Assembly: GCA_048772705.1 (NCBI GenBank)
Contig: JBLWGC010000230.1
Span: 558,001 to 622,000 of the forward strand
Direction of reading: 5' to 3'
Length of the DNA: 64,000 nt
From: Leidyana gryllorum EB-2025a
Lineage: Eukaryota > Protista > Apicomplexa
The notes beneath the pieces are model-generated. The model was not told where the DNA came from and ran no database searches. It saw nothing but the letters and a program-made list of their open reading frames with translations. The translations under genes and the position numbers were made by a program. The stretch's first letter is position 1; every line of letters starts with the position of its first letter. Shown in pieces: positions 1 to 64,000 of the stretch.

Positions 1-3000
1 GCAAAACTCTTCCATCATCCAAGAAGTCTCAGTGGAGGACAGAAGCGGCGCTTGTGGCTCGCCTTGGCCATGATTGGTGAACCACATGTGGTATTTCTGG
101 ATGAGCCAACCAGTGGTGTAGATCCCATGGCGCGTCAGGACATTTGGAAGGTCATCCAAGATGAGCGGAAGAGTGGTCGCTGTATCATCATAACCACTCA
201 CCATATGGAGGAGGCGGATATCTTGGCCGACCGAAAAGCAGTTATGGCTTCTGGAAGACTCCACTGTCTCGGAAGCAGTCTTTTCTTGAAGAGCAAGTTC
301 GGTATCGGGTACTATTTAGAAGTACAGCTGAAACAAGAACTGAGTCCCCAAGAACGAGATCGGCATAGACGGGACATCACCAAGCGCGTGCGTGAGGTGA
401 TTCGCAATGCCAAATGGATCCAACTAGGCGGAGGGGACACCGTCGGTACCTTACAGGCTGTCAGTATCAGTTCCGGTATCTTGACATACGCTTTGCCTCT
501 GAGTTCGGTGGAACACTTCGGAACCCTGCTCAATGACCTTGAACAGAACAAAGATTCCTTCGCAATCGCGGACTACGCCATGTCAATGAGTACCCTCGAG
601 GAAGTATTCTTCAAGTTGGGTGAAGTTGAGACCGAGGAGGACCTCGAGAAGCTTCTGCGCCGTCCTAGTGGCAACAGTCTTGGAACTTCAGAAGGAACTC
701 CAGAAAACGCATTGGAGGATGGTGAAGAAAGCATTGAGCCTGTCAACGCAGGTCTACATGAGCCTACTCGTCGCAGTAGTCTTGCACTCGGGAATGGAGA
801 GGACGATGGCGATATTATTCCGTATGACGACGACGAGGCCAGCGATCTGGCCGGGGATCTGAGCTTGCAGCGTTTCCCAGACATCACCGCCAATCCCGAC
901 TTTGATGCAAGAGGATGGACCCGCAGTCAGCTGCTCGGCATAACCTACTTACGTTATGCGCAAGTGGCTCACAACAAGGGTCACTTCATGTTCGACGTTG
1001 TCCTTCCCACACTCATGTTCATGCTTGGGTTGATGGTCCGAAGAGAAGGCGTTGGTGGCATTGATACCCTGTTCGTGCAGGAACGAGCTGAACATCACTT
1101 CGCGGACTACAAGACCTACTTGAATGATACCATCCCGTACATGATCGACATCAATCTCAGCGACCGTGGACTCAAGAAAGCGGTTCGAATCTTGGAGAAG
1201 TTACCTTTCCGTGATCTGATGATGCCAGTATTGGACATCATGGACTGGAGACGCATCAAAGCTGAGGGCTACGGCATGGCTCGTATAAAGCAGGAGTTGC
1301 GTGCTCTTGCTCCGGTGGCCGCACGCAAGCGGGCGGAGATAGAAAGCGACCCCGAGCTGAACCGTAACTTCGAAGCGCTTCACAGGGAGCCTCGCAGCAG
1401 CCAGGAATACTTGGAGCGCAAAACTCCCAAAATCCCGAAGTTCAGCTTCGCCACTCGTGACATCAGCCGTGAAGGACCACCCAGGGTGACCGATGATGAT
1501 CTGCCCTTCCTCTACAACATTGGTGAAGAAATGCGCCGCACTCGCGTGGAAGGTCGTTTCTTGCGAAACTTCCTGTGGACAACAACAGCACACGACATCT
1601 TCGGGACCTGGCTGAATTTCTACCCAGCTGCAATTAGTTTCGAGGCCAACTCGGAACCTATCACTTCCCGCTCCAGCTTCGGTTCAGATAGAAAATCACC
1701 TGACGAAGTGCTCATCCGTTATTCGTGGAACCCATACGCCGCACATGCCTTCCCAACTTTCATCAATGGACTCGGCGAATCCATCTTGAACAATGCTTTC
1801 CTGGAAGATCCAATGTTGGGCTTGCATGATATGTCCGCAGCAGAAAAGCCAACCCCAGGCTCGAAGTTCTCCGCTCCACGTACATATAGCACAACCATTC
1901 CAGTACATTACGAGGCAGCCAATCAAGATCTGTTGGGTTCAGGAAATACCGCTGGTGCCATTGGCACTCAAGATCCGACCTACCAGTTGCAGTTCCATAG
2001 CCTTCCCGTTTACAGAGACATTCCAGTCTTTGTCACTCATCTCACATGGGCTTTGTACACTTTCTTGTCGTTCGGAAGCAGTTCCTTGCCTCTGCGATTC
2101 GGAAGCCAGATCATGTATGACAAGTACATGAAGTGCAAGCACTCTTTGATCGTTATGGGATGCTCCTTCAAGGTCTATTGGATTGGTACATTCTTGGTCA
2201 ACTGGGCGCTGATGAACTTTGCTAACACTTGTGTAGTTGCGGCCATCTGCTACTTCATTCCGCTTTTCTGGAAGCATTCTGCAAGCTTGGCAGCTGTTCA
2301 AGTGGGCATGCTTGGATATGGTGGTGCTATGCTGGTGTACGCCTACTTCTGGACATTTGTGTTCCAGTCGCAACGCTCCTACAGTCTTTTCCTCAACCTT
2401 TCGGTTGTGTCCTGTGCCATTGGTCCCGCTTACCTGGTGGCTGTCTTCCACGACGCGAAGCATGAGATCGGTTTTATTTCCCTGCGAGCCTTGAGTCACA
2501 TCATCCATCGCGTACTTAGTTTCACTCTTGCTCCCTATTGTCCGATTGGAATGCTGATGACTTGTGTGATGGTCATGAATCAAGCAGAGGCTGAGCGGAG
2601 GCTGGCTCGATTCTCGGAATTCATGTCATTTGAGAATAACGTCATCTGGACAATAATCGGCAGCTTCTTCCAGACCATTGTCTATGGCATCATCATCATC
2701 TACCTCGATTCTCGAGCTTACACTGCCAAGAAGCCGTCCAGAGTATGCGTGGGGGCGCTGCAGACATGGAAAGAAGTTCGCACTATGGTCCGACAGCAGA
2801 TTCTCGCTCGCGTTGGTGGTACTCCAGGCACAGCAGAAGTTGAGTCAATGATTCCTGTGCAGTTCCAAAGCATGAAAGACTCTGACGTTCAACACGAAGA
2901 GAAGCGTGTGCAGGACATCATGACGGTATACAACGCGCAAATGGCGGCTCGGGCATCTGGCGCTGGATCAGTGCCTCGTCACTTCCCTCGTCTCTTATTG

Positions 3001-4050
3001 CCACGTCCTCCGAAAGATCTACCCCTGATCATGGTTCACGAGCTCTATCACATTTACTTGCCTACATCAGAAGCCTCTGAACCGACTGTTGCCCTGAAGG
3101 GACTGAGTTTGGGCGTGAATGGCGGAGAGGTCATGGGATTGCTCGGACCCAACGGTGCTGGAAAATCCACTTGTATCAACCTGTTGACTTGTGATAGCGG
3201 CTTAGACGCTCCGAGTGGAGGTGACGGCTATCTTGGAGGCATCAGTGTGACCACCCAGCCTCAAAAAGCTTTCCCCTACATCGGTCTTGTTCCTCAGTTC
3301 GATGCTTTGTGGCCTGATGTGACAGTGGAAGACAACATTTTGACTTTCGCGAGGGTGAAGAACATGAAGACTCCTGTTCGCGAAAGGCGCATCAACGAAC
3401 TTGTCGCCGAGCTCGGCCTTACCTCGCATGTCCACAAGCGCATTAACGAACTCAGTGGAGGCAACAAACGCCGAACTTCAGTGGCGGTGGCATTCCTGGG
3501 CAATCCGAGAGTGGTGTTGATGGACGAGCCCAGTAGTGGAATTGATCCTGCTGGCCGACGCAAACTACAAGAGATCATTCAGCAGAAGGGGAAGGGCAAG
3601 AGTATTGTGATCACGACGCATAGCATGGAAGAGGCTGAAAGTCTATGTACCAAAGTCGGAATTGTGGTGAATGGAGAGCTTCAGTGTCTGAACACCTGCT
3701 TGAGTATCAAGAACAAATACGGATCCGGTATCCGTTTGGAGGTGGAACTGGCCGCGGATTGGAAGGGCACTGGACGATTGAGGTCCGAGGATCGTGAGCG
3801 TGCATTGAACTTCATTCGTCGGGAGATCCATCCCCAGACGGAACTGACTGAAGAAGTCGCAAATCGCCTGTTCATGAATATACCACTGACTACGAAGGAT
3901 TTGGGCCGAATTTTCGATGCAATGCACCGTGGCAGTGGCAGCGCAGGAATTAAGGAATACGGAATTTCACAGCCCACTCTAGATCAGGTATTCATTAAGT
4001 TTGCCAAACGGCAGATGGGAGCTCAAGTGCCGAGAGGGCCTGAAGAATGA
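1..4050 (+). CDS. ABCA-subfamily ABC transporter, 5'-truncated by the window
   Basis: Frame open from nt 1. NBD1 end (LSGGQKRRL, VFLDEPTSGVDP, TTHHMEEAD, LKSKFGIGY), second TM block, NBD2 (GPNGAGKST, LSGGNKRR, LMDEPSSGIDP), ABCA-type SQPTLDQVF tail. Confidence 0.95.
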   Translation, partial: AKLFHHPRSLSGGQKRRLWLALAMIGEPHVVFLDEPTSGVDPMARQDIWKVIQDERKSGRCIIITTHHMEEADILADRKAVMASGRLHCLGSSLFLKSKFGIGYYLEVQLKQELSPQERDRHRRDITKRVREVIRNAKWIQLGGGDTVGTLQAVSISSGILTYALPLSSVEHFGTLLNDLEQNKDSFAIADYAMSMSTLEEVFFKLGEVETEEDLEKLLRRPSGNSLGTSEGTPENALEDGEESIEPVNAGLHEPTRRSSLALGNGEDDGDIIPYDDDEASDLAGDLSLQRFPDITANPDFDARGWTRSQLLGITYLRYAQVAHNKGHFMFDVVLPTLMFMLGLMVRREGVGGIDTLFVQERAEHHFADYKTYLNDTIPYMIDINLSDRGLKKAVRILEKLPFRDLMMPVLDIMDWRRIKAEGYGMARIKQELRALAPVAARKRAEIESDPELNRNFEALHREPRSSQEYLERKTPKIPKFSFATRDISREGPPRVTDDDLPFLYNIGEEMRRTRVEGRFLRNFLWTTTAHDIFGTWLNFYPAAISFEANSEPITSRSSFGSDRKSPDEVLIRYSWNPYAAHAFPTFINGLGESILNNAFLEDPMLGLHDMSAAEKPTPGSKFSAPRTYSTTIPVHYEAANQDLLGSGNTAGAIGTQDPTYQLQFHSLPVYRDIPVFVTHLTWALYTFLSFGSSSLPLRFGSQIMYDKYMKCKHSLIVMGCSFKVYWIGTFLVNWALMNFANTCVVAAICYFIPLFWKHSASLAAVQVGMLGYGGAMLVYAYFWTFVFQSQRSYSLFLNLSVVSCAIGPAYLVAVFHDAKHEIGFISLRALSHIIHRVLSFTLAPYCPIGMLMTCVMVMNQAEAERRLARFSEFMSFENNVIWTIIGSFFQTIVYGIIIIYLDSRAYTAKKPSRVCVGALQTWKEVRTMVRQQILARVGGTPGTAEVESMIPVQFQSMKDSDVQHEEKRVQDIMTVYNAQMAARASGAGSVPRHFPRLLLPRPPKDLPLIMVHELYHIYLPTSEASEPTVALKGLSLGVNGGEVMGLLGPNGAGKSTCINLLTCDSGLDAPSGGDGYLGGISVTTQPQKAFPYIGLVPQFDALWPDVTVEDNILTFARVKNMKTPVRERRINELVAELGLTSHVHKRINELSGGNKRRTSVAVAFLGNPRVVLMDEPSSGIDPAGRRKLQEIIQQKGKGKSIVITTHSMEEAESLCTKVGIVVNGELQCLNTCLSIKNKYGSGIRLEVELAADWKGTGRLRSEDRERALNFIRREIHPQTELTEEVANRLFMNIPLTTKDLGRIFDAMHRGSGSAGIKEYGISQPTLDQVFIKFAKRQMGAQVPRGPEE

Positions 4051-4431
4051 TTAAAGTTAATGATTGAATGAAGTTATTGCATAAGCTATATGGGCGTCAA
4101 CGCAACATCGTTTTTATAATGTACATGAATATACTGAATGAACCGCAGAATGACCCATGCTCAACATGTTAATCACGGATAGTGAAACTGGGTCTTGAGG
4201 TAATCACAAGTATTTGTCACCTAATGAGCGATGTGCAGGCCTAAAGGCTTGTGATGGAGAATAGTCATCCTTATATTTGCTGTTTGTGTAGGCGATGTTG
4301 TTCGTGTAAGTGAGTAGGTAGGTGGTGGAGTGTGACTCGCCAGGTCGATATCGTGTGGCTTATATCAAGCTACCGAAGAGCAATTTAGTCTGAGAATTTA
4401 GTACGTATGGTGTGACACACACGTGTGCTGG

Positions 4432-5909
4432 ATGTTAGTGGGTATTGCGGTGCGACCCGAATGTGAAGTGACATTCATTTTCAAGCGGATTTCGCCCATT
4501 GTTCCCAACTTTCTGGAGATAAGTGCACGGAATTGGTGTTTAGCACAGCCGAAGCTCCGATCCGGCACGATCGACATTGCTCACTGGGAGCGCACACGAA
4601 AAGAACCATGTTTGAAGATTGAAGTCCGCTTCCTCGATCCTTCAGTGAAAGAACGAGAGCCCGCTCGCTGCGCCCTTTCCGTTCACATCGAGTACTTGCA
4701 CAACGATACACCAACCAGCGTAGCCTTGGAGGACGAAGAATCCCTACCAGCGTTGCGTCAGCTGCCGATTCCTCACGTATCCTTGCGCGGACTGGTGAGT
4801 TTTGGGAAATCGATACAGCTTACATACTGGTCATTGGCGTTTTCAGTGGGAAAGTCTGCACTTTGAAGATCAGCTCAAGGACGATCTGATCCGATATGCC
4901 TATGCTGCATTACGGTTGTCGAAAATAGGCACCAACGGTCAAGTGGTACACGCAAATCGACTGATTTTGGTGAGTAGTAATCCGCCTGCTGTCTACCATC
5001 CACAGGACAGCTTCATGGACCTCCTGGAGTTGGAAAGACATCCTTATGCCGAGCTTTCAGCGACGCTTTTGCTCGACGGCTCGATCGCATGAAGGGGGTA
5101 TCGAAGCCTCTTTACAAAGACTTCTACCTGGTCGAGGTTAACGCCGCGGCGCTGTTCTCGAAATACTTCTCTGAGTCGGGGAAAGCTGTGTCGAAAGTCT
5201 TTGGTCACATCACCAGTCTTGCGGAGGAAGAAGGTGCCTTCGTAACTGTTCTGATGGATGAAGTGGAGACGTTGAGCATCAGCAGAGCTGCAACAGCGAA
5301 GGCAGGAGAAAACATGGAAACTCTGAGAGTTGTCAATACCGTATTGACACAGCTGGATCAACTCATGAACTTGCCAAACGTGCTCTTGCTGTGTACGACT
5401 AACTTACTGGAATCTCTGGACCCAGCCTTTGTTGATAGGGCAGACCTGATCAGAAAGCTTCCGCCTCCCGGAGTTATAGCTCGAACCAAAATAATCGGGG
5501 AAGCTCTTCAGGAGATGGTACGTGGTCACGCATATGTTGTATCCAATGACTCTCAATTGTTCAGCATCGGCACCAATTGATCCGAGGGCCGTTACCCTTG
5601 CCTTGTGATCTTACGGATTGGTTGATGCCACGGTCGAAAAGAGCGAGATCAGCTGACGATGCTTCACCAGAATGCGACGACTTACTTGACTCGCTAGTGG
5701 ATGCCACAGCGAATTACAGCGGCCGAAAGCTACGTCGTCTCCCATTACACGCTCTAGCACAATTAACGCAACCGCGGATGACACGGGACGACTCCCGGCA
5801 GCTGAGTTCGTCGGCGAGTGAACAAGCGCTCGAGAGTGGCAATGGTGAAGCCCATACGGTACAGAGCTTCATGTCTGCCATGTTGGATTGTGCCCGAAAA
5901 TTCATGTGA
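4432..5909 (+). CDS. PCH2: Pachytene checkpoint 2 / TRIP13 AAA+ ATPase (spliced; start uncertain)
   Basis: Splicing gives WESLHFE...NRLIL|LHGPPGVGKTSLCRA (intron 4969-5010), EVNAAALFSKYFSESGKAV, Walker B LMDEVETL, RVVNTVLTQLDQL, DPAFVDRAD, SGRKLRRLP. Confidence 0.9.
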
Positions 5910-5932
5910 AGACAATGGACCATGCAGAGCAC

Positions 5933-7694
5933 TCAGATGGTGTTCGTGATCTCGCCAGTTTCAGTGGTGGGTTCTGAAGAAGGTTTTTCAAAGGGTGAGG
6001 CACCAAACGCTGCCCCCTTTGTCTCCGGCAGGAAGAAAGCGAATATGTATAGGACAACGCACGCCACTGCAGGCGACACAGATGTGAACCTTTTATGTTT
6101 TATCTTACCTGTCATTGTCAGATACAAGAACCCTATGGGGATAAGGGTTCCAATGAGCACCATAGTACCACTGATGAACCAGTTGAAGGAGGTGATGAGG
6201 CCTGATGCTTGGCTTCGCACATTGGCTGGTAGAATTTCATTGACGTAAAGGAACATGACGGAGCCGATGCCAATAGCGAAGCAGAGGACGAAGAATAATA
6301 AGCCACCAAGTAGAAGGAACTTGCGCACATCAGCCATGAACCAACGGAAGCCTCCGATCATCATCAGAGCGGCTGCCACGGCGCAGCCGGCGCTACCCCA
6401 TTTAACTAACGCGACCCGTCCGAATTTCTCAACGAGCCACACAGCGGGGATGGTAGCGAGCACGTTCAGTCCAGTGAGTCCAACACTGATACCGTATGCA
6501 GCGCTGGTGGTGAAGCCAACATTGGTGAGTAGTCTGTTAGCGGTGGCGAAGATGATGTTGACACCAGTGGCTTGGATAAGAAGGACGAAGATGAGGCCAG
6601 CAAAAACTGCTCTTTTGGTGCCTGCCGCACGTCGGCGTTCCTGGGGAGGGTCGTGTTCAACGGGATGAAGGAGAAGTTTCCACAAACTTTCCTCTCTGGT
6701 GACCGAGTTTGCAATTTCCTGGCGGCGAGGGTGGGGCTGTTCCGCTCCGGGTGCTTGGGGGGTAACAGAAAAATCACGATCTATCCGTTTCAAAACGCCA
6801 TCAACTTCTTGAAGTCCTTCGTCGTTCTCCCGGTTGAGCATTAGGTACACAGGTGACTCGGGAAGCGAGAGGAGTAGACCCAGCGCCATGACACTCAACG
6901 CAGCAGGGAGCAGTAAGATGACACGGGAGACGACACTAAGAGATCAGCATTGCACTCAATTGATATGTGGGGCTTACCCATTGCTCGTGGTGGTAGTGAA
7001 GTCGAGGGTGCCGCCAGGCAGGGTGGTCTTGGTAGGCGGCGAGTAAGCCAGAGCGAGTATATTGGGAACAAAAATGCCAAAAGTGACCATTAGTTGCCAG
7101 AAGATACTGAAGATCTGATGAATAACGGTTTGTGATAACAGCGCTCACCCGTAACGGCCACGCAAGACAGGTTTCGGAACGACCTCCAACAGATACATTA
7201 GCACAGTGACATTCGACGCGCCAACACCAATACCGTTGATTGCTCGTCCGAGAGTGTAAAGGAACATGCCCCAAGTGGTGATGCCATCACCGATGGTGAT
7301 GGCCGGTCGGATCGGGAGCAGGATGGCCTCCAGAACTCCGCCAATGACGTACAAGAAGAAGCTGATGCCAATGCTGGGCCGGCGGCCCAAGGAGCTAGCG
7401 AAGGCGCCGCCGATCAGTGCTCCAGCCGCTGAAGAAGGCGATTTTGGGGTGTGCAAAGGTGAGTGGACTACCTGTACACCAGAAGAAGGTCGAGTTCGCC
7501 CACGCTAGTAGAGTAAGCCCCTCTGTGGTAGCCAAAGGAGTTACTTCCTTTGCGTCGGTGGGATGCCATGGACCTCTGAAAAGGTGAAGTGTAGCGTCAG
7601 TGCCAACTGCGTTAATGTCAGCCAAGAGAAACCCAAAGTTGAATGCGGCGATCAGGCATACTGCCGCTATGCGGGAGATTCTTGATTCAGGCAT
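5933..7694 (-). CDS. MFS sugar porter (hexose transporter-like), spliced
   Basis: GRR loop, GRAINGIGVG, YLLEV, LPESPVYL, QATGVNII, VEKFGR, EILPANVRS and LPETKG sugar-porter motifs across ORFs 7395-7694, 7145-7456, 6895-7080 and 5933-6898. Confidence 0.92.
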
Positions 7695-7781
7695 CGAAAG
7701 TGTGTCAATGGATTGACATGGACATGCATACGAGGCTGATCGGGGTTGGGGTCACAAAGGTGCCGATCAGTGCACACACTG

Positions 7782-10700
7782 ATGGCTGCAGATGTTGTGG
7801 TTAAAGGGATCGCCGCGGAGGGTCGATTAATTGCGGAAGAGCTGCTCTCCAGGCCTGATCCCGCTCCCGTGACTGAAACAGTGGCAGAAGGTAGAAATCG
7901 AGTTGATCTAGTCCAGTGTGCACAGACCCGTTTCCCTTTTAGACACCGAGGCAGGCAAGTCAGATGGGAAAAGGTTTTTTTCGAGCGTGACGGACTCTGT
8001 TGGACGTTGGTGGACGGGGAACCAAGAAAAAGCGCCCCAAGTTGGACAGGAGGCCGAACTTTGCCGCACACAGGTGAGAAATTGGAGGTGTGTGCTGGCG
8101 TGTGCTAAGAGCCGCGACCCTCGTTGTTCAGGCTATAGTGACGCAGGATGAACTGGCGTCGTTGGCACTCGCATATTCAGAAATGCAAATGCCACCTGGG
8201 GGCAGGGGGAGGGTCCTGCGTTTTGTGTGGCAGATTTCTGATCTTGAAGTTATCAATCTGTCAAGTTCGCGTCAAACCCTATACTTAGGTGAGCAAACAA
8301 AAACGTCGGAAGGTCGTTGTACCGCTATCATACAGAGGTGGCAGTGGGTCCTCCTCCCGAGCGTATTTGCGTTGCCAAGCGTAGAGCCTTATGGCGAGAG
8401 CATCATACGGAGTGGGCGCTAGATGGCCCCATTCACAAGATGTCGAAAATGACGGAGACATTCCAGCTGCAGGCTGAAGGAGATGTCGATACGACATCAG
8501 TGTCATTGAAGGAGACGATTCGCGGTGACTGGAGAGGGGTTGCGGAACAACTGGAACGTCACACATTGACCATTCGGGCATGGAAGCGTAGCGGGTGGTT
8601 TGTATTTGAGCCATATGCAGAGGCCAGCATATCTCTGGAAACGTTGTCTCACAGTGAACCGTTTCAGCACTTCAATTTATTGCCTTTGGGTTTGAAAGGA
8701 GACGAAGTGATCCGAGTTTACGCGACAGTACTCTTTGAGCAGGTTTTTGACTTTGTGGTCAATCTGAAGAACATTCAGATAACGTATCCACCGGGGGGTT
8801 CATTGGCTCGGTTATTGGACTCCAAATACAAAGCTCAGTTGAGCGTCCACACTCACCGTCCTACCTTTGACGAAGCTGAGGTGTGTTTCTACCCAGAGCG
8901 GTCCAGCGGCATGTGAGTAAGCCAGACAGTGGAAATGAGTGTGTGATCTTCAGACATCATTTATCCAATCAGCGGGTGGAGATTCCACGGCTTGGGACTC
9001 TCTTTTGGCGAAATGTACCCAGTGCGTTTGCCAAGTCGATCTTGAAAGTGCGGTTCCGCCAATGGTGGAACCGATGGGGCGAGGCGTTGGAGTTCGAGAT
9101 CCAGTTGGAACAGCTGATAGACACCGGGAAGCTGCAATTATGTGGTCTGAGTTCCAAAAGTCACCCAGATGCCATTATTGACATTACTTTGGATCTCGTC
9201 CGTCAGCCCCCATATAGACAGTTAGGTCATCAAGCTGCGATGGCTGGAGCTCCAAGTCTTCTTTTTGCCAAAGTGGTGCAGTCTTCCGGTCTCCCAACCA
9301 TAGTCAATAACCAGAAATGGGTCATTGAGATGTCAGCACATCTTCTCAATCGAACCTATGTGGATGCTCACTCGAGTCCCGAAGCCGTAGGGGCAGCAGC
9401 GTCAGCTAAGGAGTTCTCCGGCCCAGTCGTGTCCTACTTTCTGGGCCGCGAACTCATTCTTCCATTGCCCTCAGCGCTGCCCCCGTCCACCTTTCGTCGA
9501 TTAAAGGTCAGTCAAACACCTCAAACACCTCATCAAACACCCCCACACAGAACTATACACCAATGTCCATAACCGACGAGCCTCGGAGATGGTACCAGCG
9601 ATTGATCAACTTTGGCCGACGGGACAGAGTCGAGGCTCAAGCCATGGACACCGCTGGCGACGACGAAAGCAAACTTTTATTGGGGCCTCGATCAGAGCAA
9701 AACTTGGACCTCTCATCCGATAACGCTATTTCATATGGCTCACTCCTCGCCCACCTTGCCATACAGATCGACCTCTGGTACACCAACGGAGACTCAGACA
9801 CCTGGATACCCAGCGACTGCTCCACTCGACGTCACGTGGGGTGGGCATTATGCCCCCTCTACGGCGCCATAAAGGTTAGAACTCCTCAATACCCTCACTG
9901 CTTCTCTCAACCGTTGCTTTAGAACATCATCAACAAGACACAGAGAGAGAGCGCAACTCAGAATCGTCTTAGTACCTCCAGTCTACGGGTCATAGCACGG
10001 TGCGTAGTTTCGGGAAACTTGCACATCGACCACGTCTTTTCACAGACCTTCAGCAGAGATTACCGTTCCTCTGCATCGCTTAGGCAGCGCGCGGGCCGAT
10101 GCGGGTGTCACTCTTACCATGAAATTGGAATTCAACCCCCCACCACACAGCAATCTCGTCTTTCCCGCTACACAACCACCACTTCCTCCTCATATGACCT
10201 TAGAGTGAGTACCGTCTCCAAGCCGGCCTCATCATCCCACCGAACAGCATTCCCCCGGTACTCGAGTCGCTGGATCGCTTCTTCTGGCGTAATGAGCGCG
10301 GCATTGTGGTGTGCTTATGCGACCTCTTACAGCCTCAGCTTTCGGCTCAGAATCAGAGAACTCGTGGCAGCGTTTGCGCACAGTAAGTCGCCTCGCATGA
10401 GCTCCTCCACATATATCGATCGATGCACAAACAGAGCCATACGTCCTCTTTCTACAACCACCACTCAACAGTTCATTCAAACTCCCTTCTTCCTGGCCGA
10501 CCGTCACGGCTGCGGTTCGGAGATGGACCGAAGCACCTTGGCTTGCGCACTACAGATCGCAAACTCCAAACTGGCCAAACTCGCAGTCCTCGAAACCGGC
10601 AAACAATACAGTGTGTGGTGTGTGCTGGAGCCCAAGGATGCTGGTACTCCAGGCCGTACACCTCTGTACCACGCTTATCGTGTCACATCGCCAGCAGTCA

Positions 10701-11477
10701 TGCAACCCTTTGAGAACCAGAGATCGTTGGCCTCTTTTGGGTGAGAGCTCGCACATTCGACCTTTGCCCTCAATACATAGCACCTCCAGTGGCCGCATCA
10801 AAGCGGTGATCGACCCACAGGGCGTCTACGAACCTCTGAAAGGTGACTCGGCGGATTGGACCGACAGTGCCAACTGGCGCTTCACCCCGCGCAATGAGCT
10901 GTGGCAACACTTTATGCGATTGGCAGCGGGGGGTGGGCCTCCTCCCAGGCCCCCTACATATACCTTCCACCTATATCCACTGTTGACGAGGCCGATATTG
11001 CGGCGCATCGAAAGAGAGCTGAATGAAACGATTGCAGATCAATTGAAGAATCGATTGCCCGAATCACACCACGTTCAACTTGATTCCAAACTCTCTCTTC
11101 TGCTAGACGCCATTGAGGACGAGGACGAAAAGCAGTTTCAGAATATTGTCAAGAACTTGCGAGCCACAGCGCCGCTTCAATACCACATACAGATAGTCAC
11201 AATTCACTCCTCATCTATCAGTTCGGCCTACTGGAAACGAACAGCACAAATAATGCGGATTCGACCGCCAGGTAAGAGTCATTGTGAGGTTTTCACAAAA
11301 CACATTTGCTGCACAGTGCGGCATGCTTTTCTGGTGAAAGCTTATCCGCGTCCGATGAGCAAAGCACCGATATTCATTCGAATCGCTTGGGTCGGGATCC
11401 GAAGTATGTCAGGACAAGAGAGGCAATATCTGCAACTCGTCGAGGAGGATAATCGCCGTCGGCAGCAGGATCACTGA
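7782..11477 (+). CDS. CEP76/CC2D2A-like protein (C2-like regions, degenerate transglutaminase-like domain, CEP76-type C-terminus), multi-exon
   Basis: Chain of + ORFs joined by ~40 nt introns. PFFLADRHGCGSEMDRSTLACAL...VWCV resembles the P-x-FL-x4-GD-x-EDHA-x-LLC...WV core. IERELNETI...LDSKLSLLL...F...AFLVKAYP resembles the CEP76 C-terminal domain. Confidence 0.55.
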
Positions 11478-11501
11478 CTAAATTTTTTGACTCGGTGCTC
11501 A

Positions 11502-12697
11502 ATGGCAGTCGGAGCCCAATTGCCAGCACACCTTAAACGTCAAGTCAAAGAGCTGATTTGTACTGCTGAGGGTCCTCGAGATGTTGAAACCATAAACTAT
11601 GCCGGAGCTTTCGCTTCATTGGGTATATTGGAGCAGTTCAGTCTTGAGAAGTTTGTTGAAAACTTCCAGATTCGTATCATCAGCAATGAGCCCGACAAAC
11701 TCATGTTCGATATGATCGGTGTTGAAGTAGCATACGCCAACGCCCTAAGACGTATCATGATCGCTGAAGTGCCTACTATGGCTATTGAAACTGTCCATTT
11801 GAACCAAAATACTGGAGTCATCCAAGACGAAGTTCTCTGCCATCGCCTGGGTTTGATACCCTTCAGAGTCGAACCAGAAGACTTTGAGTATCGAACTGGT
11901 AAGAAAGGCACACTCGACCCCATATCTTCGCAGAAAACGAGGAACTGAGTGCTGACAATGCTCTGCGGTTCAAACTGCACGTTGTCTGTGATGAAACGAA
12001 TCTGGATCGCTCTCAACGAGCACTTCCTGTATACAGCGGAGATTTTGTTTGGGAGCCGCTGAGTGAGAAACAGAGGAAAAAGTACGCTGACAAACCACCT
12101 GGACCAATAAACGACAAGATATTGATCACCAAATTGCGTCCCGGCCAAGAAATTGAGGCTTGGTGCTATGTTGAAAAGGGCATTGGCAAGACACACGCCA
12201 AATGGAGCCCTTCAGCGCCTGCCGTCTATCGTCTTCAACCTAATATAGGTAACACACACACTCACACTGCTCCCATCTCTCATGCCACTCTCAGTTTTCC
12301 CAGAGGACCCATTGACGGGCGAGGAGGCAAAAGAGCTGAAAGAATTGTGTCCTATGAAGGTCTTTGACATTGAAGATATGGGTAACGGCTCAGTCAAAAG
12401 CGTAGTGGCTGATGCACGAAAATGCACAACGTGTCGAGCTTGTATAGAACGGTTCCCAGGAAGAGTTGAAGTACGCAAAATCAAAGATCATTTCATCTGT
12501 AAGCAACCTCCCTCCACTCACAGCCCAATAGTTCTTCAGTCCAAGTTGAGGGCACTGGAGCTATACCAGCCGTAGAGATATTCCGAAGAGCCATCAAAGT
12601 CTTCATCCAAAAACTAGCCAAGCTTCGTCAATCCATTGACAAGTTCAAGAGCGCGGACATGGCTGAGGATGAGGAGGCAGACATGGAAGAAAATTGA
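11502..12697 (+). CDS. POLR1C: RNA polymerase I/III shared subunit RPAC1 (RPC40)
   Basis: ANALRRIMIAEVPTMAIE, NTGVIQDEVLCHRLGLIP, KLRPGQEI, GIGKTHAKWSP, CPMKVFDIED, RKCTTCRAC; stop at 12695-12697. Confidence 0.95.
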
Positions 12698-12716
12698 GCA
12701 TCAAGAGGCTGATCGT

Positions 12717-15700
12717 TCAGACGCTTGCAGCCGCCCGTTTCGCCTCGTGATTATTCAATTCAACTTCAATCTTTTGCATCTGCGAACATATAATGTCAGG
12801 AAAGATGTGTGCGCACACGATTTACTCACCAATGTAGTCATATCATTGCCCCCAACCGCGCTTGACATTTGCTGTGAAAAGTCACGGAAGAAGTTCTGCG
12901 CCACCGCCAGCTCCACCACAGCGTCTAAAGGCGACATGCGCGTACCCAACTGATCGACCCTGTAAATTGAAATATGAATTTAAGAAGGCAACGGATTTTC
13001 GGGGGGCTTACTCAATGCCATACTCTTCATCATCATCATCATCCTCATCGGCAGCCATATTGGCCTTCTTGAGATTTTCCATTATCTTCTGATTGAAGAC
13101 GCTCAAGCACTGAGCGTCTTCGTTTTCACTTAGCTCTTGTTCGCTGTCCAACTCCAGGACTTGGTCACCGTCATCGCTATCATCTCCGATGTGTTTGATG
13201 AACTCAACAGTGACGGTGGCGATATCGACGAGTAAATCTTTGGCGCCTTCCCGATAGATTGCTGGCAGAATCTTGGAGATATTGCCACTCTCAGGGGTGA
13301 CAGACTCTTGATGAATGGCTCGGATAACCTTCATCATTGTCAAGAGCCAGATCTTGCGGCTGTCATTGGTGGTCAGAAGTGCGGTATCCAACCACAAACC
13401 TTCTGGACCTGTCACATTCTCAATAATGTTCAGCTTCTCACACAAAGCTAAGGCAGCAGGCAGGTCAGCGTAGGCCAAAGTCAACATGATCTTGTTCAGG
13501 AATGTCTTCATACTTTTGCTCACAGGCTGGGGAGGATGACGAATGAACGCCCAGACATCCTCTAAGAGTTGGACCACCAACCGGTCCACAACAGTCAGAC
13601 GCTCAACAAAATTGTCCACGAGGATCCAAACCATAGGTATGGCGAAAGCTGGTCCATCTGGATCAATGTCGTATCCCTTGAGAGCCTTGATGGTGAGTTC
13701 GTAGTACATCTGCTGATAGGTCTTGGTGACGGGAACCCATTGACTAGTCTCCTCATTGTAAACACCAATCGTGGTGGTTCCAGCGACAAATGTATCCTGA
13801 TCCCGATTCAGATAGTTATCCAGCACGGCCACCAGACTTCTGACTTCGTCCACAGCCCAGCCGGCACTGAAAACGGGGCTCAGCTGATCGTAATGAGTGG
13901 TACGGCCACCGCATACTGACTGATACATCCGCTCGTAGTACTTCCACAGGGCTGGGGGATACTGTGGCTGACCGGTGGGTCCGACTGAAGTGGGCACATA
14001 GAAAGTGACCATCGCAAGACACTCCATAACATCGTCCATGTAGTCCAAGCAGTCTGGACGCATCATGGTGTCGAAGAAGACGTCCAATTTAGGCAGCAAC
14101 TGCAGAATCAAGCCGTTGAATTTGACGTCCGATAAAGCAGTGAGGATGGTGGAGATGGCTCGACATATCACCATAATGGTGAATGTGGAGTTCTCGTCGT
14201 CCACTCCGACACCTCTCATACTCGATGGGGAGTTGTCTGGAGTGGAGTTGCTCACAGCGTTCTCGGCGTCCTCGTTGCTCTTCAGCACGAATTTGACCAA
14301 TGTGTCAATGAGAATGGCTATAATGCGTTCACTGTGGGCGGGGATGTCCTCGGCAAAGTAAGAGATCAAAATGTCCAGAGTGGTCACCACACAGTCGTAC
14401 TCGGCGACCTCCAGAACGTTGAGGATCTTATCCAAAATAGCCAAAAGGTTCTGTTGAATGTAAGATCGGAGCCCCTGGTGCGGGATCGAGAAGAAGGCTC
14501 CAATGGCGGTGATGCCAGCGATGCGAACCGGCAGGTCCTCAGCGTGGACGATGCAGTTATTCACAATAGCATCCAATATTTGGACGATCAGAGTGGGATC
14601 GCTGAATTGACCGGTCTGAGCCATCACAGAATAATCGTCGTTCAGGAGTCGCTCGAGGGTCAAACAGATACGCCGCTTCAACAATTTGTCACCAGAACCT
14701 CCCGGGTATATCAGGTCGGGCAGCATATACATCCGCATAATGCTTTCGATCTCGGCCTTGCGTTTCTTCCCGCAAATACGCTCCGCAAAGACACCAATCA
14801 TGTGAAGAGCGCCTTCCTTTCTACGGCTTGCGTATTTCATGGGACCCTTCATTTCCTCAGGCACGGTGGAGTACTCCTTGAGAATGCCCTCACAGAAAGT
14901 AGCGACCGGTGCCAAAAAGTCCTTACTTCTCAGTCTCATAATCGCTTTCAACAGACCGGACGCTGCCTCACGCGGACTGTTGCACTGCTCGAAAAAGTCG
15001 TTAGTCTTCCTCAAGAAGTCCATTGGATCTGATTCCCACAGATCCACGTCCTCTTGATCGTAACACAGCCAAGGATGGACCACATCAACGATCAGAAACT
15101 CCACGTGCGGCTTGATGACTTGATAAGCCCCGGCCAGTTGCAGAGCGTTCATGAAGTACTCCAAAAGGATTGCTTGCAGCCGGAGGGACAGGAAAGTAGT
15201 CGTCGGGTCATTGTCTCCGAGACGGTCCTCCTGAGCCACTTTGGCGCGCATATCAACCAACTGCCTCTGGACAGCCAACAAGCACTCCAAAAGAGGCAGT
15301 GCCCAACGCTCGGCAAAAGGCTTCGCTATCAGAGTCGCTTCCACTGAAGCACTCGACATTTTGGTCTTTGAAGTGGCAAACCGGCTAAAGAAGCGTCTGA
15401 GAGTCTGCAAAGACCACTTCTTAGCTTTCATTGCGTAGGAATCGTCTCCTGCCTGATCCGCGGGGATTGGAGTCACAATGACTTGCTTCATCAAGCTCAT
15501 ATACCCATCCAATGTGGTCACCAAAGCTTGGGATTTGACCAAGCCGATGTTGCTCAACACGTAATAGATCTTGCAAACCATCTTGATGATGTAACTCGAC
15601 TCCTTGTTTACAAAGAGGTTCTGCAAACCGATGTCGTTACCACACTTCAACAGCAATGGTAAGACAGTGTCTGCGATTTGGTTCAGTCTGGAGGTGTCTG

Positions 15701-16348
15701 CTGCTTGATCAGCCTTCAACAGCTCAAACTTGCCACAGATACGGCGCAGAATCGTCAAACCACTGATGAGCACCGTTACGTTCTCCCTTTGTTGGATCGC
15801 TTCAATAACGGCTCCTCCAACTTGGCTCCAGCGCTCGGGGAAGTCATGAATAATCATCCATTTGATCGCTTCCTCAACTTGACGACGTAGTTGAGGCTGA
15901 TCAATTGGCAGTTCCGTGTAAATTGCCAAAATCTGGTTGCGGACCAGCTGCTTCTCGCTTTCCTCGTAAGTTCTAGTCATCATGCCTCCCTCCTTTGCAG
16001 TGGCCTCAATTTGCGCATCAAAGGTCAGTTTGGTGAATGTCACCCAATGCATCCGAATTTGGTTCTTCAGTGTGATTGCGGCTGTGACTCGCAGGGCCAC
16101 ATCGGCCGAGGGCTCCTTGACCACAGCAAGGAGGCTTCCAAGATAGCCTGGGCATAGCTCGCACTGCCAAGTAGCACACGCGTGTGCGTCAATCTGACGG
16201 AGGAGTCTGACATACCTTTCTCAAGAACTGCTCAGCTGTTGACCGATCAGTGGCCGAATTCGACAGCGAGTTGACCAGTGCTGTAAGATGACATACTTTG
16301 GGGTCTGTGAGCGGATGTCTTACCCTCTATCAAAGCCGGACTGGCCAT
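12717..16348 (-). CDS. Importin-7/8 (RanBP7/SAD2-like) karyopherin, spliced
   Basis: IBN_N AAITLKNQIRMHW, HDFPERW, AKKWSL, LWESDPMDFLRK, SPREAA, KEGALHMIG, acidic C-terminus; short 5' exons from ATG 16348. Confidence 0.9.
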
Positions 16349-16721
16349 CTCCACAACCAAACCTCAACAAATTTTTGGACTGGGGGGGATTGACTACTCG
16401 CCTTAGCTACAGCCCAGGTGGGCGTCCAAATGGCGCATAAGCCGTTCAGTTGGTAGTGAATCGCGTTTGGCTGGTTGGGTGATGGTGACTACTTCCTCAG
16501 GGAAGCCTGCTTTGGTGCGAGAAGCACATCGTCAGGTAGTATCAGGTAGCGCTCGTTAGCACTATGACAGTCAGTAGGAGTGTAGGAAAACAAATATACG
16601 ACTGTGATCAGAATCTTGGATGATCAAGCGACTTTGACGGCAAGAGCTGGTCTCCCCTACCGAATGTCGAGTAAGGATGGAGGCCTTGAGGTCAGGGTGA
16701 CTTTTTTTCTTGAAGGATGAC

Positions 16722-18283
16722 ATGAGTGAGCGGAGCGAACCCTGGATACTGGAGGTTGGCCACCACAAGACTAGGCTTGGACTGTCTGGGGAGGTCAAGC
16801 CGGCGGTCGTGGAGCCTTCGGTGAGTTGGTTTATGCGAGGTGGAAATGAATGGGGGTTTTGAACAGGTGGTTGGAGCACCGCGGGTTCCGGATGACCTGT
16901 CTTTGAGGGAAACGGGCCTATGGCCATTGTCGCCAGCTGTGAAAATGGACCATACGTTTCTGACACATCCGCTGACAGGATCGATGGAGACTATGTTCTC
17001 ATCAAGTTCGTCTGGGAGTGACTTTCAACGTGAGTCCAGGGATTGTATCGCCTTGTCCACCATTCTGATATCACAGCGAATGGCGAAGCGCTGTATACTA
17101 TACTGAAGAGCAGTATTGAGAAGATGGGTGAGCTGTGGTTCGTTTGGTCGCTTGCGCGGTGACCTCATCATTCACGTACAGATAGAGATTCTTTGAAGGG
17201 CTCAAAGTGTTTGGTGATAGAGCCAACGATGGGTTTGCGGTAAGAGCTTCTTGCGGACCGGACACAAACTCGGTGTGTGCGTGCGGTTGTGTACAGAGGA
17301 TATCGAGAGGTTGTGAGCGAGCTGTTGTTTGAGCAATTCGGCTTGGAGTCGGTACTGTTTCAGAAGAGCAGTTCTTTGGCACTGTATGCGTGCGCGCGAA
17401 CGTCGGGAGTGAACATTGATCTTGGATATCGAGGAGTGGTAGTGAGCGGCATCCAGGAGGGCATGGTGTCTCCAGCGTGTGAGTGTTTCCAGGGGTTGTT
17501 ATCAGTCATCTTTCACTGTGCAGCGACTGTGATGATGCCAACGGGCGGCTGTCACGTGCTGAATACGTTGTTGGCTGAGCTGTCGCATCGGGGGCTGGAT
17601 CTCCCGCCATACTACGAGGCTCTGAGTGATCATGTCCACCATCATCCGTTTGTGGAGGAAGACTATCGGTCGTGGGCCATACGTGCGACGGCGGAAACGC
17701 TGTTGTTTGGGAAGGAGGAGGAACAAGAAGATGTGATTGGGAAACTGCCGGACGGCGAGCTGGTGAGGAAGCTGACACGTGACATCAAGATGGCTGGGAT
17801 TGTGGTGAACAACACACGCGATTCTCGAGGTGGCACATTGGGTGATGTGGTGGGCTCCGTCGTGGATGCTTCAGGGTTCACTGGGAACACGTGAGCTGAT
17901 ACCTCTTTGACGTTCACTGATTTTGTCGCTCTGTTTGCAGTGATATCTTGAACACCCTAGTTGTGAGTGGGGGGATGTCGCGTTCAGACAGTGTGCTGGA
18001 GGGAGTTCGAAACTGTATTCGGGAAGCGCAGGAGAATTGTCAGCCGCATCCCGACTTTATGGGAGGTCTGCCGTGTATCGATATAGCCCAGTGGGATCTG
18101 GAGAAAGCGACCCCTTTACCGTGGGGTTGGCGACTTTTATATCCAAAAGACAAGGAGGAGCGGACATTAGCGCCGTACATCGGTGCATCTATTCTGGGAT
18201 CTTTGGCTGTCTTTGATGCCGTGGCAGTGGATCGCCGGGCGTACGTTGAACAAGGTGCACGGGCTTTTGGATCACTCATCTAA
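16722..18283 (+). CDS. Actin-related protein, ARP4-like (divergent), spliced
   Basis: ILEVGHHKTRLGLSGE, SELLFEQFG, LALYACARTSGVNIDLG, GKLPDG, VVSGGMS, YIGASILGSL, YVEQG actin-fold motifs. Confidence 0.75.
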
Positions 18284-18294
18284 GAAACAACAAC

Positions 18295-21200
18295 CTATCT
18301 ACTGAAAGCATCATTCCATTGGGCGGATATGCTCGCTATGACCTGTTTGTCAACAGGTTGGATACAGTCATGCCACTGCTGCAGTATTCTACTCTGAACC
18401 CTCTCTCTTTGCCAATCCTTGAGACACATCTCAAACAAAGAACCCAAACGCAGATGCATCCGTGTTCGGGCCTCATCAGACAGTGTGTCCCGGCGCTGCT
18501 TTTTGGTCAAGTAATTGGCAGCCCACACCAACATCTCCCAACGGTCCGCCCTACTTGCTCGAGCTAACGCTTCTTGGCCTCGTGCTTTACCTTTCTTGAT
18601 ATATCCCCGGGTCAGCTCTTGGAGACTCTCAACCACCTCCCCCACATTAGTCATCTCCTCCCCGCCCTCAATCGCCGTCTCTGGCGCTGTCTCATACCCC
18701 TGCGACTCCAACGAACTCGTCGACACAGACAGCTGAGAACAGCTTGACCAGTTGCTCAGAGAGTCAGATGGCCCCACACCGCTTTCGTCTGGAAGCCGGG
18801 CCCTAAGCATCTCTGCCAACTCCTCGGGAGTGTAAAGATCCTCTCCACAGTTAGCTCTCCACAAACAGCTCATGTGCTGACTCTCGTCGTCCTTGTTCGG
18901 CCGCCCCAACACCATCACCGGCAACCCCAACTTGGACAACATCAAAGTCGCGCCCCAACTGCCAATCCTCTCCACCGCAAGCTGCCCATCCACCACATTC
19001 AGACAAAGGTACAAGTGACCGTTGAACAGCTTTTCATCAGACAGCTCGAAAAGGCTACAAATCTCTGCCGCGCTCAACCCTGTCGGGTGTTGAACTTTCT
19101 TGTACTTCTCTTCATGTAACATCCAATCCTCCCAATCCTCAATACTCTCCAACAAAGCGGCTCGCACTCGTGCCACCGTCTCCTGTGGCGCAGGCGCCGT
19201 CACTGCCAGAGGCTGCAGTGCGCTCGCCTCTGACTCGCTCAACTGGTACTCCATCCGCTTGAACCTCTTGCAGAGTATGGGATACAAATCATGCAGACTT
19301 TGGCGACTGCCGTCCACACAATGCAGAACTCGTAAAATGTCAGTTATGACAGAATTCAACCTCACAGCAATTCGCTGCCCCTTATACAACGTAATATAAC
19401 TCCCCGGGCCCTTGGCCATATGATACTGTTGAGGTGCCAACGCATCAGAAGCCCGCGCCTCAACCTTCCATCCATCAACGTGATATTGCCGCGACATTCT
19501 ACAGATCGATCGCACCACGTCACCACCAACCATTTGACGAATGTCAAACTTGTTAGCGTTGAACAAAAGTCGAATATGATCCGCCAGTGGATGCTGGTCC
19601 ACCAGAGGACATGTCCCTCTCGACCCCGACCCACTGTGCGAGCCTCCCACGCTCCTCATAAGAAGCTCCTCCAACGTCTCTTCCTCCACCGGAGCCAACA
19701 GAACCCCCTTACGGCTCGTCTTCCATGAACGGGACTTGGAACTTGAAGAAGTGGGGCTCTGATCCACAAACAACTTATTCGCGGCGACAGGGTATTTATA
19801 ACCAGAAACGGCTCGTCCGATAAAGCAATGAGACAAAGGCCGACCTTGATGCACTGCTGGAATCTTGTACAGAAACTCAAACTTCCCACACCCAAGCAAC
19901 ATGAAGAGCTCCTTAGGTTGTTTCTTCGTCCGGAACTTCACACCATAAACTGTTTTGCCCTGCGCTGAGTCCTCGATGGAAACAATGTTCACAAGGCTCA
20001 AGTCAGATGCTTGACTCAATCTGCCAACACAAAGAGGGCTTTGGGCCACCTTTTTCAGTATGCGAGAGGTAATCTCGAGATTGAGCGGCATCTCGACATG
20101 TGAGAGGCTGCTGATAGTGACTTTATCGTTGAGAGATTCGGGTGTACCCAACGACTCCATCAGTTCCCGGTGCATTTTGCCCACCAAAGAAATGTCAGCT
20201 TTCTGACTCCGGGTTTCCGGATTGGTCAATGCTGCGCGGACATACTGCGGTTCCACCCACAGAGTAAGTGGCGCCGTTTGAGCTGTATATCTCTTGGGCA
20301 CATCGTACAGGGCATCATGCACCGTTCCGCACACGACGGCGTTCTGATTGCTGACGGCTTGGATGTCGCCCCTCATTGTCTGTCTAATTCGGATTCGGTC
20401 TCCCAACTCAGGGTGGGTCTGACTGAATATCTTGGCGACCACAGCATACGATCCCTCTGACATTGCTTGAAGAGCTTCAACTTCATCCAAAGACAAGAAA
20501 ACCGTGTAGCTCATTCCACCCACACGTGTGTGCGGGGTGGAGACAGCTGTGACCCCTCTCAATGAGTGTGTCCCATCTTCGTTCGAGACAATTCGGGCCT
20601 GCCATGCTCGTGCAGCCGTCCGATTTGTCATGTCCACGAAGCCATGAGTGTAGAAATCATAGTAACATCCAGCCTTGACCTCATGATCCCATTCATCTTC
20701 TGTGGTGAAGGTTAATCGCACAGCTTCCGAGGTTTCCCCTTCTGCTGGCATCCATCGACCTCTTTGATCGACCTGAGCGAACTGGACGTCTTTGGGCATA
20801 TCCGTTGATCCCTTTGGCAGGACTACAACGGCTTCGAGGGGATGGAACCCATCAAAGTGAACTGCTGTATGGAAGTAACCCATATCAGCCACGAAGGCAT
20901 CGATACTTTGTTTTCTGGCACCCAGGTCGCTTGGCAGAGGTAAGACAGATGCGTAAGTTCGAGATCGTGACGTGCTCTCCGGTCGGCCAGCACCCTGGGT
21001 AGAAGAGTACGGTTGGAGACTAGTCAGATCAAAGCTTTTGAGATCCTCTCCTTCCAGCAAGAGGAAGTGCGATGGATCTTCCAGAACGCCTAAAGCGTAC
21101 ATCACACGAACAGAATTGAGCCGCTGCTTCATGAAACCCAAGCTGTTCACATCAATTGGGATGACGAAATGTTTCTGATAGGAATCTTCTCTCACGCATT

Positions 21201-24200
21201 CATCAACCCGAGCTTTCCAAGCTTGGAGACGCTGGAAATTCGTAGGGTTGGCGTTTGCATCAGCTTCTTCGAGAGCCACTGTGCTTACAACACGCGAGCC
21301 TGAAATTTGAAGGGAGCACTTTTTAACGTTGGGCATTTCCCCCTTGAAGGTCGTCCGTGGGGATGGAATAGACGGTACTCTGCGAGCATCGCGGAGGTAG
21401 GCATAGTAATCGCTGACGATTCGTAGATCTTCGGTGCTGAGTTGGAGAGACTCCCGGAACGTGATGTCGCTATGGAGCATGTTGGCAAGTTTGATGTGAG
21501 CCGTTCGGTTTTGGTTGATGCGTGGCCAGGTAAGGAGAGTGAGGACGCGTAGTTGTCGCATGATATCGTCGAGCGTATTCTTATCCACCGGTGCTTTCAC
21601 GGATCGGGCCCTGGTGAAGTTCTCGCAGAGCGAGGTGAATTGGACGGCCAGATCGTCGGTTTTTGTTGGGAAGGGCGCGTCCCAAGGATTAGACTCCCGA
21701 ATGTTCCGGAGCCACAGCTCTTGAGCAGGTGACACTTTTCCATCCTTCAAAAGGAAGCCAAGTCGCATCAGAGCAGCCCAACAGGCCCAGCCAGCCGGTC
21801 CCGGGCCGTGCAGAGCGCTGCGTGTTGGGGCTATATGGTGTACAGGCAACATGAGAAAGCTCGCGATACCCGCTAATCCGCGGTTGATGTTCGAGATTGC
21901 CTTGCACAACGGTTCGACCTCAATCCCAGGTCGCAAGATTTTTTCTTGATGGGCTTGATACATGTTTGAAGCCAAAGAGTACCATTTCTCCAGTGCGTCA
22001 CTGTTCCCCTCTGCGGCAACGACCTGATTTGCCAAGGACTGGAGGAATTCGGCAAAGTGAGGGGCGATTGTATTCTCCCATCCTCTCTTGGATGCGTCAA
22101 TCGCGTTCGGGAAGAGAGGGGACAAGTCGGGTAATCGTAGTGAGGGGGAGTCGGGGTCCAGTCGTCTCAGAAGACTTTTAGATTTGACGAATTGCGGAAT
22201 TGTCCTCTTGGCGACCGCCTGCTTCAAGTTGATGCGTTCAGTATCTGGTGTCCGCTCTGCCAGGCTGGTATCATTCAGGAGTTCCTGTGGATAGAGCCAA
22301 TTGAAACGTTTTCCTCTGATCTCCTGTGGAAAGGCGTTGAAGACGTCCTCGGGTGTGAACACGCTTCCTTTATCCTCCTGGTGGAGCTTCGACACCTCGA
22401 GAAAGAGGGGCGGCGGTATCACGTGATAAAGTTTCTTAGTCTTGGCGTGTTTCCAGCATGTCAAGTTTCCTCCTCGCAAAGCTTCATACTCCACGGCACC
22501 GATTGGCAAGACGACCTGTTTCGCTTGCACTGCCTGTCCGTCGCGATGGTTTTGTGTCCGCAAACGCTTAATAAGGACTTCGGACTCGTTTGGGACGTCC
22601 GCTAACTCGTGAACTTCGCCAAAGATATCGTGTTTCTCGAATAATACATCCCATTGATCGAAGGTCAATACCGACCCTGGCGTCTTGGGCAAGTCGCGCT
22701 GTATTTCGACAGGTGACTGTACATTTGGTACTGCCAATTGCTCCGAGTCTGACACTGAATCTTCTGCAATCTCAAGGTGCTCGGATTGCAGCTCTTGTCG
22801 GACCTCCTCAGAGCGGTGACTAGTTTCACCTGTACCCACTTGGTTCTCGGGCATGAAAATGACCGATTCGCATGGTGACTCTTCGCTCTGGCCTTGCAGA
22901 GCCTCCCTAACTGTCCCCTCAGTGCTTCCATCTGACAATGTGATTGACTCGGGATCTGACGTTTCCTCGCCTCTGTCAGACGTATCGGCGGGTGTAGCCA
23001 GATGCTGACAAGCGATATTTTCTTGGTCATAACCGATGGTCGGTGAACTTTCTGGTACAGGGGAGCGAACCCCAAAAACAGGCGACGGGCCCCGAGACGC
23101 GTGACGAGCCTCTTCCAGTCCCAAGAGGCTGTGGTCCTCGAACTCCGTGTCCGGCGACGGGGATCGAGAGGCATCGGGACTTTGACGGTCCAGTCCCGAA
23201 CGCCTGTGGTCCTGGAGCTCCGGGTCCGGCGACGGGCTCGAACATTCTTCCCCACTTTCTTCCAGTATTACTGGAAGCCCAAGGTCCTGCGAGTCCCAGA
23301 CGGGTGATGGGGTCCGAAATTCGTCTTCGCCCACCTCTCCGTTGGGTGACGGGGTCCGAGATCCGTTGGACCATTCTTCGTCTGCCACAACGTCAACAGC
23401 GTGTCGTGAGTACCAGTCCGGTGACGGGGACCGAGATGCGTTGTGCCATTCCTCTTGTGCCCCAATGTCTACAACCTGTTGTGGATTCCAGTCGGGTGAC
23501 TGAGATGTATTGCGCCATTCCTCTTGTGCCCCAACATCTACAACCTGTTGAGGGTCCCAGACGGGTGACGGGTCCCAAGATACGTCGGGAGCTTCTTCTG
23601 GTTCCGGACGGCTCAGGTGTACGGCTCCAGTCGGTACTCGGAACCTCGGTGTGTGTGGCACACCGTCATCTTTGCCTGCCCCCGCACGGGATTGCATGTT
23701 GGAGGTGGTGAAAACTTGCTCTCGGTCATTCTCCCACCACATTCTGTTGGAGGTGCTCGAGGTCACATTTTTGGACGACCATTCCGTGGACACGGTAGTG
23801 GACGAGTCGGTGGCCTGAGTCATGAGCTTTTCGTGTACAAATGGGAAACTTTGGTCAACCGAAGATTGGAGACCTCCAGTTATCCTCAGTGACTTGTCGG
23901 CCGACCCCGACTGCTGGAACTCGTAATCATGTAGTGAGGAGTGTTGGAACCGCGATGATCGATGGCGATCCGGGGTACAGCTCAGCTGGATATTCCCCGA
24001 CGACCTTGGACCCCTATCCTTCAAGAAAGCTAGAACCTCGGCTGGTGAAGACAGAGGCTTCACGGTGTCGGGCAGCGGTACCGTACGCGCGCCCACTGAT
24101 GGCTTGGAAGGACCCGAACCTGAAGAGCGGCACACATAGTTATTGTCAAGTTACTGCACACGTGTGCGATAGATGTTGGGGTGATAGGACTGGAGGGCGC

Positions 24201-24334
24201 AGACACTTACTTGAAGCCGCGTCCTGCGCAGAGGCTGCGCCTTGGGGATCGTTGGCAACATTGATTACCGACACAAACAAGAGGGCTGTTTGAGGTGTGC
24301 GAGACGTATGCTTGTGGCGCAAACGGACGCTCAT
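18295..24334 (-). CDS. Very large (~1980 aa) hypothetical protein: short exon 1 plus a 5.8 kb exon
   Basis: 1946-codon stop-free frame. GTAAGT..TTCAG intron 24120-24210 joins it in phase to ATG 24334. No family recognised. Confidence 0.8.
23040..23590 (-). repeat. Degenerate coding tandem repeats (SPSPxW.PQQVVDxGAQEEW; best-conserved copies 69 nt apart)
   Basis: gccattcctcttgtgccccaa..tctacaacctgttg occurs at 23445 and 23514; further decayed SPSP units flank them. Confidence 0.8.
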
Positions 24335-24361
24335 CACCCCCACACACACGCGCAACCAAAA

Positions 24362-25185
24362 TTATGCACCAAACAATTTCCGTGTCGACCAAATATTGGC
24401 ACATTGTAGTGCGACAAGCGCTGCGAGTCCTGCCGGACTTCCGCCCGTGACTTTGCCGAAGGTTTGACTAAATATCCATCCTGATAGACCAAGGGCTAGA
24501 TTGTCGGCTTTGCCCGTCAGAACCTCGACAAGAGTGGAAATGGCCGCAGCAGCAGTTGCGGCTGCAAATCCGGTCCAGTTATGCAGTACGGCGGGTACCC
24601 AATAGTGGTAGATGCCGTATAGGGAGGTGACAAAGAATGCCAGGGCACCTATTGACTAACCCGAGGCAAATTGTGACATTTCAGGGAACATGTAAAATGA
24701 CTCCTTACCGTTTTTCTACGTTGTGTTTGTCGCACGAGCTCTTGAGCAACGGGTGAAGTGGCAGCCGCGCGGTCGACGAGCTGTTTGAGGGTACCGGCGG
24801 TGGCAGCGGCTGGGTCTCCGGCGAATAGTGGCAAGAGCCATTTGTATTCGAGTTTTGTCCATCCAGCCACATTGACGACCAAAGCAAACAGCAGAACGCC
24901 GAGATCGAAACGTTGTATCAATCGTCGCCAGCCTCTCTTTTGAGCTTCATGAGGTCCATTTTGAGCCTTTTCAGCCTGAGTCTGGCCTGGCAGTATTGTC
25001 CACCACAGTACCAGCGCACTGGCTCCCGCGATTACCACCTTTGAGACAGTTGTGAGTGGCACCGGGGCCAGCATGAGTAGACATCCTGATAGCAGATGTA
25101 GAAACTTCCGAGCGATGAATGAAGGGAACCACCGCTCCAATATCCAACAGATACTCAACAAGAAGAAAACTTTGATTGGCCACAT
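24362..25185 (-). CDS. CTP-dependent prenol/dolichol kinase family membrane protein, paralog B
   Basis: RKFLHLLSG, GDPAAATAG, RKT|SIGALAF, VEVLTGKADNLAL; one intron; stop TAA at 24362-24364. Confidence 0.8.
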
Positions 25186-25191
25186 TGTTGA

Positions 25192-26210
25192 TCACACATT
25201 TTCTCGCACATTTACTGGTAGAGGTGCTGCGGATGTCGTGGTCGACGCTGTGCTCCTATCTATCCTCACAAGCTGACATCCCATCACTTGTACCGCTCCA
25301 ACCAAAGCTCCATGTCCCAGAATCAAACAGCCAATCCATCCCAATATCCAACTAGTCACGATCTCGTCTCCCAACAGGTTAGGGACAATCCAGGCGCTCA
25401 TCCAACCCGACATAGCCAAAGCCACGTTGTCAAACTCCAGACTGAAACGCTCTGTTACGGCACCCAGTGTGCCACACAACACAGATACGCCCATTCGTGT
25501 TGCCATCAAAGTCGATGGCCCCATCCAGAAATGATAAATCAACGTCGTTGATACCATAGCGAATACCAAAGATCCGATCGCCTAAGCATCATAGGTCACT
25601 GAAACGTCCCTCACTCTCTCACCGATTTGCTTTGTCGCGCCCCAATTGTCCCTCGGCGCGCCTTGAGCTCCGCCACTCCACGACCCACCAGCGCTGCGGC
25701 CGGGTCCCCGACAAACAGTGGCAAAAGCCACACGTAGTCAATCCCCAACAAAGGCGTTAGCGATACGACAATTGCGAACAGAGTGATACCCACATCCATT
25801 CGAGACAGCCAACTCCCTGCCGTCGGAATTCTTTCCCCATTCCTCTCTGCTGTTTCTTCCGAGATTTTCGAGTATGGAATTAAAGAGGCTGTCGCCCCAC
25901 TACTCTTCAAAGGCTCATCGCCTGCGACGCCAGTCACTTCCAGTGGCCGCAATGCTCTCCATGTCACAAATAGAGAGAAGAGCACTATTAAACATTTCGA
26001 TACGATCGACAGAGGCGCAGGGACCGCCAATAAGACGCATCCAGCACCCAAGTGAGTTAGCTTCCTGATACCCAAGAAAGCGGTCAGTGCCTTCTCCACG
26101 TCCACAGCAGTCACTTACCGCGCAGCAAAGTCGGGCAAATACGCTTCAAACACCTTGATGCTCCCGAAAAGAAGGACTATGTACAGCGCCAACATAATGT
26201 ACAAATTCAT
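25192..26210 (-). CDS. CTP-dependent prenol/dolichol kinase family membrane protein, paralog A
   Basis: ATG 26210; AR|KLTHLGAG, GDPAAALVG, KS|AIGSLVF, TERFSLEFDNVAL; two introns. Confidence 0.8.
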
Positions 26211-26282
26211 CTTTCTCTCTATTTGAAGGTACCGCAGCAAAAGGTTTCGAGGGCAAAACAACAAGGTCAGCAATCAACACGC

Positions 26283-27171
26283 TCAATCCTGACGCAATTG
26301 ACACTTAGATACATGTACACCATCTTTGTCAACTATAACTATATCGGCACCATCACCGGTCAGAATGTCACGCTCAGCAGCACTTGTCAAAGCATCTTTG
26401 GCCAGCGTTACAATTTCCTCTCGATTCGGCCAAGCAGGTGGCATCGTCTGATTGGTAGGCTTCAAACGTGAGTCCAGCACCGGCAAAATCATCGCACTCG
26501 CACTCCCTGTTGTACCGTACGACTTAGGCTCGGTGTTGCCCACCGCATCATACGAATATACGACACCTTCGCCTGCATCGTATCCGACGTGATCACCGAA
26601 AGAGCCATTCAGCCAATGAAATAACAGAACTCAATCGCATTATCAACACGGCAAATGAGGCTGTTTCTAACGGCGCGGTACCGCATCGTTGCCGGTTGAT
26701 CCCGGGGGGGAGACGCCCCTAGGGCTACTGCGCGCACGCACACACCAAACACACATTGAAGGCTACGCTAGCCGATTGGCCGAGCGTCAAGAGGAGCGTA
26801 CCTTTGCCGTTGACCCCAACAAGCATATTGAAAGAGTAATAGGGGAAGAATCGTCGACCATAGAGCATCGTCGAGAGTAGCTGACTGAGTGCTTCTAACG
26901 TGGGGGTCTTGCGATGAGCATATCGATAGTTGATGATGTGAGCATTCAGATTCTTGTGCAGTGTTTCAATGTCTGCCCGCATCCCACAGGACACTATACA
27001 GCATGTCTCGGTGAGCTGGCTGTATTTCGACACACTGCGACTCAGAATTGAGTAGCCACGGCTCAGCCTGGTGTCAGCTGCGAAGACAGCGTAATCAGGT
27101 CCAGCTATGGCTAAAGCTGAACCACCGTTGTCCTGATAAGGACTCCAACGGGGTGCTTGGACTGCAGTCAT
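26283..27171 (-). CDS. PSMB1: 20S proteasome subunit beta-6 (PSMB1/PRE7)
   Basis: WSPYQDNGGS, AADTRLS, LYGRRFFPYY, YSYDAVG, SAAERDILTGDG; 229 nt intron 26573-26801. Confidence 0.95.
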
Positions 27172-27338
27172 CTTCACTTGAAAAGACACAAAGAAAGAAT
27201 TTATTGTGCTGGGTGGCCCTATCTAGCCAGCTAGCTCACCCAGGCTAGCTAGCTACGACTGACTCCGTAGTTTCTGGCGAGGTGGTAATCTGGCAGCAAA
27301 AAGGGAAAGGGACTAGCACTTCTCCGACTTGTGATCAA

Positions 27339-28296
27339 TTAATGCTTAAGAGCGTCCTCGATAGCACATCGCAGGAAGGCTATTTTTCCGTCCTCCTTTG
27401 CAATAATCATCAGATTCTTCTGGTCCTGCAGAAAGAGGATCAGAGCTGTCGAAAGCTGGACTGACTCACTTTCATCGGCTTCTTCTTTTTGGGAGCGTGC
27501 CAGTCATGGCAGAAACGGCAATCATCACCGTTGAGGCACCCTTTACTCCAGAAGAAAGCACAGGGTTTGCATGAAGTGGGATGTCCTGAGCGCGCATCAC
27601 TGCCAAAGATCGGTCAACGTATCAGCAACAGTCAATTACTCACCCTGGAACGGCGTCTTCTGCTTTGGTTCCAGCCTCTGAAGAAGTCTTCCGCTTGGGG
27701 TCGACAGTAGCCACCAGAAGTGGTTGAGCTACGGGGGCCGCGAAAACGTTGGTTAACGTCGTTGTGGCACCCGCGGCGAGGAAATCGCTTAGGGAACCGC
27801 GAACTATCTGCAGCTCTTCGGTTGGCGGGCAAACTTCGGTGCTGCCGTTGCTCGTCAAATCTACTTCCGTGAGACGACCAGCCCATTCGGCAAGACTAAA
27901 TGATGCACTCCCGGGCGGCGTGTCAGCAGCTGTCTGCAGAGCGTCATTGTCTGTCCATGGTGAAGTGAGTAAGTCAGCATCTGGACTATGGGGCATGGTC
28001 GTGGTGGGATCCTCCACACTGGCCGCGGGTTGGTCGGGGCTGGCAGCTCGATTGAAAATAGGCGAGATCTTCTCCAGCTCGTCATGATCAATCCGCTCGC
28101 GAATCGGCAGGAAAAGCCCGTCAATGTATTTCACAATCGGAGTGGGCGTCGCCGCACCTGTGCTGGTGTGTGAGTGCTCTGGCGAGCTCAGAGACGTGGA
28201 TAACTCAGGCAAAGGCGCCAGCCTCTCAGCATTCCGTCCACTCTGCCAACGAACAGAACCAATGAGCAGTGATAGATTCAATGAAAGGGCCGCCAT
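27339..28296 (-). CDS. Low-complexity protein with C-terminal C3H1-type zinc finger (start uncertain)
   Basis: An exon near 27470-27600 reads GHPTSCKPCAFFWSKGCLNGDDCRFCHDWH; it splices to ORF 27640-28335 and to a last exon ending TAA at 27339. Confidence 0.7.
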
Positions 28297-28794
28297 CAAT
28301 TTCGAATCAATTGTTGTGGTGGTAGGATTAGGCACAGCACGATCATGTGTGGGAGGGGATTACATATGATGTGGGCTAATTATAGAATTGTTGAGTACAC
28401 GTAGCCGTATGCCCGGCGTCAGCCGCAGCCAGCCGCAATTTGCTGAGGCTCTGACGAGGCGGCGTGGCGCATTGTGACGCACACCGATGGAAGGGGACTG
28501 ATTCAATGCGTCTCACACACGGCAGCACACACTGGCCGACATTCCGAGTCGGGCGGCTGGGCCGTGCCGGCACCCAGCAGTGTTCGCGGCGAGTTCTTAT
28601 TCAGCATCCAGCATTTTCGCGAGTCCTTCGACGTGTGGTATGCTGGTGACCGCCACGGGGTGAAATGCGGGAAGACGAAGCAAGGTGGAATGACAAATAT
28701 ATATTCATATATTGGGTTGGAAAGCAGACTCACTCGTGTAGAGGCATCGGGGGGCATTGGGTCCAAGAGCGCCTCACTCATACTCCGCGACAAG

Positions 28795-29370
28795 TCACGT
28801 GACTCCAGAAGCGCATTCCGCTGCAGTGCAAATGAGTCTGCTGGCCTCAAGGCATCGGCGTACATCTTGAAATGCATCTGATGGGCACCTTTTGAGGTTT
28901 GGGGCGAAGGAATCATCTTTCCAAACGCGATCAAAGGTCCGGGTATGTCTCGAGCTAAGGCGGGCGATAGGTGATACGGCAGTTTCCGTGCAGCAATCAT
29001 CATTTTCGGCAGAGGGTCGAACCTGGACTTTGACAGTGTCGGCCTCATCATCATCTACGACGACTTGGGTTAGAGTATGACGACGTCTGTTGGCGGCTCC
29101 GGCGTCTGCGCGACCTTCCAGTTGACTGCTGAAGTCCCGGAATGATCGGATGAGACTCGCTCGGCTCAGTTTGGCCAGGGGGGAAGCGGTTTCGAGGTGT
29201 ACGAAAGTGCGCCTGCACAAGGCTTCTACATTGAGGCGTGGGGATCCATCGACTGGTGGCGGCGGCAGCTCCAGAGGTCCTGCCGGTTCTGGCAAGGTAT
29301 TCGCAAGCCAGCCACCGAAGGTCAACGGGGTGCCACGGTAGGAACCCGCAGCTGTGGTCGTTTGAGACAT
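28795..29370 (-). CDS. Hypothetical protein (~191 aa)
   Basis: ATG 29370 lies 89 nt after the eIF3c stop; open frame with no recognised motif. Confidence 0.45.
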   Translation of the reverse strand: MSQTTTAAGSYRGTPLTFGGWLANTLPEPAGPLELPPPPVDGSPRLNVEALCRRTFVHLETASPLAKLSRASLIRSFRDFSSQLEGRADAGAANRRRHTLTQVVVDDDEADTVKVQVRPSAENDDCCTETAVSPIARLSSRHTRTFDRVWKDDSFAPNLKRCPSDAFQDVRRCLEASRLICTAAECASGVT

Positions 29371-29459
29371 TACCACGACACTTGCATCAAACAAATAGTT
29401 TCTTCGGGGAGACACAGGCAGGCAGGCAAAACACGCAACACCATGTTCAGTGGAACGCC

Positions 29460-32400
29460 CTATCGGCTCTTCTGTGCCCGTCGATTCTGCTGGGAGGCGG
29501 GAGGGGCAGCAAACATTGATTCTGCCTGTTCAACAGCTGAGGCGACACCGTCAGCAACACTCAATGCAGCGAGTTGCAGTCTCGTGGGAGTGGTCTTGGT
29601 GACCAGGATGGTCTCCGAGCCGGCATCCCAAAAAGCGGACACTTCGCGATTGATCATCATCTGGACGAAAAGTGTGGAGGGTGCTATATAATAATTAAAC
29701 ATTACCTTAGAGACGAGCGAGTAGACGACGGATTTGTGGAGATCGAACATTTCTGAGACTCTGTCCACTGAGATGGCGTCATACAGATGAGCGTATGAGA
29801 GGATGTAGGATCTCAGACCCGTCTCCTTAATTTTCTGGCTGATCAAAGCTTGGACGCTCTCTCGTGCACTTTCCGGGTGGATGTAGTTCCAGCACCTCAG
29901 ACTGAAGATATGATCCTGACACTTCTGCCACAGTCCTGTTTGAAGAGCTTTGGCGGCGGTCATGATGATTTCTCGCGAGGATTCCGGCAGCACGTTTGAC
30001 TTTTCGAACAAATCCAACGCTCTCTTGAACCGGCTTTGTCTCTGGCGAGTCTCGAGGGAGGCATCTGGGCCACACAGGGAGGGTACCTCCAGGAGCATTG
30101 AGCATCTGCGACGGAATGGGAATTGAAGACATTGTTCACCGCCCAAAAACTTACATGTTATACGCGGACTCGACCAGATCGAGGTTGATGTGCATGTGGG
30201 TGGGCAGCAGACGTCTGCGCTCGGCTTTCTCTTGTTCAACGGTCTTCTCGAAGCCCTTAACAACGGCAACGCCCTGTGCCAGGAGCTCCCGTTGTTTGTT
30301 GGCGCCACAAATGTCACTGAGCGCGTTGGCCGCGGCAGTGATCAATCCTTTGCGGAAGGCCGCGAGACCGATCTGTGTTAAGCCTCTGTTGTAGAGGATT
30401 TGCTCATTGACATCCTGACTCATCGCCACGTCATAGAGGTTTCCTCCGTTGAAGAGGTCGCGCGCTTGATAGAAGTGGTCGTGCAGAGCCAAAGAGTACA
30501 CCAGAGCCACCTGCGCCCGGAACAGGGCACGATGCTCGTGGGCCGGAGCCACAGCAAACACCTCACGGCAAAGCTCGGCAACCATATCACTGGGGACTGT
30601 TGGAACTTTGGCATATAAGCCGCATGTGTCGGGTCCCAGAGCTTCCCCCAGTCTCTTTCCAACCATCGCCCAGTGGTTCACAGCAATCCGATCGGGACTG
30701 CGGGTGAATTTTCGAGATGTCAGTGGCCAGAAAGACTTACATGTAATACATATGCTCAACAAGACGCAGAGAGGTACGCCAGACTTCGGGTAATCCCTTC
30801 TCTTTTTGGCGGTTGAACCAACTCCATGCCACCCACAGAAGAGTGATCATCTCGAGGTCGTGATGCATCCGCTCCTGGTACTCCTACAAGTGAGAAGAAG
30901 ATAACGATTGACTCGAAACTCTTGGGTTGGACGGACGAACCGCCCGCCCGCCGACTTACCTTAACGTGAGCATCGCAGGCCTGAAGTGACCGCATCAGGT
31001 GGTCGTCCAGACGTTCCAAGAAAGACATTAGCATTGCGGCTGTGCTGACGAGAACATCAGCATCCGAGGCTTGGACGTCTCCGTCAGCGGTGGTGCTGGT
31101 TCCCAGCTTGACCTTCATGCCCTCATGTTTAGCCAAGAGAAGCATCAATTGCCACAGGTCATCGAAAACCTGCTGCCAGGCAGCTACGGTAGGAGGGATA
31201 CCACTCGCCTGAATGGCATCGAGCCCAAAGGTCGCCAGGAAACCCAGGATTTCGGCCTGAATGTGTGGCAATTCCTTCTTGGCCGCCAGTTGTGACAACC
31301 GTCGAAGAATCTCAACCTGCTCTAACCGCTCAGCACCACGCTTGTTACGGTCGGCTGTGACCTCCCGAACCTTTGCAGCCATAGCGTCCTCGTCCATGGC
31401 TTCACCATCAGGCAATAGGACGGAAGAACGACGAGCTTCCACTGCACCAACGTTCCCAGCCTCTTCGTCGTCCTGACGCTGCTTCTCTTTCAATGCCTTC
31501 CGACGCTCAGCCTCTGTACGACGTTTGGCTGCAGCCGCCCGTTGAGTGTCTTTTTTGTCCTTCTCGTCCTGGGCAGGCGTCTTGTAACCCCACCTGATCA
31601 TTGCGCGAGCGTGACGAGTCTCAAAGTCGGCTTCGGAGTCACGGGACGCCGCACTGGCCACACTGCTGGCGTCAGACTCGTCAGATGAAGAGTCACTGTC
31701 ACTGGAGCTGCTACTGCTGCTCGACGAATCTGAATCATCGGAGTCAGACGACGAGTCAGAGTCAGACGACGAGTGGGCCGACGATGACGAGTCGTCATCA
31801 CTGCTATCAGCCTTGGCTGCAGCCTTTTTGGCAGCGGGTGCCTTCTTAGCCTCAGCATTGGCTTTGGCTTTGGCCTTGGGCGCTACTTTCTTCTCGTCCA
31901 CGTCAGACTCGTCATCGGAGTCGTCGTCAGAATCGTCATCCGAGTCATCAGAGTCAGACTCGGCCTTTTTGACGGTGACTTTCTTTGGTGCGGCCTTCTT
32001 CTTGGGAGCAGCAGCCTTGCCGCGCGTGTCCTCCTCCTCATCAGAAGAGTCGTCTTCGTCATCCGACGAGTCAGAAGATGATGACGACGAAGAAGACGAA
32101 GAGTCAGAGTCTTCGGAAGAAGATGAGCTGCTGGAACTTTGGTCTTCGCTGCCACTGCCACCCTCTTCATCCTCACTTGCATAGTTGTTGGGATTCGAAG
32201 TACAGTCATCAATGGCCATTTTGAATTGCTCTGTCGACTTGGGCAGCTTCCGCTGAAGCTTATTAATAGCCTGAGCCTTTCCCTTAGAACACTTCTTCAA
32301 TCCAGCCTTATCCTTATGCTTCTCCTCCACATATGCAATCAAATCCACCAATGCTCGGATCAAGAAATTCGGAGGACCTTCAGAATCAATGACATTCTGG

Positions 32401-32789
32401 GCGCGAGCGATTAACTTCTCCAAAGTACCCACGTCTGATGCACAAATGATGTCAACACGAAGACAAATAATCAGTTAGTCACCTTCGAATAACTCTACAT
32501 AGTCTTGACTTCGCTTATGCTGCGTTATCTTCTTGAGACAATCACGCAGTGCGTCCCATCGCTTGTCCTTCTCCGAACGCACAAGCCGACGCTCGTCTTC
32601 CGAACTGGAGCCATCGTCATAGTCACCCCAAGATTTCTCGGGTTTCTTGGCGGCCTGAACAATATTTCATTACCCTAACATACGACCCACACAGTCTACC
32701 TGTGTTACAACCTTCTCCTCTCCGTCTGAGCTCGACGAGTGCTCACTGTCTGAGGATTCGGAAGGCTCCCCCCAGAATCTGCTGCTCAT
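29460..32789 (-). CDS. EIF3C: Translation initiation factor 3 subunit C, spliced
   Basis: N-terminus MSSRFWG, QILYNRGLTQIGLAAFRKG, ELLAQG, PTHMHINLDLVE, GPDA..SREIIMTAAKAL, C-terminal PCI domain. Confidence 0.93.
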
Positions 32790-32867
32790 GGCCGCTCAAA
32801 CTTTTGGAACCCCTACTGACTTTTTTGTGACTGTTTGTGCATTACATTCTATATCTATCCTATCTAT

Positions 32868-33637
32868 CTATCCTTCCAGCACCATTGGCACCGTCCTGAA
32901 TCCCGCAGGCGCAGGAGGAGGCGGTCCTGAAGCACGAATTATACACTCAGTCGGTCCAACACCTCGTCACTCACCTGGAGGAATCTCCCCGGCTCGTGCT
33001 GCACGTAAAGCCAACGGCCTGTTCGATGGGACTGCCATTCCACCCGTATTGTAATTTGGCCCCATTGCCATTTCGTAGCCCGGAATCTGACTAAGGGGTG
33101 CCACCACGTGACCCTGAGCTCCCAAAGCGTACTGTGGATAACACACAGGGCAAACTTCCAGAAACGCGTTGTGGTACCCTTGACCTTGAGTCAACACTTG
33201 CGGCGGTATTTGAATGTGCCCATGTTGACAGCTCCCTGTCGTGCCAGCTGGCTGATAAGCCCACACAACTGAAGGCTTCCCCGCCGATTGCTTCTCCTTC
33301 TGGCTGCTCGCATATGCTAAAAGGGTGTGCAAACGATTCTTCTCGGCAGTGTAAATCATATCTTCCATCTTCTTGCGCTGAGCTGCCTTTCTCCGCTGTG
33401 TGAACGTCAACCACGCTCCCAATAGCAGCAAAACTGTGAGCGCTATCTGTTAAAAGTCAAGATCGTATCCACCCCAAAGCCCAAACCAGAGTTTTCACCT
33501 ACCCCAGCACCTATCAGAACCCACCACCACGAACTAAATTTGGACGAATCGGTGTCTGTTGACGCCTGCAATATCCTCCCACTACCTCGGCCCTCCGCAT
33601 GACCGCCAAGATCCTCTGAATCTACCCAACCGCTCAT
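32868..33637 (-). CDS. Small single-pass membrane protein with Pro/Gly/Gln-rich tail, spliced
   Basis: ATG 33637; WWWVLIGAG...LLLLGAWLTF followed by basic QRRK; two short introns. Confidence 0.6.
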
Positions 33638-33683
33638 TGTTCGGTGAAGTAAAAAAAAAAGTACTACGCGTGTGCGCGGTGAG
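33638..33683. promoter_or_regulatory. 46 nt divergent spacer with A10 tract (putative bidirectional promoter)
   Basis: Lies between ATG 33637 (-) and ATG 33684 (+); contains gtaaaaaaaaaagtac. Confidence 0.55.
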
Positions 33684-36246
33684 ATGTGGATCGCACATTT
33701 ACTGCTACTCAATTTCGTGTCAAGTCAGCCTTATGTGGGCCGACAGATCTCCAGGATCTTCGATGTACCGACCAAAAAGCCTCGCGAACCTTCACATCCT
33801 CTAGCACTCGTTGAATGCCCTCCCAAACATCATCCCATTAGTTTTACGGACTGTGCCACTTTGCCAACAGACTTTCATGACATAAAAGTGAGCTTGGCAC
33901 ATTTAGGCGAGTTCTTTACTCACACATAGGCGGATTGTCCTCTGGCTAACACATTTTTCGATGACGAAAACAAGGGCTGTGTGACTATTCACGAAGCTCA
34001 TCCCATCTTGGAATGTCCACCGGGTCACACCATTGCTATAGGAAAGAAACGATTGTGCAAAGATCGAGCTAGACTGGGTAGCAAGAGCACCTGCGATCCT
34101 CCTTTCATATTAGAAGGTTCAATGTGTGAACGACGTACTCTGTACGCTGGAATGCTGGGATGCCAACCCGTGAGTATACAGCAACACGAAAGCATTGAAC
34201 AAGAATTGTCAACAGCTTGAAGTAGAGGTCAATGGAACCTGTTTGAGGGCCGAGCATGTTAAGATCGGAGCCAATTGTCCAGAAGATTTTCACCCTGTGG
34301 TGAAGGTGAGATCAACCGCTGGATTTGTGTATCACTCGTCATTTCAGCCAAATGGTCAAGCTGAATGCTGGGAGCGTGAGATCTATAACGGAACCTGGAT
34401 ACGCAATGCACCTCATTGTGCCAGACGCGATGATAAAATAGTCACCATCTGGGATCGCGACGGGGTGGAATATGACCCGCCTTTGGTGGAGTGTATCACG
34501 ATCTTGAACAAATATCCCACCGTGGCGCTCTGCCCTCCGGGAGCGGTGCCCTACGAGCGGTATGTGCGTCTGACAGGCAACAAACCAGTGGTTCTCTTCG
34601 ACGAAACCCTTGGAAATCCGTATAACACATGTGTCAAGCTGATGCCAGCATCTAGACAACCCGTCTGTCCACATACAGACGGCAAAGCTTTCGTTCTCCC
34701 ACTATTGGATCAATTCAATCGCACATTCACTGAACAGGTTCCGGGGCTCTATCCGATCGACTCGAACAAAACAACGTCGACCAGAAAAGAAGGCGCTACA
34801 GACGATACGCCAACGCGTGATCCTGCCTCAGAGGCTGGAGAGGGCGCAGGTTCCGGTGACCACGAGGGCGATGTAGACTCCGATTTGGAAACTCCCAAAA
34901 CACGTAGACTGCGAAGTTGGACGGGACCGGACTCTGGCATCAAGTTGACCAGGGAAGAGGAATCAGAAATAGCTGATAGAATGCCCCTAGCGACATCCGA
35001 GAACTATCCAGAAGAGGACTTTGCCACCCTCAGTAGCCGGGCTCTCCGATCCCTTCGGCAATCGTACGGACGTCCTCATGAAGACTTCCACATTGAGGGA
35101 TCATTTGAGTACGACAGCCGATATATGGCGCAATGGCTATTTGAGAAGTACAAGCACAGAGTTGCCTGGCCGCTTCTGCAAGAACCGGTACAATTCCGCC
35201 AGAGTTTGAGCCCACTGCCACACACAGAGGCATTGTCGGGCATGCTGTGGCATCAATGGCTGAAGATGCAGCTATTCGTGCCAATTTGCGCCCAGTTTGA
35301 GACTCGAAAGCCTTACCTCACCTGTCCCGATACTCATAAATATGGGTACGATGGAACCTGCAAACCGATGGATTACAGTGAAATGGTACTGATTTGTCCA
35401 GTCGACTATGTGTTGGATACATCGAGCCTTCCTATGGAGCACCTGGACCACCCCGACGTGCGCAAGATTCTGCAACAGTCTGGACGTAAGAAGAGTGATG
35501 TATTCGGACAACTGTACGATGGACCAATCATCCCGAAGTGTATGGGACGACTACCAGCGCAAACTCAGTATTCGTGCCCTCCAAATGTGAGTGATTGACT
35601 CAAAATTATCGCTTCGACATACTGTGCTCTTCAGCAACTTGTCGATATTACCCATCGTTTGTGTCTCGACGCCAATGTGACTCGTCCCATTAGACAGCCA
35701 ACTAGACAGAACATGATAGATATCTATGGCGATAGAGGCCGAGATGTTTATGATGGGATCACTCAGTACATGAGAGAGCGACCTGCACCGAACTGGTATC
35801 CCTTCGTCGGATCTCTGGTGCCCATGAAGATATTCAAGGAGGTGTTGAACGCGACATACGATCCGCTGATGGAATCACGCTTGGATCTCACAGATGAGAA
35901 CAGCACAGTGGTGAAGCGCCACTTGGAGTGGTTTGGCAAAGAGAACCTCAAGAGTTGGGTGGACGCCAAACGTGAGGAGCAGATACACCACGTCATAGGC
36001 CAGACAGCTGATCAACTGAGGATGGGTATGTCAGCACGAGAGGTCAATGAGCGTTTGGACGCAATGGCTCGTGCCGAGGAGGAGGAGAGGGCCACCAAGC
36101 CGAAAGTTGATATCTCGTTGGCAGCGACGATTCTGGGGAAGAGAAAGGTCATAGACTGGCAACCATTGTATGATGTGCTCTACAAGGCAGTCGATCCTTT
36201 CATGCGGCCTCGTTACAACAAATTCTCCGGAGTGGAGCTCACGTGA
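33684..36246 (+). CDS. Secreted Cys-repeat oocyst-wall-protein-like protein, spliced
   Basis: Signal-peptide-like MWIAHLLLLNFVSS; repeated C-P-x-G/x...C units (CPPKH, CPPGH, CDPPFILEGSMC, CPEDF, CPPGA, CPVDYVL). Confidence 0.7.
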
Positions 36247-36373
36247 CAGTGAAGGAGGTGAGAGGGACCTTAGTGATGCAGAAAATTCATTCTTTCGCTT
36301 CCATTGTATCAGTTTGATGGTGATCGCATACTCATCAGATTAGTGGCCATACACGATCACTTCTTCTAACTAA

Positions 36374-37967
36374 CTATGTGGCTCCACTGGCGGCCCGTTC
36401 TCCCCACTTGGCCTTCCACGCGAGTTCGTCCAGTTGCTGAGCGACATGGCGATTTGAATAGAAGGGTGTATATAGGTGCATACCTTTTGCCTTGACCGAG
36501 CTACTTGCTCGATCAGAGCTACGAGGAAGAAAAAGACGAAGGCATACACAACAACGGAGAAGAGGGTAGAGATCCGAAGCAGCGGGCGCAAATACCTTTG
36601 CACAAATGTGGCGTCTGGTGGCAGAATAGTGGGGCCACCCTTCCTCAATTTCTCAATTTCCGAGAGCACCCACGTTTCGAACGACTCTTGCGAACCGAAT
36701 TTGAGACCAATGAAATAGGAGAATGGGGGAAGCTCCGCCAAGAGCCCAATGAGACGTGCTCGGGGCTGCAATGGATGTCATGATTTGCCACACGTCGTCT
36801 CTTACTGCATCGCAGGACCGTGAGAATAGGAAGACTGTACTGGCAGTCTGCAGAGCCACCTTAACGATGGACTTCCCCAAGATCAACGGGATGAAGAAGA
36901 CCCAGAAGGGCATGAGGAACTGTCCACAAATGATCCCACAGAGATCAAATAGAGCATTGGGCCAGCACGAGAGAAGGAAGACAGCGAGTCCTCCGTACTT
37001 TTCAATGAGTTTGACCATTCCGAAGACCAGGTAGTATTTGGCGCTCGCGATCAATGATCTGGGAAAGGAGCTGGTTACAGATGACAAGTGCAACTCACTC
37101 ATCTCCGTCTTCCGGGAAGTACTCTGCGAGTGGTGACCCCTCGAGTCCATCTGCTTTGCGGGCCTGTAAGAGAGTAGGTGAGTCATTATAAGGACTAGAC
37201 AGCAGGTTGCGGACCTTGGCAGCTGCATAGGATGCAGCGTAGGGAGGTAGTTCCCCCAGGGCGGTTCCGAGTCCCCAGAGGAAGCTGTAGGGGAGGACCT
37301 TAAGCCATAAGGCTGTGAATGGGACATTGGTGTCATAGTCTTGCTCTTCAGCTTTAACAATACATGGGAACGTTTCGTCTGGCTTCAGCCGAAATCCCCA
37401 CATATTGGTTCGTGAGTCGAAAGCTATGTTGTTGCAGGTCTCGGATGTGAGTGTGACTTGATATATGTGTGGAAAGAGGAAGAGTATGCCGGTATGTACG
37501 CCGCTGCCTAGCCCGATTGAGCTAAGGGCCCCAAGAGATATCCACCAGGCAGCCACTTTTACATTGAGAACAATTTCATTGTACCACGGACGATCCATAC
37601 CCAGGAACGTCGTGTGTAGGAGTATGGCAGCGACAAGAACAATTAGGAGGGCAGCTGCTCGTCTACGAGCATTGTGATATACCCTCAGTGCTTGATGGAA
37701 GCAGACTTGAGCGAAGAGCAGGAGTGTGCGTGTTGGATGGCGTACGAGGGAAATGGATTTCTGCCGATCCAGAGCCTGACGCAACTTTTCCTCGCGAGCT
37801 TCAGCTTTGTTACGCGGTCGTCTTCTGTGTCTGAGTAAGGTCTGTAAGGATGCAGTGAACTCAGTGTGAGCTGGCGGGGGTGTGCTTGAGTTTGGCGCAG
37901 CAGCTGGTGGGGGAGGTGAGCGGGTGGCTCCTTCGGTGACAGACCTCTGATTCATTACAAAAGTCAT
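36374..37967 (-). CDS. VMP1: Vacuole membrane protein 1 (VMP1/TMEM49), spliced
   Basis: WWISLGALSSIGLGSGVHTGILFLFPHI, WGLGTALGELPPY, SCWPNALFDLCGIICGQFLMPFWVFF, GKSIVK. Confidence 0.93.
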
Positions 37968-38006
37968 CTCTAAACTAACACTTCTCTCTCTATGTGGGTT
38001 GGCATT

Positions 38007-40329
38007 CTAGGATCCACGCAGGATATCCAAAAAGGCGTGTTCTTGGGCTTGTCTGGCTTCAAGTGCCCCATTGAGGTTAGAGACCCACCGCCCGTGGGCC
38101 TGAGCGACAGCTTGACTGTCGGTCTCAGATCTCCCTTCTATTTGCCAATTCCCATCAAGCAGATCGATCAAAGCACTGTTCACAGGCAATCCTACATTAC
38201 CCAATACTCCACCACCAGTCAGCATCTGACTGTTGGGTCGCTCCTTTTGCTCCACCGGGCCGGCCAGAGCACAAAAGGGGCGTTTTCTGCTGCAGGCTTG
38301 GGAGCACTCTGTTTCTGCATCATCGGATTGGAAGGGTCCTTCACCATGGAGCCTTATGCCGGGCGCTGTCAGAAGGTTTCCGCCATTTTGCAGTCGAATT
38401 CTCTGTGGCCTCCACATGACTTTCTGATCAACGCAGCCAAGAAAGTCAGGTTCCACTGCGATCGCTGGAGGATACTCGAAGGTCACGGTGGAGTCCCCAG
38501 CACCGCACGCACAATGAGGTGTGGGCATTGTCAGGAAGGTGGCAGCAACACTGTGATCGGTCCAGCTCTTCTGTCCCTCAATTAATGTTGAAACATCCAA
38601 AAAGCTCAGATGACGCTTTTCACTCTTGACGATCTCATCTTCCATTTCCTCTTCTTCCACGGCTCCAAGTCGCTGCAAAACTTCCTCCGGGTCGATAGCC
38701 CGCAACTTCTGCCGCGGGACTGCATCCGTTCGGTATACTTCGCGCTTTGCTATTGCCGTTTGAACCTCCGACATGACATCCTCGCATTGGAGATACTTTA
38801 TATTCTGCAAACACACATTTCTCGCTGAGTCGCCGCCGAGTCTCACTCACCAATTCCGCCTTTCGAAGCAAAAGAATGCCCCATCGTTGTCGCAGCCCAA
38901 AGTCTCCGGACCCGCGCAGATTTCCATCCGTAAGATGGACACTGTCGACATATGGAGAGAACTCGTTCAAACAGAAATTGAAAGGGTTCCGCGCTTGTCC
39001 CTCGCCGCCCTCACTTTCCCACTCATCCATCCATTGAGCAGTGGGTCGGAAGCACACAGCGCGCGGCCATTTGTAATACAACACTTTTGTTGTTGGGTGT
39101 CTCTGGAAAGTGGTCAGTGGGGCCACCATCAAATAATAATACGACTCGTCCTCTATCCATTGTAGCCCGTATGGAATCTCCGCCACCCCATAATAGTCCA
39201 AGTAGGGTAACTGACAGAGTGGGATCATTGGGTGTTGTCGTGTGTCGAACAGCAAGATCGACTGAGTCACAGCCGACAAGGCTGCCAGCAAGGTGGGCGT
39301 CTGAGGATGCGTCACCAAGGCGCTGAACCCAAAGTCATCCATGTTGGATTCATCAGTGAAGAATCGAGTGGTGTATGCCGCTGCGCAGGTATCTGCGAGC
39401 GGCCAACGACAAACCAATGTGTCTTGGGTCACATTCCAGAGCCAAAGACGTCTTCCAGCGAGCCAATAATGCCCATTTATATTCGCGTGTGTAATGGCAG
39501 TGAACACCTCGTCCCGAGCACACGAGTCGCCCTCCATATACATATGTCGTGTGAGACCCTCAATCTTCGCTAATCTGTCATCTGGAGTGACCAGCGCTCT
39601 CGGGGTCGGAATCAGCGAGAACACTCTATCAGGGCCTCCGAGTCTGCGTTTCTTGGAGGTGTAGATGACGTCATCGAACACCAAAACCTGAGCTGGTTTG
39701 ACCGCCAGAATCACGAGTTGCCCAACGGTGAAGGGCGAGAGACTCATTGACAACCAGTGGCGTTCCAAAGGGTCCTCCCACTCGAGTGAATTTCGCACCT
39801 CGATATTCGTCGACGCTCCATCGACTCCGATTGGCCGGCCTGCCCCATACTCGACTATTTCAGGGTGAAAGGCGACGTAAACAGCCAAACTGTATCGCCC
39901 TCTGACAGCAAAGTATCCAAAGTCCGCGTTGGGATAGATGGACAGACTCGACTGGACCTCCAGAGCTGACATCCACCGAAATACCTCGGGTGTGTCACTA
40001 CAGCAAGGCTCAGGTTGTTGATCCACGGTGAACCGAATACTGTTGAGCAGCGATCCCTCAATGGAACAGCAAAGCCACAAGTCACTTTCTCCTCCACTAT
40101 AAGATTGGGAGGTTGAATCTGCTGCTTCTTCGGTGTCACTCGGAACCGAAATCATATATGGGAGCTGGAGGTAGGCCCTCAAGAACCTGTTGGAACTCGC
40201 ACCATAATTCTGGCAATAAGCACCAGGCCTCCGTACAGACGTTCGTTGGGCTTTATCCCGAGCGGGTTGCCAGAAATTAGCGTAGGCGAAGGCAGTTGGG
40301 GGTGTCAGTAAGCCTTGGAGCACTGTCAT
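38007..40329 (-). CDS. Beta-propeller protein, TAF1C/Rrn6-like (tentative)
   Basis: ORFs 38635-40368 and 38007-38846 are joined by a GTGAGT..TGCAG intron (KAEL|NIKY). Motifs FAVRGRYSLAVY, LSMSLSPFTVGQL and ILLFDTRQHPMIPL. Confidence 0.5.
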
Positions 40330-40364
40330 ACATGTTTTTTTTGGGATCAGGGGGGGAGCGAGGT

Positions 40365-41497
40365 TCAATCCACTCCTACTTCAATCACATAAGCTCTGTC
40401 GGACTCCTGTTCTTTGGTCATTGTGATACTCAATGTGGTGTCTATATCGCTCGAAGCCTCTAACGGTTCCGGGAAGAGAATAACTGTCTGCTGCCAGTGA
40501 GTTGAGGGAGCGTGTGGACTGGTGTCCAGTTCAATTCCGCCTGGGAATACAACTTTGAACCATAACGCTGCCCCTTCGATTGAGACCGGCCCCTTAATTG
40601 TAATTGGAGTCTGTTTGGTCAGAGCGCGGAGCTGATCCAGTGTGACAGAGGCCAGATTGAGGTCCGCAACTCGCATATGAGTGCAATGATCAATGGAGCT
40701 CGGCGTGATTGTCTCGATAATGGGAGATCCAATCACATCAGCTGCTTCAGAGAAGGCTTCAGCCAACGGGGCGACACAGATTCCATGAAAACGGTGTCGA
40801 TCGTTGAACCACCCGATGTGCTTGTAGTGCACTTCTCGGTCATGCACCAACGTACAGTCAATTGTGGCTTGACAGGGGAGTAAAAGGCCTCCGTGGGTCG
40901 CCACGTCAAAGTCAACAGGCAGATTGGGGCCATTAGTCCACACCGAACCCGTCGAACTGCCTTTTCTCAAAAAGTGGTCACGTGCGAAGATCACCGAATC
41001 CAACATGGACTCGTGTAAAAGATATTGCCCCATCCACTCAGAGACGATTGCATCAACTTTGGTGAACTCGCGTTCTGCAGTGGAAGATTTAAGTGACCAG
41101 AAACGTTTGTACTCACCCTCAACGTCAACAGAAGGCAACTCCTCCACCTGGCACTGCAGAACCACAATCCGTTCAGCCAATCCATTTGCTTCGGCAACGC
41201 GACGCGTGACCATCGCCATCACGGGGTTTGCTTCCACAGCAATGACTTTCGCGGCCTCAGTGTAGCGGGCGACCAGACAACTCAGTATTCCGCTTCCAGA
41301 CCCAACATCCATTACAATTTTGCCTCTGTAGCGCAGAAGCACTCCGTGTCAATATGTACAGCGCGCGCACACACTCACTTGAGGTAAGGAGCAACAGCTT
41401 TGATGGCAGCTGCGTAGTTGTCGACTCTGGGAGCGTCCATCAGCATCTGCTGGTGGACTTTGAGGCTCCCATAGCTGTTGAAGTACTCCCCAGACAT
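40365..41497 (-). CDS. Type I protein arginine methyltransferase (divergent PRMT1/6-like)
   Basis: YFNSY..VHQQMLMD, VMDVGSGSGILS, IVSEWMGQYLLHESML, THWQQT. Confidence 0.92.
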
Positions 41498-41565
41498 CTC
41501 TAGCCTTCAAGGATTTTTTTGGCCGGAAGCCATGTGCACGCACAAAGTAGCACTTGACAGAAGTA

Positions 41566-42276
41566 ATGAGAGATCTAGAAGATAAGATGAATTCGGTCGG
41601 CACCGCCGATTCGGACGAATCCATCGAGGGATCTTCACCTCCAGATGTCAATTTGAGCGACGAAGGGTACCATGAGGGAGAGGCGTTGGGATCGCCTGGT
41701 GTACTCGAAGAACCTTTAGTGCTGGAAGCGATTGGCACATATAATGGGGTGGGGAAGGCATCCGCCTTAGCGTGGTGGGAACGGCTGCGCAAGTTTGAAA
41801 TAGAACAAATCCACGAGAATCTAAGTGACCCAACTGTGCAGGAGCTATTAAAGGGTGATGCTTTGGTTTGGTTCAACGCCAATCGACCACGGTGGCGTGA
41901 CGAGTTTTTGACACATTTCACCTTTACCAAAGACAATGCCTGGTTCTGGCTCCACAACCCGGTCCAGGCCGAGGGAATGTCGGTAATTCAGTACTTGGAA
42001 GAGTGGAAGTGTGCAGCAAATCTATGGCCCGGCAGGACCGTGAAGAATGGCGTGAAGCGATGGGTACTGGGTGTGAAAGATCCAGGCGCACAAAGGATCA
42101 TGAAGGCTCACAAAAGCTCGGAGCCGGGATCACCAGAGGATTTGTTTACATGGATAGCGGAGTTAGCCGCTGTCAATGGGAGACATAGCAGTAAGGTGTT
42201 TAACAGACCCTTCAAACCGGCCAAAGTGCATCGGAAAGTGAAAGCGGCACATCAGAATAGCAATTTGGACGCATGA
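41566..42276 (+). CDS. Stand-alone Ty3/Gypsy-type retrotransposon Gag capsid-like protein (236 aa, intronless)
   Basis: Ordered Gag motifs YNG..ALAWWERL, LLKGDALVWF, WRDEFLTHF, QAEGMSVIQYLEEW (major-homology-region-like) and RWVLGV. No CCHC knuckle, protease, RT, integrase or LTR nearby. Confidence 0.72.
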   Translation: MRDLEDKMNSVGTADSDESIEGSSPPDVNLSDEGYHEGEALGSPGVLEEPLVLEAIGTYNGVGKASALAWWERLRKFEIEQIHENLSDPTVQELLKGDALVWFNANRPRWRDEFLTHFTFTKDNAWFWLHNPVQAEGMSVIQYLEEWKCAANLWPGRTVKNGVKRWVLGVKDPGAQRIMKAHKSSEPGSPEDLFTWIAELAAVNGRHSSKVFNRPFKPAKVHRKVKAAHQNSNLDA

Positions 42277-42354
42277 GGGGGTAGCACACGTGTGTTTGAC
42301 TTAAACTCGGCATGAAGTAGCCTAGAAAAAAATTGACTTTGTATAGTCCTTCCA

Positions 42355-42648
42355 ATGGGCAATGCTGCCTCCCAATTACAGGATGCTAATCAACAACGGA
42401 TGCAGACGATGATGATCGTGATGTTTTCACTGATCGGGGCAATAGTCGGGGCGGGGCTATTAATATTTCTGATAGTGACATGGTCAAGGGTTTCTCGAGA
42501 GCGGGCGGAAGCGGACAGGAAACTAGCTAGATCGCTGGCGCGAACACAAAATAGAGCGGATCTCTTGGAGGCAAGAATCTTGGCTCAAGCTGTCGCTAAA
42601 GAAGCTGAGCAGCAGCAGCATATCGCCCCGATGTACCACGTTGTATGA
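42355..42648 (+). CDS. 97 aa predicted N-myristoylated single-TM protein with basic/helical tail
   Basis: MGNAAS (MGxxxS), hydrophobic IVMFSLIGAIVGAGLLIFLIVTW, then SRVSRERAEADRK and a helical tail; A7 tract ~25 nt before the ATG. Confidence 0.7.
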   Translation: MGNAASQLQDANQQRMQTMMIVMFSLIGAIVGAGLLIFLIVTWSRVSRERAEADRKLARSLARTQNRADLLEARILAQAVAKEAEQQQHIAPMYHVV

Positions 42649-42675
42649 CAAACACTCACAAAAATCAATCGTTGT

Positions 42676-44111
42676 TTATGTTGCAACAACCAGGCTTGGC
42701 TGATTTTCGCTCTCGCTTGCCGCCAGTGTAGTAGTATCTGTAACTTCCTCTTGCGACTCTGGTAACGTAACAGGGGTTGTAGAGTGCCGACGATAATCGG
42801 GATCAAAAACGAATCCATGGGTATAGGCCACAATGTAAGGGTTGCCAGGATTAAGTTTGACAATTCGTTGGACGGGAAGCGTTGATGTGGTGGCTGTCGG
42901 TGTCAAGGCAAAGGAAGAGGGTGAAGTGGTGGCTCGGGTGGTGTCACCATCGTGGTTATCTTTTCCACCACCACTATTGGAGCTGAAGCCCCGTCCGAGC
43001 ATTTTGGAGAGTGATAGGCCTGCGCCACGGAGGAAGGATCCCACGCCACGGGGTTCGACAGCGGCGTTCCGTCGGCCACAGTCTCCGTCTGAGCTGCCTG
43101 GAGTATTGCTTCCTTCCTCCGAGTCAGTTTCCGCACTGTCGGCAGCCGCCATCTGCTGGACCTTTTCGCGCACCTCAGCTTCGGCCAATTTGTTCATTTC
43201 CACCGCATTCCAAACTGCAGCAGCGCAGTCGGTCGATAGGGGTTCGGGGGCACAATCGGTGTCCGGGGCCATGTGGGAGGTTATATGGCTGAGATCTTCT
43301 TCCTCTTCTTCGTTGAGAGCGACCTGCGCGATGCACGCGTCCTGTTCGAGTTCGTTTTCGAATAGACTTTCGAAGCGATATCGCAGATCTGCGCTTCGGC
43401 ATTTGAGCGTAAAGTTGGCGATCGCAGGTAAATGTAGCGCCAGGGCCATGTGCTGGGCCTTGAGGGCTGCAAGTCCCGGTAGCGGGACAAACTTTATAGA
43501 GCGGATGGCCACATTGCTGAAGGCCGTTGTCTGATAAAAGTTGTACAAAGCGTGTCGTTCGTGTAGAGAATCGCCGATACTGATGACCACCTTTGGCTCT
43601 CCGTGTTCCGCATTGGCAAAGTACTCGGTGAAGATCTGAGCAAAGGTCTGCTTCTTCCACTGCACCGGATCGCGACTGACTGCCTGCACTAAGTCCTTAG
43701 CCGACACGCGTCTGATGGGTTCCACGACGCCCCATAGGGTGGGCATATAGCGGAGACACGATGTTCTGATCCAATCGCTTGATCCGTTGGTGATCATCAC
43801 CACACGCCCACAGCGGGCTGCAACTTCGAGGGTTACCTTGGCCAAGTCCGCTAAAGCTTCGAACTGCACCCTGTTGATGAACAGTCCCTCAGTCAATAGC
43901 TCTCTCTCTGCTTTGCAATGCAACGATCTTACCCAATCTCCTCATCGAGTTCTGGTCCGTTCACTGCAGGCCATTGTACCCAAGTCCCTGTACCACTCCG
44001 TCCTACTACAGTCTTCGACCTTTCCCGTAAGATCGTAGTAGGCAGGATGGTGTCATCCCAGTCAAACACCACCAATGTATGTGCCGCCAACGCAGGCGGA
44101 GCCCACTCCAT
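42676..44111 (-). CDS. HAD-superfamily protein (DWDDT type), spliced
   Basis: Motif I VVFDWDDTILPT, motif II ITNG, WKK, motif IV SIGDSLHE, SIKF. Confidence 0.85.
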
Positions 44112-44143
44112 ACTACTCAAAAGTTACCCTTAAAAACCCAGAC
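44112..44143. promoter_or_regulatory. 32 nt divergent spacer (HAD / ZnT)
   Basis: Between ATG 44111 (-) and ATG 44144 (+); contains caaaag and taaaaac. Confidence 0.55.
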
Positions 44144-46076
44144 ATGGCTGCCGGAGACCTTGAGTCGCCCCTCAACCCCATTACTTCCCTACCCACCTCC
44201 ACCAAGCTCCATTCCAAGGCCAATGACACCACACGAAGGCTCACCATTGCCATCATTCTATGTGTAAGCGACCAAACCACCCGCTAACAGACACCACCAG
44301 TTCACATTTATGCTCGTTGAATTGGTTGCTGGCTACTTTAGCCACTCCTTGGCCATTCTAACGGATGCGGCCCATATGCTGTCTGACCTCTCAAGCTTTA
44401 CGGTATCCCTCGTCGCCATATACCTCTCGGCTCTCCCTGGCACACTCCACATGTCATTTGGCTATCACCGGGCTGAAATACTCGGAGCAATGGTATCTAT
44501 TCTAGTTATCTGGGGAATGACCATATGGCTGTTCGCTGAGGCCGTTCATCGCCTTGTCGAGCCACAACCAGTCAAACCTCGTATTATGGTCTACACTGTA
44601 AGCCGCCCACCCCCCACTTCAAATTACCAACTCGCGACATTATCCAACAGGCACTCTTTGGCATAGTTACTAACTTGATCCTCGCCACAGTGCTCTCCCA
44701 CGATCACCACCATCATCATGGCGGCCATCATCATCATCACCATCATCATGGCGATTCCCACTCTCACACCCATTCACACCCCCACCATCCTCACTCTCAC
44801 CCCAGCGCCGCACACCCTCCGCACTCGCACGCCCATAGTCACTGCTCCCACTCACGTGACGCTCCACCCTACGACGGATCGCAAGAAGTACTTGACCAGG
44901 CCGCCGCTCCGCCCTCAATGCGCGATCGCGAGGGAGGCGCACCTCTCCACGATTCCGCCAGCCCGTCAGAGTCCTCCGACGCCTCGGCTTTCACACCGCC
45001 CGCCGGCCACGCTGCGGAAAGCTACCGCGCGACTGCCTCCCTCATCAAAGATCTCACCCTTCTCTCCGCTGAGTCTGTGAAACGGACAGGTTGTATGCGC
45101 GTGTCCGAGAGCCGAGCTGATGTGTACGTGGAGGTGGCGGGAGAACCCGAGGGAGTTCAACTCTCAACAAGCGGCGCCGTTCCCATCGCAAACGAGACAA
45201 CCGGCCGCGATCAGCTCAAAACTAATATCAATTTGTCAGCAGCCTACATACACGCGTTGGGTGACTTGACTCAAAATGTTGGAGTCCTCCTGGCCGGTCT
45301 GCTGATTCTCTGGAAACCCCATTGGACAGCAGCAGATCCCATTTGTACACTCCTCTTCTCTGTAATCGTCTTCATGACCACCATAGGCATTCTCAAAGAT
45401 GTAAGAATAACAAGCATACCGTCCCCCACTCCTCTCCGCCTCAGGCAACCAATGTATTAATGGAAGGCACACCTTTGGGAGTCGATCCTGCAGCGATAAT
45501 CGCCGATCTCCTCAGTCTCGAATCAGTGATGTAAGCATACATACTCTAGTGCCATGTCTCCGTGTGTGTCTCCGTGTGTGTCTGCGCGTGCGTTTGTTTC
45601 GGTCCCTCAGCCCCTGCGCATGTGACTGCTTCTGCCCGTTGAATATGCAGTCATGACTTCATCGTCACGCTATTTGTGTGGTTGCTCAAATGTTGTTGCT
45701 CAAAATGGGGTCACGTATACGCGAAGTTGAGAGTGATTGATCTATGTGTGGGCTGTACTTTATACGAAAATTCTCGGACAGCCAAGTACACGATGTCCAT
45801 GTATGGTCACTGAGCCTGGGGAAGCCCGCTCTGGCGTGCCATATCGTCGTGGACGATCCACGCGAAGCGAAGCGGGTGCTCGACCAGGCAACGGCGTTGG
45901 TACAAAACAAGCACCGGATCCTCCACACCACCATCCAGGTAGGTTCTTGTGCACTATCCTCTCGCCCCTCCTTTGCAGTCCTCGTCGGTCCAAACGACCT
46001 ATCTCAGATCGACTTTTCGTCCAACAAGTCTGCCTGCGTGACTGATGCCCATGGCAAGTGCCAGCAAAGCGACTAG
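44144..46076 (+). CDS. CDF family zinc transporter (ZnT2-like) with His-rich loop, spliced
   Basis: SLAILTDAAHMLSD, SFGYHRAEILGA, poly-His loop, NLSAAYIHALGD, ADPICT, LMEGTP, HDVHVWSL, HTTIQ. Confidence 0.95.
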
Positions 46077-46085
46077 TCTGGACAA

Positions 46086-47572
46086 CTATAACACTTCCTG
46101 AGCCGAGAAACCCCACGTGGCCAAGGGGCTGTTGCGAAACGGGGACGCGCCGACGTTAGACGGAGAGCATACCTTCTCCTCGGCGACGCAGAAGCTTTTC
46201 GCAACAATCTCACAGCTATCAAACTCACTCACTCCACGCGAACACCACAGTCCGGTTGCTCACGCCGATTGTCTTTCCGTTCAGTGATTCTGCATCTGAT
46301 CGGAGCCGACACTGAAGCTTCCGTACTGCTTGAAGTCAAAATCTGCGCCAAGAAAAGACACAGGTTACTCAGTCCCATGAAGGTGTCGTTGTCCAAAGAA
46401 GGATTATCTGGAAGATACGTGGCGTTACCAAAATCAATAAGCTTCACTCCAACAGTCTGAGGACCAGGTGTGTGTGTGAGTGTAATGGGTAGGACAGTGA
46501 AGCAACGGGTGTACCTTTAGTCGCTCTTGGGCATTTGTTACACCTGCATCGTAGTACCACAGCACTGAGGATGACCAGAAGCGGTAATGTCTCAATCGCG
46601 ATATGACTGCGATTAGTTGATGTAGCGCACTGATCCGTATCAAAGCTCACCTTGAGCCAAAAGAGACATCTTGAGCAAAACCACCTTCATTACTTCCCAA
46701 TCAATGGCAATGCCATTGCTGAACCATTCTTTCAGACACAGAAGAACACCGTCTACGGGCGGAAGGTAGAGTCAGTTATCGACAGCAATACAGCCCACCC
46801 GACGAGAGAGTTCGACCTAGATACTTGTCCCGATGTATCATACTGCTTGACTTGGCATTGTACGACTGAAACGGAAGTGAGTTACGGCACGAAAAGCGGT
46901 GATAGAACACAGCGGGTGAAGCACAGATTATCAGCAAGCGCACACGCGTGTGTTCAGAATAGGAGGGTGAGTTGGGCCCAGCGAGACGGGCAAAAAGGGG
47001 CAGCGGAGAGGACGATTATCGTTCTGCTGCTGGTAAGGGCGTTGTGACATGACAGCCGCAGTACTACCGTAGCGTAGCCAACGACCCTACCTTCCCCTTC
47101 CCCCTCACGTCATACATAGGGGTTCACAAGTGCGTACCTGTGATCCGCACAGCCGGAAACCCAGGGTACTGGAGGTGGAGTTGATGGACTTTTCTAGCTG
47201 TCTTCGTAGCTTTTCGGGGGAGGTCTTGAGTGATCGTTGAACACGGCCCAACTTGACGTCAAGCATACAAGGTGTATGATAGCCGTGGACAAGATCCTGG
47301 AGGAGTATATATGGGGATTGTTGTAAGGTTATGCGGGCGTAGAACTTGGGAATGAAGCTTTTGAGTTGGGTGACTGGGAGGTCTGCCCCATCGGAGGCAG
47401 CAGGTCTGGTGGAGACCTTTGCGTAAAAGGAATGTTCATTCTCTGTGAGGGGTTTGCAGATTATGGGCAAGCCACTGAGTTTCAGTAGACGTGTGTGGCC
47501 TCCAACCTGGTGCAGGTAGGGTTCTGCTACGATAGTGTGCCTTAGGACATCTTCGGACTTGGTGCGGCGCAT
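46086..47572 (-). CDS. Inositol polyphosphate kinase (IP6K/IPMK family), spliced
   Basis: HQVGGH, PCMLDVKLG (PxxxDxKxG), SSTLGFRLCG, YRFWSSSVL, KLIDFG. Confidence 0.92.
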
Positions 47573-47604
47573 TGGCTTGGCATGGCAAATTTTGGAAGAA
47601 CACC
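47573..47604. promoter_or_regulatory. 32 nt divergent spacer (IPK / RNASEK-like)
   Basis: Between ATG 47572 (-) and ATG 47605 (+); central aaattttgg. Confidence 0.55.
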
Positions 47605-47997
47605 ATGTGCTCGAAAGTCTGCTGTGCCTGGTGCTGGATCATGTATTTCTTCTTCGCCCTGATATTTCTGGTAAGCAACGGCAGCTCAATGTGAGTCTCG
47701 TAGGGCGTATTAGGGGTGATGTGTGCTCAAGACTCCTACTTGACCATGATGCCGGCCAAAGTGCGCACAGACAGCACTGTGCCGATATTCGTGGCCCTCG
47801 CGGTAAGCTCAGCCAAGGACTATTGCGACAACAAACAGATTTACTTGGTCGGGGCCGGTGTATCGGTGGCGTATTTGGCAGTTTTGGCACGTACAGTCAA
47901 GAAAACACCGGCTACTGGTCGCATGGCCGCAGAGCCCGAGCCGGTGCAAGCACTCCGCAGCGCGCAAGGTTTGGGAAGCGTTGAAGCGACGCAATGA
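47605..47997 (+). CDS. RNASEK / V-ATPase subunit f-like two-TM protein (3 exons)
   Basis: Spliced product MCSKVCCAWCWIMYFFFALIFL|GVLG...IFVALA|IYLVGAGVS; two GTAAGC..AG introns of 33 and 36 nt. Confidence 0.6.
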
Positions 47998-48029
47998 CGA
48001 ATCCAGGCCGCAACTAGCATGCGGCAAAG

Positions 48030-48371
48030 CTACCGCACATGCTTTCGTGTACATCTCCTGAGGGCACAGGGCAGACACAGTACCCAGAATGAGATTCGAA
48101 GCAACAGGTCAATTGCCCCGACGATGCTCAGGAAGATTAATCCTGTAATCAGTCCCCCTTTCAGTGCGCCTTGGCTCTTAATCCAATCTATGCATTGTGA
48201 GCCAAAGGCCTTTGTCTTGGCAAGATCGTCCTTCCATCCCTCTCGTTGATCGACGGCAGATCCCCCAGATGGCGACTGCCCTGATGACTCTTGCACCCCC
48301 TGATCTCCCCGGACGCTCGGTCTTGCGCCCCCTAGAACGCAAAGAACTAACAACACTAGCGCCAAACGCAT
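48030..48371 (-). CDS. Small signal-peptide plus TM protein (113 aa)
   Basis: MRLALVLLVLCVLGG signal, hydrophobic GLITGLIFLSIVGAIDLLL segment, Cys/Arg-rich tail. Confidence 0.6.
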   Translation of the reverse strand: MRLALVLLVLCVLGGARPSVRGDQGVQESSGQSPSGGSAVDQREGWKDDLAKTKAFGSQCIDWIKSQGALKGGLITGLIFLSIVGAIDLLLRISFWVLCLPCALRRCTRKHVR

Positions 48372-48496
48372 GTCCTGGACCTTACTCGCTTCAAAGCACG
48401 CGCGCGCACACACACCCACACGCACGCAAGTCAGAAGTGTGTGTGTGTCCAAGCACGAACGAGCCATTGCGAGTGGGAGTTTAGATGGGCATTGCC

Positions 48497-50001
48497 TCAG
48501 CTGCTGCTACCCTTCGCGTGCCGCTCCATCTGGGCCACCGTCTGGCGCCGCTGGGGCATATGCAGTGGGCGTAATAATCCGTCGCTCTTTTGTGGCATCT
48601 GTTTCAATCGCACCCTCAGGGGCCGTTTCTCGGCAGTTGTGCCTACCTGACACATCTGAAGTGGCGGAACGTGCGGAATCTGCGTGGATATTATATGCTG
48701 CAAACACTATTATCACCATGAGAATACATTTGGGTATATATAACAACCACACTCCACACTCACACACGCACACACACGCACACACGCACACACGCACGCA
48801 CAATAGCGACTGCAGCCACCACTCAGTTTAAGGCTTCGGCTGAGGTTTCAATGAGATATTGGTCGCTTGGCAGCGGCTGGCGCGGCAGCCGGCGCCGCCC
48901 ATCTTCGTAGCAGCCGCCGGTGCGCTCGCGAGTTGCCCTTGATTAGTAGCACATGGACGGGTCGGATGAATTGGCCCCTGTAGTTTGTGCGTGCCTTCAG
49001 GAGGATCTAACGTCTGCTGTGTAATGCACTTTTGACCCCGCGTGAACATTCGGCCCCTTTGACTGGAGGGCGGCAGCAGATCATTTTTGGCAGCATCCAA
49101 GCAGACGGTAGCATTGTTCAGTGACGGAGACATTGAACCACTCTTGTCATAGGATTACCTGATTCGGGATTGTGGAGGTGGACGAGGTGACATGCTGCGA
49201 CTGTGTCTGTTGGACAGACGTACGCTAGTAAATGAGGTTCTGAATGGGTGATAGGTGGCGTTGTAAAGGTTACCTTTTGCGGATACGAGTGGGGAGACAG
49301 GAGTTGTTGCGATGGCTGTTGTTGCCCGAGCTGCGGATGAATATGACTTAGATGGGACGGGGCGTTTGACGGTCGTAGGTGAGGTGCTCGTGGAGGTGGT
49401 GTCATCGTAGCGCTTGAAGGACTCATAGCTATTGCAACATGGGGAGGGCCGGGGCTCATTGTAGTTTGACTGGGTGAAGTTTGTACACGCCCTGGGGTTC
49501 GCGCAGTAAGAGCCATTTCGGTCAGGGGACTGTGGGCACTGCGAGCTGTTGCCGGTTGGAATGGGGTGGTTTGCCGCGGTCTTGGTGCGGCAAAGGCTTT
49601 GAGGGGACTCTCTGCCAGGGGCGTGGGTGCCAATGTCTGCATACGGCGCAGTCGTGCGTCTGTTCGCGTCAAAGACTGCGGTTTCCGCTCATCTTTCATT
49701 GACGCTGAGCGCTTCCGGAACCGTCTGGGAAGGCTTTGCCGAGGACTCAAAAACGGTAGCTCGCTTCCCGTCTCTTGCGACGAGATAACGTCCTCATACC
49801 GTGGCTCAGTGGTGGTACTTGTAGTCTTCAAACCTTCCAATTCAGCCACCAATTCATCTATTAGGGCATGGAGCCTCCAGTTCTAATATTCAGATTGAAG
49901 TGTGAATAATTGAAGGCGATCACCTGTCGCTGCAGTACGTCATTAGTATCGACCAATACCCGAACAATATCCCATACGTCACACCGTGTTCCGCCCTCCA
50001 T
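48497..50001 (-). CDS. Hypothetical protein: N-terminal coiled coil and Pro/Ser/Gln-rich body, spliced (3' end uncertain)
   Basis: ATG 50001 MEGGTRCDVWDIVRVLVDTNDVLQRQ|NWRLHALIDELVAELEGLK joins ORF 49118-49852. Confidence 0.55.
48748..48802. repeat. Imperfect (CA)n microsatellite
   Basis: cacactccacactcacacacgcacacacacgcacacacgcacacacgcacgcaca; probably intronic. Confidence 0.85.
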
Positions 50002-50037
50002 CTCGGCAGCGTTTTTTGTCCTTTTACTCTCACATAT
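50002..50037. promoter_or_regulatory. 36 nt divergent spacer (hypothetical gene / ALG1)
   Basis: Between ATG 50001 (-) and ATG 50038 (+); T6 and T4 tracts. Confidence 0.5.
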
Positions 50038-51711
50038 ATGGGTATTCTAATCCTCACGGCTCTCGTAGCCTCAGGCTTCGCTTACTTATCCAGGAGGTTC
50101 AGAATCTCAGCAGATGCTGCCAAAACAGTGGCAGTCATCGTTTTCGGCGACTTGGGCCGCTCTCCAAGGATATGTCGTCAGGCTCAGTCGCTCTCGGAGG
50201 CCCACTTGTCAGAGACCGTCGCACTGTATGGCTATCAACACTCTCCCTTGCCAAAATATATAGCTGATGACCCTCAAGTCGCTGTACACCCCATTCCACT
50301 GCCCCCTAACAAACCTTCCGGAAGGTGAGACTCTTCAAACTCCGAAGAACCCTTCCCTCATCCCGCAAACAGGTTCGTAACAACCTTTCTCACTGCTCTC
50401 TATCGACATACCCTTGCCATGACGTGGGTTTCGTGGCAACTGATGGCCCAGCGTCAACTTCAATTGGTACTCATCCAATGCCCCCCTATCATTCCATATC
50501 TGATGCTGCTGCGAGTCGCTTGCTGGCTCAAGCGCGTCAACCTCGTCATTGACTGTCACAACTATGGATACACCCTAGTAGCACTCAACAAGGTAAACCA
50601 CTGCCGCTCGTACGTCCCATCCCCCACCCCTTTCTCCCCCAGAATTTCGCCTGGATGGCTCCCATCTTCGAGTCGCTCGAACGTCTGTGCCTCAAAAGTG
50701 CGAATGGAGTCATGTCGGTCACCAACGCAATGAAGGAAGATCTCTTCCATCGCTACGCTGTTCCTGCAGTGTGCGTTTACGACCAGCCGATATCGGCTGG
50801 TACACCCACGCCCCCACCAGAGGCCACTGCCTCCCTCTTGTCCAAATATCTGCCCACTACCACCGTCAATACCATTCAACAAACCTCGGTCCCTTTACTA
50901 GTCACTTCCACCAGCTACACAGCTGATGAACGTATTGATATTCTCTTGGATGCCCTTTTCGCTCTCAGTGAGACTTGGGAGGACAACAAGCCGCTCGCCG
51001 TTCTTGTAATCACTGGAAAGGGTACACTCAAGGACCAAACTGCACGTTACATCGAAGAACTCGTGGCTCGAGGGAATGGTCATTTCGGCAAAAATGTCCT
51101 CATACATCAAGTCTTCACTACTGCCGAAGATTACGAGCCGTAAGTGTCACATCGTCGTGCTCGTCCTAAAGGGAGCCGATCGGCGGCCATCCTCCCATGT
51201 TCAACTAAGCACACGTGTGTGCTACCTCTCCCTCACACAACTATCTCACGCTCGTGTCCACCAAATTTGTCTTCTAATGTGCTTCAATTCTCAACAGATT
51301 GATCGCGTGCGCTGATCTCGGGATCAGTCTGCATATCAGTTCGTCAGGATTGGACTTTCCAATGAAGATGGTGGACTACATGGGGGTTGGAGTTCCGTGC
51401 GTTTCGTACGACTTCCCCGCACTAGCCGAGGTGAGCGACGGCTGTGACCACAAACGCTTACACCCTACGTATTTTAGCGAGTCAGGAATGTTGACACTAT
51501 GTCGTTCACTGACGTGAAGTCCCTCACTCAACGGTGAGTGTGAATGTAATGGGCTGATAAGATTGGGATTTCTTGGATCAGATTAGCGGACTTTCTGGAC
51601 AAATTCGGCCAAGGGGAGTGCTATGAGGCTCCCGAAGCAACCAGCACTTGGTCTCAAGAGTGGCTGAAGCACGCCGAACCACTTTTTCGTAACCTTTTAC
51701 CTCGGAACTGA
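50038..51711 (+). CDS. ALG1: Chitobiosyldiphosphodolichol beta-mannosyltransferase, spliced
   Basis: GDLGRSPR, IDCHNYGYT, VTNAM, YDQP, TSTSYTADE, ITGKG, ADLGISLHISSSGLDFPMKMVD. Confidence 0.95.
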
Positions 51712-51769
51712 AAGGGTTGATGCACAAAAGATCCCTTGTTTGGTATTCGTCTGTCTGGTGATATTAGTA

Positions 51770-53383
51770 ATGCGGTGGGCGTGGCTGTTCGGGTATGTAG
51801 CAGCAGCTCGGGCGCCCGTAATGCTGGTTCCCGGGTTGGCAGGCAGTGGGCTGTTGGCGAAAATGACCAAAGCGAATCTGCCTCACTGCTCGTCCAGTCC
51901 GTTGACCACCGGATGGTATAGGCTATGGGCATCAATCACTGCCCTGTCGCCGCCCCATAGTCATCAATTGTGCTGGTTTGAGTCGATGAAATTGGTGCAC
52001 AAACACTCAGCATTGGGGAAGGGCGCGGGAAGATGGGCGCCCCCACCTGGTTTGGAGGTGAAGGCCGATAGCGGTCTTCAGGGCGTAGATTATCTCGACT
52101 ACGTCGAAGGGTATGGCATTGGACCAACACGATACTTTCACGATCTAATTCAATCATTCCGGTCGGTGGGATACAGCGAACACCGAGATCTGGAGGCTTT
52201 CCCTTACGATTGGCGACTACCCGTCTGGCAACTGGATTGGGTGCAATTCAAACAGACCATTCAGCAATTACGTCAGCTCAATGGTGGTAAAGTAGTAATC
52301 TTTGCCCACAGCTTAGGTGCGCTTCGCCCCCCCTCGCTGGCACCACATTCGGCCTTATCTGCTCATAGGCGCTTTGGCTGTGAATTACTTTTTGCAAACC
52401 CAAGTCACTCCACAATGGAAACGCGACAACATAGAGTTGCTGATCTCCTTGAATGGCGCATACGGCGGTTCAATGAAGGTTGCACGAGCCCTTTTGTCAG
52501 GGTGAGCCTTGGGAGCTACGCGACAGTTACAGCCATTAGGTACAATCCCGCTGATATCCCATTCCTCAAGCACTGGTCGATTCCTCAACCTGTGGACGAC
52601 ACAGACGTACGCGACATCAGTCAAACATTCGCGAGCCTCTTCCTCCTCACTCCTCATTCTGATGTGAGCCTGAAGCAGTATATTTCACGAACTGTTTTTG
52701 ACTACGGCCTCTCAGCTGTACGGTGATAACTTTCCCGTTGTCAGTGTACTGGACAAGGGCAATAGCTCCGTCTTGAGTCGTGAGCCGCTCAGCTCTGTCG
52801 GGCACATCAGATCTCTGGGCAACAGGTTATGCAACTGGCAACTGGTCTGCGATGCTCCCCGCCTCAGAGGTGAAGCGCTCAATAATAGCGGCAAGGCGGG
52901 TCATCAGACCACACGCAATTAATGATCCAGGGGTGAGCATCGAAGGCCGGCATTGCAATAATCTCTTTGTTCAGGTGCCGGTTGCCTGTCTATGGTCCGT
53001 ATTTGACCAACCCTCAACCGAAGCCTATTACGTTTATCAAAACTACAACTTCAATGATACTCCTTCAATGTAGGTCTTCGTCCCTATGTCTGCAGCCACA
53101 AGTGGTGTTTCACAGCTCTCTAATCGCTGGCGACGGTACTCTGCCACTGACGAGTCTCAGAGTGTGCGCAGATTGGCCGTCGACCGTGCTGGCCCGAGAG
53201 TTCCGTAATCTGGTGAGGCCAAAAAGCTTGATAAGCACACACGTGTGCCGTAACACTGCACGAGTTGACTTTTGTTGGTTTCAGGATCATATGTACGTTC
53301 TGCGTGATAAGAGTGTCACCACCTTCATTACGGACGTGGTGGGTTTGGTGGGAGGGGGCCCTGTGCCTATCATAGCTAGATAA
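51770..53383 (+). CDS. LCAT / lysosomal phospholipase A2 (PLA2G15) family, secreted, spliced
   Basis: Signal peptide, LVPGLAGS, AFPYDWRL, nucleophile AHSLG, GDGTLP, C-terminal His (DHMYVL). Confidence 0.92.
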
Positions 53384-53400
53384 ATATTTTTTGACCCACG

Positions 53401-55926
53401 ATGAGTGCCACGGCACGGACAAGTCGGAAACGTCCATTACCCACCACATTCCAGAATTCTCAGGAGGCTAAAAAGCCCATTACATTAAGCTTCATTGATC
53501 AGTCGAGTTCTCGAGCATGGGGGAACCCAGGTTCTATGGAAGTGCCCGTAACGGCGGCTCCCTTGATGCAGGAGGCCACATCTGGTCCGTTGGACTTTAG
53601 CAATCTTGTAATGAACGAAAATGATGATGAACGACCGATCCTAGTGTGCCCTAATGGCTATATATTCCTCGAAACGCGCGGACCAATGAGCGCGGAGGCG
53701 AGCGAGTTCCTGATTGCGACAGCGGAACCTGTATCTCGTCCAGAGTATATTCACGAGTTCCAAATAACAATCTTCTCGCTGTATGCGGCTTTATCAATGG
53801 GGATTGATATCGAGGACTTGTTGAGTGGGTTGAAGCGGTATGCCAAGAACGTTCTGCCGGAAACTTTGGAGCACCAAATCCGAGAGCATGGCCATCGATT
53901 CGGGAAAGTGAAGCTTGTTCTGCGGGACGGGAAGTACTTTATAGAGACGCCCTTCCGAGACGAGCTGAGTCGGATGTCTGAGAATCCAATAATCAGCAAA
54001 GCGCGTCTCCAAAAGACACTGACTATGCGCTCTGTGAAGAGTAACGCGCCTGTTGACGCGGTCGCGCACGCGGCTGAGCAGCAGGCGGCTGCTTCTCAGC
54101 CAGCAGACTTCCTGGTGGAAGAAGTACAGCAGCTTGACGATCGCATTTTCACGTTGGTTTTGGACAAAACCAAGGAGGACGCCAATAAGGCGGGTGGCGA
54201 CAAGGCGGGAGCTGGTGGTGAGCAGCAGCAACAGCCCGCGGCTCCTCGTCAAGTGGTATACTCATTTGAGATCCACCCGATGATGGTGACTGCTGTGAAG
54301 GAGGCTGCGCTGCGTCAACTTCACCGCCCACTGTTGTCCGAGTATGACTTTTGGCGGGATACCCATTCGCCGAATCTGGACATTGCTCTGAAACAGAGTA
54401 CGAAGGTCCGTTATTATCAGGAGAGAGCGTTGCGTAAAATGTTCTCGAATGGTCGAGCGCGGTCGGGAATTATCGTTTTGCCTTGTGGTGCTGGAAAGAC
54501 GCTCACCGGGATTACTGCTGCCACGACTATAAAGAAAAGCACTATGGTTCTGACATCCAGTAGTGTTGCTGTCGATCAATGGCGGCGGTCCTTCACGGGT
54601 TTCACGACTGTGGATCCCTCAAAGGTTGTTGCGCTGACTGCCGACTCCAAAAACGACCTTCCAACGGATGCGTGTGTGGTTTGTTCGACCTACACTATGA
54701 TGGCGTACTCTGGCAAGCGAAGTGAAGCGGCCGAACGCATTATGAAACAGATTCAAGAAAAAGATTGGGGACTCTTAATATTCGATGAGGTGCAGTTCGC
54801 TCCGGCCCCGGCGTTTAGACGGGTGAACACAATTTGTCGGTAAGTTTCAAGTTTAGGCGGCCTGCCCCTTCACCATGCCCTCCCTGCGCAGGAGTCACTG
54901 CAAGTTGGGTCTTACGGCTACGCTGGTGCGAGAGGACGATCTGATTAACGATCTGCAATGGCTAATTGGGCCCAAGTTGGACGAAGCTAACTGGTTGGAG
55001 CTGCAGGAGGCGGGATTCCTGGCGAAGGCTAAATGTTCTGAAGTGTGGTGTCCGATGACCTTTGAGTACTTCCGGGCATATCTGCAGTCGTCACCGGTGA
55101 AACAAAGAAAGCTGTGGACCTGTAACCCGAACAAGTTGCGCACGTGCGAATATTTGGTTCGGTTCCACGAGGCGCGGAAAGACAAAGTGATCGTTTTCAG
55201 CGATAATCTGTTCGCATTGAAAGAAGTGGCGTGTGCTCTGCATCGGCCCTTTATCAGTGGAGAGGTGACGCTGCCGGAGCGAATGGTTATCATCAACAAG
55301 TTTAAGACATCTCCAACAATGTCGACAATCTTTTTGTCAAAAGTCGGAGATAACGCCATTGATATCCCCTGCGCCAATGTTGTTATTCAGATCAGTTTCA
55401 ACTTTGCTTCGAGGTGAGTTACGTTTGATCTTTCATCCATTCAAGCTGCGCTCAGGCGTCAAGAGACTCAGCGTTTGGGCCGTATATTGCGTCCGAAGCC
55501 AACTAACGATCCTAACGAAGAGTTCAATGCATTCTTCTATTCGTTGGTCAGCAAAGATACACAGGAAATGGCCTATGCCGACAAAAGACAGCAGTATATC
55601 ATTGATCAAGGATATGCCTATAAAGTACTGCCGATGACAGTCTTCCCAATGGCTCAAGAGAAACTTATATACGACAGCCCACAGAAACAAATGGAAATGC
55701 TGCAGAAGATATTCTGTTCCTCAGAGACTGGAGGCGACCTGGAGGAGGATGATGTGCAACTGAATCAAAGGTACGTTTGGTTCTGAGCATTTGGGCAGTG
55801 ATTGGTGGTGGTTGCAGTGGAGTCAGCGTTGAGGAGGAACTTCCGAGCGCTGAGCAGCCCATGAGCACGGCTGGAGCTCGATCCCGGTCCAACAGAGCAA
55901 CAGAAGTGTTCAAATTTTACAACTAA
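53401..55926 (+). CDS. ERCC3: TFIIH helicase XPB, spliced
   Basis: AEPVSRPEYIHEF, SLYAA, RARSGIIVLPCGAGKT, DEVQ, GLTATLVRED, QRLGRILR, FYSLVSKDTQEM. Confidence 0.97.
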
Positions 55927-55958
55927 GAGTAGCCTTATTTTTTGCGGTAGTGGGCACG

Positions 55959-57315
55959 ATGGTGGTCGAGCGGAAGCGGGTGCACACGGTGGGAGGACCT
56001 GTTACTACGGTCAATAAGTATCGACCCAACGAACTTGATGCCCAATGCACCGAGTTCGCCAGTGACTGGGGCGAACTTGAAATCCCGGAGAACAAGGATA
56101 CCGACTATTACTTCAACAGCTATGCCCACTTTGGAATTCATGAAGAGATGCTCAAGGACGGCATCCGCACTGGATCCTATCAACGCGCTATTCTGAACAA
56201 CAAGCATCTTTTCAAGGGCAAAATCGTACTCGACGTCGGCTGTGGCACTGGCATCCTTAGTATGTTCGCAGTCCAAGCCGGAGCCGAGCACGTCTACGGC
56301 ATCGAGTGCAGCGAAATCGTCCATATTGCCAACAAAGTCATCGCACAAAACAATATGCAAGACAAGATCACCATCATCCACGCCAAAGCCGAAGAAGCCG
56401 AACTACCCGTGGAAAAAGTCGACATTATCGTCAGCGAGTGGATGGGCTATTTCCTACTCTACGAGTCCATGCTCGATACCGTCCTCTACTGCAGAGACAA
56501 GTGGCTAGTTCCTGGAGGCCTCATCTTCCCAGATAGAGCCACCCTCCACATCGCAGCTATCGAAGACGCAGAGTACATGGTAAGCAGTCACATACATGTC
56601 ATAACTTCCAGGGGGTCACGCCAACTACCACCACCTGTTCGAATGACCAATTTAATTCGTCGCCGGTTACTTGATCCCCAATCAATGCTTCCCACAATCT
56701 GCCATGATCAACTTGTCAATCTAATCTCGTTTTGCTGGCAGAGAATGAAATTTGATTTCTGGGATAGGCCATATGGTCTCGACTACACCCCAGTCAAGAA
56801 GTGCATCCAGGAGGAGCCCACTGTCGACATCGTGCAAGGCCAATCCATAGTCACCGACACATGCTGCATTCTGGACCTCGACCTCAATACCTGCACAATC
56901 GCTGATACTAATTTTGTCGCCCCCTTCCGCCTGCAGATGCGCCGACAGGATATGGCCCATGCTTTCGTAAGTTGCTCGCGTCAAAGCCACCCACCCGCAA
57001 AACTCCTTACAGATCAGTTGGTTTGACTGCACCTTTTCTGCTTGTCACAATCCAGTTGTCTTCTCCACTGGCCCTTTCAACGAGGGCACGCATTGGAAAC
57101 AATGTGTGTTCTATATGGAAGAGCCTGTTACAGGGATGCGAAATGGTGAGTTCGACATCTGTGGCCGGTCAATATTCTGCTCAGAGGAAATCAAGGGTAT
57201 GATAGCTGTACGGAAAAACGCCAGGAATCATCGCGATTTGGACATCAAATTGGCTTACAATTTCGAGGGACAATGCATGAGAACCGAAAAGGTTCAGTAT
57301 CATCGGCTTCGTTGA
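55959..57315 (+). CDS. PRMT1: Protein arginine N-methyltransferase 1, spliced
   Basis: DYYFNSYAHFGIHEEMLKD, VLDVGCGTGILS, SEWMGYFLLYESML, THWKQ, RDLDIK. Confidence 0.96.
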
Positions 57316-57446
57316 GTAAACGCTTCTTGTTACTGTTTCTGAACCCAATACCGCCGGCCCGGCAATGTAAGAGGCCCACTATCCAATTGTCTGTTTGCCC
57401 AATAATAGCACACACAAGCGCGCGCGGCGTATCGCTCGCGCCCACC

Positions 57447-58995
57447 ATGCCCGCAAACTGCAGTTCGATCAACGCTGATCATCGGAATATGGCCTATGAC
57501 CTCGCTGAGGTCGACATAATCCGTTGCGTTGTCAAAAGCGAGGGAAAAAAGGTACACACACGAAATATCGAATCCGCAAATAGTGCTTAGGAAGTTCGCG
57601 TACAGGCCTTTTTTGTGCTCAAGAAGGACTCCAATGTGAAAGGGCGCAAACAGAAAAGTTTCAGCATTTCGGTGAGCTTTGATCTATCATATAGATCTAT
57701 CAGACAAGAAACAGAAATTTGGCCTCGATGGGGCTTGGTCTCGTGCCAATCGTTGCAAAGAGTTCATCGAGCAGCTTGGCCGTTTTCCTGTGGATGAGAA
57801 CGAGATTGAGGCTTTCCAGGGCAAGAGCCTGGAGGTAGCACCATATAGCGGTGAGTGGTGGCACCAGCGAGGTCGTAGGCAATTGTGTGTGTGTGTGTCA
57901 GAGAACCGTCCACCCAATGCCACTGAATGGCCCCCATATCTGCAGTCAGTCAACAAACAACGTCGCATAGTCAAAGATTATGGCTCCGTACTGCTCGATA
58001 ACACCGGAGGACCATCTCCAACATCACCATCAGGGTCCAAATGGAGAGATCCCCATCATTACCAAGCCAACACTCCCACTGCAGCGCACCCCCCTCATCG
58101 ACGCGGCCTCAACAAAGTTTTGAGTAATCCTCCAACATTAGATTTGAACTCAGGCGGAGTCAAAGGAGGGGCAGGACCAGCCCGCAGCTCTCTGGGAAAT
58201 GCCTATTTCCCATGCCCTCCACCTTTGGATAGTCACAGTGCAGCCTGCTTGAGCACACACCATTGTTTCGCGAATCCCAATATACCTCCCTCACCAGCAG
58301 GCCGGACAAAGCTGTTGAAACAACTCAGCGCGGACCACCTACGTTACCTATTCCGATTCCTGGAGCCCGCAGGGCTGAGTGCGTTGGAAAGGAGCTCGAA
58401 ACATTTACGGCAGCAAGTGCAAGATACGGAAGCATGGAAGCTCGTTTTCTTCAATTGCATACCTCACATGGTGGATTTGGCTCGCCTGAGTTCGTTATCT
58501 CAACAGAGAATTCTCTTCCCGTTCGAGAAGGCATCAGGATTGCTGTATAAAGGTTTCTTTGCCTTTGAGAGTGCCACACGGCATAGTATATTATGGCGAG
58601 ATTTACGCTCCTCTGCTGGAGCTACTTATGAAGATAGGTTACGGAGTCACGAGGACGAGGAAATGTGCAGCAGCACAATTCGGAGGTGTCTCCAATCCAT
58701 CAGCTACATGTGTCAGCGCTCAGCGGAGAAGGCGGCGGAGACCGGAATGGCACTGGTGAAGCAGGAAGAGTCTGAAGAGTTCGATGCTGACCGGGCGACT
58801 ACGGAGACGACAATACTAAAAAGCTTCCATGCTCGAATAAAAGCGACATTGGACAAGCTGGAGCTGACGTCAGTGGCGACGGCAGCCCGGCTGCCATACG
58901 GAGGACCCCCTCCGCCGCCTCAAATTACAGCTGCCGCAGCGGCTACAGGTACCCCTATTCTGCCCAGTGTAGCGTTGCCGCAGTTCCACAGCTGA
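57447..58995 (+). CDS. AP2-domain (ApiAP2-like) protein with an F-box-like motif
   Basis: Removing introns 57552-57590 and 57672-57714 gives VRVQAFFV...GRKQKSFSIS|KFGLDGAWSRANRCKEF. LLKQLSADHLRYLFRFLEPAGLSALERSSKHLR..DTEAW follows at ~58312-58440. Confidence 0.7.
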
Positions 58996-59037
58996 GTGCA
59001 CACTGAGTTTGTATGTCATAATTTTGTGTATGGGGCG

Positions 59038-60779
59038 ATGGTCTGGTCCGCTACGACTTCATCCGACGGGAAGGGTGCTTGGCTCTCAGCAACGCAAAGC
59101 TCAGACAACCTTGCTGAGCTTGGAACAGGTAGTGCTTTGGTCAAAGCAGGAGGAAGACTAGCAAGAATACGAGAAGATGTGCCTGAGCAGGCACTAAACA
59201 ACGCATTACACTTTTCGATGTCATCTCCAGATTTGGCCGGCAACTACCAGCAATGGCAGCAGCGGATAGGGAATGTTGAACATGTTGGGGAGGACTCGCC
59301 TCCATCGGAGGCGCCGCCCCCCACTCCTGCTACCCCGCCGCAGCCAGCACCTACGTCGGCTGAGACAAGTACGCCTGCCGGGCCGCGGGCCCGTGACCAG
59401 TTTTTCAAGACCAAAATCTGCATACCCTTTACCGCGGGGCATTGCCGGAGAGGAAAGACATGTTGGTAAGTGATTCTATCGAGAGTTAGTTCCACGCTTT
59501 ATGTTGCTCAGTTTTGCTCACGGAACTCAGGAGCTGCGACACCCACTGAATCTTCAAAAGACTAAACTCTGCGACGCATGGCTCAAGGGGAGTTGTACGA
59601 ACGATAACTGCTGTAAGTTCGCGTCTTTCCTCGACTTCCGAAATTCGATTAATGAGGTTGTTGTATTCTTCATTTCTGTGTACTTGGTGACGACTCGTTG
59701 TGAATGCGACGTTGCATATGTGTTATTTGGGAGTATCGCTGTCAATGTTGTTGACTTATTAATGGAATTAACTGTGGAGGTGGCCGTTGTTGGTCTGAAG
59801 TCTCTTAGCACCCTAATTGAATGTAACTGATTTTCAGCTTTTGCACATGGTGAAGGCGAGTTACGAGCAACGGCGGATTACTACAAGACTGGGCTCTGTA
59901 AATACTGGAAGCGGGGACTGAAATGCGAAGCCGGGCCGGACTGCCGGCATGCGCACGGAACCCAAGAATTGCGACCTCGAAGGTAAGGAAACACGCCTCA
60001 GCTCTCTCTACTGAAATAGGTACCGAAGGACGGAAAGGGATAAAAAGGAAGTAGCTCCTTCTTCTCAAGATAGTAGCCACAAGGAGGACAGATTACATGG
60101 TGATGTGATGAGTCCTCGAACAAGCGGCACCCGAGTTCCGTCGCACAACGATTTATACAACTATATTGAGGAGCCAACACACCTGACTGCAGAACAGCCC
60201 CAAGGTTGCTGCACAGCGTCTGCTGGCGACCCCGACTTAACGCCGCTTCTGGCAGGCAAGGTTCACTCAACGCACGACTTGAAGGATCTGGAGGACGCCG
60301 TTGACAAATTGTTGACCGATGGCGGGCTGTTTAATCTGACCACTAGTCACAGCCAACCGATTTTGGCGCGTTCGACGTTGGAGATGCCCTCTAGAAGATG
60401 TACTGAGTCACCATCATTTTTGGCGTCGAGTTTGCAGCCATCTTCCCGTGTTGAGCCACTGCCTAATACTGAGTCTACTAAGCAAAGTTACCCACATTGG
60501 CGTATTGTGACGTCGGCTCACCCGATGTTCGACGCCAGCGACGTGGTGACAATAGTAATTGATGACAGATACGTCCAATGCAATATAATGGAAGAGAAGC
60601 GTTTAACTGCTTCGCAGTTTGCTACCGTCACCCAGTCTTTCTGCACCACATCAAGCGTTGGAAGTGCCGCGGATACTTGTGTGACTGACGCTGCAGCTGG
60701 ACTCAATTTGAGCGAGATCCTGCGCATCTTTAGCCGTACAAAGTTCAACGAAGTCGACGGATCAACAGGCACCGCTTAA
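59038..60779 (+). CDS. Triple CCCH zinc-finger RNA-binding protein, spliced
   Basis: FFKTKIC-x8-C-x5-C..FAHG, LQKTKLC...FAHG, YYKTGLC...CRHAHG. Confidence 0.9.
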
Positions 60780-60901
60780 GACACGCGTGTGTTTACATCG
60801 TGTGCCGGACGAGACGAGCTGACTAAGCTTCACATATGCCCCTATAGCCAGATCTTCAACAAGTGTTCGTTCTGTGGTGCAGCCCGGCGTAGGTGTGTGC
60901 T

Positions 60902-62992
60902 ATGCCTTTTTCTTTGTTCCTCCTGGCCGTGCCTTTCCTGTGGGCACGAGCAGGAGCTCGTGGACCCACCCCTTTAGTGGGAACTGCTCTTGTTAGGACC
61001 TCTCCCAGACCCGAACATCCGCCTCACTACAAGGTGCGCGAGATCGTCATCCAAGCTGAGCCGGATCGATCATGCCCGAGCGGATTTGAGCAGAGCGGGG
61101 CCAACTGCTTAGCAGTGGAGTCCATCCCGCCCACCCAGCAATGCCCGCCTGGTTGGCAATATAGTGATGATCGCTCCTTCTGTATTGGGTACTCAGCTGT
61201 CGATCCTGAGCACTCTTGTGATCTTGGTCAGCCAGGATATGAGTCTTGTATTCGTCAGAAAAGCGTCCCTAAGGTCCTTGTTTGCCCAGAAGGCTTCCTG
61301 CTGAAGAAGAACCTCAAGGAGTGCGTGCGTGACATCCCTCATGCTCCTTTAGAAGTTTGCCCTCCTGGAGTACGGTACGCTCATGGATCTTGCATCACCG
61401 TTAGAACAGAGATGCCCCATACTCGTTGCCCCCACGACTTCCAGTTAGTGGACGGGTCTTGTCAGAAGGTGATCAGACAACCTATCTTACGTGTCTGCCC
61501 TCCTGGCTACACGGCCAACGGAAAGAAAGGGGAGTGCGAACGTACAATTGTCCAGCAGCCTTCTAGGCGGTGTCCAGCTGGTTTTGATTTAAAGGGCGGT
61601 GACTGCGTGGCCGAACGTCATGCTGCCCCGACCTTTGTCTGCACCAAGGGAAAGATGGCTGAGGGCAACAATTGCGTCATCAGCCATTCTGCCAGTCCGC
61701 AGATCGCTTGCTCCAAAGGAATGCAGCTCAATCCTAAGTCTGGAATGTGCGAACGAGATGATGTTAAGCCTCCTCTTGCCGAGTGTACCAAAGGCACCTT
61801 GTACAACCCCATCACCAACCAGTGCGGTTCAGCTAACAAACTCAAACAGCCCAACTTAGCTTGCCCCCCGAACTATCGCTTTGTTGGAAAAACATCATGC
61901 GTTCAGCACCAGCAGGAGGCCCCTCAGAAAGTTTGCCCACCGGGATACGAACTGATCGGCAAGGAGGAGTGCCGCCGTCAAGAGAACAAACTTCCGCAAG
62001 GCCGTTGCCCTCGTGGTAGCCAGCTGATTGGCAAATTCTGTGTGTCTGTTCAAACCGCCCCCTTCGAATTCCTGTGCGAAAAGGGCGCCGTCTTGACTGG
62101 CAAACAATGTCTCAGCAAAGCCACTGCTCAACCCACCATTAAGTGTCCCAGCCCCTTAACGCTCTCTCCTGACGGAACCGCTTGTTTGGGCAGTGAAGAT
62201 GTGGCACCTACTGTTGCCTGTCCTCCCAACACGTCGCAACGTGCGGATGCGAACGGACTATTGTGTATGGTGGCCAGCGAGGAGCCTGCTGCCCGCAGTT
62301 GTCCTCCGAATATGCTTATGGTCAACGGCGAGTGCATTGAGCGCATTGCTGCTCAGCCCAGCACTGCTTGCCCTCCTGAGTACTTTGAGGATTTGCGTAC
62401 TGGTCGGTGTTTCAGCAGCGAGGAGGCACCTCAGCGTGCTTTCTGCCCTGTTGGATTCAAGCTGGTCGGGAACCGATGTTTGAAGCGCGAGCAGACTCCA
62501 CTGGTTCCCATTTGCCCTCCGACGTTCACGTTGACGAAGGGAGTTGGTGAGGATTTGATCTGCGCCAAGGAGACTGTGGTTCCGTTCCTTGAGCTTTGCG
62601 CATTTGGCTTCCAGTTAGAGAACGGAGTATGTCTGGCGAAGAAGCTTCAGTACGAGTTTGATGAGCACGACGTCGAGGAGCAGGGACCTGAGGAGAAATT
62701 GAAGGACATTGAGAGTCCGATGCCGACGGCTATGCCTCAAGTTACAGAAGCCGATATTGAAGTGAAGATCGATCGCCCTATCGTACAGAAAGGTTTGGTT
62801 ATGAGGAATGAGCCGATCGTCCTGAGCGGTCCAGCGAGCGAGGTTGCCAGAAAGCAGGCCATATTGGCTGCTGGAGGTAGCATTGCTGATTTGGGTGCCG
62901 ATGTTCAGGTCGAGTACGCGCCTCCTCAGCCAGCTGCTCGCAACACGAACAACCTGGGAGCTTTATTGGCGGCTAGCATGAGTCACCATTGA
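60902..62992 (+). CDS. Oocyst wall protein-like (COWP/OWP-type Cys repeats), intronless
   Basis: Signal peptide MPFSLFLLAVPFLWARA; about 22 units of C-P-x-G-(F/Y)-x-L-x2-4-C with ~23 aa spacing. Confidence 0.88.
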   Translation: MPFSLFLLAVPFLWARAGARGPTPLVGTALVRTSPRPEHPPHYKVREIVIQAEPDRSCPSGFEQSGANCLAVESIPPTQQCPPGWQYSDDRSFCIGYSAVDPEHSCDLGQPGYESCIRQKSVPKVLVCPEGFLLKKNLKECVRDIPHAPLEVCPPGVRYAHGSCITVRTEMPHTRCPHDFQLVDGSCQKVIRQPILRVCPPGYTANGKKGECERTIVQQPSRRCPAGFDLKGGDCVAERHAAPTFVCTKGKMAEGNNCVISHSASPQIACSKGMQLNPKSGMCERDDVKPPLAECTKGTLYNPITNQCGSANKLKQPNLACPPNYRFVGKTSCVQHQQEAPQKVCPPGYELIGKEECRRQENKLPQGRCPRGSQLIGKFCVSVQTAPFEFLCEKGAVLTGKQCLSKATAQPTIKCPSPLTLSPDGTACLGSEDVAPTVACPPNTSQRADANGLLCMVASEEPAARSCPPNMLMVNGECIERIAAQPSTACPPEYFEDLRTGRCFSSEEAPQRAFCPVGFKLVGNRCLKREQTPLVPICPPTFTLTKGVGEDLICAKETVVPFLELCAFGFQLENGVCLAKKLQYEFDEHDVEEQGPEEKLKDIESPMPTAMPQVTEADIEVKIDRPIVQKGLVMRNEPIVLSGPASEVARKQAILAAGGSIADLGADVQVEYAPPQPAARNTNNLGALLAASMSHH

Positions 62993-63148
62993 AGGAAGAT
63001 CGCATGTATAGTTGGTATATCGTCGATCGTACATACAATGAATTCTTCTATGATACATAATGTCAATGGTTAATGCGTGCCGAGTGACGTGAAACACAGA
63101 CAATGAAATGGCGCTGTCTTTCATTAATAATGACGCGAGTTGTCGTGA

Positions 63149-64000
63149 TTAGAACTTGTCCTTTTTGGCTCTGAGTTGTGCGAGGAGTTGCACAGCGTCG
63201 CCCGCGAAGTCTGGCATCTTGTCTGAGCACTGTACAGCGCGGACGAAAGGATTGTAAGATAGTTCCTGCGGAGTGTTGAAGAAGTGTGTGAGTATGGGGA
63301 CAATGGGTATTTTATTTTACCTCAGCAAGAGTGGACGGTACAGCGGGGATCTGTTGAGCTCTGCGTTGTTGCACTTGGGTCAGTTTGTTGTCGACGGCGT
63401 CATTTTGGGGGTCGACATGTTTGGCAAACCTTTCGGTGAGCAATAATTATTAGAAGTGAAAGGCGGTGATGTGACTCACTTGAGATTGGATTCAGAGTAT
63501 TCGTGTCCGGGGAATACGAAGGCTTGTTGGGGTACTTGTTGGTATAGTTTCTGAATGGATTGTTGCATATTTTGTGCAGTTCCCTCGAAGAAGCGGCCAC
63601 AGCCCGCAAGGAAGAGGAAGTCTCCGGTGAAGATGAGAGGGGTGGTGTCATCGTTGCCTTTGACAAAATAGGCGATGTGTCCCATGGTGTGAGCCGGTAC
63701 GTGGATAGCAGTGATGGTTAGAGAGCCGACATTGACGGTTTGGCCATCTGTGAGGGTGTGGGTGGCGCCTGGAGTTTGCTCGTAGGCGCTGCCGTAGATG
63801 GGGACCTCGGGGTACTTTTTGTGGAGAGCGGCATTCCCGTCTGAGTGGGTGTGATATGATTCCAAAGTAGTGATTACCTGAGTGGTCGTGATGGTGGTGT
63901 GTTGTGAGTATGGCTGCGAGTTTGGGTGTTCCTATTTTGTCGATGAGGGATGTGAAGCGGGAGGGGTCTGCGGCATCGACGAGGAAGAAGTTTCCCGATT
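63149..64000 (-). CDS. HAGH: Glyoxalase II (hydroxyacylglutathione hydrolase), 5'-truncated, spliced
   Basis: THHHHDHS, HTMGHI, FTGDFLFLAGCGRFFEG, PGHEY, YNPFVR, LRAKKDKF*. Confidence 0.95.

Follow-up and report, generated by a model that had tools for sequence, protein, structure and literature searches.

We describe here, within a 64-kb stretch of DNA analysed as a whole (the window), an intact gene of 236 codons which, on balance, we read as a host-resident, Gag-capsid-derived gene of a gregarine lineage. That the frame is a real and conserved gene is nearly certain. Comparison of sequences makes a derivation of its core from a Gag protein likely and, given such a derivation, a gene of the host rather than the debris of an element is the well-favoured interpretation. 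The capsid link is weak but consistent, and lies below formal significance. The gene has probably been domesticated, as suggested by its gene context and by one expressed homologue of the same layout.

An Intact Frame With a Three-Part Layout

The open reading frame (window ORF) occupies positions 41566-42276 of the forward strand, and according to both the ORF list and the sequence it consists of 236 uninterrupted codons and a TGA in a single exon. Translation would start at the ATG at 41566 and end at the TGA at 42274-42276. An in-frame stop at 41548-41550, 16 nt 5' of the ATG, implies that the frame cannot be extended upstream without splicing, and the ATG of the neighbouring arginine methyltransferase (PRMT) gene, 68 nt away, leaves no space for an additional 5' exon.

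The encoded protein is divided into three parts, all given here on the forward strand. The N-terminal tail (residues 1-55; 41566-41730) is acidic, with 15 D/E against two K/R and a pI of 4.05, and is probably disordered as judged from its charge, its low pLDDT and the fact that it is mostly devoid of predicted secondary structure. It is followed by a Trp-rich, all-helical core (residues 56-205; 41731-42180), which we propose as a capsid (CA)-like domain based on its Trp count (10 in 150 residues), the approximately ten helices predicted in low-confidence AlphaFold2 models and the motifs it has in common with the homologue discussed below. The basic C-terminal tail (residues 206-236; 42181-42273), with eight K/R against one D/E and a pI of 11.75, takes the place of a nucleocapsid zinc knuckle and includes the conserved motif KVFNRPF (42193-42213). 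Along the protein, the recognizable motifs are YNG (residue 59), GDALVW as part of LKGDALVWF (97), WRDEF (110), QAEGMSVIQY (134), WVLGVKDP (166) and KVFNRPF (210).

These observations agree largely with an earlier description made from the letters of the DNA (the sequence-only reading), which had claimed an intact, intronless frame of 236 amino acids, the helical motifs in the order found here, and an acidic N-tail and a basic C-tail lacking a CCHC knuckle. One label was too strong. The canonical major homology region of retroviral and Ty3 Gag proteins has the consensus Q-x3-E-x7-R; this pattern is absent from both the window ORF and its homologue, and the segment Q-x4-SV-x2-Y-x3-W, which had been called similar to that region, does not fit it. 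A knuckle of the form C-x2-C-x(3-5)-H-x(3-5)-C is likewise absent from both proteins, the window ORF having a single Cys. Since many co-opted gag genes are also devoid of the zinc knuckle, its absence is no argument against a Gag origin.

A Single Homologue, Expressed in a Gregarine

A phmmer search with the window ORF against 1.8 billion representative proteins revealed a sole true homologue, P0121, a protein of 283 amino acids (E 3.8e-11). It derives from the Blabericola migrator transcriptome in EukProt, where three accessions give the same sequence, and belongs to a contig of 2,009 nt with a coverage of about 324, pointing to its expression in trophozoites. RNA for this transcriptome was extracted twice from 40-60 washed trophozoites (PMC8051059). 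The Madagascar hissing cockroach is the host of this eugregarine.

With BLASTP, the two proteins show 33% identity over 141 residues (E 9e-20), residues 141-277 of P0121 corresponding to residues 94-226 of the window ORF. The best conserved parts are residues 94-175, with 43% identity, and the tail motif, with 52%. The layout as a whole is common to both: an acidic N-tail of pI 4.05 (longer in P0121), a core rich in Trp that carries the motifs [FY]xG, GxAxxW, Qx4SVxxY and W[LV]xG[LV]KDP, and a basic C-tail without zinc knuckle. The heptapeptide KVFNRPF is identical in both proteins, which end 16-20 residues later. The expression of the same three-part layout in B. migrator indicates that the gene is probably older than the split of the two lineages and has been kept by selection; a gene kept in this way would be a co-opted gag gene. 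Intact frames and conserved ends, in two proteins of 33% identity, are the sole and indirect signs of such purifying selection.

The family has two members, the window ORF and P0121. Word-indexed protein searches with the window ORF and with the alignment of both full-length proteins (A1) returned nothing beyond P0121, and scans of JGI metagenomes and IMG/VR produced no relatives of A1. Exact look-ups in contig and cluster collections gave no record of the window ORF, of three further ORFs from the window or of P0121. The second phmmer match, P0122, was discarded as spurious, being a repeat protein aligned over a short W-rich stretch.

The gregarine origin of P0121 also bears on the source of the DNA, which is likely a gregarine-type apicomplexan. 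The sequence-only reading had placed the sequence in the Apicomplexa, and this homologue is the one pointer that sustains the assignment. Its further statement that gypsy-type elements are reported from gregarines is confirmed by the literature, which describes them in Ascogregarina and Gregarina (PMC9141347).

The same homologue decides on the coding status of the window ORF. The possibility of a chance open frame, not expressed as protein, had to be considered because the length of the frame alone is weak evidence: long antisense ORFs are common in the window, and approximately 0.11 open frames of 241 codons are expected in it by chance. The codon log-likelihood, calculated with the Pfam-supported genes of the window as reference, is nevertheless specific to the frame of the window ORF, with +0.124 per codon where the remaining five score between -0.06 and -0.61, and falls inside the range of these host genes (0.02 to 0.31). 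Together, this in-frame codon bias and the homologue show that the window ORF is coding, and the occurrence of such a homologue in the transcriptome of another organism effectively refutes a chance frame, to which we assign a negligible probability.

A Compact Housekeeping Locus Without Element Parts

The window ORF is embedded between close neighbours. Upstream, a divergent intergenic region of only 68 nt (41498-41565), which may serve as promoter, is common to the window ORF and the PRMT gene. The latter is located on the reverse strand (40365-41497) and encodes a PRMT6-like arginine methyltransferase with Pfam PRMT_C and methyltransferase domains. Its exon 1 (41379-41497) and exon 2 (40365-41325) are separated by a 53-nt GT-AG intron (41326-41378), these bounds being read from the sequence. 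The exons were left unjoined and the second exon alone was used as query: its homologues are of PRMT6 type with 31-37% identity, none above, and the metagenome scan gave no relatives of this exon. A PRMT tree, built to place the source organism, was distorted by a long-branch artefact and carries no information on it. Exactly 68 nt separate the PRMT ATG at 41497 from that of the window ORF, the spacing claimed beforehand.

In the divergent region lie a T7 tract at 41514-41520 and, at 41532, an upstream ATG that is out of frame. The sequence-only reading had drawn attention to this tract as resembling those at host gene starts. The tract is indeed present, but its likeness to host gene starts was overstated: ten T7 tracts occur in the window against 7.7 expected, so that they are not enriched and their use as marks of gene starts is without statistical support.

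Downstream, a spacer of 78 nt (42277-42354) with an A7 tract (42326-42332) separates the window ORF from the next ATG at 42355. Two further stops in the same frame follow the TGA within this spacer and the other two frames are closed, leaving no read-through or frameshift product of the window ORF. Neither LTR-like direct nor inverted repeats were detected in the region 36-48 kb of the window, and the complete 64 kb hold no second copy of the window ORF. Likewise, Pfam scans of nearly all stop-to-stop ORFs of at least 130 aa in the window gave no reverse transcriptase (RT), RNase H, integrase, protease or gag domain. What these scans did identify is a set of cellular families: an ABCA transporter, a sugar transporter, importin-beta, eIF3c, XPB/ERCC3, two PRMTs, IPK, LCAT, a cation-efflux protein, a proteasome subunit, Rpb3, an AAA ATPase and an actin-like protein. 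The picture of a stand-alone gene among housekeeping genes, with no protease, RT, integrase, LTR or frameshift continuation, is therefore borne out by the Pfam neighbours, the repeat search and the frame check. Rfam and tRNA scans of the window were empty. In general, the window is gene-dense with a GC content of 47-57% per kilobase, and at least one 53-nt GT-AG intron is present, namely that of the PRMT gene.

Similarity to Gag Capsid Domains

The window ORF and its four sub-pieces have no Pfam match at E <=10, and the 24.1-bit cut-off of Retrotrans_gag (PF03732) is not reached. Its homologue behaves differently. P0121 matches a single Pfam family, which is Retrotrans_gag, with residues 137-226 covering positions 2-96 of the 97 in the model. 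The E-value decreases from 5e-4 for the whole protein to 2.5e-4 for residues 90-283 and 8.9e-5 for residues 125-235; the scores of 20.7-23.1 bits come at best within 1 bit of the curated gathering cut-off of 24.1, and remain below it. By combining the Pfam and BLASTP alignments, the equivalent part of the window ORF can be mapped to residues ~90-171 of its core (41833-42078, forward strand).

Profiles were built from the two proteins, at full length (A1), for the core (A2) and for a tail-free core (A4), and compared with 177,635 distinct PDB sequences. With A1, the capsid domain of Drosophila Arc1 (6s7x) ranks second at a non-significant E of 0.46. With A2, the sole two matches at E <=10 are the Arc1 entries 6s7x (E 0.18) and 6tap (E 0.33), and with A4 the same two entries are again on top (E 0.11 and 0.22); none of these values is significant. 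The register of the alignment is constant, with G-x-A-x-x-W paired between both proteins, as well as the W...F that comes next, and the alignments span the N-terminal part of the stretch at residues ~90-171 plus the segment before it. Taken as a blind search, the Arc1 E-values are not significant, yet the hypothesis had been stated in advance and Gag entries make up a tiny fraction of the PDB, and we count them in favour for these reasons. Single-sequence phmmer searches of the PDB with the window ORF and with residues 90-283 of P0121 gave nothing relevant. The Gag identity put forward in the sequence-only reading is thus partly supported by HMMER: the window ORF itself is without Pfam match, while P0121 shows a sub-threshold Retrotrans_gag match and Arc1 is the top match of the core profiles.

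A third reference was sought among Gag proteins by scanning IMG/VR with a DNA pattern for the CCHC knuckle. The scan yielded mostly badnavirus-like polyproteins, RNA-virus RdRPs with knuckles and retrovirus-like Gag, along with one gypsy-type element, L013. This element encodes a Gag-Pol-Env frame of 2,387 amino acids with protease, RT, RNase H, integrase and Baculo_F domains and is of gypsy/errantivirus type. When A2 was aligned with the first 400 residues of L013 by hhalign, YNG...GDALVWF of the window ORF was paired with FTG...GAALKWF of the element, with a score of 22.7, a P-value of 0.019 and a probability of 2.5%. The 250 control ORFs reach at most 21.7 and the 100 shuffles at most 20.7, and the L013 Gag is accordingly first among 351 comparisons, albeit by a narrow margin of one point over the best control. 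The control ORFs formed an anonymous pool drawn from the loci of the CCHC scan. Both this pool and that of the HMM search included some ORFs of the Pfam-labelled retrovirus-like loci L055, L056, L060, L064 and L066, in which Pfam recognizes retroviral Gag, matrix or protease domains, and of badnavirus-like contigs. The HMMER search with the A2 profile against 2,294 ORFs of the CCHC-scan loci returned nothing significant, and no reference Gag proteins were found near a sunflower PRMT gene. PF03732 does not match the Gag part of L013 either; the Pfam model evidently overlooks genuine gypsy-type Gags, and its failure to detect the window ORF is therefore weak negative evidence.

Structure prediction contributed little. 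The AlphaFold2 models obtained with one and two sequences are all-helical, with pLDDT values of 42.6 and 44.2, and are thus unreliable. When these models were compared with PDB and BFVD by Foldseek, no match reached E <=0.001; the positions of the rat Arc CTD at rank 22 (E 6.4) and of an HTLV-1 capsid at rank 34 have no meaning at such E-values. Our confidence in a Gag derivation of the core is instead founded on the agreement of three different Gag references in the same register, with no competing family.

Gag-Derived Host Gene or Other Origin

A lineage-specific helical protein of gregarines that does not descend from Gag could also explain the data if the Gag similarities arose by chance between Trp- and Phe-rich helices. 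The numbers leave some room for this: every Gag match is sub-threshold and the window ORF is without Pfam match, the PDB E-values lie between 0.11 and 0.46, the hhalign probability is 2.5% with the best control at 21.7 against 22.7, the fold search is uninformative, and both the major homology region and the CCHC knuckle are missing. Chance would, however, have to account for the convergence of the Pfam model, Arc1 and the errantivirus-like Gag, each being the only or the top match in its search and each with [FY]xG, GxAxxW and W..F aligned in this order. The whole Pfam model is covered by the match of P0121, and a bona fide gypsy-type Gag, that of L013, misses PF03732 just as the window ORF does. 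A non-Gag origin is, in our judgement, rather unlikely.

If the core does derive from Gag, the gene might still be the gag ORF that survives from a decayed or truncated Ty3/gypsy insertion, or the gag of a non-autonomous element, free of host selection, with P0121 representing the gag of a related active element in Blabericola. Many elements of this type carry gag as a separate ORF, and gregarines harbour gypsy-type LTR elements (PMC9141347). P0121, known from a transcript alone, may be such a separate gag ORF whose pol was left unassembled. Against this stands the locus, in which neither LTR, pol remnant nor second copy is present in 64 kb and flanks of just 68 and 78 nt join the gene to a compact housekeeping block, as well as the intact frame with its host-like codon usage. 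Moreover, the two proteins lack the knuckle alike and end alike after KVFNRPF, and the P0121 contig of 2 kb is not of the size of an element. The phmmer search among the 1.8 billion representatives, run with no length limit, produced no Gag-Pol polyprotein or other Gag similar to the window ORF, which makes it unlike a member of an active element family. We consider a leftover or mobile gag clearly improbable, and continue with the gene as a Gag-derived gene of the host.

Proposed Mechanism and Function

For such a Gag-derived host gene, the Trp-rich helical core would descend from the CA region of a Ty3/gypsy-type Gag, with loss of the zinc knuckle and of all pol functions. Its CA-like lobes may self-associate into oligomers or a lattice as the capsid domains of Gag do, whereas the formation of a closed capsid would be rather surprising. 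The basic C-tail with KVFNRPF could bind nucleic acid or a partner, possibly an acidic one, in replacement of the nucleocapsid, and the acidic N-tail could modulate self-association or binding.

Two roles of the product are conceivable: a component of Arc-like particles, or a dominant-negative, Fv1-like restrictor of the gypsy elements of gregarines. An Arc/PEG10-like capsid function is speculation. In its most far-reaching form, the gregarine gag gene would form Arc-like particles by which RNA or protein passes from one parasite cell to another or to gut cells of the host, an outcome to which we attach a low probability. Partners in syzygy are an example of parasite cells between which such a transfer could be imagined.

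If the reading is confirmed, protists may here have their first example of a co-opted gag gene, and thereby a known kind of gene would be present in a new major lineage. As a conserved, expressed and pol-less gene of gregarines, it would extend gag co-option to the Alveolata and offer a candidate to address whether capsid-derived host proteins arise repeatedly in the very compact genomes of parasites. It would also lend itself to tests of its role, opposing particle formation to defence against the few gypsy elements there. Should Arc-like particles prove true, no endogenous system of virus-like particles would have been described from a protist before them. The case further illustrates how such genes get missed, as the Pfam gag model detects neither the window ORF nor the L013 Gag.

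Comparison With Known Systems

Among sequence families, Retrotrans_gag is the closest reference: P0121 matches practically the whole model and no other family, although with 23.1 bits against the 24.1 required, and the window ORF goes undetected. The errantivirus-like Gag and Arc1 resemble the window protein in the order of their motifs, i.e., [FY]xG, GxAxxW, W..(E)F, Qx4SVxxY and WxxG[LV]. What sets the window ORF apart from complete Ty3/gypsy elements is the lack of a zinc knuckle, protease, RT, integrase and LTRs.

Co-opted Ty3/gypsy gag genes of animals comprise Arc, dArc1, PEG10/RTL, PNMA and Gagr. With dArc1 (PDB 6s7x, 6tap) and these other genes, the window gene has in common that it is a stand-alone cellular gene in which the capsid-like part alone appears to be kept. 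dArc1 is also the top PDB match of the core profiles and the second with the full-length profile, at E-values (0.11-0.46) that are not significant, while the acidic N-tail and the KVFNRPF tail of the window protein remain unaligned to Arc1. The host differs as well, being a protist here instead of an animal. Regarding a possible role, Gag-derived restriction factors of the Fv1 type provide a parallel as capsid-derived host proteins that interfere with related elements; this is a functional analogy and implies no sequence relationship.

The broadest frame of reference is given by Wang and Han (2021), who surveyed 2,011 eukaryotic proteomes and reported 14 deep co-options of LTR-retrotransposon gag genes (Crtg genes), seven in animals, four in plants and three in fungi, based on synteny or agreement of gene and host phylogenies plus evidence of selection (PMC8321522). 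None was found in protists, which were noted as under-sampled (PMC8321522). Whereas the Crtg events of that survey come from animals, plants and fungi, the gene described here would represent the same kind of event, the retention of gag without pol in more than one lineage, among gregarines.

Reading Frames Overlapping and Following the Gag-Like Gene

Two further frames overlap the Gag-like gene (41566-42276, forward strand), a stand-alone ORF of 236 codons. An out-of-frame uORF of 17 codons (41532-41585, forward strand) starts at an upstream ATG inside the 68-nt divergent intergenic region that separates this gene from the arginine methyltransferase gene, and runs at its 3' end into the first codons of the Gag-like ORF; it is relevant only if transcription starts upstream of the uORF ATG. 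On the reverse strand, an ORF of 202 aa (41349-41957) runs antisense to the Gag-like gene along its 5' half and also overlaps the region of methyltransferase exon 1. Its negative codon score (-0.05, per-codon log-likelihood against the Pfam-supported genes of the window) indicates that it is probably spurious.

Downstream, a 97-aa ORF (42355-42648, forward strand) starts 78 nt after the Gag-like gene in the same frame, with three stops between the two. Its N-terminus, MGNAAS, looks like an N-myristoylation site, and the protein contains one hydrophobic, transmembrane-like segment. The codon bias is weak (+0.05); a Pfam search gave no match and the ORF is absent from the protein collection searched.

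Neighboring Genes in the Window

The window carries two arginine methyltransferase genes within 15 kb. The PRMT6-like gene adjoining the Gag-like gene (40365-41497, reverse strand) is highly divergent, with at most 37% identity to all known sequences, and the PRMT_C and methyltransferase matches are stronger in the second gene (55854-57023, forward strand). An open frame of 1,951 codons (18298-24150, reverse strand) contains no Pfam domain at E ≤ 0.001, and further long ORFs without a family match are found at 38638-40380 and 42679-43941 (both reverse strand) and at 57676-58992 and 60893-62989 (both forward strand).

Reference Loci

The CCHC pattern scan of IMG/VR also retrieved four loci (L033, L037, L071, and L117) with ORFs in which an RNA-virus RdRP domain occurs together with C-terminal CCHC zinc knuckles. 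The reference element L013 (IMGVR_UViG_3300008122_000198, 358-7518, reverse strand), whose Gag part is not recognized by Pfam Retrotrans_gag, is an errantivirus-like gypsy element in which a single frame of 2,387 codons encodes Gag, protease, RT, RNase H and integrase as well as a Baculo_F-type envelope.
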